DNA of 64,000 nt from Candidatus Omnitrophota bacterium (GTDB lineage: Bacteria > Omnitrophota > Gorgyraeia > Gygaellales > Profunditerraquicolaceae): contig JAQUOV010000002.1 in assembly GCA_028716965.1 (NCBI GenBank), forward strand, positions 132,472 through 196,471, written 5' to 3'. Made by a program: the position numbers and the translations under genes. Numbering within the stretch: position 1 is the stretch's first letter; every line of letters starts with the position of its first letter. Under the pieces are notes generated by a model. The model was not told the DNA's origin and did no database searches. It saw only the letters and a list, made by a program, of their open reading frames with translations. Positions 1 to 64,000 of the stretch are shown piece by piece.

Positions 1-64
1 GACCAACTCAAAAGAACTAATAAAGATAAGGCGATAGCTAATACTAATCGTTTTTCCATAGATT

Positions 65-289
65 TTATGTTAAGGGGTCGTAACCTGAACGGCCAGAAAA
101 AGGATGGCAACGCAGAATTCTCATTAACCCTTTACATACTCCTTTAATTAACCCGTATTTTAAAATTGCCTGTTTGGTATATTCGGAGCATCCCGGCTCA
201 AAACGGCAACTCGCCGGGATAGCAGGCCTTATATATTTCTGATATGCCGTTACCAGCTTAACTATCAGGTTGGCCGGTTTTAAATACAA
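65..289 (-). CDS. yidD: Membrane protein insertion efficiency factor YidD (hemolytic-domain family)
   Basis: 74-aa ORF with the YidD signature AYQKYIRPAIPASCRFEPGCSEY...RILRCHP. It lies beside rpmH, divergent from dnaA, as in the canonical rpmH-rnpA-yidD-yidC locus. Confidence 0.7.
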   Translation of the reverse strand: MYLKPANLIVKLVTAYQKYIRPAIPASCRFEPGCSEYTKQAILKYGLIKGVCKGLMRILRCHPFSGRSGYDPLT

Positions 290-417
290 AGTCTCTTCCT
301 GCCTTTGTGCCGTCGGCGCGCCAAAAGTTTGCGCCCAGACCTGGTTGACATTTTCCTGCGGAAACCCTGCCGCTTCTTACCAACAATATTAGACGGTGTT
401 TTTAGGTTTTTCTTCAT
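280..417 (-). CDS. rpmH: 50S ribosomal protein L34
   Basis: Manual minus-strand translation gives MKKNLKTPSNIVGKKRQGFRRKMSTRSGRKLLARRRHKGRKRLCI (45 aa), the classic L34 basic motif. It is absent from the ORF track because it is under 60 aa. Its stop overlaps the yidD start by about 10 nt. Confidence 0.75.
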   Translation of the reverse strand: MKKNLKTPSNIVGKKRQGFRRKMSTRSGRKLLARRRHKGRKRLCI

Positions 418-496
418 CTTAAACTCTCCATTTCTTATGCCTCACCATAGATACTACAAAAAAAGCAAAGAGCAGAGACCAAGAAAACTACTCTAA

Positions 497-759
497 GCAA
501 TTTTCCTAATTTTTGTGAATTGTAACACACATTCACCATGTGGTCAAGTTTTTTATTGACGTGCCTATAAATTATTGTATAATAACTGACGTTTATCTTT
601 TCAACTTGCAAGTATTTTTATCCCTGATATAATGTTCATGTTTTCATTATGTAGGTGAATTGATTTTATCCACAGATTTATGCAACTTGTGCATAAACTG
701 TTAATTCACTGCATAAAGCAATTCCGTTGCTGGCGCGTGTGTTTTGCTAGGGGGCAGGC
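497..759. promoter_or_regulatory. Candidate oriC / dnaA promoter region with DnaA boxes
   Basis: AT-rich intergenic region between divergent rpmH and dnaA. It contains a perfect DnaA box TTATCCACA at 666..674 and degenerate boxes (tgtgcataa 693..701, tgtggtcaa 540..548). Confidence 0.45.
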
Positions 760-2097
760 ATGATTGAGCTATCTAAAAACTGGGAAGAGGTCCAGGGTGA
801 TTTGAAATTCAGGCTGGGAGAAATTATATTTTCTACCTGGATAGCTCCGTTAAAATTTTCTGCTATAGATAGCCAAAATATCGGGCTTGAGGCACCAGAT
901 CAATTTTTCAAAGATTGGGTTGAAAAACACTACCTCGGACTTATTCATGAATCCCTGAAAAACAAGGGCTTGAATAACCTGTTGGTAAAATTAACTGTGG
1001 GCGGTAAAAAAGATGGCCTGGTTATACCGGATAAAATTAATACAGCAGGCAGCAAAAACCATTTCCAGGCAGGCTCTCTTAATCTTAATTTACGTTATAC
1101 ATTTGAAAATTTTGTAGTCGGCCCCGGGAACCGGCATGCTCACGCTTATTCGCTTGCTGTCGCTAATTCGCCGGCTAAAACATACAACCCGCTGTTTATT
1201 TATGGCGGGGTTGGGTTGGGTAAAACACATCTTATCCAGGCCATCTGCCATCAGATAAAAAATAACGGACCTTCGGGGGCAAAAATATGTTATATCTCAA
1301 GCGAAAAATTCACCAATGAGCTGATTGATGCCATTTTACACCATACCACTGCAGCCTTTAGGCAAAAGTACCGCAACCTCGACGTTTTGGTCATAGATGA
1401 CATCCATTTTATTGCCGGTAAGGAATCCACGCAGGAAGAATTTTTTCATACCTTTAATGCTTTATATGATGCGCATAAACAAATCGTGTTTTCCTCTGAC
1501 CGTCCACCAAAAGAAATTACTAATCTGCAAGAAAGACTGGTTTCCCGGTTTGGCTGGGGATTAGCTACAGATATCCAGCCTCCGGATCTGGAAACACGGG
1601 TCGCTATCCTAAAGAAGAAGGTTGAAAGAGAGCCTATTAGTATACCCGACGATGTGATATTTTTCATCGCACAATTAATCAAAACAAATATCCGCGAATT
1701 AGAAGGAGCACTGGTCAGAACAATCGCTTATTCTTTATTAGAAGAAGAGCCGGTAACATTGCAATTAGCTAAAGAAGTGCTCAAGGATCTATTAAAAGAG
1801 CCTAAGAAGTTAATTACTGTAGATTTTATCCAGCGCTGTGTAGCAGAGGAATTTGGGGTTTCTTTGCAAGAATTAAAAACAAAGCGGAGGAACAAACAGG
1901 TTGTGCTGCCGCGGCAAGTCGCCATGTATCTAAGTAGAGAGTTGACAGATTTATCGCTTCCTGAAATCGGAGAACTTTTTAGCGGAAAAGACCACACTAC
2001 AGTTTTACACTCCTATAAAAAGATCAAAGAAGAAATCCGCAACAGTCCGGGTTTAAAGGAGAGGGTAGAAAAAGTTATTCAAGTTATTAAACAGTAA
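760..2097 (+). CDS. dnaA: Chromosomal replication initiator DnaA
   Basis: 445 aa with AAA+ Walker [11 protein letters not shown], Walker B LVIDDIHF, and the C-terminal DNA-binding domain ([23 protein letters not shown]). Confidence 0.95.
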
Positions 2098-2239
2098 TCC
2101 AAAGATTATTAGATGTATATTTTTATTCTAATTTACCATAAATATAATAAGTTATATACTTTTTAACAGAAACATAACCCCTTTAATACTACGACGATAT
2201 TAAGTTCTTAAATATATATAAATAGAAGGAGATTATAGA

Positions 2240-3331
2240 ATGAAATTTAAAGTTGAAAAAAACAGTTTGGTTGCGGCAATTCAAACCGTACAAAATATAA
2301 TTACCTCAAAATCCGCCCTGCCAATTCTCTCTAATATATTAATTGAAACTCAACAGGGTGGTATAAGGTTAACCGCAACAGATTTAGATATAGGGATAAC
2401 ATGTGTAATACCTGTGGATATCCAGGAGCCAGGGGCAATTACTATTCCCGCAAAAAGATTTAGCGATATAGTTAAAGAATTTCCTGTAGATATTATTAAT
2501 ATATCTACTAAAAAGAATAATCTTGTGGTAGTTGATTCTGAATTATGTCAGTTTAAAATTATGGGTTTAGCAAAAGAGGAATTCCCTAAACTACCGGAGT
2601 TCAAAGATAAGAAAGTTGTTAAGGTTGAACAAATAACCTTAAAAGAAATGTTGGCCTTAACTTCATTTGCAGTATCATTTGATGAAACAAGGTATGTTTT
2701 GAATGGGATATTATTTAAGATTAATAAAGGGGTTTTAACGCTTGTTTCTACTGACGGTAAAAGACTGGCCTTTGCAGAAAGAAAATTAGAGACGGGTTTA
2801 GATGTAGATTTAAATATGATTGTTCCGATTAAAACAATACATGAGTTGAACCGCAATCTAAAAGAAGGCGGGGAATTATCTTTGGTGGTCGGCAGTAACC
2901 AGGCGCTTTTTGATTTAGGGGGTGTAGTGGTAATCTCGCGTTTGATTGAAGGGGAGTTTCCGGATTATAAACAAGTTATCCCCTCGGCATCTGAAAATAA
3001 GGTAAAGATTGGCCGGAACCAATTATTGCTGGCGGTAAAAAGGGCGGCGCTTTTAGCTACAGCAGATTATCAGGCGGTGAAATTGGAGGTTTTTAAAAAT
3101 AAACTGGTAATTTCCAAATCTACTCCGGATGTGGGAGAGTTCCATGAAGAATTAGCAGCAGAATACCAGGGCAGAGAGATGATTATTGGCTTTAACCCGG
3201 TTTATTTAATAGATATTTTGAAAAACCTTAATGAAGAGGTTATTAATTTAGAATTAACCGATGGAGAGAAACCGGGGGTTATCCGTATCAGCGGCTATGT
3301 GTATATAGTACTGCCCATGCGTATTAATTAA
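2240..3331 (+). CDS. dnaN: DNA polymerase III beta sliding clamp
   Basis: 363 aa of typical DnaN length, following dnaA. A strong RBS AAGGAGA precedes it, and the N-terminus MKFKVEKNSLVAAIQTVQNI is DnaN-like. Confidence 0.9.
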   Translation: MKFKVEKNSLVAAIQTVQNIITSKSALPILSNILIETQQGGIRLTATDLDIGITCVIPVDIQEPGAITIPAKRFSDIVKEFPVDIINISTKKNNLVVVDSELCQFKIMGLAKEEFPKLPEFKDKKVVKVEQITLKEMLALTSFAVSFDETRYVLNGILFKINKGVLTLVSTDGKRLAFAERKLETGLDVDLNMIVPIKTIHELNRNLKEGGELSLVVGSNQALFDLGGVVVISRLIEGEFPDYKQVIPSASENKVKIGRNQLLLAVKRAALLATADYQAVKLEVFKNKLVISKSTPDVGEFHEELAAEYQGREMIIGFNPVYLIDILKNLNEEVINLELTDGEKPGVIRISGYVYIVLPMRIN

Positions 3332-3335
3332 AACA

Positions 3336-6061
<2,726 letters not shown>

Positions 6062-6063
6062 CT

Positions 6064-6900
6064 ATGGAAATAATTGCGCCGGATAAATCTAACGAAATTT
6101 TATATCCCGTTGCTGTCTTTAAGGAATCCTGGGGGCTCTGTATTAGGAGTTTAAAGAAATTAAGCCTGATTTACATAATTTTTAATCTGCCGATAATTGC
6201 TTTTTACTTTACTCCTGTGGCAGAAAAAATGCAGGCAGGGAAGCCAAGCCTTACAACCTTTCTTTTATTTTTCGTTCCGGCTTTGACCGCCAGCATTTGG
6301 TGTCACATTTCTCTGCTGCTGGCGGCAAAGAAAACGGTTGGTTTTGAGGATTATGAGATTGGGGAAAGCATAGCCCAGACAAAACCTTTATTTTTTAAAT
6401 ATCTCGGCACGGTTTTGCTCATCTCCCTTTTTATATTGGGCGTTGCTATGTTTAGCAGCTTGTCTGTCGCGCTGGCCTTGACGCTGTTGTTAAAGATAAA
6501 TAAGCTGTTGGCGACGCTGGTTTGCCTTGCTTTGGGAATAGCGATTATTGCATCAGCAGTTTATTTAATTATTCTCTGGTCTCTTGCTGCTACAGTTTGC
6601 GTTCTCGAGAACCTTCACCCTATAGCGGCCTTAAAGCGCAGCACCGCTTTAGTTGGAAACCGGGTGCTTCCGGTAGTATTTGTATATTCTTTGTTCGTGG
6701 CCGCATGTATTATATGTTTGATTCCATTTGTTATCGCTGGGGCAATCTTGGGCATAGGTGGCAATGCTGTTGAGGCAAATCAGGCAGGTTCAATATACAG
6801 CATGTTTATAAATATTGTCTTAATCCCGTTCTGGTCCGTACTTACAGTAATGTTGTATAAAAAATTACAAGGGGCATTAGAAACTAATGTATACGCGTAA
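6064..6900 (+). CDS. Hypothetical polytopic membrane protein
   Basis: 278 aa with several long hydrophobic segments. It is wedged between gyrB and gyrA and overlaps the gyrA start by 14 nt. Confidence 0.5.
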
Positions 6901-9316
6901 CGAGAAAATAATACCGGTTTATATTGAAGACGAGGTAAAAGATTCCTATTTGAATTATGCAATGAGCGTAATCGTCGGCCGCGCCCTGCCTGATGTGCGC
7001 GATGGGTTAAAACCGGTCCACCGCAGGATTCTTTACGCTATGCAAGAGCTTAATCTTGGGCACTCCAAGCCATATAAGAAATGCGCGCGTATAGTCGGTG
7101 AGACCATGGGTAAATATCACCCGCATGGAGATATGGCTATTTATGATACCCTGGTAAGAATGGCGCAGAATTTCACTTTGCGCTATCCCTTGGTGGATGG
7201 CCAGGGGAACTTTGGTTCGGTTGACGGCGATGCTGCTGCTGCCATGCGTTATACCGAAGCCCGCCTTGCCGCAATTGCCGATGAGCTGCTTGGAGATATT
7301 GAAAAAGACACGGTTGTCTTCGGGCCAAATTTTGATGCTTCTTTAAAAGAACCCTTACTTTTGCCAGCCAGCCTGCCGAACCTCTTAGTTAATGGTTCAA
7401 GCGGGATTGCCGTAGGCATGGCCACAAACATACCCCCGCATAACTTAAATGAGGTTTGCGATGCGGTCATCTATCTTATCGATCATCCTGATGCGGAGAT
7501 CAAAGACCTGATGCGTTATATCAAGGGCCCGGATTTTCCCACCGGAGGATTGATTTGCGGCAAGGCCGGGATTAAGGATGCATATATGACGGGCAGGGGC
7601 AGGCTTTTGGTGCGCGCCAAGGCGACTGTAGAGCATCAAAAGAACGGTAAGGATTTGATTATTTTTACTGAAATTCCTTATCAGGTCCAGAAATCAGGCA
7701 TTATCGAGTCCATTGCCGGCTTAGTTGATGATAAAAAAATAGAAGGTATATCCGATATACGCGATGAATCGGACAAGGAAGGCATGCGTATTGTCATCGA
7801 GCTTAAGCGTGATGTCGAATCGCAGATCGTGCTGAATCAGCTTTTCAAGCACACCCAGCTGGAAAATACATTTGGTATTATTATGCTGGCATTAGTGGAC
7901 AACCGGCCAAAGGTTTTAAATTTACGCCAGGTATTGGATTGCTATATTGAACACCGCAAAGTCGTTATCCGCAGGCGCACGCAGTTTGAACTGGACAAAG
8001 CCTTAAAGCGCGCGCATATTTTAGAAGGATTAAAAATAGCGCTTAAGTTTATAGACCGGATCATTAAGGTTATCAAGACCTCTAAGAGCGTAGAGAGCGC
8101 CAAGGTAAATTTAATGAAGGAGTTTGGGCTTTCCGAGATTCAGTCACAGGCTATCCTTGAGATGCAGTTACAGCGCCTGACTGCACTTGAACGCGATAAA
8201 ATTGATGCAGAGTATGAAGAGCTCTTGAAGAAAATTGAATTATGCCGGGCGATTTTAGCTTCACAGAAAAAGATCGAGGCCATTATCAAGGAAGAGCTTG
8301 AGAATTTAAAGGAAAAATATGGAGATCAGCGGCGTACGGATATTGTAGGAGAGGCCGAGGAGCTGGAGGTTGAAGATTTAATCGCTGAAGAAGACGTGGT
8401 GGTAACAATCAGCCATGGCGGCTATATCAAGCGTTTACCGGTAAGCTCCTACCGTAAGCAAAAACGCGGAGGAACCGGGGCAACGGGTGCGGAGCTTAAA
8501 GATGAGGATTTTATCGAGCATCTTTTTGTTGCTTCGACCAAAGATTATCTGCTTATTTTTACGGATAAGGGCCAGGTACATTGGCTGAAGGTTTATGAAA
8601 TCCCCCAGGCCAGCCGTATTTCTAAAGGCAAGGCAATCGTTAATATTGTGCAAATGGAGCAGGCGGCTAAGGTCAGTTCGACTATACCGGTAAAAGAGTT
8701 CTCCCCGGATAGATATTTAGTGATGGTCACTAAGCTGGGGCAGATCAAGAAGACCAAGCTGGATGCATACGGTAACCCGCGCAAAGGCGGGATTATCGGG
8801 ATCACTTTAGATAAAGATGATGTTTTAATCGGTGTGGAGATGACTGATGGCAAGCAGGAACTGCTTATTGGGACCAAGCAGGGTAAGGCGATAAGGTTTT
8901 CCGAGGAAAATGTACGCGATATGGGCAGGTCCGCAAGGGGGGTACGCGCCGTATCTTTGGCAAAAAAAGATGAAGTTATCGATATGGTGGTTCCGCAAAA
9001 AGCATCTACTATACTTACAGTTACAGCCTTAGGTTTTGCAAAGCGCACTACCATTGATGAGTATCGGCTGACCAGCCGCGGCGGCAAAGGCGTAATAAAT
9101 ATAAGGGTTACGGATAAAAACGGAGAGGCCGTAAATTTAAAATGCGTCAATGATAAGGATGAGCTTATGGTGATTACCCAAAACGGAATATTCTTACGTT
9201 GTGCGATAAAGGATATCCGCGAGACCGGACGTTCATCCCAGGGCGTGCGGTTGATTAAGCTGCAGGATAAAGACCGGGTTTCTTGTGTTGCCCCGGTAAT
9301 CGCCGAAGAAGAATAA
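6887..9316 (+). CDS. gyrA: DNA gyrase subunit A
   Basis: 809 aa with N-terminal [28 protein letters not shown], the active-site region, and C-terminal beta-pinwheel repeats. Confidence 0.95.
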
Positions 9317-9321
9317 ACTCT

Positions 9322-9396
9322 GACCCTGTCGTCTAGCCTGGTCCAGGACAAGAGCTTTTCAAGCTCTCGACACGGGTTCAAATCCCGTCAGGGTCA
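9322..9396 (+). tRNA. tRNA-Glu (anticodon UUC)
   Basis: Hand-folded cloverleaf. The acceptor GACCCUG pairs with CAGGGUC, the D-arm CGUCUAGCCUGGUCCAGGACA resembles bacterial tRNA-Glu, and the anticodon loop is UUUUCAA. A GGGUUCAAAUCCCGU T-arm is present and the discriminator is A. Confidence 0.85.
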
Positions 9397-9463
9397 CTAA
9401 AATCGCATAAGGGCTATTGCTGATCGTATATTGTTTGCGATAGGCAATAAGCGGTAAGCTAAT

Positions 9464-11299
9464 ATGTGTGGAATAGTCGGATATATAGGTGAAAGGCCGG
9501 CCCAGGGAATGCTCTTGACCGGCCTTAAGCGTTTAGAGTACCGCGGTTATGATTCCAGCGGCATAGCCGTAATTATTCCCGGGAAAAATACCCCGTCTGT
9601 CAGGAAGGCTTCCGGTAAAATTAGCGCTTTGGAAAAATTACTTAAAGCCAGAGGGCTTAAGGGCAGCGTAGGAATTGCGCATACCCGCTGGGCTACGCAC
9701 GGGGCGCCAACACGTGCCAATGCCCATCCGCATACCGACTGCGAAAACGAAATAGCGCTTGTGCATAATGGGATTATTGAAAACTATGAGGTTTTAAGGG
9801 CACAATTGCTAAAAGAGGGGCATTTGTTTCGCAGTCAGACCGATACCGAGGTGATCGTTCACCTTATTGAGAAGTTTTATAAGAATATCCCGTTAGAAGA
9901 TGCGGTACGCAAGGCCTTGAAATTAGTCACCGGGTCTTTTGCCATCGCGGTTATCGCTAAGCAAGAACCGGACAAGCTTGTCGGTGCCCGTTCGGGAAGC
10001 CCTTTGATTGTGGGGGTCGGCAAAGGCGAAAACTTCCTTGCCTCCGACGCTCCGGCAATTCTTGAACATACCAAGGAGATAATCTTCTTAGAGGAAAATG
10101 AGGTGGCGGTATTAAGCAAAGGCAGCTGCGCAATAATGGATCTTAACGGCAAGGCAGTAATTAGGGATGCGGTACGGCTTAACTGGGATATTGAACAGGC
10201 CCAGAAGCAGGGGTATAAACATTTTATGCTCAAAGAGATCAATGAGCAGCCCAGGATTATTGAGGCCCTGCTTGATTTGAGGATACAAAAAGACAGCAGG
10301 GTATTTTTTAAAGAACAGGGTATTGCTCTTGAGAAATTAAAAAACATAAAAAGTATTTTTATCGTTGCCTGCGGCACAGCTTATCACGCAGGCCTTGTGG
10401 GCAAATATGCCTTGGAGTCCCTTTGTAAAATACCCACATATATAGATGTGTCAAGCGAATTTCGTTACCGCGACCTGCTTATTGATGAAAATACCCTGGT
10501 CTTAGCGATTAGCCAATCCGGAGAGACAGCGGATACATTGGCGGGAATCCGGGAGGCTAAAAAACTTGGCGCCTCGGTAATCTCTATATGTAATGTCCTG
10601 GGGTCAACCTTGACCCGCGAATCAGACGGGGTAATCTATACTCACGCCGGACCCGAAATCGGAGTTGCCTCTACTAAGGCCTATACTGCTCAATTGACCG
10701 CGATTTATTTATTTGCTTTTTATCTGGCAGAGGTGCGCGATATAGTCCCGCAAAACAAGATAAATAAGTTAATTGAAGAGTTAAGAGATATACCTGCTAA
10801 GCAGGAGGAGATTCTGAAAAATCAGGATACGATTGCCCGCGTATCGCACCGGCATTCGCATTTTGGCTCTTTCTTGTATTTGGGCAGGAATGTAAATTAT
10901 CCTTCGGCTTTAGAGGGCGCGCTGAAATTAAAAGAAATTTCATATATTCCGGCAGAAGGTTATGCGGCAGGAGAGATGAAGCACGGCCCCATTGCTTTAA
11001 TAGATGAATACCGCGCCGTAGTCTGTATTGCCCCGGAGTCCAAGGTATATGAAAAGATGGTTTCTAATATCCAGGAGATCCGTTCGCGGTGCGGCAAAAT
11101 AATTGCTATCGCCACAGAAGGAGACGCCAATATCAAGGAGCTGACAGGGGAGGTAATTTATATTCCCAAATGCAATGAATTATTTTCTCCCCTTCTGGTA
11201 GTATTGCCGCTGCAGTTATTAGCGTACCATATCGCAGTAAAGCGCGGATGCGACGTGGACCAGCCGCGCAACCTAGCTAAATCGGTAACCGTGGAATAA
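9464..11299 (+). CDS. glmS: Glutamine--fructose-6-phosphate aminotransferase (isomerizing)
   Basis: 611 aa beginning MCGIVGYIG (the N-terminal nucleophile Cys), followed by SIS domains and ending ...VDQPRNLAKSVTVE. Confidence 0.95.
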   Translation: MCGIVGYIGERPAQGMLLTGLKRLEYRGYDSSGIAVIIPGKNTPSVRKASGKISALEKLLKARGLKGSVGIAHTRWATHGAPTRANAHPHTDCENEIALVHNGIIENYEVLRAQLLKEGHLFRSQTDTEVIVHLIEKFYKNIPLEDAVRKALKLVTGSFAIAVIAKQEPDKLVGARSGSPLIVGVGKGENFLASDAPAILEHTKEIIFLEENEVAVLSKGSCAIMDLNGKAVIRDAVRLNWDIEQAQKQGYKHFMLKEINEQPRIIEALLDLRIQKDSRVFFKEQGIALEKLKNIKSIFIVACGTAYHAGLVGKYALESLCKIPTYIDVSSEFRYRDLLIDENTLVLAISQSGETADTLAGIREAKKLGASVISICNVLGSTLTRESDGVIYTHAGPEIGVASTKAYTAQLTAIYLFAFYLAEVRDIVPQNKINKLIEELRDIPAKQEEILKNQDTIARVSHRHSHFGSFLYLGRNVNYPSALEGALKLKEISYIPAEGYAAGEMKHGPIALIDEYRAVVCIAPESKVYEKMVSNIQEIRSRCGKIIAIATEGDANIKELTGEVIYIPKCNELFSPLLVVLPLQLLAYHIAVKRGCDVDQPRNLAKSVTVE

Positions 11300-11300
11300 T

Positions 11301-12002
11301 GTGACCGTCATTGCGAGTCCACCGAAGGTGGACAAAGCAATCTCTAATATGCTATATATTGTAGCCACGCCGGTAGGCAATTTAAAAGACATAACTTTGC
11401 GGGCGATTGAGGTTTTAAAAAACGTAGACTTAATTGCCTGCGAGGATACCCGCCACACCAAGATCCTGCTCCAATATTACGGCATCAAAACCCCAACTAC
11501 CAGTTTCTACCAGCATAACAGATTCAGCAAAGGCGAATATATCATGGGCTTGTTGAAAGAAGGCAAGAATATTGCCTTAGTTTCTGATGCCGGCACGCCA
11601 GGCATACTTGACCCGGGATATAATTTGATCAATTTGGCGATAAAAAACAATCTGGAGATGACTTTTATCCCGGGAGCAGCAGCTTTTGTAAACGCACTGG
11701 TACTCTCCGGGAAGCCGGCCCATGAATTTTTCTTTGCCGGGTTTCTTGTTAACCGTCAGCAGGCGCGTAAAAATCAACTGACAAAATTAAAACAACTTAA
11801 ATGTACGGTTATCTTTTATGAATCCTGCCATAGGATTTTGGCCAGCCTTGAAGACATACAGGATGTTTTTGGTGACAAAGAGGTAGTTGTAGCCAGGGAA
11901 CTTACCAAAAAGTTCGAAGAGGTCAAGCGCGCAAGCGCAAAAGATATCCTGGAGTCCCTAAAGAAACAAAAGCCTCGTGGTGAATTCGTAGTAATCATAT
12001 AA
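11301..12002 (+). CDS. rsmI: 16S rRNA (cytidine1402-2'-O)-methyltransferase RsmI
   Basis: 233 aa with LYIVATPVGNLKDITLRAIEVL...IACEDTRHTKILL, typical of the tetrapyrrole-methylase-fold RsmI. Confidence 0.9.
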   Translation: MTVIASPPKVDKAISNMLYIVATPVGNLKDITLRAIEVLKNVDLIACEDTRHTKILLQYYGIKTPTTSFYQHNRFSKGEYIMGLLKEGKNIALVSDAGTPGILDPGYNLINLAIKNNLEMTFIPGAAAFVNALVLSGKPAHEFFFAGFLVNRQQARKNQLTKLKQLKCTVIFYESCHRILASLEDIQDVFGDKEVVVARELTKKFEEVKRASAKDILESLKKQKPRGEFVVII

Positions 12003-12088
12003 CTGCTCTATTTATCCCAATTTGTAAGCCCCGCTCATTAAGAAAACGCTTTCTTAAAACCCCTCAAATACCCTTGTAAACACTTACC

Positions 12089-12094
12089 TATAAT
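12089..12094 (+). promoter_or_regulatory. Candidate -10 element (TATAAT) upstream of the giant gene
   Basis: A perfect TATAAT lies about 54 nt upstream of the 12148 ATG, with no good -35 at 17-nt spacing. There is no obvious Shine-Dalgarno before the giant ORF. Confidence 0.3.
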
Positions 12095-12147
12095 ATATAC
12101 TTTTTCTAACACGGCTGATAAACCGAATCTTAAAAATAACTCAAAAA

Positions 12148-15100
12148 ATGGCATACAGGCTTAGAAAAATCTTATCTTTTTTCCTTTGCTTTTTACTTAT
12201 TTTCCAGCAATCAGGCTTTACCCAGATTGCCGGAGAGTTGGATATTTCAGGCCGCTTTCTTGCCCTGCGCAACAGTTTTATCCAGGATAGATTCCGCCCA
12301 ATACATTTAAGGTATCTTTCGTACGATCCAAGTATTAACAATTTTAGCCTGCTTTTAGACAAAGGGGATTTTCTGAAGGGACTGTCCCCGAAGGATAAGG
12401 CACCCAAACCTATCGGATGGTTTGGTGCCCCGCCTTCTGCGGGGGTTGTTCCTGAAGAGATCTTGCAACAAGAAACCAAGACCCTGCTAAATTATTTTTT
12501 TATCGGCATATCTTTGCCAAATGAGGCTTTTTGGGTAAACCTTCGGCCTGATTCGCCCAATAATATCATAGATCCGGAGGTTGCCGAAACAGACGTGGGG
12601 CGTATTTTGTTGGAAGCAGACCTGCAGCTTAAGAAAGATACAGCAAGTTTTACCTCTCCCCAAACTCCCGAAGGTAAAGATTATTGGGATAAGTTATATA
12701 AAAAAGCAGAAGAACTATACGGTTCCGAAAATATAACCATACCTACGTTAACCCGCCCCTGGATTGTTCCGGATGAGATCATTATCAGGGAAAGTTCCGA
12801 TAATGCTTATATTTACAAGGCTACTCTTAAAGTTATGCTTGAGCAGGATTATCTGAAGGATTCGTTAGTTTATAATTTTACGGATGGACGCTCCAAGGCC
12901 TTAAACGAGTATTCTTCAGAGCTTATCCGTAATACCATTATCCCCAGGCTAACCAGAGAGATTAACTCTAGTAAAAGGTACGCTCCCTTGAGGCAGGTTT
13001 ATTATTCTTTAATCCTTGCCCAATGGTTTAAACAGAAATTCTACGGCAAATCCGGGCTGTATAGTTATCTTATAGACAAACATAATCTTCAGGGTTTAGC
13101 TTCCAAGTCGCCCTGGTCTAAAACAGATTATTTCAATGCTTACAAAGTTTCTTTTGAACAGGGGGAATACAATATTAAAGAGCCACGTTACACTCCTTTT
13201 GGCCAGGTTATCAGAAGTTATATGAGCGGAGGGATCCAGTTAGGCGGTCCAGAAGCTATAAAGCAAATTATCCACGCCAAACCAGCAGGCAATAGCTCCC
13301 CGTTGTTTTTTAGGAATAATTATATTGTTCAAGGGTTAGCAAAAGTCAGCAGCGCAATAGACGCTCCATATCACATAGAAGCAATAGACATAAACAATAT
13401 TATTCAGGGAGCAACAAACTCAAAACAACAGCCATCTAGTTCGCCGCTGCAGAGCGATGCTCCCGCGGTCTCCCTGGTTGCGCAAAAAAAGCCAGCCGCC
13501 ACTAGTCCTGCGCAGCAGCCAGAAAAAATTAGCAATATATACGGTTTAATCTCGGCTTTCAAGAAAGCGTTGTTCCAAAGAAAAGAACGCGCGCGTTTTT
13601 ATGAAATAAGAAAGCAGTTAATAAAAATGGGCTTTAGCCCCGCTGTTTATGAACAGGCTCTTGAGTATGCATTAGGCCTAAAGGATGCAGAGATGGCCTT
13701 GCAAGCTATCTCTGGCTTGGAACAAAAGTTTAGTACTGGCGAAGGCAAGCAGTCTGCTGAAACCTTGAAAATAATTGTTGTGTTGGCGGAACCGCAAATC
13801 GCCCAATACGCCATTAACTCCTTAGCGGTAGCGTTAACTATTGAATCGACTGATCAGAGCGCTGTATTTGCGTTAAGAGAAATTGCTAAATGCCCATTCA
13901 TAGAACCGCAAATCGCCCAATACGCCATTAACTCCTTAGCGTCGGCATTAGTTACCACTACTGATTTCGGCTTCAGCGAAGGCATTGCTTATGAATTATT
14001 TCATTTAGCCCAAGGAGGAAGAAAAGCCGTTCGAGATAAAGCCCTTTCTTCGTTAGAGATGGCCTTAAGTACTCCAGGGTTAAATCCCAAGATTTATGAA
14101 CGAATAGCTAAATTATTTGAAAGTCTTATCAGATATGCAAAAAAAGATACTGCGCAGGAAGTTATATCTTTTTTGGAATCAATTAGGGATATAAAGGCAT
14201 CGGAGCTAGACCCCGTTGCATTTAAGGTCATGGGTTATGCCTTAGCTAATACAGGTTGGCAGAGACGGGGTCTTGTTCGCAGAACCTCTATTTTTCCATT
14301 GGAGAAAGATGGTCTGCTAAAAAAATTAGCAATAATTATTCATCCTGTAGAAGATAATAATGGTGCTTTCAAAGATATTGAGAATAAGGGCAAGCAGTTA
14401 GAGTCTCGAGGATACCGAGTTATAATCGCACGCGTTGATGGAATAGATGCGCTCTTGGCAGCATTAAAGGCTGCTACCGCACAGCAGAGAGCTTCAGTAA
14501 TAATGATAGGCGGGCATGGGAGTCGTACTAGTATACAACTTGGATTCGGGGAACCCAATTCAAAATTAACAATTAGGGATAAGCAATTAAAAGAAAAATT
14601 ATCAGCCGCGGTCGGCACATTAGAAGAGAACGGCATTATTATTCTAGATAGCTGTAGTACAGGAAAAGGCGGGAGGATATTTTCAAATATCGCCCAGCTA
14701 TTCGCGGATATCTTCCCGCAGGGTTTCGTCTTTGCTTCTCCTTATCCTGTAGTAGCAGAAAAGGGGATCAAGTTGGTTTTCAATAATAAAAACGAAGTAA
14801 CCGCAGTAGAATTTCTCCATGCATATTGGCCGCATGGCTACTATAATTCTGCAGCTAAGAGGGATCTTAATTCTCCCAAAAATTTAGCAATTGCAGAGAA
14901 AGTTCGGGATCCAGAGGATTCGCAAAATGGTTCCGCCAGCTCGCCGCAGGAGACAAAGATTGCGAATAATCAGACATCCTCTCCAATCAATAGTTCAGAG
15001 ACACTATTAGATCCAAAAGATGTATTGAGGCCAGATGGCTGGAGGAAGCTAAAATTAATGGTGTCGTTTGTGAGGGAATTAATTAATTCGGGGATAGAAT

Positions 15101-18100
15101 TTGATGATGGGTATTACCGTGGCCTGTTTGACAATGATATATTCTTAAATGAAGCGGAGAGGGTTTTTGGGGAAAGAAGGTTAATTCCGGCCAGAATAGA
15201 TACCTATATTTATAACCAGGCTACATCTGTTGAACAGGCTTTAATAGAATTGATTGCTAATGCTCAGGATGCCGTGGTAAATGAGAAAAAGATAGGCAGG
15301 TTCGGAGTAGGCGCTTATCAGATGTTCCGGGAACTAAAAAGCCCGGAAGACACAATTATAGTTACTACGTCCACAGATGGCAGGCTCGGCTGGAGAATAA
15401 CTTTTAAGCTTATTGAAGGAGATCTGTGTTGTAAGACAGAGCAGCTATCAGAAGGGATAGAAAAAGGTACCACGGTAGCCGTCAATACAAAGCTTTCATC
15501 CGAAGATGTGCAAGAACGTATCAACTATATAAAGAATAAGCTGCACACCAATGCCAGGAGCAAAATTACGGTTAATGGCATCTTGATCAATAATCCCGAA
15601 CAATACCATTACATTAACGGCGATAATCTTGTTATGCCTGACATAGAGCCGGTTCAGGTTGAGATTACAGGAAAGGGGTATGTAGTAATAGACAAGGGAA
15701 GCGGGATGAGTCCAAAGACCATTTGGGAGAAGTTTTTGGTTCCCAAGGGTACTACTAAGGCCATTGAAGGTAAGCCGGCAGAAAAAAGTTCAGAGATCAG
15801 GGAAGAGACGCATTTGTTCTATTCAAATATAATATCCGGTGAAGGGCAGGGAAGAGTAGCTGTTCAAATCAGCGGTGTAAAGAATATTGAAGTCCCGATT
15901 TTCGGGATGAATATCCCTGAAGAGTTGATCATTGAGCTTCCGCATGATGCATGGCTTCCGGAGTCAAGAGATAAAATCGCCATGGACAGCGTTACAAGGG
16001 AGGGGTTGCTTGAGGTAATGCGTAAGCTTACTTCTCCCCAAAGAAGCGATATAGCCAATAGGTACGCTTTAATTAACGGAGTAGCTTCATTATTAAGGCA
16101 TATTTTAAAGGACAGTGAAGATAAGTCATTATTGTATGAACTTAGAAGGATGTGCAGCGATTATATACAGGCTGAAGGATTTGGAAAGATATTCCTGCCG
16201 AACAGAAAAGAACTCGCTTTGTTACTTCTTTCTCCTGAGCAAGAAGTAATATTTTTGGATGAGCAGATGTTTTATTTTCGCCCTAGTAATATACCGAGCG
16301 TGGAGAAAGTAAGGGATTTTGTTTCTGCGGCATATGAATTATATATTGGAAACCTGGATGATCCGGAGGAAAGTAATATATATATTGAAGGCAGCTATCC
16401 GGATGGCAGAGGATGGATTATTTTGGATAGAAAGGTCTGGGAAAAGCATAAAGCTGATCCGGCCTGGCTTAATGGATTCTTGAATTTTAGTATTGGATAT
16501 GGAGATGAAGGGAAAAACTTTGGCACTATTATAAAATCTTCGGCGGGAAAGGTATCTTCCGGGGAAGCAGGTCTATCTACGGACCAATTATCTTCGGGGC
16601 CCAGCATCGGCAAAAAAGGGTTTAAAATCAGCCAGGAAGAAATAGATGCCCTGAGAAATGATTTGATTTCCAGCAAGATGATTAAAGAACAACTGGATGA
16701 TTTTGAAGAAAGGGACGTAAATTTTATTATAAAGATAGCTGAAGAGTCAATTGCCGCAGGGGAGATTAATAAGGGCAATATAGATGAAAAAAGAATTAAA
16801 TTACATAGTTGGCTTGCATTGCTCAAGGATTTAAAGAGGTCTTTGCCTGAGGGGATGTTTAGCGAGGCATGGCTGCAAAAGGAACTTTATCAGGTGAAAT
16901 TTAATATTTTTTCTTCCCAAGAGATTATTTCTAGCCCCGAAGTTGCTAACGGAAAGTTGTATTTCTATATTACGCGGTTTGGCGATGAAACTGTCCATTG
17001 GACTACATTTGAAATAAATAAGCAGGGAACGGTTATCTCTTTTGAAGGTGCGCGTCCGGTATTTACAAGCCAACATATATATCTTATAGAAAAAGATAGT
17101 AATCTGCATAAAATATCAATAAGGAATAGCGGTGAAAATAAGATTATTCTTGAGAAGGTAGTTGGAGAGTACTTGGAAGGATCAAAAAACGAGAATCTAC
17201 TAGCGCTTGTACAAGAAGGAGAAATCATTTCAATTAAGATCATTTCCGGAGAGAATGTTGCAGAATTCTGCCGTCTGCCCGCACAAGAGATGGCTGGTAT
17301 GTTGTCCGAAAAACCTTCTGCGGTAGTATGTAACAATAAGTATGTGGTATGGTTTAGCCATTTCGGTCCCCAAATGATATTTAAGGTAAATTCCTCCGGA
17401 GATATGCAACAGATTAAAATCAAAGGAGTGGACCGGATTAAGACCATAGCAATATTCCCAAACGGAAATATTGCTATTGCCGGGCATAAGAAAACGTCTT
17501 TCCAGGATGATTTCCTTAATAAATACAGCGCGTCAAGCTCGCTGAAAGCGGATTACTTCTCGGGCATAAACAGAAAGGCAGAAATTATTTTTGTCGATGA
17601 TCATGGGAAGACGGATGAGTATTATGTCCAGGATGAGGGTATTTGGCAGAAGGATGATGCGGTATATTTTCTTAAGGATAAAGGATTAGTACGCCTTAAC
17701 CAAAATGGGGAAAGTAAAATGTTTGCCTTGCCGAACATCGACCAAATACTTGGAAGTAAGAAAATAGATTCCTTGGTATTTTCCGGAAAATACATTTATT
17801 TAGTTATTGCTGGCAGGGATGTCCCTTTGCCCGGAACAAACCCGTTATACAGAATAGAAGTTGATAAGGAGGAAGCAAAGGAGATTACCGATGGTTCGTT
17901 GTCCCATACATTGATTACCGCAGGGGAACAGTCATATTGCATATCGCTAAAGAAGGGCGGGAGCAGGAAAATCCGGCGCATAGAAGAAAACGGGGAAATG
18001 GTAATTATTTATAATGAATGGGATGTAAAAGCCGCAATTCCGGACGGCAATTCGCTGTTTGTCGTTCGGGAAGAAAGCAGGCAAGGCATGTATAACAAAT

Positions 18101-21100
18101 TGTCATTATACGAAATAAGTCAGGATGGCAAGGCAAAGTTTACTTATTCCTTAGAGGGTGTTGATTTGGAGTTCTGGAAGATGGAAAATGGAGAATTTAT
18201 GTTTTTAGAAGATTATGATGAGTTGGCCAGCCAGGAAGATGAGGTAAGCCTTCACGCCAATCCTTCTGAACCGTTTAGAACATTAAGAAGGGTTAACATT
18301 TATAATCAGCGCACAGGAGAGGCTGTAAAAAGGAGCGCAATATTCTTCGAAGGTTCTTACAGAAATATGGTTTTCTTAGACGGGCATCCTTTTGCGGTAG
18401 AATCTTATCAAATAACTGCCTACCCGAATCTATCCTTGCTTATTGAACAGAGAGAATATTTGAGGAAGAATTTAACTGTTCTTCAAGAAAGATACCTGCC
18501 GCAATTGTTCGGCTTATTGTCTGTGTTGAGGCAGAATGAAAGGGAGCGACTTTTGCAGTCTTTGGTTACTCATAAACAGTGGATGCCGGCGTTGATTTTC
18601 TTGTCCCCCGAAACCATATTGAAAGCCGGAGAAGGTATTGAACAATTACGCCAAATTCTAGATGACGTGGTTTATAAGGCCAAGAATATAAAGCAGATCA
18701 GAGAAACGTTTAAATTTATCAACTTTATATTTAGCACCATTAAAGACGAAAAGATAGCTTTACGGATTACAGGAAGATGGTGCAAGGTTTTCTTAAAGAA
18801 CCCGGATTTAGCAGAAGTAATAGCCGATAAAATGCAGGAGAAATTTGATGTACCGCAAGATGGATTTATTGAAATGTTTGCACGTAGATTTGGCATGGGA
18901 ATGAATGCCGGGGGAGTAAGTACGGGGAAAAACCCGTTAGAATTTTATCAGGATTCAAAGGATCTGGCTTACCTGCCTAGCGAGGTCAGATTATATTTAG
19001 ATTTCTTAGTCAGTGAAGAATTAATGGTCCCTGTATTCTTATCTGAAGATAGGTTTTCCGGAAGAAAAACCAAAGCCGAGATAAAGGGGGTTGATTTATC
19101 AACCCTAATCCGCCTGCGTGAGTTATCGCCAGATACCATCCTGCAGCATCATGATGTGCAATGGGAAGATGTGGTATTGGGGGTCTTGGGCTTGAACGGC
19201 TCTGACATACAGGGGATCAGGAGGGATATTGCCGGGGCGGTAAATAGCCAAGATAAAACCCAGCAATACTGGATCAGGGAGTTGGCACAAAACGCAAGAG
19301 ATGCTATCCGTGCGATGTCGGGCATAGAAGTAAAAAGTGGATTCTTGGGACATGGGTTTTATACTGCATTTGCAGGGGGTTGCAATGAAGTGCGCATAAG
19401 AACCGGCAATGGCACATATGCCTATGAAATAGTCTTAAAGCCGAGTTATGACCCTAAAGGGGACATGGTTGACATTGCGGTTGTAAGAATGACCCGTTAT
19501 GAGAGCAATTTTAAAGGGACTCAAATACAGCGCGTGAATTATTATAATAGTACGGCAGATGAAGATGTGATTTTGGGTGTATTGTATACTACCCGCCAAG
19601 TAAAACGTTTTTTAGGAGCAATACCTTCAACGGGCGAAGATGGGGTTTCAGTAATTTACAATAATGAGTTAATTAATGAAGATGGGCACAGGAGTGAAAA
19701 TGCTGCAAGGGTTATAAAGATAGGAAATGGCGTTACACAAACGCCCAATAAAGATGGCTATTACGAATGGGTTGTTAGTATTACCGATCCGGCAGGAATG
19801 GATTTGCATACGATTTTAAACAAGCTTCTGCCTCCTGATGTATCGGGCAAGCCCGCGCAAGTGTCGCCAGCCAAGGGCGCCATAGGGGCAAACTTAGAAT
19901 CAAGTTTTAGTAAAGATAAAATATTGCGTGTTACGGTAGATAGGTTGTATGTGGATGATGTCGACTCAAAATATACCGAACTTGTCCCGCAGGATATCCG
20001 CCAGGTTTTATTAAAAAGAGGCTGGAATATCAATTTTCCCCAAGGCACGCCTGTTACTAGAACCAGGATAGGCGTAATGGATAGTCAATATTACAGGCCT
20101 TGGATTGCCGCCTTGGCTTTAAGAAGCGCCGTGGTTTTATATCTGAACGAAGGCATTCCTGAACTGGAAGGCTTAATTCCAAAGGACTATATATATTCTA
20201 ATTCCAATGCTATCCGAGTATCGCCAGATATCCTTGAAGACGCCGAAGCGATAAATAACGGTATGCCGGAAAAAGTTGACTTTTCAAAATACAATAATCC
20301 ACATTTGTTGGTGCAGTTGTTTACCGTGATTAAAGTAGCGTGGAAGGAAGAGCGTATCTCGCTTTGGGAAATTAAACAGAGAGTTCTTGAGGAGTATAAA
20401 AAGACTGCCGATAAAGTTAGCCTTGAAGGTATATTGCCCCCAGGCTTGCAAGGTTTACGCGATAGAGCAGAATCTTATATAACGCAAAGCATAAATAAGC
20501 GCAGGGTTGATATCAGTTTTTTGATGCAAGAGCCCATTATTATTGCCTTTCAAGAATTTGTTAACATATTGAATCGGTTGATAAAAGTAAACAATAAAAC
20601 TAATTTTGTCTGCGATATAGGCGCTCCTTACAGTGCTTACGCCAGTGCGTTTGTGCCGGCAGAAGGGGCTATTACATGGAATCTTGCTTATTATGAATCT
20701 ATCCTCCAAGAGCTTCTTAATTTTATATCCACTGGGGCCTTAGATGGAAACTTCTTGAAATTTATTGAGACTTATATCCATGAATCTAGCCATACGGTAG
20801 AGGGAAGTTACCAGGAAAAATATAAAAATGAGTGGACGCACCAGGCAGCCAGAAATGTCGGCGGGGCTTTCGGTTGGATTATGGATTTATTGTATGGAAG
20901 ATTGCTTTCTAACATGGGGACCCCTGAAGAGTTCCGGGAAATGTCGAAAAAAGAATTAGAAGAAATGGACTTTACCATTGAGGCATTAAGGGAATCATAT
21001 GAAAAAGTCAGTAACTACATAGACCAACAAACTCCCCCCATAGGTCTCTCGACATTAGAAAAAGTAGAATTTAAGCAGCCTGCCGCTTCGCCGATAATAT

Positions 21101-24100
21101 TAAAAGAGTCTTCAAACATCTCGAATCAGCCTATAGATACAGGTCGGCGCAGATTTATTCAATTACTCGGTTCATTCGGATTAGCGAGCCTCATCGTACC
21201 AGTTCAAACTCAAGCTCAAATGTTATTCCAGTGTATTATTCAGGTAGTAACTAATGTGTTAACCGATCGTGAAATTAAGCATATTAATGCGTGGGTTAAG
21301 GAATTAATAAGGCTGGCTGATCAAGGCAATGTTGCGGAATTTCAGCAACAATTTAATAGGATGTATGAGGGGAAACCAGTTAGGAAAGATGAGGAAAAGG
21401 ACCCGACCATAACAATGAACATATCGGCTCATAGCGTGGGTTTTAGTATGGAAGCGTATACGAGACCCAAAGTCATCATTCCAAATAAGCTCTTTTTATC
21501 TAAAAATTTTTATAATTGGAAAAGTGAAATCAAGCAAGAGATTGTAAAACAGATCTTGAAAAATGCTTATGGGCTCGGAGCCCCAGAGTCATTTGAGGTC
21601 CTTGAGATTCTTGATGCGATCAGCTCAAACGAAAGACTTTTTAATATGCTAGACATGGAAGAGCAAAAATTGCTTTATACATACATAGGAAAGGCTTCAG
21701 TCAGCCAGGCATTGCTTTCTACGGAGAAAGATGTGTACCCTGCTATTGGCAGATGGATAAATTCTATCCATGATTTATATGAACAGGATGGAAAGTGGTC
21801 GGAATATGTTAAAAAATATCTTGATTCGCGCTTTTGCTCTGATGAGCAGTTATATATTTTATTGAGCCGCGGAGGGTTTGAATTATACACAGGGACATTT
21901 AACCGCGTGTTTGATGAGTTGCTAAAGAGAATACAGGCCAGTGGAAATATTATAGCATGGTTAAGCAAAGTTGATTCTGCGGGAAACATGACAAGCGAAT
22001 TTTTGTTATCGTTATCCGGCAGAGGAAGGCTAATTAGGGTGATTGATGCTTCAGCCGTTAATTTGGCCCAAAAAGAGAAGATGCTAAAACAGATTTGTGA
22101 CATAATTCGTAATATTGCATCAGCTAATGCAAAAGAGTTAATGGAGGAAAAGACTAAAATGGCGTATATTTCTAATGCCGTAAAAGATATCTTTAATTAT
22201 GGCAATAGTAACGTCAATGACTATTTAAAAGAGATTATTCTGCAGATAAAAGATAATGGGGGTATATATGGAAAAGCGTTTTCGCTTATGATTATGGCTA
22301 AATTCCAAAATGTTTTTGGTTCGACCCCGGAAACCGAAGAAATAAGAGCGGTGCTTGATTATGCTGCCAGCCCTCCATACGAACAAATACTCAAGCCCGG
22401 GAAGCGCTTAGTAGTATTAGTCGACTTCGCAAATTCCGCAAAAGATTTCTTAGGTGAATTAGTAAAGCAGTTGAGCAGTAATTATGGAGGAAGATATAAA
22501 ATAAGAAGCCATAAGCCTGATGTGCAGCATGGGATTGTAACCGTCATTGGAGGTTCAATTAATGGGGTGGATATAGAATTCCATCTTGCCAGAGGCATAT
22601 CCGGAGATGAATTTAGGGAAACGATGGAATCAGGAAAGTATTCAATTATTTTCACACGGCATCATTCTTATGAAGGTGGGGATTTTCTTGGGGTAGGATC
22701 AAATACCGTAATTCCGCAGGTAATCGGGACAGTTGGGACAGGCAAGGGTATTGAAAATAACGCTTTTTCAATTGTGCTTAGCGAAGAAATCGCGAAGACA
22801 TTCTCTTCTAGAACAGGGTGGGATGAGGTTTGGCATAATATGCGCAAGCGGTTACCCAAAAGTATGGATAATTATTTACCGCCCAATCACATTTCATTTT
22901 TGATATCATACGTATTGAATGCTATAGATACGCGTTCAACAAAGATAGATCTCAACGGCGATATTCATAACAAGCAACTGATAAAGACAATAGTGGTAGA
23001 TGGTGGTTGCGGCGGGATTAATCGAATTCCATCATATTTAAATAAGTATGGTTATGCAATAGAGAAATTTAAGAATCACCCAGCGGGAAGTCCATTATCT
23101 ATTAGACAACAAGTGGTCCCTCTAGGCAGTGCAGTGGTTTCTGGTTCATCTTCACCTGCGGACAAGATAGAGAGAGGGGGGAAAGGCGTGGATTATAGGG
23201 CTCTTGCAATAAACAGGATCCGCGATGCCTTTCAGAAAGTGCTTAACCGTAATCCGGAAGATAGAGAGGTCATGGATGTGTTTGGGTTTATAGAATCCGA
23301 CCCAGACGGAACTTATTTGGAAGAAAGAACTTATTTCGCAGTGGCGGAGGCTTATGCTAACGAAATAAAAAGAGCGGGTGCCAGCTCGCCGATTGGCATT
23401 AGCAGAACCCAGGAAGAGTTGGCTTACTACCAGCAATTAAAGGAAAATGGACCGCTGGTATTTGACAAGGATAATGATAGATGGTTTTTGGATGAAGCAT
23501 GGTCAGGTTATGATTATCATAGTGTCCGCAGTTTATTAACACCAATAGATCTAAAGAATCCGGATACATTAGAAGAGGAATTGGGCAGGATAAATGCGAT
23601 TTTCACCAGATTTGATTTAAGTAAGGTAAATAGCTTTGGCGCACTTTATGCATATATAAGATGGAGATTGTCTCCTAATCGTTACGGCGCTAATTCAAGG
23701 GTTTCCGTGGAAACCCTTGTAAACATTATTGAACAGGCACGGGATGGCAAAGAAATCAATATTGCTTTTACGGATCCGTTACTAACCCAAATATTGGATA
23801 AGGCCAAAGATCTGGTTGAGACTGATAAATCCTCCAGCTCGCCGATTAAGTTGTCTTCTAGATTAGCTATGATAGAAACGCAGATATATAATCTTGAGCG
23901 GCTGCTTTTAGATGAGGAGAAGTTAAACAATGGAGAGTGGCTTGAGCTATATTTAGCTGCAGAAGGACAAATCGGGGATGAAGCACTTTATTATGGTAAT
24001 CTGAAAATTGTTCAGGATGCCAAGGGTAATGAATCCAAATTACACCAATTAAAAAGAGCCTTTGAGCCTTATGTAAAAGGGCTTTTAACCAAGGCCAAGG

Positions 24101-26769
24101 ATTTGAAGTCTGCAAGAAGCCCCTTAACCGAAGGCTTTGTGCTTAAAAATGAAAGCCGGGGTAGAATTCAAGGGTTAGCGGAGAAATGGAAGGCAGGCTT
24201 ATTAAGCGGTCTTGATTTATTGTCAAGACCGGAAATCCCCAAAGAAGAATTCAGGATTTTGGCCCGCTTTGTTAATAAATTGGTAGAAAGCGACATAAAT
24301 GCAATAAGCGTTCCATCTGATCCGGATACACAGGTAATTCTTGACACCTTTACTATAGGTTACCCCCGCGCAGAAATAGATTTTAAGAGTACGCTTGCAG
24401 TAAAGGTTTCAGAAACAGCCCCCGATAGCGGATCTAAGTCTATTGGCCTCTTAAAACTCAAGCTGGAAAAGCTTATTGAAATAATAGATGTTTTAGAGGG
24501 GGTTATAAATTCCGAGGGGGTTATTGATACAGAATTAATAACTGCTAGTCATTATAGAGAGCCAATGAAGGTTATAACACAGAAGTTTATTGATGGGGTA
24601 ATGGAAAAGATCCCGAAACCACCTGAATTATCCTCGGGTCAGATTAAACCTGCCAGCTCGCCAGCCGAGGCGAAGAGCCCTGTAGCTTCAGAGCTTGAAA
24701 TACGCCCGGAAGAAGCCGCCAGGTTATTGAGAGAGGCAGCTCAGGAGAACTATGAAAAATGGTGTCTTTTGGGCGAGCGATTAAAAGTAGCAAGGCGTAT
24801 TTTAGTCAAGGTTCCCGGACGCGATTCTCGCGGAGGACATGAATTTCCTTTGGGGGAGATAGCCGCTACCCTGCCGATATTGATCAAGGCGTTGGTTAAT
24901 TCCGGAAAAGATATTGAAGAGCTAATAGTGCAATGTGATTCTTACCCGGAATTGGTAGAAGCGATAGGAGAAGATAAGGTCAAATTAGCTGATCCTATAC
25001 AGACAACTGATGAATTAAGGTCTATCTATTCCCCGGATTTGGTTATTGATTTTGACACGGTAGCATTAGGCGAGGAGATTCCAGAAAGCACAGTAAAATT
25101 TCCAGTGGCAAGGCTATGGATGTCTTCAGATCGCCTCGGTGAAATGCGTGAAATTTTAAGATCAGCGCAATTAATCACTCCTGAATCAGGAGAGACAATT
25201 ATTAAGAGAGAAAAGAAAGAAGATGGACAGAAAACAATATTTGTAAATCCACATAGCGATAGCAATAAGAATGATAATGTAGATTCTTGGGTAGGCTTAA
25301 TACAGGAGCTTGTCTCAAAGGGCTATAAAGTTGTACTTAATTCAGGCAAAGAGGGGGGAATAGACCAGGCACATACAAAAAATATATTAGAAAAACTTAA
25401 AAAAGAAGTTGAATCTGGGGACGTGGAAGAGTTTAAAGGCAGTATCAGAGATCTTCTAGATACCTTTTTAAGTAAAATAGACGGTGTAATAACAATAGAT
25501 AGCGGTATATTCCACGTAGTACATAATTTATATTCCTTGCCCACAGTCGTTTTTATCACGTCAAATACGCTAGGATGGATTCCGCAGGAAAAAGAGGAGT
25601 TATTATTTAAGAGGATTCAATACTCAGATTTTAAAGATTATTCCACTATAGTAGCATTATTACGGAATTTACTAGAGAGAGAAAAAAAAGTAAACACAGG
25701 CTCTCCGGTGGTGGAGAATAATATAGAAAAGATAAAGAAATATACTTTAAAATCACTCAAGGATTTTGGCTATCCAGAAAATATCTTTGGTGGCATTACT
25801 AGACTAGAAAATGATAAGGCTCGCGCTCAGGTTATCAACGGCAAAGTATTCTTTAATGAGTTTTGGGTAGATAGATTGTTTGAGGATGAAATAGAACGCC
25901 TTTGCGCACACGAAGTTCAGCATCTATCGACAGAAGATCTTATAGGTAAAGGCATCAAATTAGGCGGCCTGCAAAAGGATAAAGGGTATATAGAGTTGAT
26001 GTTACGCATAGGCAGTCGATTTGACCGGATATTTGAAGAAAAAGGATCTGTGTTAACAAAACCTAAAGAATTCTATCAGGATCCATGGGAGGCATTGTCG
26101 CTTTTGCGGGGATACCAAATTTATTTGGACCAGGTAGCAAGAGGCATAAAAGTTTCTCCGCAAGCATATGAATTCATAGAGGCATTTGAAAATGATGATA
26201 CTATTTTCTTGAATCCTAATTATGTGCAACAGATTACGAAAAATTTTATACCAGAAGATTACGGGTATGAAAGGGTTACTTATGAACAGCTGGATGGAAA
26301 AGACGAGAATGGGGGAATGAGCAGTCCTTTGTTAAAACAAGGGCAAGTAAGCAAAGAGTCAGACGTTGGAGGCATTGACATGCGTTATCTGCCTAACAAT
26401 ATGGTTCTCCAGCCGATGGCGCCTAATAACTCCTTGAATCAGAGATTTATTCCTAGGGCCGCATCTTTAACTATTTCTGATAAGGAATGGCTTGAGATAG
26501 AAAAGATGGCAAATTCAGGCATAGCTCCTTCTTGTGAGCGATTAAGAGAGTATCTTTTATCTTTGCAGGACCCAAACAGCCAGATAGATAAAGTCCTTGC
26601 CTGTATTGCAGATATCCTGAGGCAGGAGGAAGAAAAAGCCTGCTGCACGGAATCTTCCTTAAAGGAAATACTGGTCCTGCTTGAATCAGGCAAGCCGGAT
26701 AAAGAATTAAGATTGGCATTAACAAAGATCCAGGTTTTAGCTAAAGAACCGCAGTTGATAGAGCAATAA
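12148..26769 (+). CDS. Giant secreted multidomain protein (4873 aa) with caspase-like, two GHKL ATPase-like and GT9-like modules
   Basis: One uninterrupted 14,622-nt ORF. The N-terminus has a signal-peptide-like stretch (MAYRLRKILSFFLCFLLIFQQSGFTQIAG). Internal motifs are a His...Cys dyad (IGGHGS...LDSCSTG), GHKL N-boxes ELIANAQDA and ELAQNARDA each with a G1-like box, a GT9 motif ITIDSGIFHVVHNLYSLPTVVF, and two HEXXH motifs. Confidence 0.85.
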   Translation: MAYRLRKILSFFLCFLLIFQQSGFTQIAGELDISGRFLALRNSFIQDRFRPIHLRYLSYDPSINNFSLLLDKGDFLKGLSPKDKAPKPIGWFGAPPSAGVVPEEILQQETKTLLNYFFIGISLPNEAFWVNLRPDSPNNIIDPEVAETDVGRILLEADLQLKKDTASFTSPQTPEGKDYWDKLYKKAEELYGSENITIPTLTRPWIVPDEIIIRESSDNAYIYKATLKVMLEQDYLKDSLVYNFTDGRSKALNEYSSELIRNTIIPRLTREINSSKRYAPLRQVYYSLILAQWFKQKFYGKSGLYSYLIDKHNLQGLASKSPWSKTDYFNAYKVSFEQGEYNIKEPRYTPFGQVIRSYMSGGIQLGGPEAIKQIIHAKPAGNSSPLFFRNNYIVQGLAKVSSAIDAPYHIEAIDINNIIQGATNSKQQPSSSPLQSDAPAVSLVAQKKPAATSPAQQPEKISNIYGLISAFKKALFQRKERARFYEIRKQLIKMGFSPAVYEQALEYALGLKDAEMALQAISGLEQKFSTGEGKQSAETLKIIVVLAEPQIAQYAINSLAVALTIESTDQSAVFALREIAKCPFIEPQIAQYAINSLASALVTTTDFGFSEGIAYELFHLAQGGRKAVRDKALSSLEMALSTPGLNPKIYERIAKLFESLIRYAKKDTAQEVISFLESIRDIKASELDPVAFKVMGYALANTGWQRRGLVRRTSIFPLEKDGLLKKLAIIIHPVEDNNGAFKDIENKGKQLESRGYRVIIARVDGIDALLAALKAATAQQRASVIMIGGHGSRTSIQLGFGEPNSKLTIRDKQLKEKLSAAVGTLEENGIIILDSCSTGKGGRIFSNIAQLFADIFPQGFVFASPYPVVAEKGIKLVFNNKNEVTAVEFLHAYWPHGYYNSAAKRDLNSPKNLAIAEKVRDPEDSQNGSASSPQETKIANNQTSSPINSSETLLDPKDVLRPDGWRKLKLMVSFVRELINSGIEFDDGYYRGLFDNDIFLNEAERVFGERRLIPARIDTYIYNQATSVEQALIELIANAQDAVVNEKKIGRFGVGAYQMFRELKSPEDTIIVTTSTDGRLGWRITFKLIEGDLCCKTEQLSEGIEKGTTVAVNTKLSSEDVQERINYIKNKLHTNARSKITVNGILINNPEQYHYINGDNLVMPDIEPVQVEITGKGYVVIDKGSGMSPKTIWEKFLVPKGTTKAIEGKPAEKSSEIREETHLFYSNIISGEGQGRVAVQISGVKNIEVPIFGMNIPEELIIELPHDAWLPESRDKIAMDSVTREGLLEVMRKLTSPQRSDIANRYALINGVASLLRHILKDSEDKSLLYELRRMCSDYIQAEGFGKIFLPNRKELALLLLSPEQEVIFLDEQMFYFRPSNIPSVEKVRDFVSAAYELYIGNLDDPEESNIYIEGSYPDGRGWIILDRKVWEKHKADPAWLNGFLNFSIGYGDEGKNFGTIIKSSAGKVSSGEAGLSTDQLSSGPSIGKKGFKISQEEIDALRNDLISSKMIKEQLDDFEERDVNFIIKIAEESIAAGEINKGNIDEKRIKLHSWLALLKDLKRSLPEGMFSEAWLQKELYQVKFNIFSSQEIISSPEVANGKLYFYITRFGDETVHWTTFEINKQGTVISFEGARPVFTSQHIYLIEKDSNLHKISIRNSGENKIILEKVVGEYLEGSKNENLLALVQEGEIISIKIISGENVAEFCRLPAQEMAGMLSEKPSAVVCNNKYVVWFSHFGPQMIFKVNSSGDMQQIKIKGVDRIKTIAIFPNGNIAIAGHKKTSFQDDFLNKYSASSSLKADYFSGINRKAEIIFVDDHGKTDEYYVQDEGIWQKDDAVYFLKDKGLVRLNQNGESKMFALPNIDQILGSKKIDSLVFSGKYIYLVIAGRDVPLPGTNPLYRIEVDKEEAKEITDGSLSHTLITAGEQSYCISLKKGGSRKIRRIEENGEMVIIYNEWDVKAAIPDGNSLFVVREESRQGMYNKLSLYEISQDGKAKFTYSLEGVDLEFWKMENGEFMFLEDYDELASQEDEVSLHANPSEPFRTLRRVNIYNQRTGEAVKRSAIFFEGSYRNMVFLDGHPFAVESYQITAYPNLSLLIEQREYLRKNLTVLQERYLPQLFGLLSVLRQNERERLLQSLVTHKQWMPALIFLSPETILKAGEGIEQLRQILDDVVYKAKNIKQIRETFKFINFIFSTIKDEKIALRITGRWCKVFLKNPDLAEVIADKMQEKFDVPQDGFIEMFARRFGMGMNAGGVSTGKNPLEFYQDSKDLAYLPSEVRLYLDFLVSEELMVPVFLSEDRFSGRKTKAEIKGVDLSTLIRLRELSPDTILQHHDVQWEDVVLGVLGLNGSDIQGIRRDIAGAVNSQDKTQQYWIRELAQNARDAIRAMSGIEVKSGFLGHGFYTAFAGGCNEVRIRTGNGTYAYEIVLKPSYDPKGDMVDIAVVRMTRYESNFKGTQIQRVNYYNSTADEDVILGVLYTTRQVKRFLGAIPSTGEDGVSVIYNNELINEDGHRSENAARVIKIGNGVTQTPNKDGYYEWVVSITDPAGMDLHTILNKLLPPDVSGKPAQVSPAKGAIGANLESSFSKDKILRVTVDRLYVDDVDSKYTELVPQDIRQVLLKRGWNINFPQGTPVTRTRIGVMDSQYYRPWIAALALRSAVVLYLNEGIPELEGLIPKDYIYSNSNAIRVSPDILEDAEAINNGMPEKVDFSKYNNPHLLVQLFTVIKVAWKEERISLWEIKQRVLEEYKKTADKVSLEGILPPGLQGLRDRAESYITQSINKRRVDISFLMQEPIIIAFQEFVNILNRLIKVNNKTNFVCDIGAPYSAYASAFVPAEGAITWNLAYYESILQELLNFISTGALDGNFLKFIETYIHESSHTVEGSYQEKYKNEWTHQAARNVGGAFGWIMDLLYGRLLSNMGTPEEFREMSKKELEEMDFTIEALRESYEKVSNYIDQQTPPIGLSTLEKVEFKQPAASPIILKESSNISNQPIDTGRRRFIQLLGSFGLASLIVPVQTQAQMLFQCIIQVVTNVLTDREIKHINAWVKELIRLADQGNVAEFQQQFNRMYEGKPVRKDEEKDPTITMNISAHSVGFSMEAYTRPKVIIPNKLFLSKNFYNWKSEIKQEIVKQILKNAYGLGAPESFEVLEILDAISSNERLFNMLDMEEQKLLYTYIGKASVSQALLSTEKDVYPAIGRWINSIHDLYEQDGKWSEYVKKYLDSRFCSDEQLYILLSRGGFELYTGTFNRVFDELLKRIQASGNIIAWLSKVDSAGNMTSEFLLSLSGRGRLIRVIDASAVNLAQKEKMLKQICDIIRNIASANAKELMEEKTKMAYISNAVKDIFNYGNSNVNDYLKEIILQIKDNGGIYGKAFSLMIMAKFQNVFGSTPETEEIRAVLDYAASPPYEQILKPGKRLVVLVDFANSAKDFLGELVKQLSSNYGGRYKIRSHKPDVQHGIVTVIGGSINGVDIEFHLARGISGDEFRETMESGKYSIIFTRHHSYEGGDFLGVGSNTVIPQVIGTVGTGKGIENNAFSIVLSEEIAKTFSSRTGWDEVWHNMRKRLPKSMDNYLPPNHISFLISYVLNAIDTRSTKIDLNGDIHNKQLIKTIVVDGGCGGINRIPSYLNKYGYAIEKFKNHPAGSPLSIRQQVVPLGSAVVSGSSSPADKIERGGKGVDYRALAINRIRDAFQKVLNRNPEDREVMDVFGFIESDPDGTYLEERTYFAVAEAYANEIKRAGASSPIGISRTQEELAYYQQLKENGPLVFDKDNDRWFLDEAWSGYDYHSVRSLLTPIDLKNPDTLEEELGRINAIFTRFDLSKVNSFGALYAYIRWRLSPNRYGANSRVSVETLVNIIEQARDGKEINIAFTDPLLTQILDKAKDLVETDKSSSSPIKLSSRLAMIETQIYNLERLLLDEEKLNNGEWLELYLAAEGQIGDEALYYGNLKIVQDAKGNESKLHQLKRAFEPYVKGLLTKAKDLKSARSPLTEGFVLKNESRGRIQGLAEKWKAGLLSGLDLLSRPEIPKEEFRILARFVNKLVESDINAISVPSDPDTQVILDTFTIGYPRAEIDFKSTLAVKVSETAPDSGSKSIGLLKLKLEKLIEIIDVLEGVINSEGVIDTELITASHYREPMKVITQKFIDGVMEKIPKPPELSSGQIKPASSPAEAKSPVASELEIRPEEAARLLREAAQENYEKWCLLGERLKVARRILVKVPGRDSRGGHEFPLGEIAATLPILIKALVNSGKDIEELIVQCDSYPELVEAIGEDKVKLADPIQTTDELRSIYSPDLVIDFDTVALGEEIPESTVKFPVARLWMSSDRLGEMREILRSAQLITPESGETIIKREKKEDGQKTIFVNPHSDSNKNDNVDSWVGLIQELVSKGYKVVLNSGKEGGIDQAHTKNILEKLKKEVESGDVEEFKGSIRDLLDTFLSKIDGVITIDSGIFHVVHNLYSLPTVVFITSNTLGWIPQEKEELLFKRIQYSDFKDYSTIVALLRNLLEREKKVNTGSPVVENNIEKIKKYTLKSLKDFGYPENIFGGITRLENDKARAQVINGKVFFNEFWVDRLFEDEIERLCAHEVQHLSTEDLIGKGIKLGGLQKDKGYIELMLRIGSRFDRIFEEKGSVLTKPKEFYQDPWEALSLLRGYQIYLDQVARGIKVSPQAYEFIEAFENDDTIFLNPNYVQQITKNFIPEDYGYERVTYEQLDGKDENGGMSSPLLKQGQVSKESDVGGIDMRYLPNNMVLQPMAPNNSLNQRFIPRAASLTISDKEWLEIEKMANSGIAPSCERLREYLLSLQDPNSQIDKVLACIADILRQEEEKACCTESSLKEILVLLESGKPDKELRLALTKIQVLAKEPQLIEQ
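13789..13941 (+). repeat. 39-bp perfect direct repeat (two copies, 13789..13827 and 13903..13941) inside the giant gene
   Basis: gaaccgcaaatcgcccaatacgccattaactccttagcg occurs twice 114 bp apart, encoding EPQIAQYAINSLA in two consecutive helical repeat units. Confidence 0.9.
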
Positions 26770-26770
26770 A

Positions 26771-26843
26771 AAGGGGCGCTTACCTTCCCAAAAGGTTTAT
26801 CAGCCAGAAAGAAGGTTCCCCAAGAGCGTCCCTTTTTATTTCT
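26771..26843 (+). terminator. Candidate terminator after the giant gene
   Basis: AGGGGCGCU...AGCGUCCC stem with an inner CCUUC/GAAGG pairing, followed by TTTTTATTTCT. Confidence 0.4.
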
Positions 26844-26862
26844 GCAGGCAATAGAAATCGCC

Positions 26863-26891
26863 TTGACAACCCGCTTTAGAGGTGCTATATT
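26863..26891 (+). promoter_or_regulatory. Sigma70-like promoter of the pyr operon (-35 TTGACA, 17-nt spacer, -10 TATATT)
   Basis: TTGACA at 26863..26868 and TATATT at 26886..26891 with exactly 17-nt spacing. This places a leader of about 180 nt before pyrR. Confidence 0.5.
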
Positions 26892-26974
26892 TATATAAAT
26901 TAGATTAACCTTTAAGCTGGCTCTTGAGAAGCTGGCAAGGAAAAAATGAAGAATAAAGCCATGAAAAATACGAG

Positions 26975-27005
26975 CCCTTGGTAGAAAAACCAAGGGTATT
27001 TTTTT
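26975..27005 (+). terminator. Intrinsic terminator/attenuator in the pyrR leader (PyrR-type attenuation)
   Basis: CCCTTGG-agaaaaa-CCAAGGG perfect hairpin followed by TATTTTTTT, inside the 5' leader of pyrR. Additional hairpins follow (GCCGC-agga-aGCGGC at 27006..27020; CACCGGCTT...AAGCCGGGTG at 27021..27048). Confidence 0.65.
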
Positions 27006-27077
27006 GCCGCAGGAAGCGGCACACCGGCTTAACCTTTAAAGCCGGGTGTAGTGAGCGGGATAGAATCAAGCATATAA

Positions 27078-27617
27078 ATGAAAGAGAAAGCTAAAATCTT
27101 GGATAAAGAAGGGGTTCAGCGCGCATTTACGCGTATTGCCCACGAAATAATTGAGAAGAATAGCGGCATAGGCGAACTTTGCTTGGTAGGCATCAGGAAC
27201 CGCGGAGTTTATATAGCCCAAAGAATAGCTGATTGTATAGGCAAAACTGAAGGCAGGAAGATACCCGTAGGCGCGTTAGATATTACACTTTACCGTGATG
27301 ACCTGGCTTTGGCCAGTGGCCAGCCGTTGGTGCGCAAAACCGAGATCGATTTTGACATTAACAACAAAATACTTGTACTTGTTGATGATGTGCTTTATAC
27401 CGGTAGGACGATCAGGGCCGCATTGGATGCGCTAATTGATTTTGGCCGGCCGAGAACAATACAACTGGCTGTGTTAATTGATAGGGGTCACCGCGAACTG
27501 CCTATACGGGCGGATTTTGTGGGGAAAAATATACCAACATCCCAAAAAGAATCTGTAGAGGTGCGCTTGCTTGAATCAGACGGCAGGGATGAAGTAGCGA
27601 TCATGGAGAAAGATTAG
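27078..27617 (+). CDS. pyrR: Bifunctional pyrimidine operon regulatory protein / uracil phosphoribosyltransferase PyrR
   Basis: 179 aa with the PRTase motif [16 protein letters not shown] and the N-terminal PyrR pattern ([20 protein letters not shown]). Confidence 0.9.
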
Positions 27618-28550
27618 ATGTCTTGGGTAAAAAAGGATCTTTTAGGCCTGGAGTATTTGACTAAAGAAGAGATAGAGTTAATCCTGGATACCGCTGATTC
27701 ATTTAAAGAGGTCTCTACCAGAGAGATCAAGAAGGTTCCTGCCTTGCGCGGTAAGACCGCGGTAAATCTTTTTTATGAACCATCAACCAGGACAAGGGTT
27801 TCTTTTGAGGTGGCCGCAAAGAGATTATCCGCTGATGTTATTAATATCGCCACCGAGACATCCAGCGTACGCAAGGGGGAAACCTTGATTGATACGGGTA
27901 AGAATATCCAGGCGTTAAAGGCAGATATGATTATCATGAGGCATAATTGTTCCGGGGCGGCGAATATGCTTGCCCGCGCGTTGGATATCAGTGTGATAAA
28001 TGCCGGAGACGGCTGGCATGAGCATCCCACGCAGGCATTGCTTGATATGTTCACGCTTAAAGAAAAACTTGGGAGAATAGAAGGTTTGAATGTAACTATC
28101 GTAGGTGATATCGCGCATTCACGGGTTGCCCGTTCTAACATATGGGGGTTGACTAAGCTAGGGGCTAATGTTACGGCATGTGCTCCGGAGATGTTGCTTC
28201 CGGTTGCAATAGAGAAGATGGGGGTGAAAACCTCCAGCAATATTGATGAAGCCTTAAAAGAGGCTGATGCGGTAAATGTCTTAAGGATGCAGTTTGAACG
28301 CGATGAAGGCGCGGCTTTCCCGCAGCAACTGGATTATTTTAAGAGGTTCGGTATTACAAGAGAAAGATTAGCTAAAGCCAAGAAGGATATAGTTGTTATG
28401 CACCCCGGGCCGATTAACCGGGGAATTGAAATGTCCAGTGATGTGGCAGACGGAGCAAATTCTGTAATTTTAGATCAGGTGACCAACGGCATTGCCGTTA
28501 GGATGGCTGTTTTGTTCCTGGTAGCCCAGGCAAGGGAAGTGAAGGCATGA
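27618..28550 (+). CDS. pyrB: Aspartate carbamoyltransferase catalytic subunit
   Basis: 310 aa with the STRTR carbamoyl-phosphate binding motif (EPSTRTRVSFE) and the HPxQ-like HEHPTQALLD. Confidence 0.9.
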   Translation: MSWVKKDLLGLEYLTKEEIELILDTADSFKEVSTREIKKVPALRGKTAVNLFYEPSTRTRVSFEVAAKRLSADVINIATETSSVRKGETLIDTGKNIQALKADMIIMRHNCSGAANMLARALDISVINAGDGWHEHPTQALLDMFTLKEKLGRIEGLNVTIVGDIAHSRVARSNIWGLTKLGANVTACAPEMLLPVAIEKMGVKTSSNIDEALKEADAVNVLRMQFERDEGAAFPQQLDYFKRFGITRERLAKAKKDIVVMHPGPINRGIEMSSDVADGANSVILDQVTNGIAVRMAVLFLVAQAREVKA

Positions 28551-29821
28551 GTATATTGATTAAAAGCGGAAGAGTAATTGACCCGGCTAACAAAATTGAT
28601 GCTGTCTTGGATATTTTAATCGAAGAAGATAAGATATCCAAAGTTGCAAAAAATATTAAAGCGCAGGCAGACAGCATAATTGATGCAGCAGATAAAATTG
28701 TCGCTCCGGGCCTTATTGATATGCACGTGCACCTGCGCCAGCCGGGTAGAGAGGATAAAGAGACAGTGGCTACTGCCACTGCTGCAGCTACCAGGGGAGG
28801 AGTAACTACTGTTTTAGCCATGCCGAATACCAACCCGGCTATGGATTGTTTAGAGAACGCGGAGTTACTTAAAAAAATAATCGCTAAGGATGCCAGGATT
28901 AACGTGCTTATTTGCGGTACGATTACCAAGGGCCGGCTAGGTAAGGAATTAAGCGCGATCCTTGAGCTCAAGAAGAGCGGGGTTTGTGCCATATCCGATG
29001 ATGGTTGTTCGGTGGATAGCGATGAATTGATGTTTGCGGCGCTTAAAGAAGCAAAACAGGCAGGGGTTTTAACTATCTGTCATTCCGAAGACAAAAAAAT
29101 TTCAGGGAATGGGGTAATCAACCTGGGTTTTAATTCTACGCGCTTAGGGCTGCGGGGGATTTCCAATGAATCGGAATATAAGAGAGTGGCGCGCGATATT
29201 GAATTGGCAAAAAAATCCGGCGCATCCGTACACATTGCCCATGTTAGCTGCAGGCAGTCAGTAGAAATAATTGGCAAAGCCAGGAAAAACGGCGTAAAAT
29301 TGACTTGTGAAACCTCGCCACATTATTTTTCCTTAACAGAAGATGCTCTTTTGGGGTATGATACAAATATGAAGATGAATCCTCCTTTAAGAAGCTTGGA
29401 GGACCTTGTGGCAATTAAGCAAGGGTTAAAGGACGGAACGATTGATACAATCGCTTCAGACCATGCCCCGCATACGGAGAATGAAAAAGATATTGAGTTT
29501 GAACGCGCGGAGTTCGGGGTAGTAGGCCTTGAGACCGAATTGGCCGTGAGTATTACCGAGCTGATAAATTCAAAGATATTAGACTGGAGCAAACTTTTTG
29601 AGAAGTTTACTTCTAATCCTGCCAGGATCCTGGGTATAGAGAGGGGTTCTTTGAGCCAGGGAGGGCCGGCAGATGTAGCGATTGTTTCCGGAGGAAAAGA
29701 GTGGCAGGTTAAAAAAGATGAGTTGCTCTCTAAATCTAAAAACTCCGCCTTCCTTGGACGCACCTTAAAGGGGACAGTAGACTATACAATTTGCAACGGA
29801 AAGATAGTATATAAAAGGTAA
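28547..29821 (+). CDS. pyrC: Dihydroorotase
   Basis: 424 aa amidohydrolase with the metal-binding DMHVHLRQPG motif and the downstream Asp/His. It overlaps the pyrB stop by 4 nt. Confidence 0.9.
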   Translation: MSILIKSGRVIDPANKIDAVLDILIEEDKISKVAKNIKAQADSIIDAADKIVAPGLIDMHVHLRQPGREDKETVATATAAATRGGVTTVLAMPNTNPAMDCLENAELLKKIIAKDARINVLICGTITKGRLGKELSAILELKKSGVCAISDDGCSVDSDELMFAALKEAKQAGVLTICHSEDKKISGNGVINLGFNSTRLGLRGISNESEYKRVARDIELAKKSGASVHIAHVSCRQSVEIIGKARKNGVKLTCETSPHYFSLTEDALLGYDTNMKMNPPLRSLEDLVAIKQGLKDGTIDTIASDHAPHTENEKDIEFERAEFGVVGLETELAVSITELINSKILDWSKLFEKFTSNPARILGIERGSLSQGGPADVAIVSGGKEWQVKKDELLSKSKNSAFLGRTLKGTVDYTICNGKIVYKR

Positions 29822-29824
29822 AGA

Positions 29825-31063
29825 ATGGAATTTATCGCTGATTTTCATATTCATTCAAAATACTCCCGGGCAACCAGCCGTGATATGGATGTCAAGCACC
29901 TGGCAGAGTGGGCAAAGCTGAAAGGCATTACCCTTATGGGCACAGGGGATTTTACGCACCACCTCTGGCTGGAAGAATTAAAACATACATTAGAAGACTG
30001 CGCTAACGGTTTGTATAAATATGCGGGAGTGTATTTTATGCTCACGGCCGAAGTAAGCAGTATTTATTCCAAGAATGGGCGTACTTACCGCATCCATAAC
30101 TTAATCTTCAGCCCATCATTTAAAACCGTAGATAAAATAAACGAAAGATTAGGCAGGATCGGTAACCTGGCCAGTGACGGCCGGCCGATATTGGGCCTGG
30201 ATGCCGCGGAATTAGCGCGTATTGTCTTTGACATAGACGAAAACTGTATGATTGTACCCGGGCATATCTGGACGCCGTGGTTTTCCGTGTTTGGCTCTAT
30301 GTCTGGTTTTGACAGGATAGAAGACTGTTTTGAGTCGCAGACAGAAAAGATATTTGCGCTTGAGACCGGGCTTTCAAGCGATCCGACGATGAATTGGCGC
30401 CTGAGCGCTTTAGACAGGTTTACCTTGATCTCCAATAGCGATTCGCATTCTCCTTCCAGGATCGGCCGCGAAGCGAATGTCTTTAACTGCGAAATGGATT
30501 ACAAAACCATAAGGGAGGTTTTAAAAACCAAGGATAAAAAAAGATTTCTCTACACCATAGAATTTTTCCCGGAAGAAGGCAAATATCATTTTGACGGACA
30601 TAGGCTCTGTGGTATCCGCTGGTCTCCTGAAGAAACCAGGGCGCATAACGGAAAATGCCCTAAATGCGGTAAAAACGTAACCGTGGGGGTAGTTAACCGG
30701 GTGGAAAAATTGGCCGATCGCAAAGAAGGGTTTGTTCCGGATAACGCCATACCTTTTAAAAACCTTGTTTCGTTGGATCAAATAATCGCGGAGGCAAAAG
30801 GCGTGGCTAAAACCAGCATAGGAGTGGAAAGGGATTATCGTAGTTATTTGGCAAGCTTCGGCACGGAATTTGATATACTGATGCGTGCTTCCAGGGAGGA
30901 TTTGCTCAAAAAGCTTCCTCCTAAGGTTGTAGAAGGTGTTCTAAGGGCGCGGGCAGGAAAGGTAAATATAAAGCCCGGTTATGATGGGGAATATGGAGTA
31001 ATCTCAATATTTGATAAGGATTCCCCTGAAGATAAGCATGAACAGCAGCTTAAGTTATTTTAA
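29825..31063 (+). CDS. PHP-domain metal-dependent phosphoesterase with C4 zinc ribbon, endonuclease Q-like
   Basis: 412 aa. The N-terminal PHP motif is DFHIHSKYSRATS...GTGDFTHHLW, with internal SNSDSHSP...GREANVF. A GKYHFDGHRLC region is followed by a CPKCGK zinc ribbon and C-terminal GYDGEYGVISIF. This architecture matches the EndoQ family. Confidence 0.6.
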   Translation: MEFIADFHIHSKYSRATSRDMDVKHLAEWAKLKGITLMGTGDFTHHLWLEELKHTLEDCANGLYKYAGVYFMLTAEVSSIYSKNGRTYRIHNLIFSPSFKTVDKINERLGRIGNLASDGRPILGLDAAELARIVFDIDENCMIVPGHIWTPWFSVFGSMSGFDRIEDCFESQTEKIFALETGLSSDPTMNWRLSALDRFTLISNSDSHSPSRIGREANVFNCEMDYKTIREVLKTKDKKRFLYTIEFFPEEGKYHFDGHRLCGIRWSPEETRAHNGKCPKCGKNVTVGVVNRVEKLADRKEGFVPDNAIPFKNLVSLDQIIAEAKGVAKTSIGVERDYRSYLASFGTEFDILMRASREDLLKKLPPKVVEGVLRARAGKVNIKPGYDGEYGVISIFDKDSPEDKHEQQLKLF

Positions 31064-31095
31064 GGTGGCATTATTAAAAGACCTTTATGAATACC

Positions 31096-31167
31096 GCGCC
31101 TGTGGCCCAACGGATAAGGCACCAGCCTCCGGAGCTGGTGATGCAGGTTCAATTCCTGCCAGGCGCA
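31096..31167 (+). tRNA. tRNA-Arg (anticodon CCG)
   Basis: Acceptor GCGCCUG/CAGGCGC; anticodon stem CCAGC/GCUGG with loop CUCCGGA; T-arm GCAGGUUCAAUUCCUGC; discriminator A. Confidence 0.85.
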
Positions 31168-31180
31168 TAAATATGAGTGT

Positions 31181-31660
31181 ATGAAGAAAAATATAATATC
31201 AGTAATAGGTGGACATAATTCTACAGAGGAAGTGGAGCAGATTGCCATTAATTTAGGCAGAAAATTGGCAAAAGTGGTTGATGTTCTTGTGTCTGGAGGC
31301 CTAAGTGGTACAATGAAGGCAGTTTGCGCAGGTTTTAAAGCCAGCGGAGGCCTAACTATAGGAATTATCCCGAGTTACAATAAGAGAGATGCCAATGAAT
31401 TTGTAGATATTGTTATTCCTACGGGCCTTGGTTTAGCTAGAAATGTACTGGTAGTTAAAACTGCAGATGTAGTTGTGGCGCTTCCAGGTGAAGCAGGCAC
31501 TCTTTCTGAAATTGCTTATTGCCTGCAGTTCGGTATTCCCGTAATTAGTTTAGGGTCTTGGAATATTAAAGGAGTTATCAAAGTATCATCGGTTGATAAG
31601 GCAATTGATAAGATTAAAGAACTGCTGGGGAATACAGCTAAAAGAAAGGGCGTTTCTTAA
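31181..31660 (+). CDS. LOG/TIGR00725-family Rossmann-fold protein (lysine-decarboxylase-like)
   Basis: 159 aa with VIGGHNSTEE...VSGGLSGTMKAV...VALPGEAGTLSEI, the GGxGxMEA-like and PGGxGTxxE motifs of the LOG/SLOG family. Confidence 0.6.
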   Translation: MKKNIISVIGGHNSTEEVEQIAINLGRKLAKVVDVLVSGGLSGTMKAVCAGFKASGGLTIGIIPSYNKRDANEFVDIVIPTGLGLARNVLVVKTADVVVALPGEAGTLSEIAYCLQFGIPVISLGSWNIKGVIKVSSVDKAIDKIKELLGNTAKRKGVS

Positions 31661-31662
31661 GA

Positions 31663-33261
31663 ATGAGAAAAAGAGTGGTTATCTTAGGAGGAGGGCCGAA
31701 TAGAATAGGCCAGGGTATTGAGTTTGATTATTGCTGTTGTCATGCCGCCTACGCGCTTAAAGAGGAAGGGGTAGACAGCATTATGGTCAACTGTAACCCG
31801 GAGACAGTCTCTACCGATTATGATACCTCCGACAGGCTCTATTTTGAACCTCTCACTTTTGAAGATATCATGAATATTATTGAATTGGAGAAACCGATTG
31901 GGGTGATCGTGCAGTTTGGCGGCCAGACCCCGATTAACCTGGCAGTAGCCTTAAGAGGTGCAGGGGTGAACATCCTGGGGACCAGCTCTGAAAGTATTGA
32001 TATCGCAGAAGACCGCAAACGGTTCAAACAGATGATTGATAAGTTGGGACTTTTGCAGCCGAATAGCGGCACGGTATTTACATTTGACGAGGCAAAGAAA
32101 GTAGCCGCTAATATCGGATACCCCGTTTTAGTCAGGCCGTCATATGTGTTGGGCGGACGGGCTATGGAGATCGTCTATGACGCAGAAGTATTGGAGAGGT
32201 TTATTAAGGAGGCAGCCGAGGTATCCGGTGAGCACCCCATATTGATAGATAAATTCCTCGAGGATGCTATTGAAGTGGATGTTGATTTAATCGGAGACGG
32301 CCAAACTTTCGTCATCGGCGGGATCATGGAACATATTGAACAAGCGGGAGTGCACTCAGGAGATGCGGCAATGTCGCTTCCCAGTTACACTTTATCGCCG
32401 GATATTTTAAGAGATATAAGAGAAGCTACCTATGCTTTGGCCAAGGAGCTCAATATTGCCGGCTTAATGAATGTGCAGTATGCGGTTAAAGATGCCAGAG
32501 TTTATATATTGGAGGTTAACCCCCGCGCCTCACGCACCGTGCCCCTGGTTTCTAAAGTTATCGGGGTGCCTTTGGCAAAACTGGCAACCAAGGTTATGCT
32601 GGGCAGGAAGCTTAAAGATCTGGGTTTCACCGAAGAGGTAATCCCCCGGCATGTGGCAGTTAAAGAATCGGTTTTTCCTTTTAACCGTTTCCCGGGTGTA
32701 GATGTAATGCTTGGTCCGGAGATGAAATCTACCGGAGAGGTGATGGGTATTGACAAGGATTTTTCCAGCGCTTATATAAAGAGCCAGATTGCCGCCGGGC
32801 AGAAGATCCCTAAGAAAGGGAACGTATTTATCTCCGTGCATGACCGGGACAAAAGGGATGTAATTTCTATTGCCAAGAAGTTAAAGGACCTGGGATTTAA
32901 GATCTTTGCTTCAAGCGGCACGGCATCTGTTTTGAAAAAGAATAATATTCCGGCTAAAGTGCTGCCGAAAATCACCGAGGGCAGGCCGAATATACTGGAC
33001 TTAATGAAAGACGGTAAGATTCAAATGGTGATTAATACACCTTCGGGCAGGATCCCCAGGCAGGATGAGGTAAAAATCCGTTCACAGGTGATTCTTTATA
33101 ACATACCTTATACTACTACCATCTTTGGAGCACAGGCAACGGTAAACGGGATCGAGATGTTCATGAAAAAAGACTTAGGCGTAAAATCATTGCAGGAGTA
33201 CCATAAGATTAAGGGCAGGAAAGTCAAACAGGATAAAACGTGCCGGAACTTCCCGAAGTAG
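31663..33261 (+). CDS. carB: Carbamoyl-phosphate synthase large chain, C-terminal half as a stand-alone ORF
   Basis: 532 aa beginning RVVILGGGPNRIGQGIEFDYCCCHAAYALKEEGVDSIMVNCNPETVSTDYDTSDRLYFEPLT, the start of the second ATP-grasp repeat. It ends with the MGS-like domain (KGNVFISVHDRDKRD...). No N-terminal half or carA is present in the window. Confidence 0.85.
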   Translation: MRKRVVILGGGPNRIGQGIEFDYCCCHAAYALKEEGVDSIMVNCNPETVSTDYDTSDRLYFEPLTFEDIMNIIELEKPIGVIVQFGGQTPINLAVALRGAGVNILGTSSESIDIAEDRKRFKQMIDKLGLLQPNSGTVFTFDEAKKVAANIGYPVLVRPSYVLGGRAMEIVYDAEVLERFIKEAAEVSGEHPILIDKFLEDAIEVDVDLIGDGQTFVIGGIMEHIEQAGVHSGDAAMSLPSYTLSPDILRDIREATYALAKELNIAGLMNVQYAVKDARVYILEVNPRASRTVPLVSKVIGVPLAKLATKVMLGRKLKDLGFTEEVIPRHVAVKESVFPFNRFPGVDVMLGPEMKSTGEVMGIDKDFSSAYIKSQIAAGQKIPKKGNVFISVHDRDKRDVISIAKKLKDLGFKIFASSGTASVLKKNNIPAKVLPKITEGRPNILDLMKDGKIQMVINTPSGRIPRQDEVKIRSQVILYNIPYTTTIFGAQATVNGIEMFMKKDLGVKSLQEYHKIKGRKVKQDKTCRNFPK

Positions 33262-34058
33262 AGACAATAAAAAGAGATTTACAAAAGGTAATCTTGGGCA
33301 GGAAAATCACCAAGGTTTGTATATATAACCCGGCGGTAATACGCCAGCCTCTGCCTTCGGCATTTAAAAAACACCTTAAAGGGTTGGTTGTAAAGACAAT
33401 CCTGCGCCGAGGGAAGCTTTTAATTTTAGAGTTATCTAACGGATCAGCCTTGACTGTGCATTTAAGGATGACAGGACAGTTAGTGCTCGGCCAAAAGCCG
33501 GGCAATCCAGGAGGTTCCAAGGCCAGCCGGGTAACTTTTCATCTGTCCGGAGGCAGGATTTTAGATTTTAATGATCAGCGTTTGTTCGGAGAGTTGCGTT
33601 TGGTTGATGACTGGAGGAAGATAAAATTCATCCAGGGGCTTGGTCCTGAACCATTTGATCTAACTTATAGTGATTTCAAGGATATGTTTTCTAAGAAGAA
33701 AACCAAGATCAAGCCTTTACTGATGGATCAGTCGTTTATCGCCGGCATCGGCAATCTTTATGCCGCGGAGATTTTGTTCTGCGCCAGAGTTGATCCGCGC
33801 AGGCAAGCGCGAAGTTTGACAGAGGGAGAAAAACAAGCTATATATAGGGAAACCAAAAAGGTGTTAAAGAGTGCGATTGCGCATGGAGGTTCTTCGATTG
33901 ATGATTACGTGCGCCTTTCCGGCAAGCCGGGAGATTATCGTAAGTTCCACCGTGTTTACGGCAGGCAGGGCAAGCCCTGTTTTGTCTGTAAGGGCTTGAT
34001 TAAAAAGATTAACCAGGGAGGAAGAGGCACTTATTTTTGCCCAAAGTGCCAGAAGTAG
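33240..34058 (+). CDS. mutM: Formamidopyrimidine-DNA glycosylase
   Basis: 272 aa beginning MPELPEVETIKRDL (catalytic Pro2/Glu3), with H2TH and a C-terminal zinc finger CFVCKGLIKKINQGGRGTYFCPKCQK. It overlaps the carB end by 22 nt. Confidence 0.9.
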   Translation: MPELPEVETIKRDLQKVILGRKITKVCIYNPAVIRQPLPSAFKKHLKGLVVKTILRRGKLLILELSNGSALTVHLRMTGQLVLGQKPGNPGGSKASRVTFHLSGGRILDFNDQRLFGELRLVDDWRKIKFIQGLGPEPFDLTYSDFKDMFSKKKTKIKPLLMDQSFIAGIGNLYAAEILFCARVDPRRQARSLTEGEKQAIYRETKKVLKSAIAHGGSSIDDYVRLSGKPGDYRKFHRVYGRQGKPCFVCKGLIKKINQGGRGTYFCPKCQK

Positions 34059-34105
34059 TATTCCGTCAAACGAAAACCCCTTGTTTCATAAAATGACCTT
34101 CTCAA

Positions 34106-34813
34106 ATGAAAAAACGCCTTAAAATTAACGGAATTATCATGGGTTGCGCGGCAATTGTCGTCGTGTTTTTCCCAAAGTTTTTCTTTCGTAATAATATTAA
34201 CGGCGGCATGGAAGAATATATAGAGACCTTAGGGTTTGCTCTTATCCTGCTGGGGCAAATAATCCGCGTTTCTGCCCGCGGGTATAAAGCGGAACACTCC
34301 CGTGAAAGCCAGGCATTAATACAAGGCGGGCCATACCAGGTAGTGCGTAATCCGATGTACCTGGGGATATTTCTGATCGGCTTAGGCGTAGTGTTGGCGG
34401 TGTTCAAGTGGTGGGCGGCGGTAATCTTTATCATAGTTTTTATTATCCGTTATATCCTGCTTATATATAAGGAGGAAAAGAAACTCTTGGCCGTGTTTCC
34501 CGAATCATACAAAAAATATTGCCAGAAGATGCCGCGTATTCTGCCATCGTTATCTAGAATGACAAGTTTAGATATCAGCGAGTATTTACCTATAAAGCTA
34601 ATTTGGTTTAAAAAAGAAATCGGTTCAATTTTGACGCTTCTTTTACTGGTTTTATTGGTGGAATCCTGGGAGGGTATTTCCAGGCAGGGGCTTATGGCAT
34701 ATCTTAACCAGGCCGTATGGCTATTGTTGACCTTTATTTTATTTATCATTTTTGTAATTTTACTCAGCATCCGGACATATAAAAAAGATGGAAACAGCGT
34801 TGTTAAAGGTTAG
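34106..34813 (+). CDS. Isoprenylcysteine carboxyl methyltransferase (ICMT/PEMT) family membrane protein
   Basis: 235 aa, polytopic, with LIQGGPYQVVRNPMYLGIFL...EEKKLLAVFPESYKKYCQKMPR, the ICMT/phospholipid methyltransferase signature. Confidence 0.6.
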   Translation: MKKRLKINGIIMGCAAIVVVFFPKFFFRNNINGGMEEYIETLGFALILLGQIIRVSARGYKAEHSRESQALIQGGPYQVVRNPMYLGIFLIGLGVVLAVFKWWAAVIFIIVFIIRYILLIYKEEKKLLAVFPESYKKYCQKMPRILPSLSRMTSLDISEYLPIKLIWFKKEIGSILTLLLLVLLVESWEGISRQGLMAYLNQAVWLLLTFILFIIFVILLSIRTYKKDGNSVVKG

Positions 34814-35573
34814 GGTAATCTCAAATAAAAAACTTAAATGCAATTATTGGCATTTAGAGTTTGAGTGCGGTATGATTGCCAGGAATGCCAGGCCCGGGCA
34901 GTTTGTAGAGGTTAAGGTTAATCATCTTATGGATCCATTATTAAGGAGGCCTCTTAGTATCCATGGCGTAAGCGGAACAAGGGTTAGGATTATTTATGAA
35001 GTTATCGGCAAGGGCACACAGATTTTATCCGAGCAAGGCCCAGGTGTTTTTCTGGATGTTATCGGACCGCTGGGCAAAGGTTTTGAATATGGTCAGATAA
35101 CTAATAAAGCAGATAAGCAAAAAAATATTTTGGTCGCAGGAGGCATGGGGGTAGCCCCGTTGGTTTTCCTTGCGCAGAGAATGAAAGGCAGCAGGCCGCT
35201 GGTTCTCATTGGAGCCAAGACAAAAGAACATATTCTTTGTGAAAAAGAATTTAAGAGTTTGGGGTGCAAAATAAAGATCGCCACTGACGACGGCAGCCGC
35301 GGATTCAAAGGAAGGGTTACAGATCTTTTAAAGGATTTGCTGTCAACTGTCAACTGTCAACTGTCAACTATATATGCCTGCGGCCCGCAGCCAATGCTAA
35401 AAGCTGTTGCCCGGATTTCTTGTGAAAATAACCTTGCCAGCCAACTTTCGCTGGAAAGGCATATGGCGTGCGGATTCGGCGCTTGTTTAGGATGTGTTGT
35501 GTCTACTAAATCCGGATATAAAAGAGTTTGTAAGGATGGCCCGGTTTTTGCGGGCGAGGAGCTGACTTGGTAA
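34788..35573 (+). CDS. pyrK: Dihydroorotate dehydrogenase electron transfer subunit
   Basis: 261 aa with an FAD/NAD-binding ferredoxin-reductase fold and a C-terminal 2Fe-2S motif CGFGACLGCVV. It sits upstream of pyrD. Confidence 0.85.
   Translation: METALLKVRVISNKKLKCNYWHLEFECGMIARNARPGQFVEVKVNHLMDPLLRRPLSIHGVSGTRVRIIYEVIGKGTQILSEQGPGVFLDVIGPLGKGFEYGQITNKADKQKNILVAGGMGVAPLVFLAQRMKGSRPLVLIGAKTKEHILCEKEFKSLGCKIKIATDDGSRGFKGRVTDLLKDLLSTVNCQLSTIYACGPQPMLKAVARISCENNLASQLSLERHMACGFGACLGCVVSTKSGYKRVCKDGPVFAGEELTW
35340..35367 (+). repeat. Heptanucleotide tandem repeat (CTGTCAA)x4 inside pyrK
   Basis: Four exact tandem copies of ctgtcaa, read directly from the sequence. They encode LSTVNCQLST. Confidence 0.9.
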
Positions 35574-36502
35574 AGAAGCCCGGACCAGATTTAAGTGTAA
35601 AGATAGGAAGTCTGCATTTAAAGAACCCTGTAATGGTTGCTTCCGGGACTTTCGGTTACGCCGAGGAGTTCAACGGCCTCCTGGATTTAAAAAAGCTGGG
35701 TGCTATTGTTACTAAAACCATCACCATTAAGCCCCGGCAGGGCAATCTCCCTCCGCGGACCTGTGAAACTCCTTCTGGAATGCTTAATTCCATCGGCCTG
35801 GAAAACCCCGGCATAGATAAATTTATTGGAGACAAGCTTCCCTTTTTGAAAAAGCTGGGTATCCCGATCATTATTAGTATTGCCTCCGAAGATGATCCCG
35901 GGGAATTTTGCATTCTGGCGGAGAGGCTGGATAAAATAAGCGCGATCTCCGCAATCGAACTGAATATCTCCTGCCCTAATCTGCAGAAGAATAAGTTGAT
36001 CTCTCAAGATGCCAGGGAAACTTTTGCTTTAATCAGCGCACTGCGCAAACTTACCCGAAAATGCTTAATCACTAAACTTTCTCCCAATGTAACTTCCATC
36101 TCGGATATTGCTTTGGCCGCGCAGGAGGCAGGAAGCGATGCCGTGGCTTTAATCAACACACTTGCCGGTATGAGCATAGATGTACATAAGCGCACGCCAA
36201 AACTCGGATCCTGGTCTGGAGGCTTAAGCGGGCCGGCAATCAGGCCGGTAGCGGTGAAGATGGTTTGGGATGTTTATAACAAGATTAAGATTCCCATTAT
36301 CGGCATGGGTGGTATAATGGATACAGAAAGCGCCCTGGAGTTTTTTCTCGCCGGCGCTACTGCTATCAGTGTGGGAACCGCAAACTTCATTAACCCGGGA
36401 ATAAGCCTTGATATTATCTCCGGGTTAGAAAAATATATGGCAGATGGCGGCATCCAGAGTTTGAGTAATATTATCGGAAAGTTAAAAGAATGCAAAGATT
36501 AA
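35567..36502 (+). CDS. pyrD: Dihydroorotate dehydrogenase catalytic subunit (class 1B)
   Basis: 311 aa with NPVMVASGTFGY...NSIGLENPG...NISCPN...GGI....ALEF. Confidence 0.9.
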   Translation: MVKKPGPDLSVKIGSLHLKNPVMVASGTFGYAEEFNGLLDLKKLGAIVTKTITIKPRQGNLPPRTCETPSGMLNSIGLENPGIDKFIGDKLPFLKKLGIPIIISIASEDDPGEFCILAERLDKISAISAIELNISCPNLQKNKLISQDARETFALISALRKLTRKCLITKLSPNVTSISDIALAAQEAGSDAVALINTLAGMSIDVHKRTPKLGSWSGGLSGPAIRPVAVKMVWDVYNKIKIPIIGMGGIMDTESALEFFLAGATAISVGTANFINPGISLDIISGLEKYMADGGIQSLSNIIGKLKECKD

Positions 36503-37263
36503 ATAGTCCTGCCCAGCTAAAAGCCTGCGGCACTCACCCTGTTTTACCGGGAGCGGCAGGATTTCGCCAGAGAAAAGCTTGTGCTGCTCAACTCGTACTT
36601 GCCCTGGATGTGGATACAATAGGGGAGGCTAAAAGGCTTCTGGATAGCCTATACCCAAAGATAAGAGTCTTTAAAGTGGGCAGCCACCTTTTTACTGCCT
36701 ATGGCCCCAAGGTCATTGAAATGTTGCACAAAAAAGGTGCAGAGGTTTTTTTGGATCTCAAGTACTTTGATATTCCTAATACTGTGGCCAAAGCGGTGGC
36801 TTCGGCAGTGCGGCAAAAAGTGAAAATGCTTACTTTGCATATTTCTGGAGGTAAGGAGATGCTGGAGGCTGCTGTTGCTTCGGCAAGGCAGCAGGCAAAA
36901 GATGCTAAAGTAACCAGACCTCTGTTAATAGGGGTTACGATTTTAACCAGTAAAGAAGCAAAAACAGAAGAGGTGTTGGCACTTGCAAAAACAGGGATTG
37001 ATTGTGGATTAGACGGCGTAGTTTGCTCAGTCAGTGAAGCTGCTGTTTTGCGGAGAAAGATAAAAAATAATTTTATTATTGTGACCCCGGGCATCAGATT
37101 AAATGATTGTGTTCAGGATGACCAAAAAAGGATAGCTAGTGTAAGCCAGGCAGTAAAAGCAGGGAGTGATTTTTTAGTGATCGGTCGACCGATTTTAAAG
37201 GCAGATAATCCTCTGGCGAAAACGGAGGAACTTTTAGGAGATTTATCCCGTCTTCGCAGATAA
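36490..37263 (+). CDS. pyrF: Orotidine 5'-phosphate decarboxylase
   Basis: 257 aa with LVLALDV...FKVGSHLF...FLDLKYFDIPNTV. The annotated N-terminal ~30 aa may be an extension; the true start is uncertain. Confidence 0.85.
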   Translation: MQRLNSPAQLKACGTHPVLPGAAGFRQRKACAAQLVLALDVDTIGEAKRLLDSLYPKIRVFKVGSHLFTAYGPKVIEMLHKKGAEVFLDLKYFDIPNTVAKAVASAVRQKVKMLTLHISGGKEMLEAAVASARQQAKDAKVTRPLLIGVTILTSKEAKTEEVLALAKTGIDCGLDGVVCSVSEAAVLRRKIKNNFIIVTPGIRLNDCVQDDQKRIASVSQAVKAGSDFLVIGRPILKADNPLAKTEELLGDLSRLRR

Positions 37264-37322
37264 CTATGAAAAAACCTGCTTGACGGGATGTCGCTAAATA
37301 AGAATATTAGGGGGTGTTTCAT

Positions 37323-37925
37323 ATGGCGCAGGAAATTAAAGATTTGATTGACAGAATACAGCAGGAAGGGGTAATGGCGGCTGAAAATCAGGCAGCGCGG
37401 ATAAAAACCGAAGCAGAATCTTTAGCCCAAAAAATAGTCGCAGAAGCAAAGAAGCAGGCTGAGAAGATTATCGAACAGGCCAACTCCGAGGCGAAGAAAT
37501 TGGATGACTCTACTAATGCTTCTTTAAAGCAGGCAGGCAGGGACCTGCTGATTAGCTTAAGGAAGGAAATCAATTCCATGCTTGATAGATTGGTTAAGCT
37601 GAATATACACCAGTCTTTGACCATAGAGGAGCTAACCAGAATTATCAGGGACTTGATTAAGAATGCGCCGCTTTCCTCAGACAGCCAAATCGTCATTTCC
37701 CTCCCCCAGCAAGATAAGGAGAAAATAGAAAAGGGGTTTTTGAAACAGTTGGCGGAGGAGGTTAAAAAACAGGTAATCTTAAAATCTTCCGATGAAATAG
37801 ATAGCGGGTTTATCATCAGTTTTGATTCCGGAAAGTCAACGTTTGATTTTAGCGATCAGGCTTTAGCGGAGTATATATCAGGATCCCTAAGGCCCGAACT
37901 AAACAAGTTTTTAAAATCAGAATAA
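37323..37925 (+). CDS. atpE: V-type ATP synthase subunit E
   Basis: N-terminal Ala/Glu/Lys-rich coiled coil (AQEIKDLIDRIQQEGV...AEAKKQAEKII) and C-terminal globular domain. The ATG at 37323 follows the GGGGG RBS. The track ORF starts at an upstream GTG at 37314. Confidence 0.7.
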   Translation: MAQEIKDLIDRIQQEGVMAAENQAARIKTEAESLAQKIVAEAKKQAEKIIEQANSEAKKLDDSTNASLKQAGRDLLISLRKEINSMLDRLVKLNIHQSLTIEELTRIIRDLIKNAPLSSDSQIVISLPQQDKEKIEKGFLKQLAEEVKKQVILKSSDEIDSGFIISFDSGKSTFDFSDQALAEYISGSLRPELNKFLKSE

Positions 37926-38462
37926 ATGGGAGCTTATTATACATATTTAATCTCCAGCCTGCCGATGCTTAACTTTTCTTCTCCTGTCCCTTTTAGTCCG
38001 GAAGAGTTCCTTGCAAAATGCAATGGTTTAATTCCGGAAAGAGAGATTGAGCTTTTGCGCAATGCATGTTATGAAGATACATCTTTCTTAAATACAGCGC
38101 CGGATGCAACAGGCATATTGTCAAGATGGTCCGGTTTTGAGGTAGCTTTAAGAAATGAATTGGCCCGCCTCCGGGCTAGGCGTAAAAAGATAGATGCTTC
38201 AAAATTCATCCGTCTTCCTGATAATCCCGAAGCATCTATCAGCCATGTGGCTATGGCCGCTTATAGAAGCACGGCTATATTGGAAGCGGAAAAGGTATTG
38301 GACCAATCCAGGTGGGGTTTTCTGGAATCCTTAAGCCTCGGACATTATTTTGACTTTGATTTTCTTCTGATTTATCTTTTAAAGCTGAAGATTTTGGACC
38401 GCTGGGATAAAGTGCAGAAGGCGGATAAAGAACATTTATTTAATCAGGTAGTTGCAAGCTGA
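37926..38462 (+). CDS. Hypothetical protein in V-ATPase operon (DUF2764-like position, as in Chlamydia/Treponema atp operons)
   Basis: 178-aa ORF between atpE and atpA, the slot occupied by the DUF2764 protein in chlamydial and spirochaetal V-ATPase operons. It is too short for a canonical subunit C(d). Confidence 0.4.
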   Translation: MGAYYTYLISSLPMLNFSSPVPFSPEEFLAKCNGLIPEREIELLRNACYEDTSFLNTAPDATGILSRWSGFEVALRNELARLRARRKKIDASKFIRLPDNPEASISHVAMAAYRSTAILEAEKVLDQSRWGFLESLSLGHYFDFDFLLIYLLKLKILDRWDKVQKADKEHLFNQVVAS

Positions 38463-40206
38463 TATGAAAAATAAAAGATTAGGGCGTATAGTAAGGGTTA
38501 ATGCTAATATGGTTGTCGCAGAAGTTGATGGCCATATAATTCAGAATGAAGTGGCCTATATTTTGCATGGCAGCGAGCGTTTAAAAGCAGAGGTAATCCG
38601 CGTAAGGGGTAAGCGTGCCGAGATGCAGGTCTATGAAAATACCGCGGGATTAAAGGTTGGCCAGGAGGTTGAGTTTAGCGACGAATTGCTTTCTGTTGAA
38701 TTGGGCCCGGGTTTATTGGGCCAGATTTTTGACGGCCTGCAAAATCCGCTTCCGGCCTTAGCGGAAAAATGCGGCTTCTTCCTTAAGCGCGGGGTATACC
38801 TTGAAGCCTTACCTGATGAAAGAGAGTGGGATTTTACCCCTTTGGTAAAACCAGGGGAGAAAGTTTTGGCAGGAACCTGGCTGGGTTTTGTCCCGGAGAA
38901 GATATTCAAGCATTATATCATGGCTCCTTTTTCGCTCTCCGGCAGTCTTGAGGTAGTAAGTATAGTTGCTCAGGGCAGGTATAATTTAAAGCAGCCGGTT
39001 GCCCGCTTGAGAAGCTCTGATGGTAAAATGCACGATGTTTTCCTGCAGCAGATCTGGCCGGTAAAGATCCCCATCCAGGCCTACAAAGAAAAACTCAGGC
39101 CGCTTGAGCCGTTGGTAACAAAAATGCGTCTGATCGACTCTCTCTTTCCTGTCAGCCGAGGAGGTACATATTGTATCCCCGGGCCGTTTGGAGCGGGTAA
39201 GACTGTTTTGCAGCAACTGACCAGCCGGCATGCGGAGGTGGATATAGTAATTATTGCTGCCTGCGGTGAACGCGCCGGTGAAGTGGTCGAAACTCTTAAG
39301 ACCTTCCCGGAGCTAGTTGATCCGCGTACGGGTAAGCCTTTAATCGACCGCACGGTAATTATCTGCAATACCAGTTCTATGCCTGTAGCCGCGCGGGAAT
39401 CAAGCGTTTATACTGCCGCGACAATCGCAGAATATTACCGCCAGATGGGGTTAAATGTTTTATTGCTGGCGGATTCTACATCGCGCTGGGCCCAGGCCAT
39501 GCGTGAAATGTCCGGAAGGCTGGAGGAGATTCCCGGCGAGGAAGCATTTCCGGCCTATCTTGAATCGCGGATAGCTTCTTTCTATGAAAGAGCAGGTTTA
39601 GTGCGTTTACATAATGGTTTGACAGGTTCTGTTACCATCGGAGGCACGGTAAGTCCTGCCGGAGGAAACTTTGAAGAGCCGGTTACCCAGGCTACGCTTA
39701 AAGTAGTCGGGGCTTTCCACGGGCTTTCCCGGGAACGCTCTGACGCGCGCAGGTATCCGTCGATAGATCCGCTGATCAGTTGGAGTAAATATAAAGGTTT
39801 CATTGAAAAGGAAAAAGAAGATCTCGGCCATGAGTTCTTGCGTAGAAGCAATGAAGTTTTTCAGATGATGAAGGTTATTGGCGAGGAAGGTACATCGCTT
39901 AGAGATTATATCGAGTACCTCAAAGGGGAATTCTTCGATTTTGTTTATCTGCAGCAGAATGCCTTTGATGCCGTGGATGAATCTACCTCCAAGGAAAGGC
40001 AGATTTATATATTTGATTTCATTCATGATATCCTGCTTAGTGAATTTAAATTGGAGGATAAACAGGAGGCGCTGCATTTCTTCCAAAAGTTAAGGCAACT
40101 GCTAAAAACATGGAATTCCGCAGCATGGGATAGTGAAGAATTCAAAAAAATAGAAGAAGAGATAGGGATATTTTTGGAAGAGAAGAAAAGCAAGAAGGCA
40201 GAATAA
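38452..40206 (+). CDS. atpA: V-type ATP synthase catalytic subunit A
   Basis: 584 aa with Walker [10 protein letters not shown] and the A-subunit non-homologous insert region. Confidence 0.95.
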
Positions 40207-40207
40207 G

Positions 40208-41509
40208 ATGCAGAAAGTCTATACTAATATTGTTCAGATAGCCGGGGATGTCGTTACCGTGGAAGCTGAAGGGGTGGGCTATATGGATATTGCTGAAATT
40301 TCCACCCGCCGCGGCGTGTCTTTAGCCCAGGTAATCCGTATTGATTCTGAAAAAGTTTTTCTACAGGTTTTTGCCGGTAGCCGCGGGATATCTACTGGCG
40401 ATAAAGTGAGGTTTTTAGGCCACCCCATGCGCGTGGCTACCGGAGAGAACTTGCTTGGCCGCATATTTAACGGAAGCGGTCTGCCTTTAGACCGCGGTCC
40501 GGCCTTATCTGAAGATATGGTTGATGTCGGCGCTCCTCCGGTTAATCCGGTGAAAAGAATAGTTCCTGATAAGATGATCCGTACCGGCATACCCCTGATT
40601 GATGTTTTTAATTCTTTGGTAGAATCTCAGAAATTACCCATCTTCTCAATTGCCGGTGAACCGTACAATGAGCTTTTATCCAGGATTGCCATTCAGGCTG
40701 AAGTCGACATTATTATCCTAGGGGGCATGGGTTTGAAATATGACGATTATTTATTCTTCAAAGAGACATTAAATAAACATGGGTCTTTGAACCGTTCTAT
40801 ATTCTTTATGCATACCGCTTCTGATCCGGTGGTTGAGTGCCTGCTTGTTCCGGATATAGCCCTGGCCGTTGCCGAGGATTTTGCTTTAAAAGGAAAACGC
40901 GTATTAGTGTTGCTTAGTGATATGACTAATTTTGCCGATGCCTTAAAAGAGATCTCTATAACCATGGAGCAGGTTCCCTCTAACCGCGGGTATCCGGGTG
41001 ATCTTTACAGCCAGTTAGCCAGTCGCTATGAAAAGGCGGTTTCTTTTCAGGGCGCCGGTTCGATTACCATCCTTGCTGTCACTACTATGCCCGGAGATGA
41101 TGTAACACATCCTGTGCCCGACAATACCGGGTATATTACCGAAGGCCAGCTGTACCTTAAGGGCGGGGTTATCGAGCCCTTCGGATCTTTGAGCCGGCTT
41201 AAGCAACAGGTAAACGGGAAAACCCGTTCGGACCACCGCACAATCATGGATATGATGATCCAGCTTTTTGCCAATTACCGGCAGACCGTAGAAAAACAAT
41301 CAATGGGTTTTCAGATGAGCGCCTGGGATAATAAATTACTTAAATACGGCGAGCTTTTTGAAAAAAATATGATGTCTCTTAAAGTAAATATTCCTTTGGA
41401 AAAGGCTTTAGATCTGGGTTGGCAAATATTGGCGGAAAGCTTTAGCCCGGAGGAAACCGGTATCAAGCGCTCGATTATCGAGCAGTATTGGCCAAAGAGC
41501 AGCAGGTAG
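40208..41509 (+). CDS. atpB: V-type ATP synthase subunit B
   Basis: 433 aa non-catalytic B subunit ([19 protein letters not shown]...). Confidence 0.95.
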
Positions 41510-41548
41510 AATAGTATGGCGGTTATAATTTCTTAATAAATCCGAGAG

Positions 41549-42166
41549 ATGGCCAAAATAAAATTCACCAAGGGAGAATTAAAGAGGCAGCGTGATGCAT
41601 TAAGGCAGTTTCAGCGTTATCTGCCCACTTTGCAGTTGAAAAAACAGCAGTTGCAGCTGGAGATCCTGCAGCAGGGCCTGTTGCTTGAAGAAAGAAAACA
41701 GTCTTTGATTAAGAAGCGGCAGGGGGTTGATCATTGGATCGGTCTACTCAGTTATCCGCAAGCCGACTTAAAACCATTCTTATCGCCGGAAAAAACAAAT
41801 ACGCATTTTAAGAATATCGCCGGCGTGAATATCCCCATATTTGATAGTCTGGAATTTGGCAGGGGTGAATATGATTTATTTTCTACTCCTTTATGGGTTG
41901 ACGCGGCGATTGAGGCGCTTAGAGAAGTTATAACCCTAAAGAAAGAGATCCTGGTGCGCCAGGAAGGTATCGGCGTATTGCGGAACGAATTGCGTACCAC
42001 CACCCAACGGGTAAATCTGTTTGAGAAGGTTAAGATCCCCCAGGCAGAAGAAAATATCCGCTTGATCAAGATTTATATAGGCGACCAGATGGCTAATGCC
42101 GTGGGCCGTTGTAAAATTGCTAAGAGAAAAATCGAAGAGCTGGTTTTAGAAGAGGCGATAGCATGA
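41549..42166 (+). CDS. atpD: V-type ATP synthase subunit D
   Basis: 205 aa coiled-coil central-stalk subunit (MAKIKFTKGELKRQRDALRQFQRYLPTL). Confidence 0.8.
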   Translation: MAKIKFTKGELKRQRDALRQFQRYLPTLQLKKQQLQLEILQQGLLLEERKQSLIKKRQGVDHWIGLLSYPQADLKPFLSPEKTNTHFKNIAGVNIPIFDSLEFGRGEYDLFSTPLWVDAAIEALREVITLKKEILVRQEGIGVLRNELRTTTQRVNLFEKVKIPQAEENIRLIKIYIGDQMANAVGRCKIAKRKIEELVLEEAIA

Positions 42167-43944
42167 TTGTGAGGATGAAGAAAATATTTCTGTTGATCCG
42201 GCAGGACCAGGCGCATGCCGCTTTGGACAGGTTGGGCGATTTGGGCTTGGTGCATGTTGAGCATGAGAACGCTCCTTCCGGGCTTGAGATCAGCCAGATC
42301 AATGAGAAGCTAATCCTTATCGAACAGGCCAGGTCTATTTTATCCGCATACGGCCGGAAAACCACCGCAAAACATATACCCCGCAAACATGAGGATTTAG
42401 ATACTGTCTGCCATCATATAATTGGCTTAAAGAAGAGATATGATCAATTAAAAGAGTATTCGGTAACCTTGAATAACTGGATAGATATATGGGGGGCCTG
42501 GGGAGATTTTGACCCCGCTCAGATAAAGGCTTTGCAGCAAAAAGGGGTTTTAATTAGATTTTACCAGATCCCCAAGGATAGGTTAAAGACCTTGCCGCCA
42601 GACATATTGCTGAAGAAAATTTCTGCGCATGGCGCGTTGACCAATTGTTTAGTTGCGGCAACAAAGAATATAGAGATTGGTTTTAAGGAATTAGAATTAC
42701 CCAAGTCATCCCTATCCGGTATGATAAACAGGCTTAGTGAAGATACCAGGATTATGCAGGACATAAGAGAGGAGATGGAGGCACATCTGATTTATAGCAA
42801 AGACCTTCTTGCCGCCGAAGAATCCCTTTTAAACCAAAAAGATTTTTATTCTGTATTAAAAGGCATGGGGTTGGCAAATAAGATTGCGTACCTGAAAGGT
42901 TATATACCTATAGACGCGGAAGATACACTGGTTAAGCAGGCAAGGCAAAACGGTTGGGGGATCTTAACCCTTGAGCCTAAAGAGCAGGATGCCGTGCCGA
43001 CCTTAGTGCGCAATCCCGCCTGGATTGCGCTTATAAAACCGGTATTAAAATTACTGGAGCTTGTTCCCGGTTACCATGAACTTGACATAAGCCCTCTTTT
43101 CATTATATTTTTTAGCATTTTCTTCGGCATGCTTATTGGCGATGCTGGATACGGAACAATTTATTTTTTGCTTAATCTCTGGATGCAAAAGAAGTTTGGA
43201 TATAAAGTTAAAGATAAAAGCGTATTTTTCCTCTTTTATATCTTAAGTTTTTGCGCTATTATATGGGGGTTATTAACCGGGACATTTTTCGGCCAGGAAT
43301 GGCTGTTGAATATAGGGATAAGACCATTGGTCCCGGTTCTGCATAATGCGTCGTTTGTCCAGGCATTATGTTTTTTTATCGGCGCGCTGCACTTATCTCT
43401 GGCTCATGGCTGGAAGGCAATGTTAAAAGCGCCGGCATTGTCAGCCTTGGCAGAGGCGGGTTGGGTCTTTATTATCTGGGCAGTGTTCTTCCTGGCGAAT
43501 AGCTTGCTTTTAGGGGATACATTCCCTTTGGCCGGAAGCTGGCTGATTATATCTGGGTTAATCCTGGTTTTATTCTTTAGCAGCCCGCAAAAAAACATAT
43601 TTAAAGCAATAGGCGCCGGCTTAAGTACTATAGCTTTAAGCCTGGTTAACAGCTTTACCGATGTAGTCTCTTATATCCGCCTTTTTGCGGTGGGTTTGGC
43701 TACCGTAGCCATCGCGGATGCTTTTAATGCCATGGCCGCAGGGATCGTTAAAAAAGGTGATTTTTTAACGATAATTATAGCTATTTTGGTTATTATCTGC
43801 GGGCACGCACTTAATATTATTTTGGGTCCGATGTCAGTTTTGGTCCATGGGGTAAGGCTTAACGTGCTGGAGTTTTGCAGCCACGCCAATGTTGCATGGA
43901 ATGGTTTTGCATATAAACCGTTTCGTAAGAAAAAGGAGAGTTAA
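42163..43944 (+). CDS. atpI: V-type ATP synthase subunit I (a)
   Basis: 593 aa with an N-terminal cytoplasmic domain and a C-terminal polytopic membrane domain, the latter carrying RLFAVGLATVAIADAFNAMAAG. Confidence 0.8.
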   Translation: MIVRMKKIFLLIRQDQAHAALDRLGDLGLVHVEHENAPSGLEISQINEKLILIEQARSILSAYGRKTTAKHIPRKHEDLDTVCHHIIGLKKRYDQLKEYSVTLNNWIDIWGAWGDFDPAQIKALQQKGVLIRFYQIPKDRLKTLPPDILLKKISAHGALTNCLVAATKNIEIGFKELELPKSSLSGMINRLSEDTRIMQDIREEMEAHLIYSKDLLAAEESLLNQKDFYSVLKGMGLANKIAYLKGYIPIDAEDTLVKQARQNGWGILTLEPKEQDAVPTLVRNPAWIALIKPVLKLLELVPGYHELDISPLFIIFFSIFFGMLIGDAGYGTIYFLLNLWMQKKFGYKVKDKSVFFLFYILSFCAIIWGLLTGTFFGQEWLLNIGIRPLVPVLHNASFVQALCFFIGALHLSLAHGWKAMLKAPALSALAEAGWVFIIWAVFFLANSLLLGDTFPLAGSWLIISGLILVLFFSSPQKNIFKAIGAGLSTIALSLVNSFTDVVSYIRLFAVGLATVAIADAFNAMAAGIVKKGDFLTIIIAILVIICGHALNIILGPMSVLVHGVRLNVLEFCSHANVAWNGFAYKPFRKKKES

Positions 43945-43945
43945 A

Positions 43946-44401
43946 ATGGAAACAGGGGTTTTAATGCAATTTAAAGATCTGGGTTTAGAGTTAGTACTTG
44001 GTCTTTCGGCTCTGGGTTCTGCCGCCGGCGCAGGGGTAGCGGGGATGGCTGCCATAGGGGCATGGAAGAAGAACTTCAACCAGAATAAAAGCGCCTCATT
44101 TTTATTGGTCGCTTTAGTGGGGGCGCCTTTAACACAGACAATCTATGGCAATATCGTAATGACCAAAATGGTGGAATTGGCAAATAAGGGGCAATACCTT
44201 TGGGGAATAGGTGCTTTTGCCGGTATGGCAATAGGCCTTTCCGCTTATTTTCAAGGCAGGTGCTCTGCCTGTGCCTGCGATGCGATGGGCGAAACCGGCA
44301 AAGGCTTCGGCAATTACCTGGCGGTGTTGGGTATCGTTGAAACGGTTGCGCTTTTTGTAATGGTGTTTACTTTGATTATTATCGGCAAGCTATCCGGGTA
44401 A
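43946..44401 (+). CDS. atpK: V-type ATP synthase proteolipid subunit K
   Basis: METGV start preceded by the AAGGAGAG RBS. The sequence is Gly/Ala-rich and hydrophobic with LGSAAGAGVAGMAAIGAW... The track ORF starts earlier at 43889. Confidence 0.8.
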   Translation: METGVLMQFKDLGLELVLGLSALGSAAGAGVAGMAAIGAWKKNFNQNKSASFLLVALVGAPLTQTIYGNIVMTKMVELANKGQYLWGIGAFAGMAIGLSAYFQGRCSACACDAMGETGKGFGNYLAVLGIVETVALFVMVFTLIIIGKLSG

Positions 44402-44475
44402 TGATTTTGAGGCGGATTAACTCGTCCTTAAAAAGATGATTTCGCTGGTCCGCGGTAAAGTAACTTAGATTTTGG

Positions 44476-44552
44476 GGGCGATTAGCTCAGTTGGTTAGAG
44501 CGTCTGACTTACATTCAGAAGGCCAGGGGTTCAACTCCTCTATCGCCCACCA
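44476..44552 (+). tRNA. tRNA-Val (anticodon UAC)
   Basis: Acceptor GGGCGAU/AUCGCCC; D-arm GCUCAGUUGGUUAGAGC; anticodon stem UCUGA/UCAGA with loop CUUACAU; T-arm AGGGGUUCAACUCCUCU; encoded CCA. Confidence 0.85.
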
Positions 44553-44627
44553 TTAAAGATCAAAAATAAATAGTGGATTTTGGTTTAAAAGAAAGTATAA
44601 TAAGTTCCTAAAATTTAAATATTCGCG

Positions 44628-44706
44628 GGGGTCGTGGCCTAGTCTGGTTTAAGGCGCCTCCCTGTCACGGAGGAAATCGCGAGTTCAAATCTCGTCGGCC
44701 CCGCCA
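44628..44706 (+). tRNA. tRNA-Asp (anticodon GUC)
   Basis: Acceptor GGGGUCG/CGGCCCC; anticodon stem CCUCC/GGAGG with loop CUGUCAC; T-arm GCGAGUUCAAAUCUCGU; discriminator G; encoded CCA. Confidence 0.8.
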
Positions 44707-44710
44707 GTTA

Positions 44711-44745
44711 AAAAGCCGCAAATCAATTTGCGGCTTTTTGCTTTT
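44711..44745 (+). terminator. Rho-independent terminator after the tRNA-Val/tRNA-Asp pair
   Basis: AAAAGCCGCAAAT-caa-ATTTGCGGCTTTT perfect 13-bp stem followed by TGCTTTT. Confidence 0.8.
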
Positions 44746-44850
44746 AATTCCAGGGCGCCTTGCAGGTGTCTTTTGCCTTGAGTTTTCTCACCGCAGGTGT
44801 TACCATGAATTTAAGTTTTTTAGGTATAAAACTTCTATAAGGCCAGGAAG

Positions 44851-46365
44851 GTGAAAAGAAAGGTTCTGCTTTCTTTAGTTGTAATCCTTAACTTTATACC
44901 TAAGGCCCATAGTTATGAACTGCTTAATAACGAGCAGTTAGTCCTGGGCCTGGATACTTATTTTCGCGCAGACGTGGTAAACTTCAAGAACGTAGTGGGG
45001 TTAGACAGCCATAATAAGGATGACCGCACTACCTATTTGGGCATAGATTACAGCTTTGCTTTAAACGCGGATTTTAAAGATTCGGCAAATAAATTTTATA
45101 TTAAGCTGGAACGTAACGGGCCATATGATTACAGCGCTCCGGTTTTTATTCATAATACGCTGATTAATTCCGGGGGCAGGGTGGAAAAGTACCGTAACGC
45201 GGAATTACTCCCCCAGGTTGAAGAGTTTTGGCTTGATTCCAGGAGCCAGGGTGGTTTTGGGTTCAAGGCCGGGTTGTATATTTATGAAGTAGGCAATGGG
45301 TTCAGCCTTAACGGCGGTTATGAAAATTACGGGGTTACCCTGTATCAGGAGTCAGAAGCTTTCCTTTGGCGCCTTTATTATTGCCGCCCGGATTTGGTTT
45401 ACAAGGACCATTTAGGTCCGTATATCAAACAGGAAGAAGAGCAAGGGCAAAGATATGAGCCGAATGCAGCTAACTTCTTTGCCGCGGATGTTAAAATTAC
45501 GGCAGCCAACCAGACCTTTTGGCCGTATGTAGGGATGTTGGCGGATTATACTTCCGAGGGTAAAAGGGACAATCTTTTTGCTGCGCCCGTAAAAAAAGAC
45601 CTGTTGGGTACATTTGGTACTGCCTGGCAGTTGCAAACAGAAGAGTTTACCCTGAAATTAGAGGCAGCGCATAATTTCGGTTATGCCTGTAGCCAGGACA
45701 GCACCTATAAAAATATCCAGCATACGGGTTACATGTTTTATTCCGGGTTGGATTATACTTTGGGAAAATTTGTCCCGGAGCTGCAATTCTTGATTTGTTC
45801 CGGAAATAAAGCTACGCCGGAGATGGCAAGGGACGGCGATACCTCGTACCCTGGGAGTAAAAACCGCGCTTTTAGTTATTACTCGCCTACCAATATGAAT
45901 TTAGGGGATGCCATAAGCAGCAGTAATGTAGATATGCTTCCTATCGTAGCGATGGGCGGAGGTTATGGTTTAAATTATGGCGTACCCAGGCCGGGAACAT
46001 TTTCTTCGGGTGATTTTGACAACCTGGTTATGCCTTCAGTGGGGCTTGATTATAATTTTAACGCCAAGCTCTGTATCAGTTTGTATGGTTATTATTTAAG
46101 CGCCTTTACCCGCCCGGTAGGAACATTAGGAGGAGAGGGAAAGTATCTCTCCAGGGATTTGGGGTTTGAAGCGGATTTCTATATTGACTATAAGGCCAGC
46201 CGTCATATGACGATTGGTCTTTTAGGGGGTTGTTTTATCCCGGGCAAGTTTTATAGAGAAAGACGCGATGATCTGGATGGGAGCTTGTTTAGCCCATATG
46301 TGCGCGGTGACGGTTCGGCAAATAATGCGTATCAGCTTGAATTCTACGTGGAGTTAAAATTTTAG
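44851..46365 (+). CDS. Putative outer-membrane beta-barrel protein (porin-like)
   Basis: 504 aa with an N-terminal signal peptide (KVLLSLVVILNFIPKAHS) and alternating amphipathic Tyr/Gly-rich segments. It ends in a C-terminal aromatic residue (...EFYVELKF), typical of OMPs. Confidence 0.55.
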   Translation: MKRKVLLSLVVILNFIPKAHSYELLNNEQLVLGLDTYFRADVVNFKNVVGLDSHNKDDRTTYLGIDYSFALNADFKDSANKFYIKLERNGPYDYSAPVFIHNTLINSGGRVEKYRNAELLPQVEEFWLDSRSQGGFGFKAGLYIYEVGNGFSLNGGYENYGVTLYQESEAFLWRLYYCRPDLVYKDHLGPYIKQEEEQGQRYEPNAANFFAADVKITAANQTFWPYVGMLADYTSEGKRDNLFAAPVKKDLLGTFGTAWQLQTEEFTLKLEAAHNFGYACSQDSTYKNIQHTGYMFYSGLDYTLGKFVPELQFLICSGNKATPEMARDGDTSYPGSKNRAFSYYSPTNMNLGDAISSSNVDMLPIVAMGGGYGLNYGVPRPGTFSSGDFDNLVMPSVGLDYNFNAKLCISLYGYYLSAFTRPVGTLGGEGKYLSRDLGFEADFYIDYKASRHMTIGLLGGCFIPGKFYRERRDDLDGSLFSPYVRGDGSANNAYQLEFYVELKF

Positions 46366-46388
46366 GGCCTATCCTTTAGGAGGAGAAG

Positions 46389-46709
46389 ATGACAACTATT
46401 GATGATTTCAGGAAGTTGGATTTAAGAATAGCAGAAATTAAAGAGGTTAATGAGCATCCTAACGCCGATAAATTGTTAATTTTGACTTTGGATTTGGGGG
46501 ATAGGCAAAAACAGGTGGTTGCCGGCATAAGGAGTTTTTATTCCAAGGAAGAGCTTTTGGGTAAACAGGTGGTTTTGGTGGATAATCTTGAACCGGCAAC
46601 CTTACGCGGCGTAGAAAGCCAGGGGATGATCTTGGCCGGCTCCGATGAAAATACACTGGCTATTGTTAGTCCCGAGAGAAAACTTAAGATAGGAAGCATT
46701 GTTAAATGA
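46389..46709 (+). CDS. tRNA-binding domain protein (CsaA/Trbp111/EMAP-II-like)
   Basis: 106 aa with FRKLDLRIAEIKEVNEHPNADKLLILTLDLGD...VVAGIRSFYSKEELLGKQVVLVDNLEPATLRGVESQGMILAGS, the OB-fold tRNA-binding signature. Confidence 0.8.
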   Translation: MTTIDDFRKLDLRIAEIKEVNEHPNADKLLILTLDLGDRQKQVVAGIRSFYSKEELLGKQVVLVDNLEPATLRGVESQGMILAGSDENTLAIVSPERKLKIGSIVK

Positions 46710-47215
46710 TTAAACAGTTTGTCCCGCAGGAGTTTTGTCTTAAGTGCAGGGGTTGCTGCCGCTTCAGGGAAGCTGACTCCGTATGGAGCCCATGTCTTAT
46801 GGACGAAGAGATACAGTTACTTTTAGACAAGAAAGATATCCCGGCTGCCTCTATCTCCATTGAACGGCGCATACAGCTTATAGCTAATCCCAATGGCGTA
46901 GATTTTATCTGCCCGTTTTTAAGCAGTTTAAGTAATAAATGCGCTATTTACGATATCCGTCCGTTTGAATGCCAGCTTTACCCTTTTTTGATTAACCTGC
47001 GTAAGGATAAAATACTCCTGACCGTAGACTTAAATTGCCCTTATGTTTGTGAAAAAATAAACAGCCCGGAAATCAAAGATTATATTTCTTATCTTGCCGG
47101 TTACCTGAATTCTCCGGAACAGCTAAAGATGCTAAAGGATAACCCGCGACTTATCCAGGCTTATGAAGAGGTAAGAGAGGTGGCCGAGCTAATATTCCCC
47201 CATGAAATTAAATAA
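46706..47215 (+). CDS. YkgJ-family (UPF0153) Cys-cluster Fe-S/Zn protein
   Basis: 169 aa with the CLKCRGCCRF motif (CxxCxxCC) and further conserved Cys residues. It overlaps the upstream gene by 4 nt. Confidence 0.6.
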   Translation: MIKQFVPQEFCLKCRGCCRFREADSVWSPCLMDEEIQLLLDKKDIPAASISIERRIQLIANPNGVDFICPFLSSLSNKCAIYDIRPFECQLYPFLINLRKDKILLTVDLNCPYVCEKINSPEIKDYISYLAGYLNSPEQLKMLKDNPRLIQAYEEVREVAELIFPHEIK

Positions 47216-48098
47216 GTTAACATTAAAAGACAGGAGGGTATTTAATAAGCACCTTGCTTTTTCCAGGCATGAGCTTTCGGCATTTTCTTTTGCCAACATC
47301 TACATTTGGCGGGCCATCTTTGATATCCAATGGTCTTTGTTTGAAGGCATCCTCTGCGTATTTTTTCGCGATAAGACAGGCTGTTTTATGTATCTGCCGC
47401 CGTTAGAAAAAGAGCGGCACCCGCTGGTTATAAAAAAGGCATTTGCGGTAATGGATAGCATTAATAAGAACAGGGATATCTCGCGTATTGAAAATATCGG
47501 ACAAGAAGATATAGAATATTACCGGGCCTTAGGTTATTTGTGCCATCAGAAATATCCCGATTACCTTTGTTCAAGGAGCGACTTGGCTTATCTTAAAGGG
47601 AATAAATTTAAATCCCAGCGCGCCGCGTATAATTATTTTGTCAAACATTATGATTTCAAAGTGTTAAAGCTTAAGGCAAAGGATAATGCCAGTTGTTCAA
47701 TTCTATTTAATGAGTGGATAGAAGAGCGTAAAACGCACTGCCGCCAGGACCTTTATTGCGGCATGCTTGAAGATAACCGCAAAGTAATCAGAGAAGCCTT
47801 ATTTAATTATAGGCAGCTGGACCTGGAAGGCATAGTGGTGATGGTCGGTAAAAAGATAAAAGGTTTTACCTTTGGTTATAAATTAAATAATAATACCTTT
47901 TGCATACTTTATGAGGTTACCGATCTCTCTATTAAAGGCCTTGCCCAGTTTATTTTCCGCAGGTTCAGCACGGAATTGAAAGATTATGATTATATCAATA
48001 TCATGGATGATTCAGGGCTGGATAATTTACGGAAGGTGAAACTTTCCTATAAACCGCGGCGGTTGATCCCCGCTTATATTGCAACCAGAGATGCTTAA
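47202..48098 (+). CDS. DUF2156 protein (MprF C-terminal-like, putative aminoacyl-tRNA-dependent transferase fold)
   Basis: 298 aa. The N-terminal SAFSFANIYIWR pattern and C-terminal DDSGLDNLRKVKLSYKP (GL..FK..F.P-like) resemble the LPG-synthase C-terminal / FemAB-like family. Assignment is from remembered family patterns only. Confidence 0.5.
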   Translation: MKLNKLTLKDRRVFNKHLAFSRHELSAFSFANIYIWRAIFDIQWSLFEGILCVFFRDKTGCFMYLPPLEKERHPLVIKKAFAVMDSINKNRDISRIENIGQEDIEYYRALGYLCHQKYPDYLCSRSDLAYLKGNKFKSQRAAYNYFVKHYDFKVLKLKAKDNASCSILFNEWIEERKTHCRQDLYCGMLEDNRKVIREALFNYRQLDLEGIVVMVGKKIKGFTFGYKLNNNTFCILYEVTDLSIKGLAQFIFRRFSTELKDYDYINIMDDSGLDNLRKVKLSYKPRRLIPAYIATRDA

Positions 48099-48912
48099 AC
48101 ATATTGATGAGGTAGAGTTTACTATATTTGATACGGAGACTACCGGACTTAACCCGGCTTCCGGGGATCGTATAGTTGAGCTGGCGGGCTTAAGAGTTAA
48201 AGGCAGGGAGAGAATTGCTAAATTCGATATGTTAGCTAACCCGGGCAGAGAAATTTCCCCGGAAGCTTTTGCGGTCAATAAGATCACGCCGGAGATGCTT
48301 AAAGATGCCCCAGCCATAGAGATAGCAATACCCAGGTTTCTTGATTTTTCCCGGGGCAGCTTTCTTTGTTCCTACAATGTTGAATTTGATTTGAGTTTCT
48401 TGAACAGTGAATTAAGGTTTAGCGGTTTACCGGCCCTGGATGGCCAGGTTTTCTTTGATATATTGACTATGGCAAAACGCCTTATGCCGAACCAGCAACG
48501 TTATGCCCTTTGGTTTATAGCTGAGAAATTAGGGATTAAGACCAGGCAAGAACACCGTGCTTTTTCCGATGTGGAGATGGCCTGGGAGGTTTTTAGCAGG
48601 CTAAAAGATACCTGCCTGGAAAAAGGGATTACAAGGTTTGCCGATTTCTCAAGCCTATTTTCTTTTAATCCTAAATATTTGGAAAGTCCCCATTTTTTGA
48701 AGATATCCCAAGTTGAGAAAGCGATCAATTTAAAAGCGCGCCTGAAGATAAGATACCTGTCCGTAAAGGATGCGACTATCTCTTCAAGAGAGGTGATTCC
48801 TGCTGAAATCCGTCAGGAGGGGAAAAATAAATATTTAGTCGGGTTTTGTTGCCTAAAACAGGAAGAGCGTGTTTTTAAAATTGATAATATACTGGATCTG
48901 GAGATAGTTTAG
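48079..48912 (+). CDS. DEDDh 3'-5' exonuclease (DnaQ/RNase T-like) fused to a C-terminal WYL domain
   Basis: Exo motifs FTIFDTETTGL (Exo I), FLCSYNVEFDLSFL (Exo II) and HRAFSDVEMAWEVF (Exo III, H-x4-D). The C-terminal ~100 aa ends in KYLVGFCCLKQEERVFKIDNILDLEIV, matching the WYL-domain pattern (xYL...R.F.ldRI). Confidence 0.65.
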   Translation: MQPEMLKHIDEVEFTIFDTETTGLNPASGDRIVELAGLRVKGRERIAKFDMLANPGREISPEAFAVNKITPEMLKDAPAIEIAIPRFLDFSRGSFLCSYNVEFDLSFLNSELRFSGLPALDGQVFFDILTMAKRLMPNQQRYALWFIAEKLGIKTRQEHRAFSDVEMAWEVFSRLKDTCLEKGITRFADFSSLFSFNPKYLESPHFLKISQVEKAINLKARLKIRYLSVKDATISSREVIPAEIRQEGKNKYLVGFCCLKQEERVFKIDNILDLEIV

Positions 48913-48980
48913 CGATATTGGTGTTGAATTAGCCGGCCAGCCTGGTTAAAATGTAGGGAATTGGATGAAAGGCGAAGAGC

Positions 48981-50912
48981 GTGTTAAAAAAACATAATGA
49001 CAGTTTAGGTGCGGAACGCAGAAAATATATCCGCCTGGATACCGTCTTACCTGTACAGTTCCGTTTGGAAAGCCTGGACAGCAAACAATCATTGTCACCA
49101 TGGATCCAGGGTTTTACTAACAATATTGGACACGGAGGCATATGTCTTTCGGTAAATGACCTTGCGCCTGAGTTTATAAATTTAATCCGCGAGAAAAAGG
49201 TAAAGCTTGCCATAGAGATCGATATGCCTTTAGGCGGCGATTCTGTATGTGCATCGGTTTCTTTGGCCTGGGTCAAAGAAGGCGGGGGTTTGTCCAAACG
49301 TTATTTAGTGGGTTTAGATTATGAAAAGATCAACCCGGGGCAAAACAGCAGGCTTATACGTTATGCCTGGGCAAGAAAGCTATTTTTACCATTCGTAATC
49401 TTGTCTGTTTTCATTTTGAGTTTGTCTTTGGGGATCGGCGCTTATTTAAACATACAACTGACCCATAAGAATAAGATGCTCGTTGAAGAGCTGGTAGGGG
49501 TTTTGCAAGAATCCAAGTCGGCTAAAGAGCAGTTAAGGCAGATAGCCCAGGAAAAAGCAGCTTTGCAAAGCAGGATTAGTTCCTTGAGTTCACAAATTAA
49601 GTCTATTGCCGAGAAGAAAAGCGTACAAGCTCCGGCTTCCATCGATAATGCAAATGAGTTAAACGGCATAATCGTAGGGCTTGTCCAGGAAAGGGACCTT
49701 CTGCAGGCCAAACTGGCTTCTTTGCAATTAAATGAAAAGACGGCCCAGGCAGAATCGTTGCGCCTTGAGAACAAAAAACTGGTTTTGGAAAAGGCGAACC
49801 TGGATAAAATGTACCAGTGGTTTAAGGTGCGCCAGAACCCGCGCACGGGCCTGGTAATGAGCTTCGAAGGAGATAAGGATATAGATAGCTGGGCCTTTCT
49901 TTACGACCAGGCTTTGCTGATTCAGGTTTATATAAAATTCTCGGATTTTCCACGCGCAAGGAAGATCCTCGATTTCTTTGCTGATGATGCAAAACGGCAA
50001 GACGGATGGTTCCTTAATGCCTACTATGTCAATGACGGCTCTCCTGCAGAATACGTACTGCACTCCGGGCCGAATATCTGGCTGGGTATTTCTATCCTTC
50101 AGTATACCCGCGTCACCGGCGATAAGAAATATTTGAGAATAGCCGAAGAGATCGCCAGTAATATAATCCAGCTGCAGAATTCAGACCCCGAGAACGGTAT
50201 ACGTGGAGGACCGCAGATGAGCTGGTATTCTACGGAGCACCATTTGGATGCTTATGCTTTTTTCAAAATGTTGGCGAGTATAACCAGTACCAGTAAGTAT
50301 GAACAAGCAGGGGAAAAAACTTTGAATTGGCTGGTAAGGCATACTTATGACCGTCAGGACCTGCCGATTAAGCGCGGCAAGGGTGATTCTACTATTGCCA
50401 CGGATACTTACGCATGGTCTATCGCTGCCATTGGCCCGGCTAAGCTTAAGTCTTTAGGTATGGACCCGGATAAAATTATGGAGTTTGTTGAAGAAAATTG
50501 TAGCGTAGAGGTTAACTTCAACCGGCCGGGGGGGCAGGTAGTTAAAATCCGTGGTTTTGATTTTGCCCCGCAACGCAACCTCTCCCGGGGCGGAGTAGTC
50601 TCAAGCGAATGGACAGCCCAGATGGTTGTGTCTTTTAAGATTATGGCAGATTATTACCGCAAGAATGGACAAGCGGATAAGGCCGCTGTTTATCAGGATA
50701 AAGCGGATAACTATCTGGCTCAGCTGGGAAAGACGATTATCTCCAGTCCTTCTCCTTCGGGCCAGGGTGAAGGCTGCCTGCCTTATGCCACGCAGGATTA
50801 TGTGGATACTGGCCATGGCTGGATGACCCCAAAAGGCAAACATACCGGCTCGGTATCGGGGACTGCTTATACTATTTTTGCCTATTATGGCGTCAATCCT
50901 TTGGAATCTTAA
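48981..50912 (+). CDS. PilZ-domain membrane protein with long coiled-coil and large C-terminal domain (possibly (alpha/alpha)6 glycosidase-like)
   Basis: 643 aa. The N-terminal PilZ-like motifs are RRKYIR (RxxxR) and NIGHGGICLSV ((D/N)xSxxG-like). A TM helix LFLPFVILSVFILSLSLGIGAYL and a coiled coil follow. The C-terminal ~350-aa Trp/Tyr-rich domain is of uncertain fold. Confidence 0.5.
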   Translation: MLKKHNDSLGAERRKYIRLDTVLPVQFRLESLDSKQSLSPWIQGFTNNIGHGGICLSVNDLAPEFINLIREKKVKLAIEIDMPLGGDSVCASVSLAWVKEGGGLSKRYLVGLDYEKINPGQNSRLIRYAWARKLFLPFVILSVFILSLSLGIGAYLNIQLTHKNKMLVEELVGVLQESKSAKEQLRQIAQEKAALQSRISSLSSQIKSIAEKKSVQAPASIDNANELNGIIVGLVQERDLLQAKLASLQLNEKTAQAESLRLENKKLVLEKANLDKMYQWFKVRQNPRTGLVMSFEGDKDIDSWAFLYDQALLIQVYIKFSDFPRARKILDFFADDAKRQDGWFLNAYYVNDGSPAEYVLHSGPNIWLGISILQYTRVTGDKKYLRIAEEIASNIIQLQNSDPENGIRGGPQMSWYSTEHHLDAYAFFKMLASITSTSKYEQAGEKTLNWLVRHTYDRQDLPIKRGKGDSTIATDTYAWSIAAIGPAKLKSLGMDPDKIMEFVEENCSVEVNFNRPGGQVVKIRGFDFAPQRNLSRGGVVSSEWTAQMVVSFKIMADYYRKNGQADKAAVYQDKADNYLAQLGKTIISSPSPSGQGEGCLPYATQDYVDTGHGWMTPKGKHTGSVSGTAYTIFAYYGVNPLES

Positions 50913-50915
50913 ATA

Positions 50916-51554
50916 ATGAAGCGCAGGTTAAACCGTATCTTTTTACGGCTTTACTCTTTTTTCGGTCCGCAATATTGGTGGCCCGCGGATAGTGGTTTTG
51001 AAGTAATCATAGGGGCGATTCTTACGCAGAATACTAATTGGGGCAATGTAGAAAAGGCAATCTCATACATTAAAAAAGAAGGATACCTTGATCCGGAAAG
51101 GCTTTTGAAGCTTCCCCTTCATAAGCTGGCACGTTTAATTAAAAGCGCGGGCTATTATAATATTAAAGCAGCCAGGATCAAAAATTTCCTCAAGTTCTTT
51201 TTTGACTCATATTCGGCTGATCTAAAACGCATGTCCGGAAAAGATCCAGCAGCCCTGCGCAAGCAATTACTTGCGGTTAAGGGGATCGGCCCGGAGACAG
51301 CAGATTCCATTTTGCTTTATGCCTTAAATAAACCTGTATTCGTGATCGATGCCTATACTAAAAGAATATTCTCCCGGCACCATCTTTTAGAAGAAGACGC
51401 TACTTATGAGCAGGCCCAGGATGTTTTTATGCGTAACCTCAAGAGCGAAGTAAGATTGTTTAATGAATATCACGCTCTTTTAGTAAAATTGGGCAAGGAT
51501 TATTGCCGTAAACATAACCCCAAATGCGAGATCTGTCCGCTCCATGGTCAATAA
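50916..51554 (+). CDS. HhH-GPD superfamily DNA glycosylase (endonuclease III-like)
   Basis: 212 aa with HhH LLAVKGIGPETADSILLYAL and catalytic Asp in VFVIDAYTKRIFSRH. The C-terminal CRKHNPKCEICPL carries only 3 Cys of a possible Fe-S loop. Confidence 0.7.
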   Translation: MKRRLNRIFLRLYSFFGPQYWWPADSGFEVIIGAILTQNTNWGNVEKAISYIKKEGYLDPERLLKLPLHKLARLIKSAGYYNIKAARIKNFLKFFFDSYSADLKRMSGKDPAALRKQLLAVKGIGPETADSILLYALNKPVFVIDAYTKRIFSRHHLLEEDATYEQAQDVFMRNLKSEVRLFNEYHALLVKLGKDYCRKHNPKCEICPLHGQ

Positions 51555-52671
51555 AAAACGCTTAACAAAAACAATACAGAAACTAATTTCTCTGGATTCC
51601 CAGAATCCCCCCGGGAATGAGGAGAAGATTGCCGGTTTTGTAAGCTCTTATTTGAAGACTTTAGGCCTTAAAACCAAAACTTATGCGTTTAGCGACAAAA
51701 GGGTTAATGTTGTGGCTGTTCTTAAAGGCAGCAAAAGCAATAGGTCGCTTTTGTTGACTCCCCATCTGGATACTGTGCCGGCTGGTAAAAACTGGAAACT
51801 TGACCCGTTTAATGCTAAGATTATCGGGGATAAAATCTATGGTTTAGGGGCAACAGACTGCAAAGGGAACCTGGCCAGCGGCATGGAGGCAATCAGCTCA
51901 ATAGTTGAAGACGGCATTAAACTTGATTATGATTTGGTGTTCGCTGCTACCGCTGATGAGGAAAGCGGTTCATCTTTAGGGTTAATACCATTGCTTGAGC
52001 GCGGTATTCTAAAGGCGGATGCCGCGGTAGTCCTGGATGCGGATGAGTTTGAAATTATTATTACGCAAAAAGGGCTCGTGCACCTTAAGGTCTACATTAA
52101 AGGCAGAAAAGCGCATGGCGCCTATCCCTGGTTGGGGATTAATGCCATAGATATAGCGGCCAGGATAATCGTAGATTTAAAAGAACAGAGGATCGATTAT
52201 AAGAAGAACAAGTATTTGCGTCCTCCTACAATTAACGTCGGCACTATAAGCGGCGGGGATAAGGTAAATGTGGTCAGCGACTGGTGTGAGTTTGAACTGG
52301 ATTTCAGGTTTTTGCCGGGGGAATCGCAAAAAGAAATTTTGAGCTCTTTAAGAAAAATTATTTCCAAGTATACTAGAAATTTTAAAATCGAGGTTCAATG
52401 GATACAGGCGCCCTATAATATTGAATCCGGTCATCCTTTGGTAAAGGGTCTTGTTTCCGCAATGAGGGATCTAAAAATTAGTCCGCATATCAGCGGATTG
52501 GAGGGGGCGACAGTAATAACTTTCTTTAAACTCAAGAATATACCGGCCGTAGCCACTGGTTTTGGCACTCAGAAATGCGCGCATATTGCAGATGAATATG
52601 CCTGTTTAAGCAGCCTATATAAAGGCGCGCAGGTCCTGGTATCATTTTTGAACAGTTATAAGTTTAACTAA
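51544..52671 (+). CDS. M20 family peptidase (ArgE/DapE-like deacylase)
   Basis: 375 aa with the metal ligands HLDTVP, GATDCKG, ATADEESG and the dimerisation-domain pattern. Confidence 0.8.
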   Translation: MVNKKRLTKTIQKLISLDSQNPPGNEEKIAGFVSSYLKTLGLKTKTYAFSDKRVNVVAVLKGSKSNRSLLLTPHLDTVPAGKNWKLDPFNAKIIGDKIYGLGATDCKGNLASGMEAISSIVEDGIKLDYDLVFAATADEESGSSLGLIPLLERGILKADAAVVLDADEFEIIITQKGLVHLKVYIKGRKAHGAYPWLGINAIDIAARIIVDLKEQRIDYKKNKYLRPPTINVGTISGGDKVNVVSDWCEFELDFRFLPGESQKEILSSLRKIISKYTRNFKIEVQWIQAPYNIESGHPLVKGLVSAMRDLKISPHISGLEGATVITFFKLKNIPAVATGFGTQKCAHIADEYACLSSLYKGAQVLVSFLNSYKFN

Positions 52672-52697
52672 TTGTAAGGTATCTTCCGCCTTAAAAA

Positions 52698-52732
52698 CTA
52701 TACCAAAATTATCGTAGAGAATTTTGGTATAT
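52698..52732. repeat. Inverted repeat (ctataccaaaatt / aattttggtatat) downstream of the M20 gene
   Basis: 12/13-bp arms with a 9-nt loop and no following T-run. It could be a terminator hairpin or an operator. Confidence 0.3.
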
Positions 52733-52801
52733 TCGGCGGGATTTCGCTAAACAAGAGCATAAGGTGCTCAAATTCACACATTGATTTACTCATACTGGTG
52801 C

Positions 52802-52815
52802 CTGCCTGCAGGCAG
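52802..52815. promoter_or_regulatory. 14-bp perfect palindrome CTGCCTGCAGGCAG about 40 nt upstream of the PAC2-like gene
   Basis: A perfect dyad read directly from the sequence. It is a candidate operator for a dimeric regulator. Confidence 0.3.
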
Positions 52816-52854
52816 TTATTCGTAAATCAAGTATTCATTTAAAGGAGAATTAGA

Positions 52855-53844
52855 ATGGAAATGTTAAAGATATCTAAAAGGCCGCGGCTTAAAAAGCCAT
52901 ATCTCATTGTTGCCTGGCCGGGCATGGGGGAGGTTGCGTTTAAGGCTGCGGCTTATTTAATCGAAGAGTTAAAGGCTCAGGAGTTCGCCTATCTCCAGCC
53001 GGAAGAGTTTTTTTATCTGACCGGCAGCGTTATACAGTCTGGAATATTGGAAACCCCTCTCCTGCCGCAGGGAAAATTCTATTATTGGAGGAATCCCGCG
53101 GCAAAACGCGCAGGGACGGGGAAAAACGACTTGATTATTTTTCTAAGTAATGCCCAGCCTGACCTATCTAAGGCGGATAATTACGCAAAGATAATTATTG
53201 ATTTGGCTAAGGGTTTAGGCGTGGAAATGGTCGTTAGTTTTGCTTCTATGCCCCAGGCAACCGATCATACCCAAGATTCACGCGTCTGGTTTGCGGCGAC
53301 GGATAAGAAAACAAAAGAAAGTCTGGATAAATATAACTTTATTCCGTTGGAAGACGGACAGATTAGCGGGATGAACGGTTTGTTCCTGGGTATGGCCAAG
53401 AAATCGGGGTTGAAAGGATTCTGCCTGCTCGGCGATATACCCCTTTATACAATTCAGATTGAAAATCCTAAGGCTTCAGCCGCAGTGCTCCTTGGGTTGG
53501 GGAAGATTATAAATCTGCAGATAAATGTACAGCCATTAAAGGAGCAGGCGCAGACGATGGAAAATGAAATTAACAAGCTTTTGGATTATCTGAAGCTCGG
53601 TAGCTCCGGACAGGCCGCTCCTATAGGCGAGGAGGAGGTGGAGCTGATCAAGAAGACCTTAAGTCAGTTTACTAAATTACCGGTTTCGGTAAAAGAAAAA
53701 ATCGAGAAGCTTTTTGAAGAAAGCCGCCTTGACATTACCCGGGCCAGTGAACTAAAAGTGGAACTGGACAAATGGAATGTTTATAAGGAATATGAGGATA
53801 GGTTCCTGGATTTATTCAGGAAGAGCACGGATAAAGGCAATTAA
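52855..53844 (+). CDS. PAC2-family (proteasome-assembly-chaperone-like) protein with C-terminal coiled coil
   Basis: 329 aa. N-terminal KKPYLIVAWPGMGEVAFKAAAYLIEEL and ...SGMNGLFLGMAKKSGLKGFCLLGDIP resemble the PAC2/DUF75 family. Assignment is from pattern memory. Confidence 0.45.
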   Translation: MEMLKISKRPRLKKPYLIVAWPGMGEVAFKAAAYLIEELKAQEFAYLQPEEFFYLTGSVIQSGILETPLLPQGKFYYWRNPAAKRAGTGKNDLIIFLSNAQPDLSKADNYAKIIIDLAKGLGVEMVVSFASMPQATDHTQDSRVWFAATDKKTKESLDKYNFIPLEDGQISGMNGLFLGMAKKSGLKGFCLLGDIPLYTIQIENPKASAAVLLGLGKIINLQINVQPLKEQAQTMENEINKLLDYLKLGSSGQAAPIGEEEVELIKKTLSQFTKLPVSVKEKIEKLFEESRLDITRASELKVELDKWNVYKEYEDRFLDLFRKSTDKGN

Positions 53845-53847
53845 TAA

Positions 53848-54513
53848 ATGTCCGAGTCCAGAATAAAAGTTGTGCTTTTTGATTTAGGCAATGTACTGGT
53901 AGATTTTGACTTAAGGCCTGCCGTAGAAAGGATCTCCGGTTTTTGCAGCAAAGCTCCCGGCGAAATATTCAAGCTTTTTCTTGATTCAGGCGCAACCATT
54001 TCATTCGAAAAGGGGGAACTGTCAGCAGAGGAGTTTTATGTACGGGTAAAGGATGCGTTGGGTATAAAGCTTGGATATGAGTCTTTTGTCTCCATTTGGA
54101 ACGAAGTTTTCTTTTTTAGCCCGAAAAACCGCGCCGTCTACCATATCGCCAATCGCCTTAAGAAAAACTATCGCATCGCCCTGCTGTCCAACACCAATAT
54201 TTTGCATTTTAGGCATATTAAAAGTAGCTTTCCTATTTTTAATATTTTCGAAAGGCTTTTTTTGTCTTTTGAAATCGGAGCTGTCAAACCGGAAAAGATA
54301 ATTTATCAAAAGGTAATTAAAGAATTGGGGGTTTTGCCGGAAAATATATTTTATACCGATGACCGCCCCGAACTGGTAAAGGGCGCTTCCTGCCTTGGGA
54401 TTAAAAGTTTCCTTTTTACTGGCGCTGAGCAGTTAATCAAGGATCTGGTTAGCCTGGATATTATTTTGGGAGGTTGTCAAGAATCCTGCCAGCTAGGCGA
54501 ATTTTTGCGTTAG
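53848..54513 (+). CDS. HAD-superfamily hydrolase (subfamily IA)
   Basis: Motif I VVLFDLGNVLVDFD, motif II LLSNTN, and motif III/IV ...K.....DD. Confidence 0.75.
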   Translation: MSESRIKVVLFDLGNVLVDFDLRPAVERISGFCSKAPGEIFKLFLDSGATISFEKGELSAEEFYVRVKDALGIKLGYESFVSIWNEVFFFSPKNRAVYHIANRLKKNYRIALLSNTNILHFRHIKSSFPIFNIFERLFLSFEIGAVKPEKIIYQKVIKELGVLPENIFYTDDRPELVKGASCLGIKSFLFTGAEQLIKDLVSLDIILGGCQESCQLGEFLR

Positions 54514-54596
54514 CTTCGTATGTTCAAGCAGTAGTTTTGTTACAAAACTTCAGTCTGCCAGCCGGATATAATTAATTTCACAACTCCTTAATAAAC

Positions 54597-54625
54597 TTGC
54601 AGTTTAATTTCAAACGTAATATAAT
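54597..54625 (+). promoter_or_regulatory. Sigma70-like promoter (TTGCAG, 17 nt, TATAAT) giving a probable leaderless transcript for the GT1 gene
   Basis: A perfect TATAAT at 54620..54625 is 6 nt before the ATG at 54632, with TTGCAG at 17-nt spacing. There is no Shine-Dalgarno. Confidence 0.4.
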
Positions 54626-54631
54626 AAACAA

Positions 54632-55792
54632 ATGGGCTACTGTCGGAAAATCAACCTCCTCTATATAATTACAAAGCTGGAATTAGGAGGGGCCCAAAAA
54701 CAGCTTTTAAGCCTTGTCCGCACGCTGGATAAAGAAAGATTCAATGCGTATATAATTACCGCCCGGGATGGTTTATTGGTTGAGGCGGCGGAAAAGACTC
54801 CCGGCCTTAAATTAATACGTTGCAGGTTCCTTGAAAGGCCCATCAGGCCTATTCAGGACATTTTGGCTTTATTTTTTATATATCGTTTTATAAGAAACAA
54901 TGATATAGATATAGTCCATACACATAGTTCCAAGGCAGGTATCTTAGGAAGATTGGCGGCTAAGGCCTCCGGGGTCAAAACAATTATACATACTGTCCAT
55001 GGGTGGAGTTTCCATGATTACCAGTCCGGAATAACTCATTATTTTTACCTATTCCTGGAAAAGCTCTGCGCTTGCCTGTCCAGCGCGATAATCATCGTCT
55101 CTCAATCGGATAAAAAACGAGCCTTGCATAATTCGCTCGGCAGGCCGGATCAGTATAAATTAATAAGATACGCCGTCGATTATGCGGAATTTGAAAACAA
55201 CAAGCGGGTTTCCCGGGCAAGAAAAGAGCTTGGTTTATCCGAGACAGATCTGGCCGTAGGCATGGTCGCTTGTTTTAAGCCGCAGAAATCTCCCCTGGAC
55301 TTCATAAAACTGGCCAGTTCCATTAAAAAAGATATCCCTAATGTTAAATTCATTTTGGTCGGAGACGGAATCCTGCGTAATAAAATTTGCGCGTTGATAA
55401 ATAAACTTAATTTAAATGAACAGATTATTCTCACAGGTTGGCGCGGTGACATTGCTTCAATTATGTCTTGTTTAGATGTTTTTGTTTTAACCTCGTTATG
55501 GGAGGGCCTGCCGATTGCCGTTTTAGAGGCGATGGCCGCGGGATTACCAGTAGTAGCTACTGATACCGGCGGCATAAGCGAGGTCGTCCTGGATGGCAAA
55601 ACAGGTTACTTGGTTAAACCCCGTGATATACAGACTTTGCAGGATAAACTAAGAAAGTTGTTAATAGAGCCTGGCTTGCGGGAAGAGTTTGGCAGACTTG
55701 CTATCGCAACCTTAAAATCTAAGGAGTATTCATTAGATAATATGCTTAAGAATACCACTCAGCTTTATTTGGATTTGTGCCCCGTGGTTTAA
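54632..55792 (+). CDS. Glycosyltransferase family 1 (GT4-type)
   Basis: 386 aa with the C-terminal EGLPIAVLEAMAAGLPVVATDTGG (E-x7-E motif region). Confidence 0.85.
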   Translation: MGYCRKINLLYIITKLELGGAQKQLLSLVRTLDKERFNAYIITARDGLLVEAAEKTPGLKLIRCRFLERPIRPIQDILALFFIYRFIRNNDIDIVHTHSSKAGILGRLAAKASGVKTIIHTVHGWSFHDYQSGITHYFYLFLEKLCACLSSAIIIVSQSDKKRALHNSLGRPDQYKLIRYAVDYAEFENNKRVSRARKELGLSETDLAVGMVACFKPQKSPLDFIKLASSIKKDIPNVKFILVGDGILRNKICALINKLNLNEQIILTGWRGDIASIMSCLDVFVLTSLWEGLPIAVLEAMAAGLPVVATDTGGISEVVLDGKTGYLVKPRDIQTLQDKLRKLLIEPGLREEFGRLAIATLKSKEYSLDNMLKNTTQLYLDLCPVV

Positions 55793-55842
55793 AAGGGAGA
55801 CAGGTTAAACCAGTATAGTCCTATTCCTGGGAAGGAGGGGGA

Positions 55843-56826
55843 ATGCTCAGATACTTAATTATTTTCTCTAGTGCTTTAATTACCAGTATATTGTGTGTTT
55901 TTTTATTGGCAAGGGTTTCTTTAAAATATAAAATACTGCAAGCAAAGGGTATCCCTTTGGCAGGAGGTTTGGGTATAGGGGCGGCTTTTGTATTTTCTTC
56001 TTGCTTAGGTGTATATGTATATGGTATCTCCGGAGCCAAGATTTTTTCAATCCTCGGTGCCGCTCTTTTAATGCTGTTTTTTGGCATAGTCGATGATTTT
56101 AAAGAGCTCTCTATCCTGCAAAAATTCCTAGCCCAATCTTTTTGCGCGGCCCTGCTGATCTCCTCCGGGGTAATGACCGATATTATATATCTGGGGTTTT
56201 GGGGGAATGTCATAGTTACATTCTTCTGGATTTTAGGCATTACCAATGCCTTTAACTTATTGGATATTATGGATGGCCTGGCTGCCGGCACCGCATTAAT
56301 TGTAAGCAGCGCATTATTAACGGTAGCGTTTTTTAATCCAGATTTAGATATGCAGATCTTATCACTTATTTTATGCGCAGTAACTTTTGGATTCCTGATC
56401 TTCAACCTGCCTCCGGCCAGGGTGTACCTGGGCAACTCCGGGAGCCATTTCTTAGGTTTTATGATTTGCGCCATCGCCCTGGTTTTACGCTATGCCTCTA
56501 AAAATAACGTTTTTGCCTTGTTAAGCCCTGTAGTAATTTTGTGGCTTCCAATTACAGATACGCTCCTGCTGATTATTTTCAGGATAATGAAAAAAAAGAT
56601 GCCTTTTAAAAAAAGCAATGATCATATCGCTTTTAGAATAAAGTTTTTTGCTTCCTCTCCCACAAAGACTATTCTGGTTATGTTCTTATTATGTTTTATT
56701 TTTGCTCTTGCGGGAGTGATTTTAGTGAAAGTAACTAATTTTGTGGCAAGCGGTATTATTATGGCCATGTTTTTGTTCAGCGTCATTTTATTCTGGAAGC
56801 TGATTAAAGTAGATATATATGAGTAA
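55843..56826 (+). CDS. Polyprenyl-phosphate sugar-1-phosphate transferase (MraY/WecA, glycosyltransferase family 4)
   Basis: 327 aa, polytopic, with GIVDDFKELS and NAFNLLDIMDGLAAG conserved motifs. Confidence 0.75.
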   Translation: MLRYLIIFSSALITSILCVFLLARVSLKYKILQAKGIPLAGGLGIGAAFVFSSCLGVYVYGISGAKIFSILGAALLMLFFGIVDDFKELSILQKFLAQSFCAALLISSGVMTDIIYLGFWGNVIVTFFWILGITNAFNLLDIMDGLAAGTALIVSSALLTVAFFNPDLDMQILSLILCAVTFGFLIFNLPPARVYLGNSGSHFLGFMICAIALVLRYASKNNVFALLSPVVILWLPITDTLLLIIFRIMKKKMPFKKSNDHIAFRIKFFASSPTKTILVMFLLCFIFALAGVILVKVTNFVASGIIMAMFLFSVILFWKLIKVDIYE

Positions 56827-58117
56827 TAAGAAAATCGTTATTTTGGGTGCAGGGCTGGCGGGTTTGAGCGCAGCCTGGCATCTTCAAAAGAAGGCGATAG
56901 AATGTTTTGTGTTGGAGAAAGAGCCTGTCGTAGGCGGCCTATGCCGCTCCAGGCAAATCAAAGGTTTTATTTTCGACTGTGACGGCCATCTCCTGCATTT
57001 TAGAAATAAATATACCTTGCAGCTGGTAAAAAAACTGTTAAAAGATAATCTGGCCTGCCATCAAAGGAGCGCATGGATCAATAATTATGGCATCCTCAGC
57101 CGTTATCCTTTTCAGGCAAACCTTTACGCCTTACCCAGGCCGATAGCGGAAGAATGCCTGCTTGAATTCTTAAAAGCCAGCCAATCTCCGCAAAGCAAAG
57201 CCCCTGCCGACTTTCTCAAATGGGTAAATGCTTCTTTTGGTAAAGGCATATCCAGGCATTTCATGGTCCCTTATAATGAAAAATTCTGGACCGTCCCTTT
57301 AAACGAAATGACCTGCGCCTGGACGGATAACTTTATACCTCGACCCAAGCCATCTGAAGTGATTAAAGGTTTCTTTGCGGAAAACAAGCATCGTTTCGGT
57401 TATAATGCTACTTTTTGGTATCCCCGGCGTTCAGGAATAGGGCAATTGCCCCTGGCGTTTGAAAAGCAGCTATCTAATGTTTTTAAGAATTGCCGCGTTA
57501 AAGCAATTGACCTTAAGAAGAATGAACTATATGCCGAGGGAATGCCAAAAATCAAGTTCGATACTTTAATTTCAACGATGCCCTTGCCCGAATTGGCAAA
57601 AATAATCCGGCCTCTGCCCGGCAATATCATGAGTATGTTTGATAAGTTGCGCTGGAACTCAATATTCAATCTTAATCTTGGGATAGATGGCGCTTGCCAA
57701 GAGGGCAGGCATTGGGTGTATTTTCCGCGCAAAGGGATTGCTTTCTTCAGGGTGGGTTTTTTCCATAACTTTTCTGATAATATCGTACCTTGCGGCAAGA
57801 GCGCAATATACGCCGAAGTAGCGTATTCCAGGAACAAGCCAATCAATAAGAATAGGATTATCCCCAAGATAATAAATGACCTTAAGAGCTGCGGAATATT
57901 GAGCAGAAAGAATAGGGTATCCGTCTTGGATGTAAATGATATAAAGTATGGCTATTTGATTTACGACAAATATTATCTTCGGGCCACGGCGGCAATAAAA
58001 AACTTCTTGCTACGCAATAATATAATCGCCTGCGGTCGTTACGGGAGTTGGCAATACATGTCCATGGAAGATGCGATATTGGATGGCAAGCGGGCTGCAG
58101 GTAAGATTAAAAGATGA
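56819..58117 (+). CDS. FAD/NAD(P)-binding oxidoreductase (amine-oxidase / UDP-galactopyranose-mutase-like)
   Basis: 432 aa with an N-terminal Rossmann KIVILGAGLAGLSAAWHL ... VLEKEPVVGG, located in the glycan cluster. Confidence 0.55.
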   Translation: MSNKKIVILGAGLAGLSAAWHLQKKAIECFVLEKEPVVGGLCRSRQIKGFIFDCDGHLLHFRNKYTLQLVKKLLKDNLACHQRSAWINNYGILSRYPFQANLYALPRPIAEECLLEFLKASQSPQSKAPADFLKWVNASFGKGISRHFMVPYNEKFWTVPLNEMTCAWTDNFIPRPKPSEVIKGFFAENKHRFGYNATFWYPRRSGIGQLPLAFEKQLSNVFKNCRVKAIDLKKNELYAEGMPKIKFDTLISTMPLPELAKIIRPLPGNIMSMFDKLRWNSIFNLNLGIDGACQEGRHWVYFPRKGIAFFRVGFFHNFSDNIVPCGKSAIYAEVAYSRNKPINKNRIIPKIINDLKSCGILSRKNRVSVLDVNDIKYGYLIYDKYYLRATAAIKNFLLRNNIIACGRYGSWQYMSMEDAILDGKRAAGKIKR

Positions 58118-59604
58118 AGAAAACAATTGAATGTTTGCTGCTTTTTGTATTCCTGGTTATTTTTTTGTATTTAGCCAGGGGGAAGCTTGAGGCGTTCTTC
58201 TATAACCAGGGCAAGGATTATTTTGAGCGTTCTTTAGACAAAGAAGCGATAATATCTTATAAGAATACGCTTAAAATAAATCCGCAGTCTTTGCCGGCCC
58301 GTTTAGGATTAGCAAGAGCATATTGGGATAGCAAGGATTATGATAAAGCGGCAGGGGAATACAACAAAGTTTTAAACATAGACCCTTTTTGTTTGGAGGC
58401 GTACAAGTCTTTAGCAGAGATATATTCTCAGGAAGGCAACTATGCCGAAGCCTTGATAGTAATTAACCGGGCGCAGGATAAAATCCCCGGTAATCCGGAG
58501 CTCAGCCAATCCAGGGGTGAATGTTGTTATGCCTTTGTGTCCTCTGCATTAGATAAAAGCGAGAAATTGTTTCTGGAAAATAATAACGAAGAAGCAATAT
58601 CTACTCTAAGGGATACGCTTAAATGGTGCCCTGATTTTGCAGTAGCCCAGTATATGCTGGGCTATTATTATTTTTCCATTAAAGATTACGATAATGCCGT
58701 ATTCAGCCTGAAGCAGGCCTTGTTGATAGACCCGCAGTTCCATTATGCGTTTAAATTACTCAGCCAGGTGTATTTTAGAAAGGGGGATTTTGAAAAAGAA
58801 CTATCTTTCGCGAAAGAGGCGCTTGCATCAAATAGTAACAATCCCACTGCTTATAATGATATCGGCCTGGCGTTAATGCACCAGGAGCGCTATGCAGAAG
58901 CAATAACTTATTTACAAAAGGCAGTTAGTCTTGAACCAAATAATGTAGAGTATATTTACAGCTTAGGTAGTGTCTATAGGGACAATAAAATGTTCAATCA
59001 GGCAATCTCGGAATACAATAAAGTAAGCGCATTAAAGAATAATTACCCAAACGTACATAATGATTTAGCCGATATTTATGATAATCTAGGCAACCGTGCT
59101 CAAGCTACCTTGGAATACCAAAAAGAAGTGCAGCTTTGCCAGCAGGAGATCAGGAGTAATCCCGATAGCCCAATTTTGCTTAATAATTATGCTTATGCTT
59201 TAAACGGCCTCGGAGAATCCAAGAAAGCGAAAGGCATTATAGATGGCGTAATAAATTCCCACCCAAGTTACCGTCCGGCATATCTGACTTTGTCAAAGAT
59301 TGGCGAGAGGATGCAGGATAGAGGATTAGCTTTAAGTGCTATGGAGAAAGCAAGGCAATTTTCAACAGGGGATGGTTTCATAGACAATGAGATCTCTAGG
59401 TTGAATGAGCAGCCTTTACCTGATACAGCAGTTCAGTTGGGGCAACAAGACACAATCTGTTTGAAAAACGGCCGCAGCTTGCGGGGAAGAATAAAAAAAG
59501 AATACCCGGATAGGGTAGTGTTAGAGGTGCAGTTAGGTTCTTCGCGAGGAGAAGTAATCTTGTACCGGGATTCAATCGAACGCATAGGCAAAAGTCAGAA
59601 TTAA
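58114..59604 (+). CDS. TPR-repeat protein with N-terminal membrane anchor
   Basis: 496 aa with an N-terminal hydrophobic helix, then multiple 34-aa TPR-like units (AxxxYxxALxxxP patterns). Confidence 0.75.
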   Translation: MKKTIECLLLFVFLVIFLYLARGKLEAFFYNQGKDYFERSLDKEAIISYKNTLKINPQSLPARLGLARAYWDSKDYDKAAGEYNKVLNIDPFCLEAYKSLAEIYSQEGNYAEALIVINRAQDKIPGNPELSQSRGECCYAFVSSALDKSEKLFLENNNEEAISTLRDTLKWCPDFAVAQYMLGYYYFSIKDYDNAVFSLKQALLIDPQFHYAFKLLSQVYFRKGDFEKELSFAKEALASNSNNPTAYNDIGLALMHQERYAEAITYLQKAVSLEPNNVEYIYSLGSVYRDNKMFNQAISEYNKVSALKNNYPNVHNDLADIYDNLGNRAQATLEYQKEVQLCQQEIRSNPDSPILLNNYAYALNGLGESKKAKGIIDGVINSHPSYRPAYLTLSKIGERMQDRGLALSAMEKARQFSTGDGFIDNEISRLNEQPLPDTAVQLGQQDTICLKNGRSLRGRIKKEYPDRVVLEVQLGSSRGEVILYRDSIERIGKSQN

Positions 59605-59651
59605 GCGTGGTGACCGGAAAATGTTTTAAAAAATTGTAGTTTATAAAACTA

Positions 59652-59679
59652 TTGACTAAAGCATTCCATAGTATAGAAT
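59652..59679 (+). promoter_or_regulatory. Sigma70-like promoter (TTGACT, 16 nt, TAGAAT)
   Basis: Its position implies the downstream CDS starts at the ATG at 59723 (RBS AAGGAGGG), not at the track's 59681. Confidence 0.45.
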
Positions 59680-59722
59680 AATGTCGTCAAGCCGAGCATT
59701 CTTAAAACCAAAAGGAGGGTGT

Positions 59723-60133
59723 ATGCGCAGGGATATTCTTGGGCTGTGTTTGCTTATTTTGTGTCTTTCGGTAGGCATATCTTTTGCGGAAGGTAAGAAA
59801 ATACCCATACAGGCGATCAACAACTCCATCGGGATATTCTCGGGAGAGGATGACATAGTAGCGGTAGATGAAGTGACCGTCTTTGACGTAGTCCGCCCCG
59901 TGATCTTCTGGCTAAGCCCCTTGGTATTCCTGGTAGGCATGCTTTTAGTGCTCTACGGCAATTATAAGAAGCTTGATTCTATGCTTGCCAAGGAGATGGG
60001 CATCCGCAAGAAACTCCTGCCCAAGATGGAAAGTAGCAACTATACCTTCCATGAATGGCTTTTGGAAAAACACACCTTAACAGGGGTAATTTGCATAATT
60101 TGCGCAGCGGTCTTCTTCTTTGTCTTCAGGTAA
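59723..60133 (+). CDS. Small exported/membrane protein (signal peptide plus C-terminal TM)
   Basis: MRRDILGLCLLILCLSVGISFAEG signal peptide after a strong RBS, and a C-terminal hydrophobic helix. Confidence 0.5.
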   Translation: MRRDILGLCLLILCLSVGISFAEGKKIPIQAINNSIGIFSGEDDIVAVDEVTVFDVVRPVIFWLSPLVFLVGMLLVLYGNYKKLDSMLAKEMGIRKKLLPKMESSNYTFHEWLLEKHTLTGVICIICAAVFFFVFR

Positions 60134-60215
60134 TACAACCTGTTTTTTAGCACAGGTATGAGGTTCTTTCGTTGGCATAAACAAAAGACACTGTAAATAT
60201 TAAGAGGAGGCCGTT

Positions 60216-60365
60216 ATGCTTGTTACATCCGGAGTCTCAGAGTTAATGCTGTTTGCGATATTCGTTTTCATCGTGGATGTATCATTCAACCTGCGCCGGG
60301 TAAACAAGAACATCACGACGCTACTGAAGAAATACGAAGAGGTCCACGGCACCCTGAACAAATAA
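60216..60365 (+). CDS. Candidate small membrane protein (49 aa), not in the ORF track
   Basis: ATG preceded by a strong RBS AAGAGGAGG at a 6-nt gap. Translation is MLVTSGVSELMLFAIFVFIVDVSFNLRRVNKNITTLLKKYEEVHGTLNK, with one TM helix. It lies upstream of yggT. Confidence 0.4.
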   Translation: MLVTSGVSELMLFAIFVFIVDVSFNLRRVNKNITTLLKKYEEVHGTLNK

Positions 60366-60449
60366 GGCAGGTCTTTCAGGAAAGAGAGGGAAAGGACAAT
60401 TTTTGTATTATCTAATTTCCTAGTTTCAGCAGCGCGTGTTCTGGGTATC

Positions 60450-60701
60450 TTGTTGGAAATACTTTATTGGTTGATATTGTTTCGTGCTTTGATCAGCTGG
60501 GTAAACCCGGATCCTTCTAACCCGATAGTGCAATTCCTGGAAAAATGTACTGAGCCCGTACTTGGGCCCATAAGAAGAATATTGCCGCTTAACTTTAGAT
60601 TTGGCATAGATATATCTCCGATAATCGCCTTTCTGGCGATCATGTTCCTCAAATCGTTTTTAGTTAACACCCTGTTAGACCTGGCTGTCAGGTTAAGATA
60701 A
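60450..60701 (+). CDS. YggT-family membrane protein
   Basis: 83 aa with LILFRALISWVNPDPSNPIVQFLEKCTEPVLGPIRRILP, the YggT/Ycf19 signature. Confidence 0.75.
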   Translation: MLEILYWLILFRALISWVNPDPSNPIVQFLEKCTEPVLGPIRRILPLNFRFGIDISPIIAFLAIMFLKSFLVNTLLDLAVRLR

Positions 60702-60748
60702 TCGTCTTCCTGATTTTTGTTTAAATTTAATATATTGGTATATGGAAA

Positions 60749-61021
60749 ATGAAGAAGCTGGCCCTTTTTTTAGTGCTGATTTTTACGCTCACCAAGCCTT
60801 CTTATGCAGTTAATATTATTGATCAATTAATAAATAAAGAGGTCGTTTTAGTTGCTAATCGTATGACCGTTTTAGTAAACCGTATAACGGGAGAAGTTAA
60901 GTATATAAAACTTAATAACGGTAGATGGATGCCTCTTAAAGGCGGCCTGAAGAATAAATGTCAGTTAATGTATGATAACCAAAGCTCATCCCGGCCTGCC
61001 TTAGCTCCTGCTCTGCGATAG
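60749..61021 (+). CDS. Hypothetical small secreted protein
   Basis: 90 aa with signal peptide MKKLALFLVLIFTLTKPSYA. No recognisable family. Confidence 0.35.
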   Translation: MKKLALFLVLIFTLTKPSYAVNIIDQLINKEVVLVANRMTVLVNRITGEVKYIKLNNGRWMPLKGGLKNKCQLMYDNQSSSRPALAPALR

Positions 61022-61174
61022 ATTTTAAAATAATTCCCTTGATTTAGTTTTTTATCCACGATATACTTTTTGTGTCGTTGTCAGCCCTTTAATCAAACGA
61101 GGCAGGATTTTTCCCCGAAAACAGTCCCCGCCGGTTTTAAGCGGGGAAATAGGAGACTGTATAAGCAGGTTTAT

Positions 61175-61245
61175 TGCCCTGTCGTCTAATGGTAGGACAC
61201 AAGATTCTGGATCTTGTTATCATGGTTCGAGTCCATGCGGGGCAA
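61175..61245 (+). tRNA. tRNA-Gln (anticodon CUG)
   Basis: U1:A72 acceptor (UGCCCUG/CGGGGCA) typical of tRNA-Gln; anticodon stem CAAGA/UCUUG with loop UUCUGGA; T-arm CAUGGUUCGAGUCCAUG. Confidence 0.75.
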
Positions 61246-61288
61246 CTTTTTATAATTAGTTAGTTCATCAGAGAGCTTAAAAATAAAA

Positions 61289-62035
61289 ATGGCATTACGG
61301 GAAGATATGGAAAAACAAGGCAAATGGCTTTTTAGGTGGAGGAGCTATCTGCCGCTTTTGGGTATCCCGGTTTTTATTGTTGCCATAAAACAGTCTGGGT
61401 TACTGGAAAAGAAGTTTGGCGACTCCGTAAGCGATATCTGGGGGACCTGCGCAATTATAATATCTTTTTTGGGCCTTGTAGTGCGCGGGATTACTGTAGG
61501 GTATGCTCCCCGTGGCACATCAGGCAGGAATACGAAAACACAAGTAGCAGAGACGCTTAATACGACGGGAATGTACTCTATTTCCCGGAACCCACTTTAT
61601 TTGGGAAATTTCATCATAGTTTTAGGCATCACATTGTTTATCCAGGTATGGTGGTTGGCTTTATTGGTCTGGTTTGGGTTCTGGCTTTATTACGAACGGA
61701 TTATTTTTACTGAAGAGGAGTTCTTAAGAGATAAGTTTAAAGATCAGTTTATAAGGTGGGCTGAAAAGACGCCGATCGTAATTCCCCGTTTCAGGAACTG
61801 GCAGAAGCCGGAATTGAGTTTTTCGCTTAAGACAGTTTGCAGAAGGGAATTTTCTACATTTTTTTCCATTGCCGCAACTTTTTTCTTCCTGGAAATCCTG
61901 ACTAATTTCTTTACCCAAAATAGGCTTGGTGTTCGTTATTCTTGGGTAATATTCTTTATCGTAAGCCTGGGCATATATTTGGTTTTTTTTATCCTGAAGA
62001 AGAAAACAAAGCTGCTTAACATCCCCGGCAGATAA
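61289..62035 (+). CDS. Isoprenylcysteine carboxyl methyltransferase (ICMT)-family membrane protein, second paralog
   Basis: 248 aa with GMYSISRNPLYLGNFIIVLG...YERIIFTEEEFLRDKFKDQFIRWAEKTP. Confidence 0.6.
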   Translation: MALREDMEKQGKWLFRWRSYLPLLGIPVFIVAIKQSGLLEKKFGDSVSDIWGTCAIIISFLGLVVRGITVGYAPRGTSGRNTKTQVAETLNTTGMYSISRNPLYLGNFIIVLGITLFIQVWWLALLVWFGFWLYYERIIFTEEEFLRDKFKDQFIRWAEKTPIVIPRFRNWQKPELSFSLKTVCRREFSTFFSIAATFFFLEILTNFFTQNRLGVRYSWVIFFIVSLGIYLVFFILKKKTKLLNIPGR

Positions 62036-62127
62036 GCCGACATTTATGCGACAGCTTAAGGATAAGATTCTCCCGGCGGCATCCGCTTTTTGGTCTCGTA
62101 ACCTTCACCATTACTAAGAGAATAGCC

Positions 62128-63060
62128 ATGAAAAACAGCTCGGGTAGCTCAATCAGTATCGTTATCGTAACCAGCGGCTCAAAAGAATATTTATTCCACT
62201 GCCTTGATTCTATAAAGGCGCAGAGTTACCCCGCATTTGAGGTTATTGTTATTGACAATTCACTTAACCCGGATTTCTCCGCCGATGTCCGCCGGAGGTT
62301 CCCCTCCATAAACTTATACTCAAGCCCAAAGAACCTTTACTACGGACTGTCGTTAAACAAGGGGATAGGAATCAGCCAAGGCGAGTTTGTTCTTTGTCTT
62401 AATGATGATGTAGTTTTAAGCCGGGATTTTATACGCCAGGCACTTAACGGTTTCTGGGTAAAGGATAATATCGGCATGGTAAGCGGCAAGGTCCTGCGCG
62501 CCGATGGTTTGATTTTGGATAGTACAGGATTATTCTTAAGTATTTTTTACTCAGCCGAAGAAAGAGGGTATGGTAAGATAGATACGGGGAAATTTGAAAA
62601 ACCCGGGCTTATCTTTGGAGTAAGCGGTTCGGTAGCTTTTTATCGAAAGAAAATGCTGGAGGATATTAAACAGGGAGAGGATTATTTTGATCCTGCTTTC
62701 CGTATGTTTTATGAAGACCTGGATGTGTCCTGGAGGGCCAATAAGCGCAGGTGGCAGGCTTATTATATCCCTGCGGCAAAGGCTTTTCATGTACGCGGAG
62801 GATCATTACGTGCCGACTCTGGATTGGATAAGCCTTTCGCGCGTAAATATATTAATGATGAATTACACTGCGATTTGATTAAAAACCGATATCGCGCAAT
62901 ACTCAAGAACGCAAGCCTTCTTGGTTTTCTCGTGCATCTTGTTCCGATAATACTGTATGATATTGGCGCATGGGCATATGTATTATTGTTCCGTCGCAAG
63001 GTAGCCAGGATATTCTTGCGTGATTTAAAACACCGTTTAAGTCTTAGGTTTAGGCAGTAA
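62128..63060 (+). CDS. Glycosyltransferase family 2
   Basis: 310 aa with VIVIDNSLNP (DxD-like region), LCLNDDVVL and other GT-A fold motifs. Confidence 0.8.
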   Translation: MKNSSGSSISIVIVTSGSKEYLFHCLDSIKAQSYPAFEVIVIDNSLNPDFSADVRRRFPSINLYSSPKNLYYGLSLNKGIGISQGEFVLCLNDDVVLSRDFIRQALNGFWVKDNIGMVSGKVLRADGLILDSTGLFLSIFYSAEERGYGKIDTGKFEKPGLIFGVSGSVAFYRKKMLEDIKQGEDYFDPAFRMFYEDLDVSWRANKRRWQAYYIPAAKAFHVRGGSLRADSGLDKPFARKYINDELHCDLIKNRYRAILKNASLLGFLVHLVPIILYDIGAWAYVLLFRRKVARIFLRDLKHRLSLRFRQ

Positions 63061-64000
63061 GCCTAAAATCGCCCACCAAATTAAACTCACCTCCGGAAGA
63101 AAAAAGCTAAAATCCCATAAATTCTGGAAGATAAATGTTGCCAGGCAGGTAAGCAGAACCAGGGTTTCTTTGTCATCCGAAAGGTTTTTAACCTGATTGA
63201 TACTGTTTATCATAATCCTGTGAATGAGCCAGAACAATGAAGTAATTGCAAATAACCCCGCCTCTGCCCAGAATTGCAGGAAGGAGTTATGCGCGTAGCG
63301 GGAATAAGCAAGGTTAAAATTGCCTAACCCTACCCCAAGGAAAGGGTGCATTTTGATTATTCCTACAGTATCGCGCCAATAATTAATACGCATAAATATA
63401 GAAAATAAGGGGCTGAGGTGTCCTTTCCCGGATGCATCTCTCATAAAAAACACTAGCGGGATAAATAGGGCCAGCCCCAAAAGCAGGATGGCCCTTGTTT
63501 TCTTGAAACCTTTTCTTAATGATGCATAAACTAATCCCGCTAAAAACAGGCTGATAAAGGCCCCAAGGGATTTAGTAAGGAACAAAGCGCATAATATTGG
63601 TATGGAAAGCCAGACCCTTTTTTTGTATAAAAGTACAAGCGGCCCGACCATGGCCAGGTAACCGGCGAGCAATCCGGGGGTAACAAAGGGGAAGAAAACC
63701 CTTTTTTGCCTCAGGTAGTCTAAGACAAAAGGGTCGGTTATCTTTTGTGTATTTATGAAATTGCGTAGATGCGAGAAACCAATAAAGTATTGATAAAGAG
63801 CCGCTATGCTTATGACTATACCGCAGGTTAATATCCCTGCGATGTAGTTTTTACGGGTTTTTCCCGTTAAGCCTGGCAGGATCAGAATGAGCAGTATGGC
63901 GCTCAGGTATTTATATAATTCCGAGGCGCTTTTAACCCTGTTTATGGAAAAATACGAGGATATGGCTAAAGCCAGAAAAAAAGATATCAGCGGGAAAAAT
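63037..64000 (-). CDS. O-antigen ligase/polymerase-like (Wzy_C) polytopic membrane protein, 5' part runs off the window
   Basis: C-terminal portion contains HPFLGVGLGNFNLAYSRYAHNSFLQFWAEAGLFAI, the Wzy_C pattern. Manual minus-strand translation shows the frame stays open with no stop up to position 64000 (...FFPLISFFLALAISSYFSINRVKSASELYKYLSAILLILILPGLTGKTRKNYIAGILTCGIVISIAALYQYFIGFSHLRNF...). The track's 63672 start is an internal TTG. Confidence 0.6.
   Translation of the reverse strand, partial: FFPLISFFLALAISSYFSINRVKSASELYKYLSAILLILILPGLTGKTRKNYIAGILTCGIVISIAALYQYFIGFSHLRNFINTQKITDPFVLDYLRQKRVFFPFVTPGLLAGYLAMVGPLVLLYKKRVWLSIPILCALFLTKSLGAFISLFLAGLVYASLRKGFKKTRAILLLGLALFIPLVFFMRDASGKGHLSPLFSIFMRINYWRDTVGIIKMHPFLGVGLGNFNLAYSRYAHNSFLQFWAEAGLFAITSLFWLIHRIMINSINQVKNLSDDKETLVLLTCLATFIFQNLWDFSFFLPEVSLIWWAILGLLPKPKT

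Follow-up and report, generated by a model that had tools for sequence, protein, structure and literature searches.

The window, by which we mean the whole stretch of 64,000 nucleotides from a Candidatus Omnitrophota bacterium that was analysed, encodes a DnaQ-like DEDDh exonuclease with a C-terminal WYL domain, and the gene belongs to the conserved housekeeping genes of this uncultured phylum. On balance, we favour a housekeeping DnaQ/PolC-type 3'-5' DNA exonuclease whose WYL tail tethers the enzyme to single-stranded DNA (ssDNA), as in the Pif1 helicases of thermophiles. The DNA rather than RNA substrate, the tethering mechanism and the cellular pathway are what we infer for this protein. 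The two-domain assignment itself agrees with an initial annotation of the same gene, as HMM matches, conservation of the catalytic residues and the predicted fold all lead to it. The fusion is already catalogued in databases; in the literature on WYL domains in combination with exonuclease, DnaQ or DEDDh we found no description of it.

Gene structure and exonuclease domain

The gene was listed as an open reading frame of 277 aa at 48079..48912 (+), starting from a TTG and encoding a protein that ends in ...YLVGFCCLKQEERVFKIDNILDLEIV. The frame and its end sequence are present as initially annotated, but the true start is most likely the ATG at 48091, the TTG at 48079 lying 12 nt upstream of it. 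We prefer this ATG because the homologues all begin at the aligned Met, because the NCBI protein P0001 has 273 aa at 100% identity, and because the ATG overlaps the stop codon of the preceding gene (ATGCTTAA). Residue numbers given here follow the 273-aa protein, whose full-length AF2 model reached a pLDDT of 87.9 and a pTM of 0.85. The features of the gene are the following:

48091..48912, + strand: exonuclease-WYL coding sequence, 273 aa plus stop codon; homologues and P0001 start at the same Met
48115..48621, + strand: DEDDh (DnaQ/PolC-type) 3'-5' exonuclease domain, residues 9-177, from Pfam RNase_T
48130..48138, + strand: Exo I, D14-T15-E16 (GAT ACG GAG), read from the sequence; in 21/21 close and 31/32 diverse homologues
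48376..48390, + strand: Exo II, N96-V-E-F-D100, read from the sequence; D100 in 21/21 close and 31/32 diverse homologues
48553..48570, + strand: Exo III, H155-R-A-F-S-D160 (H-x4-D); H155 in 31/32 and D160 in 32/32 diverse homologues
48622..48669, + strand: linker motif, residues 178-193, K-G-[IV]-x-D-[FL]-x-[ND]-[FL]-[SL]-x-L-F-[GAS]-x-N, from column frequencies in 317 family members
48670..48909, + strand: WYL domain, residues 194-273, from Pfam WYL, the family profile, AF2 and Foldseek

The N-terminal domain matched Pfam RNase_T (PF00929) with 113.3 bits (E=2.2e-32) against a curated cut-off of 24. The three DEDDh motifs recognised in the initial annotation are all in place, and D14, E16, D100, H155 and D160 are unchanged in the 21 close Omnitrophota homologues. 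Exo III has the form H-x4-D and the domain therefore belongs to the DEDDh subtype. With its catalytic pentad intact, the protein is predicted from sequence to be a stand-alone, catalytically competent exonuclease. In the AF2 model the domain has an RNase H-like alpha/beta fold that is superposable on solved DnaQ-type exonucleases. Foldseek with this model returned a DnaQ domain (8h2f), epsilon (2gui), DinG (8zef) and PolC (9qpc) at target-normalised TM-scores of up to 0.88, with rmsd values of 1.9-2.4 Å to the stand-alone DnaQ, epsilon and DinG domains and of 3.5 Å to full-length PolC 9qpc.

Taking together the best 25 of 27 NCBIfam matches, the PDB sequence matches and the Foldseek matches, the characterised proteins to which the exonuclease domain is most closely related are DNA enzymes, including PolC, Pol III epsilon, DinG, ExoX and Cas2-DEDDh. 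The PDB sequence matches included the PolC exonuclease of T. maritima (4e-24), Pol III epsilon (3e-14), the Cas2-DEDDh fusions 8fy9/8fyc and, with weak similarity, ExoX (5.5e-8), while RNase T (2f96) reached an E-value of 0.75 only. No RNase T model was present among the 25 NCBIfam matches listed, of 27, and no model of RNase T, Orn or RNase D scored well in these matches or among the PDB sequences. As background to such assignments, sequence similarity among DEDDh enzymes is an unreliable guide to DNA versus RNA specificity, and this was counted against a role on DNA.

The protein scored 92.7 bits with TIGR00573, the broad dnaq family model of NCBIfam (cut-off 71.5), and relatives carry an epsilon-family annotation at JGI. 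Both observations point towards an Omnitrophota counterpart of Pol III epsilon, as do the PolC exonuclease and epsilon being the nearest solved relatives, the conservation throughout the phylum and the position near the origin. Such a replicative proofreader might be tethered to the replisome via the linker, acting as a beta-clamp-binding peptide, with the WYL domain sensing or holding frayed primer or template ssDNA. The linker segment [FL]-[SL]-x-L-F-[GAS] is consistent with this role in that it comes straight after the exonuclease domain, is conserved over the 317 members (29-100% identity) and forms the extreme C-terminus in WYL-less orthologues; we take the clamp-binding motif of E. coli epsilon to occupy the same place, directly after the exonuclease domain. 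However, the linker lacks the Gln of the clamp-binding consensus QL[SD]LF, and its residues 183-190 are predicted to be helical (AF2 secondary structure). TIGR00573 was also the only epsilon-type model passed among the best 25 of 27 NCBIfam matches, the protein remaining far under all epsilon equivalog cut-offs (TIGR01406, 94.9 versus 222.7; NF004316, 94.6 versus 196). An epsilon-like C-terminal alpha-binding segment is missing, the operon partners are non-replication genes, and in most non-proteobacterial phyla proofreading is performed by the PHP domain of DnaE. We consider a replicative proofreader unlikely.

The WYL domain and its predicted nucleic-acid contacts

The C-terminal region matched Pfam WYL (PF13280) with 41.2 bits (E=1.7e-10; curated cut-off 21.8). 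Its predicted structure opens with a helix (194-214), after which five strands form an Sm/SH3-like beta-barrel (218-272), and this bears out the SH3-like WYL fold anticipated in the initial annotation. An AF2 model of the C-terminus only (pLDDT 89, and above 95 over the barrel) was compared with the PDB by Foldseek, and the best 23 matches were all WYL domains, with rmsd values of 0.9-2.5 Å over 68-74 columns. The predicted fold superposes on the WYL domains of PafBC, BrxR, CapW and DriD, including the ssDNA-bound forms of CapW and DriD. The family WYL profile matched every solved WYL domain, with PafBC at 1.9e-26, the WYL domain of DdPif1 as second-best profile match at 6e-16, and PafC, BrxR, CapW and DriD among the others; in a single-sequence search with the C-terminal region, the Pif1 WYL domain (PDB 8bnv/8bns) was the best match among solved structures (3e-7).

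Y248-L249 represent the 'YL' of the WYL motif. No HTH was detected in the Pfam search or in the AF2 model, the N-terminus being the exonuclease domain, and a WCX extension is absent from the AF2 models, in which residue 273 belongs to the last WYL strand and ends the protein. PolC alignments seemed to run to residue ~254-260; homology of the C-terminal region to PolC was rejected because the C-terminus alone scored only 23.5 bits (24% identity) and a comparison of profiles yielded a probability of 0.2.

The groove residues R233, K256, R260 and K263 align with R464, R491, R495 and R498 of DdPif1, and these positions are kept as K or R across the family. Four of the five basic ssDNA-contact positions of Pif1-type WYL domains are thus retained; the fifth, R501 in DdPif1, is N266 here and N or G in the Omnitrophota clade. 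When a role on DNA was weighed, the DNA-acting relatives, the WYL identity, the ssDNA-contact residues and the published WYL biochemistry were counted for it. The Sm-like character of the WYL domain, the N or G at the DdPif1 R501 position and WYL1 of Cas13d systems, which reportedly binds ssRNA, were counted against the ssDNA reading.

The WYL domains of PafBC (PMC11804915), DriD (PMC9186387) and CapW (PMC11662680) bind ssDNA, and so does that of TePif1, where the domain has an accessory role and enhances the activity of the enzyme (bioRxiv 10.1101/163188; PMC9964779). Biochemically characterised WYL domains thus mostly bind single-stranded nucleic acid and not a small-molecule signal (PMC11804915, PMC9186387, PMC11662680, bioRxiv 10.1101/163188), which argues against the ligand regulation that the initial annotation had put forward. 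A precedent for a signal ligand is the WYL transcription factor MbpR, which binds c-di-GMP through its WYL region, with binding residues obtained from docking (PMC11880434). By this precedent the WYL domain might bind c-di-GMP or another nucleotide signal and tune the exonuclease allosterically. The first gene downstream encodes a PilZ-type protein, as judged by its homologues, and GGDEF genes are found near the exonuclease locus in two of the loci compared (L086 and L088); such genes are common and their proximity is therefore weak evidence. Two key c-di-GMP contacts of MbpR, E268 and Y271, lie ~75 residues past R192 and likely beyond the minimal WYL core, whereas the exonuclease-WYL protein terminates at the last WYL strand and its groove residues fit the ssDNA-binding set. 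An attempt to map the MbpR residues onto the WYL domain was given up, as they come from docking, lie partly outside the minimal WYL and gave no useful mapping. Second-messenger control of the exonuclease is, in our view, very improbable.

Distribution and gene neighbourhood

Close full-length relatives of the protein occur in hundreds of Omnitrophota protein clusters and some of the distant relatives likewise come from Omnitrophota. In a scan of GTDB genomes (alignment A1) most hits were DnaQ genes of other phyla that encode the exonuclease only, with no more than five full-length sequences of the Omnitrophota type, and the scan therefore gives no census of the family. Two further candidates were set aside, a match from Burkholderiales extending to residue 225 (L072), which is a 745-aa sensor-exonuclease fusion without WYL, and a viral one (L101), also without a WYL domain.

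The WYL domain is missing from two orthologues (P0142 and P0377) that occupy the identical syntenic slot, with no space for a split-off ORF; in a tree built from the exonuclease domains both fall within groups of sequences that have the WYL domain. The WYL-less orthologues stop 10-40 residues past the exonuclease domain, just after the linker motif. The WYL domain is therefore a dispensable accessory and no obligatory switch.

The window begins at dnaA-dnaN-gyrB-gyrA and the exonuclease-WYL gene lies ~47 kb away, in the core chromosome and near oriC. The neighbours of the gene make up an array of housekeeping genes whose synteny extends across Omnitrophota, as seen in the window and at 10 related loci. 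The genes referred to are:

2240..3331: DnaN gene
46389..46709, + strand: stand-alone tRNA-binding protein of the MetRS beta-subunit/Trbp111 type, 106 aa, from TIGR00399 and PDB matches
46706..47215, + strand: CxxCxxCC (YkgJ-type) putative metal-binding protein, from Pfam PF03692
47202..48098, + strand: LPG_synthase_C (DUF2156) protein, immediately upstream of the exonuclease gene, from Pfam PF09924 (103.7 bits)

The tRNA-binding protein scored 130.7 bits with TIGR00399 (cut-off 116.65) and matched Trbp111 in the PDB at 2.8e-27. The window and 10 other loci (L001, L003, L005, L086, L088-L093) all have its gene upstream of that for the exonuclease, and the pairing persists down to 33% identity while the intervening genes and outer flanks vary; the tRNA-binding gene is absent at L087 and at the NPL-UPA2 relative L094. 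It is the most persistent neighbour of the exonuclease gene, and the relation is one of association only. The YkgJ-type gene overlaps both of its neighbours at start and stop codons and has the same position in L001, L005, L086, L092 and L093. The LPG_synthase_C gene immediately precedes that of the exonuclease, both in the window and in L001, L003, L005, L086, L091, L092 and L093, and the overlap of its stop with the exonuclease start codon suggests translational coupling. DUF2156/LPG_synthase_C proteins have an aminoacyl-tRNA-transferase fold. On the other side, an HhH-GPD DNA glycosylase is encoded two genes downstream in the window and in L001, and nearby downstream in L003, L086 and L093. 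This glycosylase and the dnaA-dnaN-gyrB-gyrA cluster at the start of the window were counted for a housekeeping role.

The upstream genes could be attributed to a different function, in which the protein would be an RNA/tRNA exonuclease with a function like that of RNase T, shortening tRNA or other small RNAs from the 3' end, its Sm-like WYL domain binding ssRNA tails and the Trbp111-like and DUF2156 proteins being its partners. The recurrence of the Trbp111-type gene with varying flanks, the overlap of LPG_synthase_C with the exonuclease start codon and the Sm/Hfq-like WYL fold (PMC6789036) are consistent with this. However, the nearest relatives of the exonuclease domain, among the matches listed, are DNA enzymes, the Trbp111-type gene is absent at the two loci named above, and a distant viral Exo-WYL protein is found among DNA-metabolism genes. 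The tRNA_bind gene is moreover that of a housekeeping MetRS subunit, so that its pairing with the exonuclease gene may reflect no more than a gene order inherited in a single phylum. An RNA/tRNA exonuclease thus appears improbable to us. We regard as rather improbable also a more inclusive arrangement in which the Trbp111-like, (YkgJ-type) and DUF2156 proteins and the DEDDh exonuclease, with or without WYL, would make up one tRNA-acting module for RNase T-like 3'-end trimming or quality control, the WYL domain gripping ssRNA. In the weighing of a role on DNA, the tRNA-binding neighbour and the coupled gene of aminoacyl-tRNA-transferase fold were counted against it as hints at RNA, and the setting of the distant viral Exo-WYL protein in a DNA-metabolism module was counted for it. 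CCA is encoded by two of the five tRNA genes in the window, which does not discriminate for the RNase T-like idea.

The initial annotation had considered a ligand-regulated exonuclease as a plausible effector or sensor in nucleic-acid surveillance, a reading that can be extended to anti-phage defence with the WYL domain as a signal-sensing switch. Many WYL proteins are indeed regulators of defence systems (PMC4012209, PMC9122588), a distant Exo-WYL protein is found on a viral contig, and the generic PADLOC models of Cas-associated DEDDh and WYL proteins match the two domains; these matches are at the domain level only. Against it stand the position in the core chromosome near oriC and the housekeeping context that is syntenic throughout the phylum. 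Among the ten flanking proteins no defence-system component was matched, the only hit of this screen being that of the HhH-GPD glycosylase, which resembled a nicking-endonuclease model weakly and at the level of the fold; no CRISPR-like array was found in the 64,000-nt window and no cas-related family among the window genes scanned. Close full-length relatives were not found in phage or plasmid records or on IMG/VR viral contigs, and the only full-length viral Exo-WYL protein found is distant (27% identity), its contig setting being a DNA-metabolism module. The synteny, the lack of a defence context, the lack of close viral or plasmid relatives, the WYL-less orthologues in the identical slot and the WYL biochemistry together leave the surveillance effector unsupported, and we give it very little credence.

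Comparison with known systems and proposed function

Like the thermophile Pif1 helicases (TePif1, DdPif1, SsPif1; PDB 8bnv/8bns), the protein combines a nucleic-acid-processing enzyme with a single C-terminal WYL domain and has neither HTH nor WCX. The basic ssDNA-contact residues are common to both, and in both only part of the orthologues have the WYL domain. By analogy, the WYL domain may serve as an accessory ssDNA-binding module and not as a signal switch. In place of the SF1B helicase of Pif1, the WYL domain is joined here to a DEDDh exonuclease, and this engages the 3' end, whereas the WYL domain of Pif1 holds the 5' side; the polarity of strand handling must therefore differ. The wHTH-WYL-WCX factors PafBC, DriD, CapW and BrxR have a homologous, superposable WYL domain and the same arginine-rich groove, ssDNA binding having been shown in those proteins. 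Unlike them, the exonuclease-WYL protein has no HTH and no WCX, its output would be an enzyme in the same chain instead of a change in transcription, and its gene has no link with regulons for DNA damage or with operons for defence.

With Pol III epsilon (DnaQ) and the PolC exonuclease, the closest relatives of the N-terminal domain, the protein shares the DEDDh fold and the catalytic residues. Unlike epsilon, it fails the equivalog cut-offs and has the WYL domain instead of an alpha-PHP-binding C-terminal segment; unlike in PolC, the exonuclease does not lie within a PHP or polymerase chain. The Cas2-DEDDh fusions and the CRISPR-associated DEDDh and WYL accessory proteins contain a DEDDh domain of the same family, but here the fusion partner is WYL and not Cas2, and the window has no cas genes or CRISPR array. 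RNase T and ExoX are likewise DEDDh 3'-5' exonucleases of the stand-alone kind, have single-stranded 3' ends as substrates and are structurally similar, although their sequence similarity is weak (E-values as given above) and both are without an accessory nucleic-acid-binding domain.

For the tethered DNA exonuclease that we favour, the gene would be a housekeeping one, inherited vertically in Omnitrophota, and the WYL domain an accessory module binding single-stranded nucleic acid, most likely ssDNA. The strand would be gripped in the groove of this domain, and its 3' end would go to the exonuclease site. This grip may give a higher affinity or processivity, or confine the enzyme to DNA with exposed single strands, for example at 3' tails, gaps or flaps, and the WYL domain would thereby assist the exonuclease as the WYL domain of thermophile Pif1 assists the helicase core. 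The likely role would be in DNA repair or replication-associated end trimming and not in anti-phage defence.

In summary, the exonuclease-WYL protein is not a new kind of system, as both domains and the logic of their fusion are already known. WYL domains are seen mainly as ssDNA sensors that activate transcription factors such as PafBC, DriD, CapW and BrxR, and direct help to an enzyme from a WYL domain has, to our knowledge, been documented for the Pif1 helicase only. If our reading is true, the fusion with an exonuclease found throughout this phylum would add a second case, independent of Pif1, in which WYL is an enzyme accessory, and since WYL-less orthologues occupy the same slot, nature already offers both forms, with WYL and without it, for comparison. 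We know of essentially no study of genome maintenance in the uncultured Omnitrophota, and the exonuclease-WYL family offers a concrete, testable way into DNA or RNA end-processing in this phylum.

Domain architecture of ExoWYL

The initial annotation described ORF 48079..48912 as a DnaQ-like exonuclease with a C-terminal WYL domain. The ORF is present on the plus strand of the window, and its product, ExoWYL, carries the three DEDDh motifs that had been reported, DTETTG (Exo I), YNVEFD (Exo II) and HRAFSD (Exo III), and ends with ...YLVGFCCLKQEERVFKIDNILDLEIV. Translation likely starts at the ATG at 48091, giving the 273 aa by which residues are numbered here, because an aligned Met opens every homologue, the identical NCBI protein P0001 has 273 aa, and this ATG and the stop codon of the preceding gene overlap as ATGCTTAA. 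Pfam RNase_T matched residues 12-168 (E = 2.2e-32, 113 bits versus a cut-off of 24) and WYL residues 206-272 (E = 1.7e-10, 41.2 bits versus a cut-off of 21.8). The AlphaFold2 model, built with 21 homologues as input, was confident (pLDDT 87.9, pTM 0.85) and consists of an exonuclease fold, a short helix (183-190), a long helix (194-214) and five beta strands. In a Foldseek comparison with the PDB, the N-terminal domain matched DnaQ domains, PolC, DinG and epsilon, with rmsd values of 1.9-2.4 Å against stand-alone domains. The predicted WYL fold was likewise borne out: a separate model of the C-terminal 98 residues (pLDDT 89, >95 across the barrel) gave exclusively WYL domains as its first 23 PDB matches, at 0.9-2.5 Å rmsd over ~70 residues, including PafBC, BrxR, CapW (one entry ssDNA-bound) and DriD (ssDNA-bound). 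The profile of the C-terminal region matches every solved WYL protein by sequence (PafBC, 2e-26; DdPif1, 6e-16). On these profile matches and predicted structures, we consider both domain assignments secure. Neither an HTH nor a WCX domain is present according to Pfam and the AlphaFold2 model; a transcription-factor mode of action therefore cannot apply.

In the WYL-bearing Pif1 helicase DdPif1, ssDNA is contacted by R464, R491, R495, R498 and R501, the same contacts as tested in TePif1, DriD and PafBC (PMC9964779), and mutation of the equivalent arginines or of the motif tyrosine abolishes ssDNA binding by PafBC (PMC11804915). In a HMMER alignment the five DdPif1 residues correspond to R233, K256, R260, K263 and N266 of ExoWYL, and the YL of the WYL motif to Y248-L249. 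At the first four positions K/R is found in all or almost all sequences from Omnitrophota and in the majority of diverse members; at the fifth the Omnitrophota clade has N/G, and many other members have R.

The two domains are joined by a conserved linker motif, which lies at the extreme C-terminus in orthologues lacking WYL.

48622..48669: linker motif K-G-[IV]-x-D-[FL]-x-[ND]-[FL]-[SL]-x-L-F-[GAS], residues 178-193, in 317 family members

This motif loosely resembles a beta-clamp-binding peptide and presumably sits where epsilon has its clamp-binding motif, as would suit a replicative proofreader; it lacks the consensus Gln, however, and ExoWYL has no alpha-binding tail. NCBIfam groups the N-terminal domain with PolC exonuclease, DEDD exonucleases, DinG and epsilon. 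Here the broad dnaq family-domain model alone passed its cut-off, a family-level match compatible with proofreading, whereas all epsilon equivalog models fell below theirs. We therefore regard a proofreading role as unlikely.

Distribution of the family and loss of WYL

The top match to ExoWYL is 100% identical and named Candidatus Omnitrophota (Omnitrophica), the group to whose genomes the window belongs. Over 120 protein clusters with 57-82% identity have the same length and domain pair. A profile search returned 7,165 clusters at E<=1e-10, and the best 120 of these, in which the pair was checked, all contain RNase_T and WYL; lower-ranked clusters may include exonuclease-only relatives. Organism-level names among these 120 are all Omnitrophota/Omnitrophica except for one generic 'bacterium' label. 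Searching 1.8 billion representatives exhaustively gave ~100 sequences at E<1e-30, mostly full-length relatives of ~270 aa with identities down to 28-30%; every member scanned for domains carries RNase_T and WYL, and the few named distant relatives are Omnitrophota too. A distant 262-aa RNase_T-WYL protein (27% identity; RNase_T 66 bits, WYL 26.8 bits) is encoded at 4989-5777 of a putative high-GC viral contig (IMGVR_UViG_3300020202_000104), where it adjoins a phage exonuclease (phrog_10477), with a DNA methyltransferase nearby. The architecture is therefore not confined to Omnitrophota and here forms part of a DNA-metabolism module.

The catalytic pentad shows no variation in the close set and is found in 31 of 32 diverse members. 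P0231, a full-length member of ~31% identity, has kept its WYL domain, but four of its five catalytic residues are replaced (D14, E16, D100 and H155 by G, Q, T and S, respectively); it may be a derivative that binds without catalysing.

Two orthologues, P0142 (216 aa) and P0377 (185 aa, named Omnitrophota), share 42-44% identity with the exonuclease domain, and their genes lie in precisely the same slot (tRNA_bind, CxxCxxCC, LPG_synthase_C, Exo, pabB, Aminotran_4). Since the next gene begins within 10 bp, WYL is truly absent from them and not split off. In a tree of exonuclease domains, built by neighbour joining without support values and with some short entries that may be contig-end fragments, WYL-less sequences are interspersed with WYL-bearing ones and WYL is present on all of the deepest branches, which suggests that the domain is ancestral and was lost repeatedly. 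The WYL domain is thus an accessory of this family.

Genomic setting

760..9316: dnaA, dnaN, gyrB, a 278-aa ORF and gyrA in a row, at the start of the window
12148..26769, plus strand: giant 4,873-aa ORF
37314..44740: V/A-type ATPase operon (A, B, D, I and c subunits), then tRNA-Val, tRNA-Asp and a hairpin
44709-44740: strong 14-bp terminator-like hairpin
46389..48912: cluster from the tRNA-binding gene to ExoWYL
48981..50912, plus strand: 643-aa protein, directly downstream of ExoWYL and a conserved neighbour of it
50916..51554: HhH-GPD DNA glycosylase, after the 643-aa gene
52855..53844, plus strand: PAC2-family (proteasome assembly chaperone 2-like) protein, here in a bacterial genome and conserved in the related loci L001 and L086

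The dnaA-gyrA row and the GC skew, which is positive across the whole window with a monotonic cumulative rise, place the start of the window at the chromosome's origin of replication or directly beside it, and therefore the ExoWYL gene ~47 kb from the origin, on the leading strand of this core chromosome. The ATPase operon, the two tRNA genes and the hairpin are followed by genes for a 504-aa protein, tRNA_bind, CxxCxxCC, LPG_synthase_C and ExoWYL, and then by the PilZ-type 643-aa protein, the glycosylase, an M20 peptidase, PAC2 and HAD. The same array was found again in relatives of 71%, 58% and 43% identity. The window has five tRNA genes, of which two (Val and Asp) encode the 3' CCA and the other three lack it. 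The giant ORF gave no Pfam domain above threshold and a sub-threshold DUF5050 match (residues 1775-1924). In several lineages a pabB-like (Chorismate_bind) and Aminotran_4 (pabC/ilvE-like) pair directly adjoins the exonuclease gene, on its upstream side in L087 and on its downstream side in L003, L005, L092 and L093; the window lacks this pair.

The surroundings of the gene do not resemble those of a surveillance or defence locus. The ten flanking proteins gave no match to defence-system components, the sole hit being a weak fold-level match of the glycosylase; no CRISPR-like array was found in the window; phage and plasmid records gave exonuclease-domain matches only, and the best IMG/VR match has 30% identity. 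While the domain call of the initial annotation was correct, its gloss of a ligand-regulated surveillance effector or sensor thus over-reached: the core-chromosome position, the neighbours and the missing array make a defence role highly improbable. Control by c-di-GMP appears just as remote. PilZ is a c-di-GMP receptor domain, and the two points that suggest such control are the PilZ neighbour and one WYL precedent; Pfam found no match in the window's 643-aa protein, and its homologues in L086 and L090 have an N-terminal PilZ domain.

The exonuclease gene is most persistently accompanied by a stand-alone MetRS-beta/Trbp111-type tRNA-binding gene, located upstream in the window and in 10 further loci (L001, L003, L005, L086, L088-L093), down to 33% identity. 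Across Omnitrophota its partner occurs with or without WYL, the outer flanks are unrelated, and zero to three variable genes intervene (none; CxxCxxCC and LPG_synthase_C; YjbQ and LDcluster4; or YjbQ, an unknown and LPG_synthase_C). This pairing may indicate a tRNA-linked function, and a DUF2156 gene appears translationally coupled to the ExoWYL gene. The pairing may, however, be gene order inherited within one phylum, and it is missing in L087 and in the NPL-UPA2 relative; an RNA/tRNA exonuclease seems to us a doubtful reading.

Probable mechanism and meaning

We favour DNA over RNA as the putative substrate, short of proof, because the strong relatives of the catalytic domain are all DNA enzymes (RNase T, E = 0.75), because a DNA glycosylase gene is conserved within a few genes' distance, and because the independent Exo-WYL protein of the viral contig lies among genes of DNA metabolism. 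The most likely mechanism, which we hold to be somewhat probable, is that ExoWYL would act as a housekeeping DnaQ-family 3'-5' exonuclease tethered to ssDNA by its WYL tail; tethering would raise affinity or processivity, or limit activity to ssDNA-bearing substrates. Among known designs the Pif1-WYL helicase comes closest; its WYL domain is an ssDNA-binding accessory that is dispensable and enhances the enzyme (bioRxiv 10.1101/163188; PMC9964779).

Database labels for the family are generic ('exonuclease domain-containing protein', 'WYL domain-containing protein', 'epsilon subunit family exonuclease'). Neither the founding paper on WYL, nor the PafBC architecture census, which shows only classes of at least 100 sequences, nor a full-text literature search yielded a description of the fusion. 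Both domains and the fusion logic are familiar; the exonuclease-WYL combination is uncharacterised and conserved phylum-wide. With natural WYL-less orthologues as ready controls, the family offers a tidy experimental system and not a surprise.
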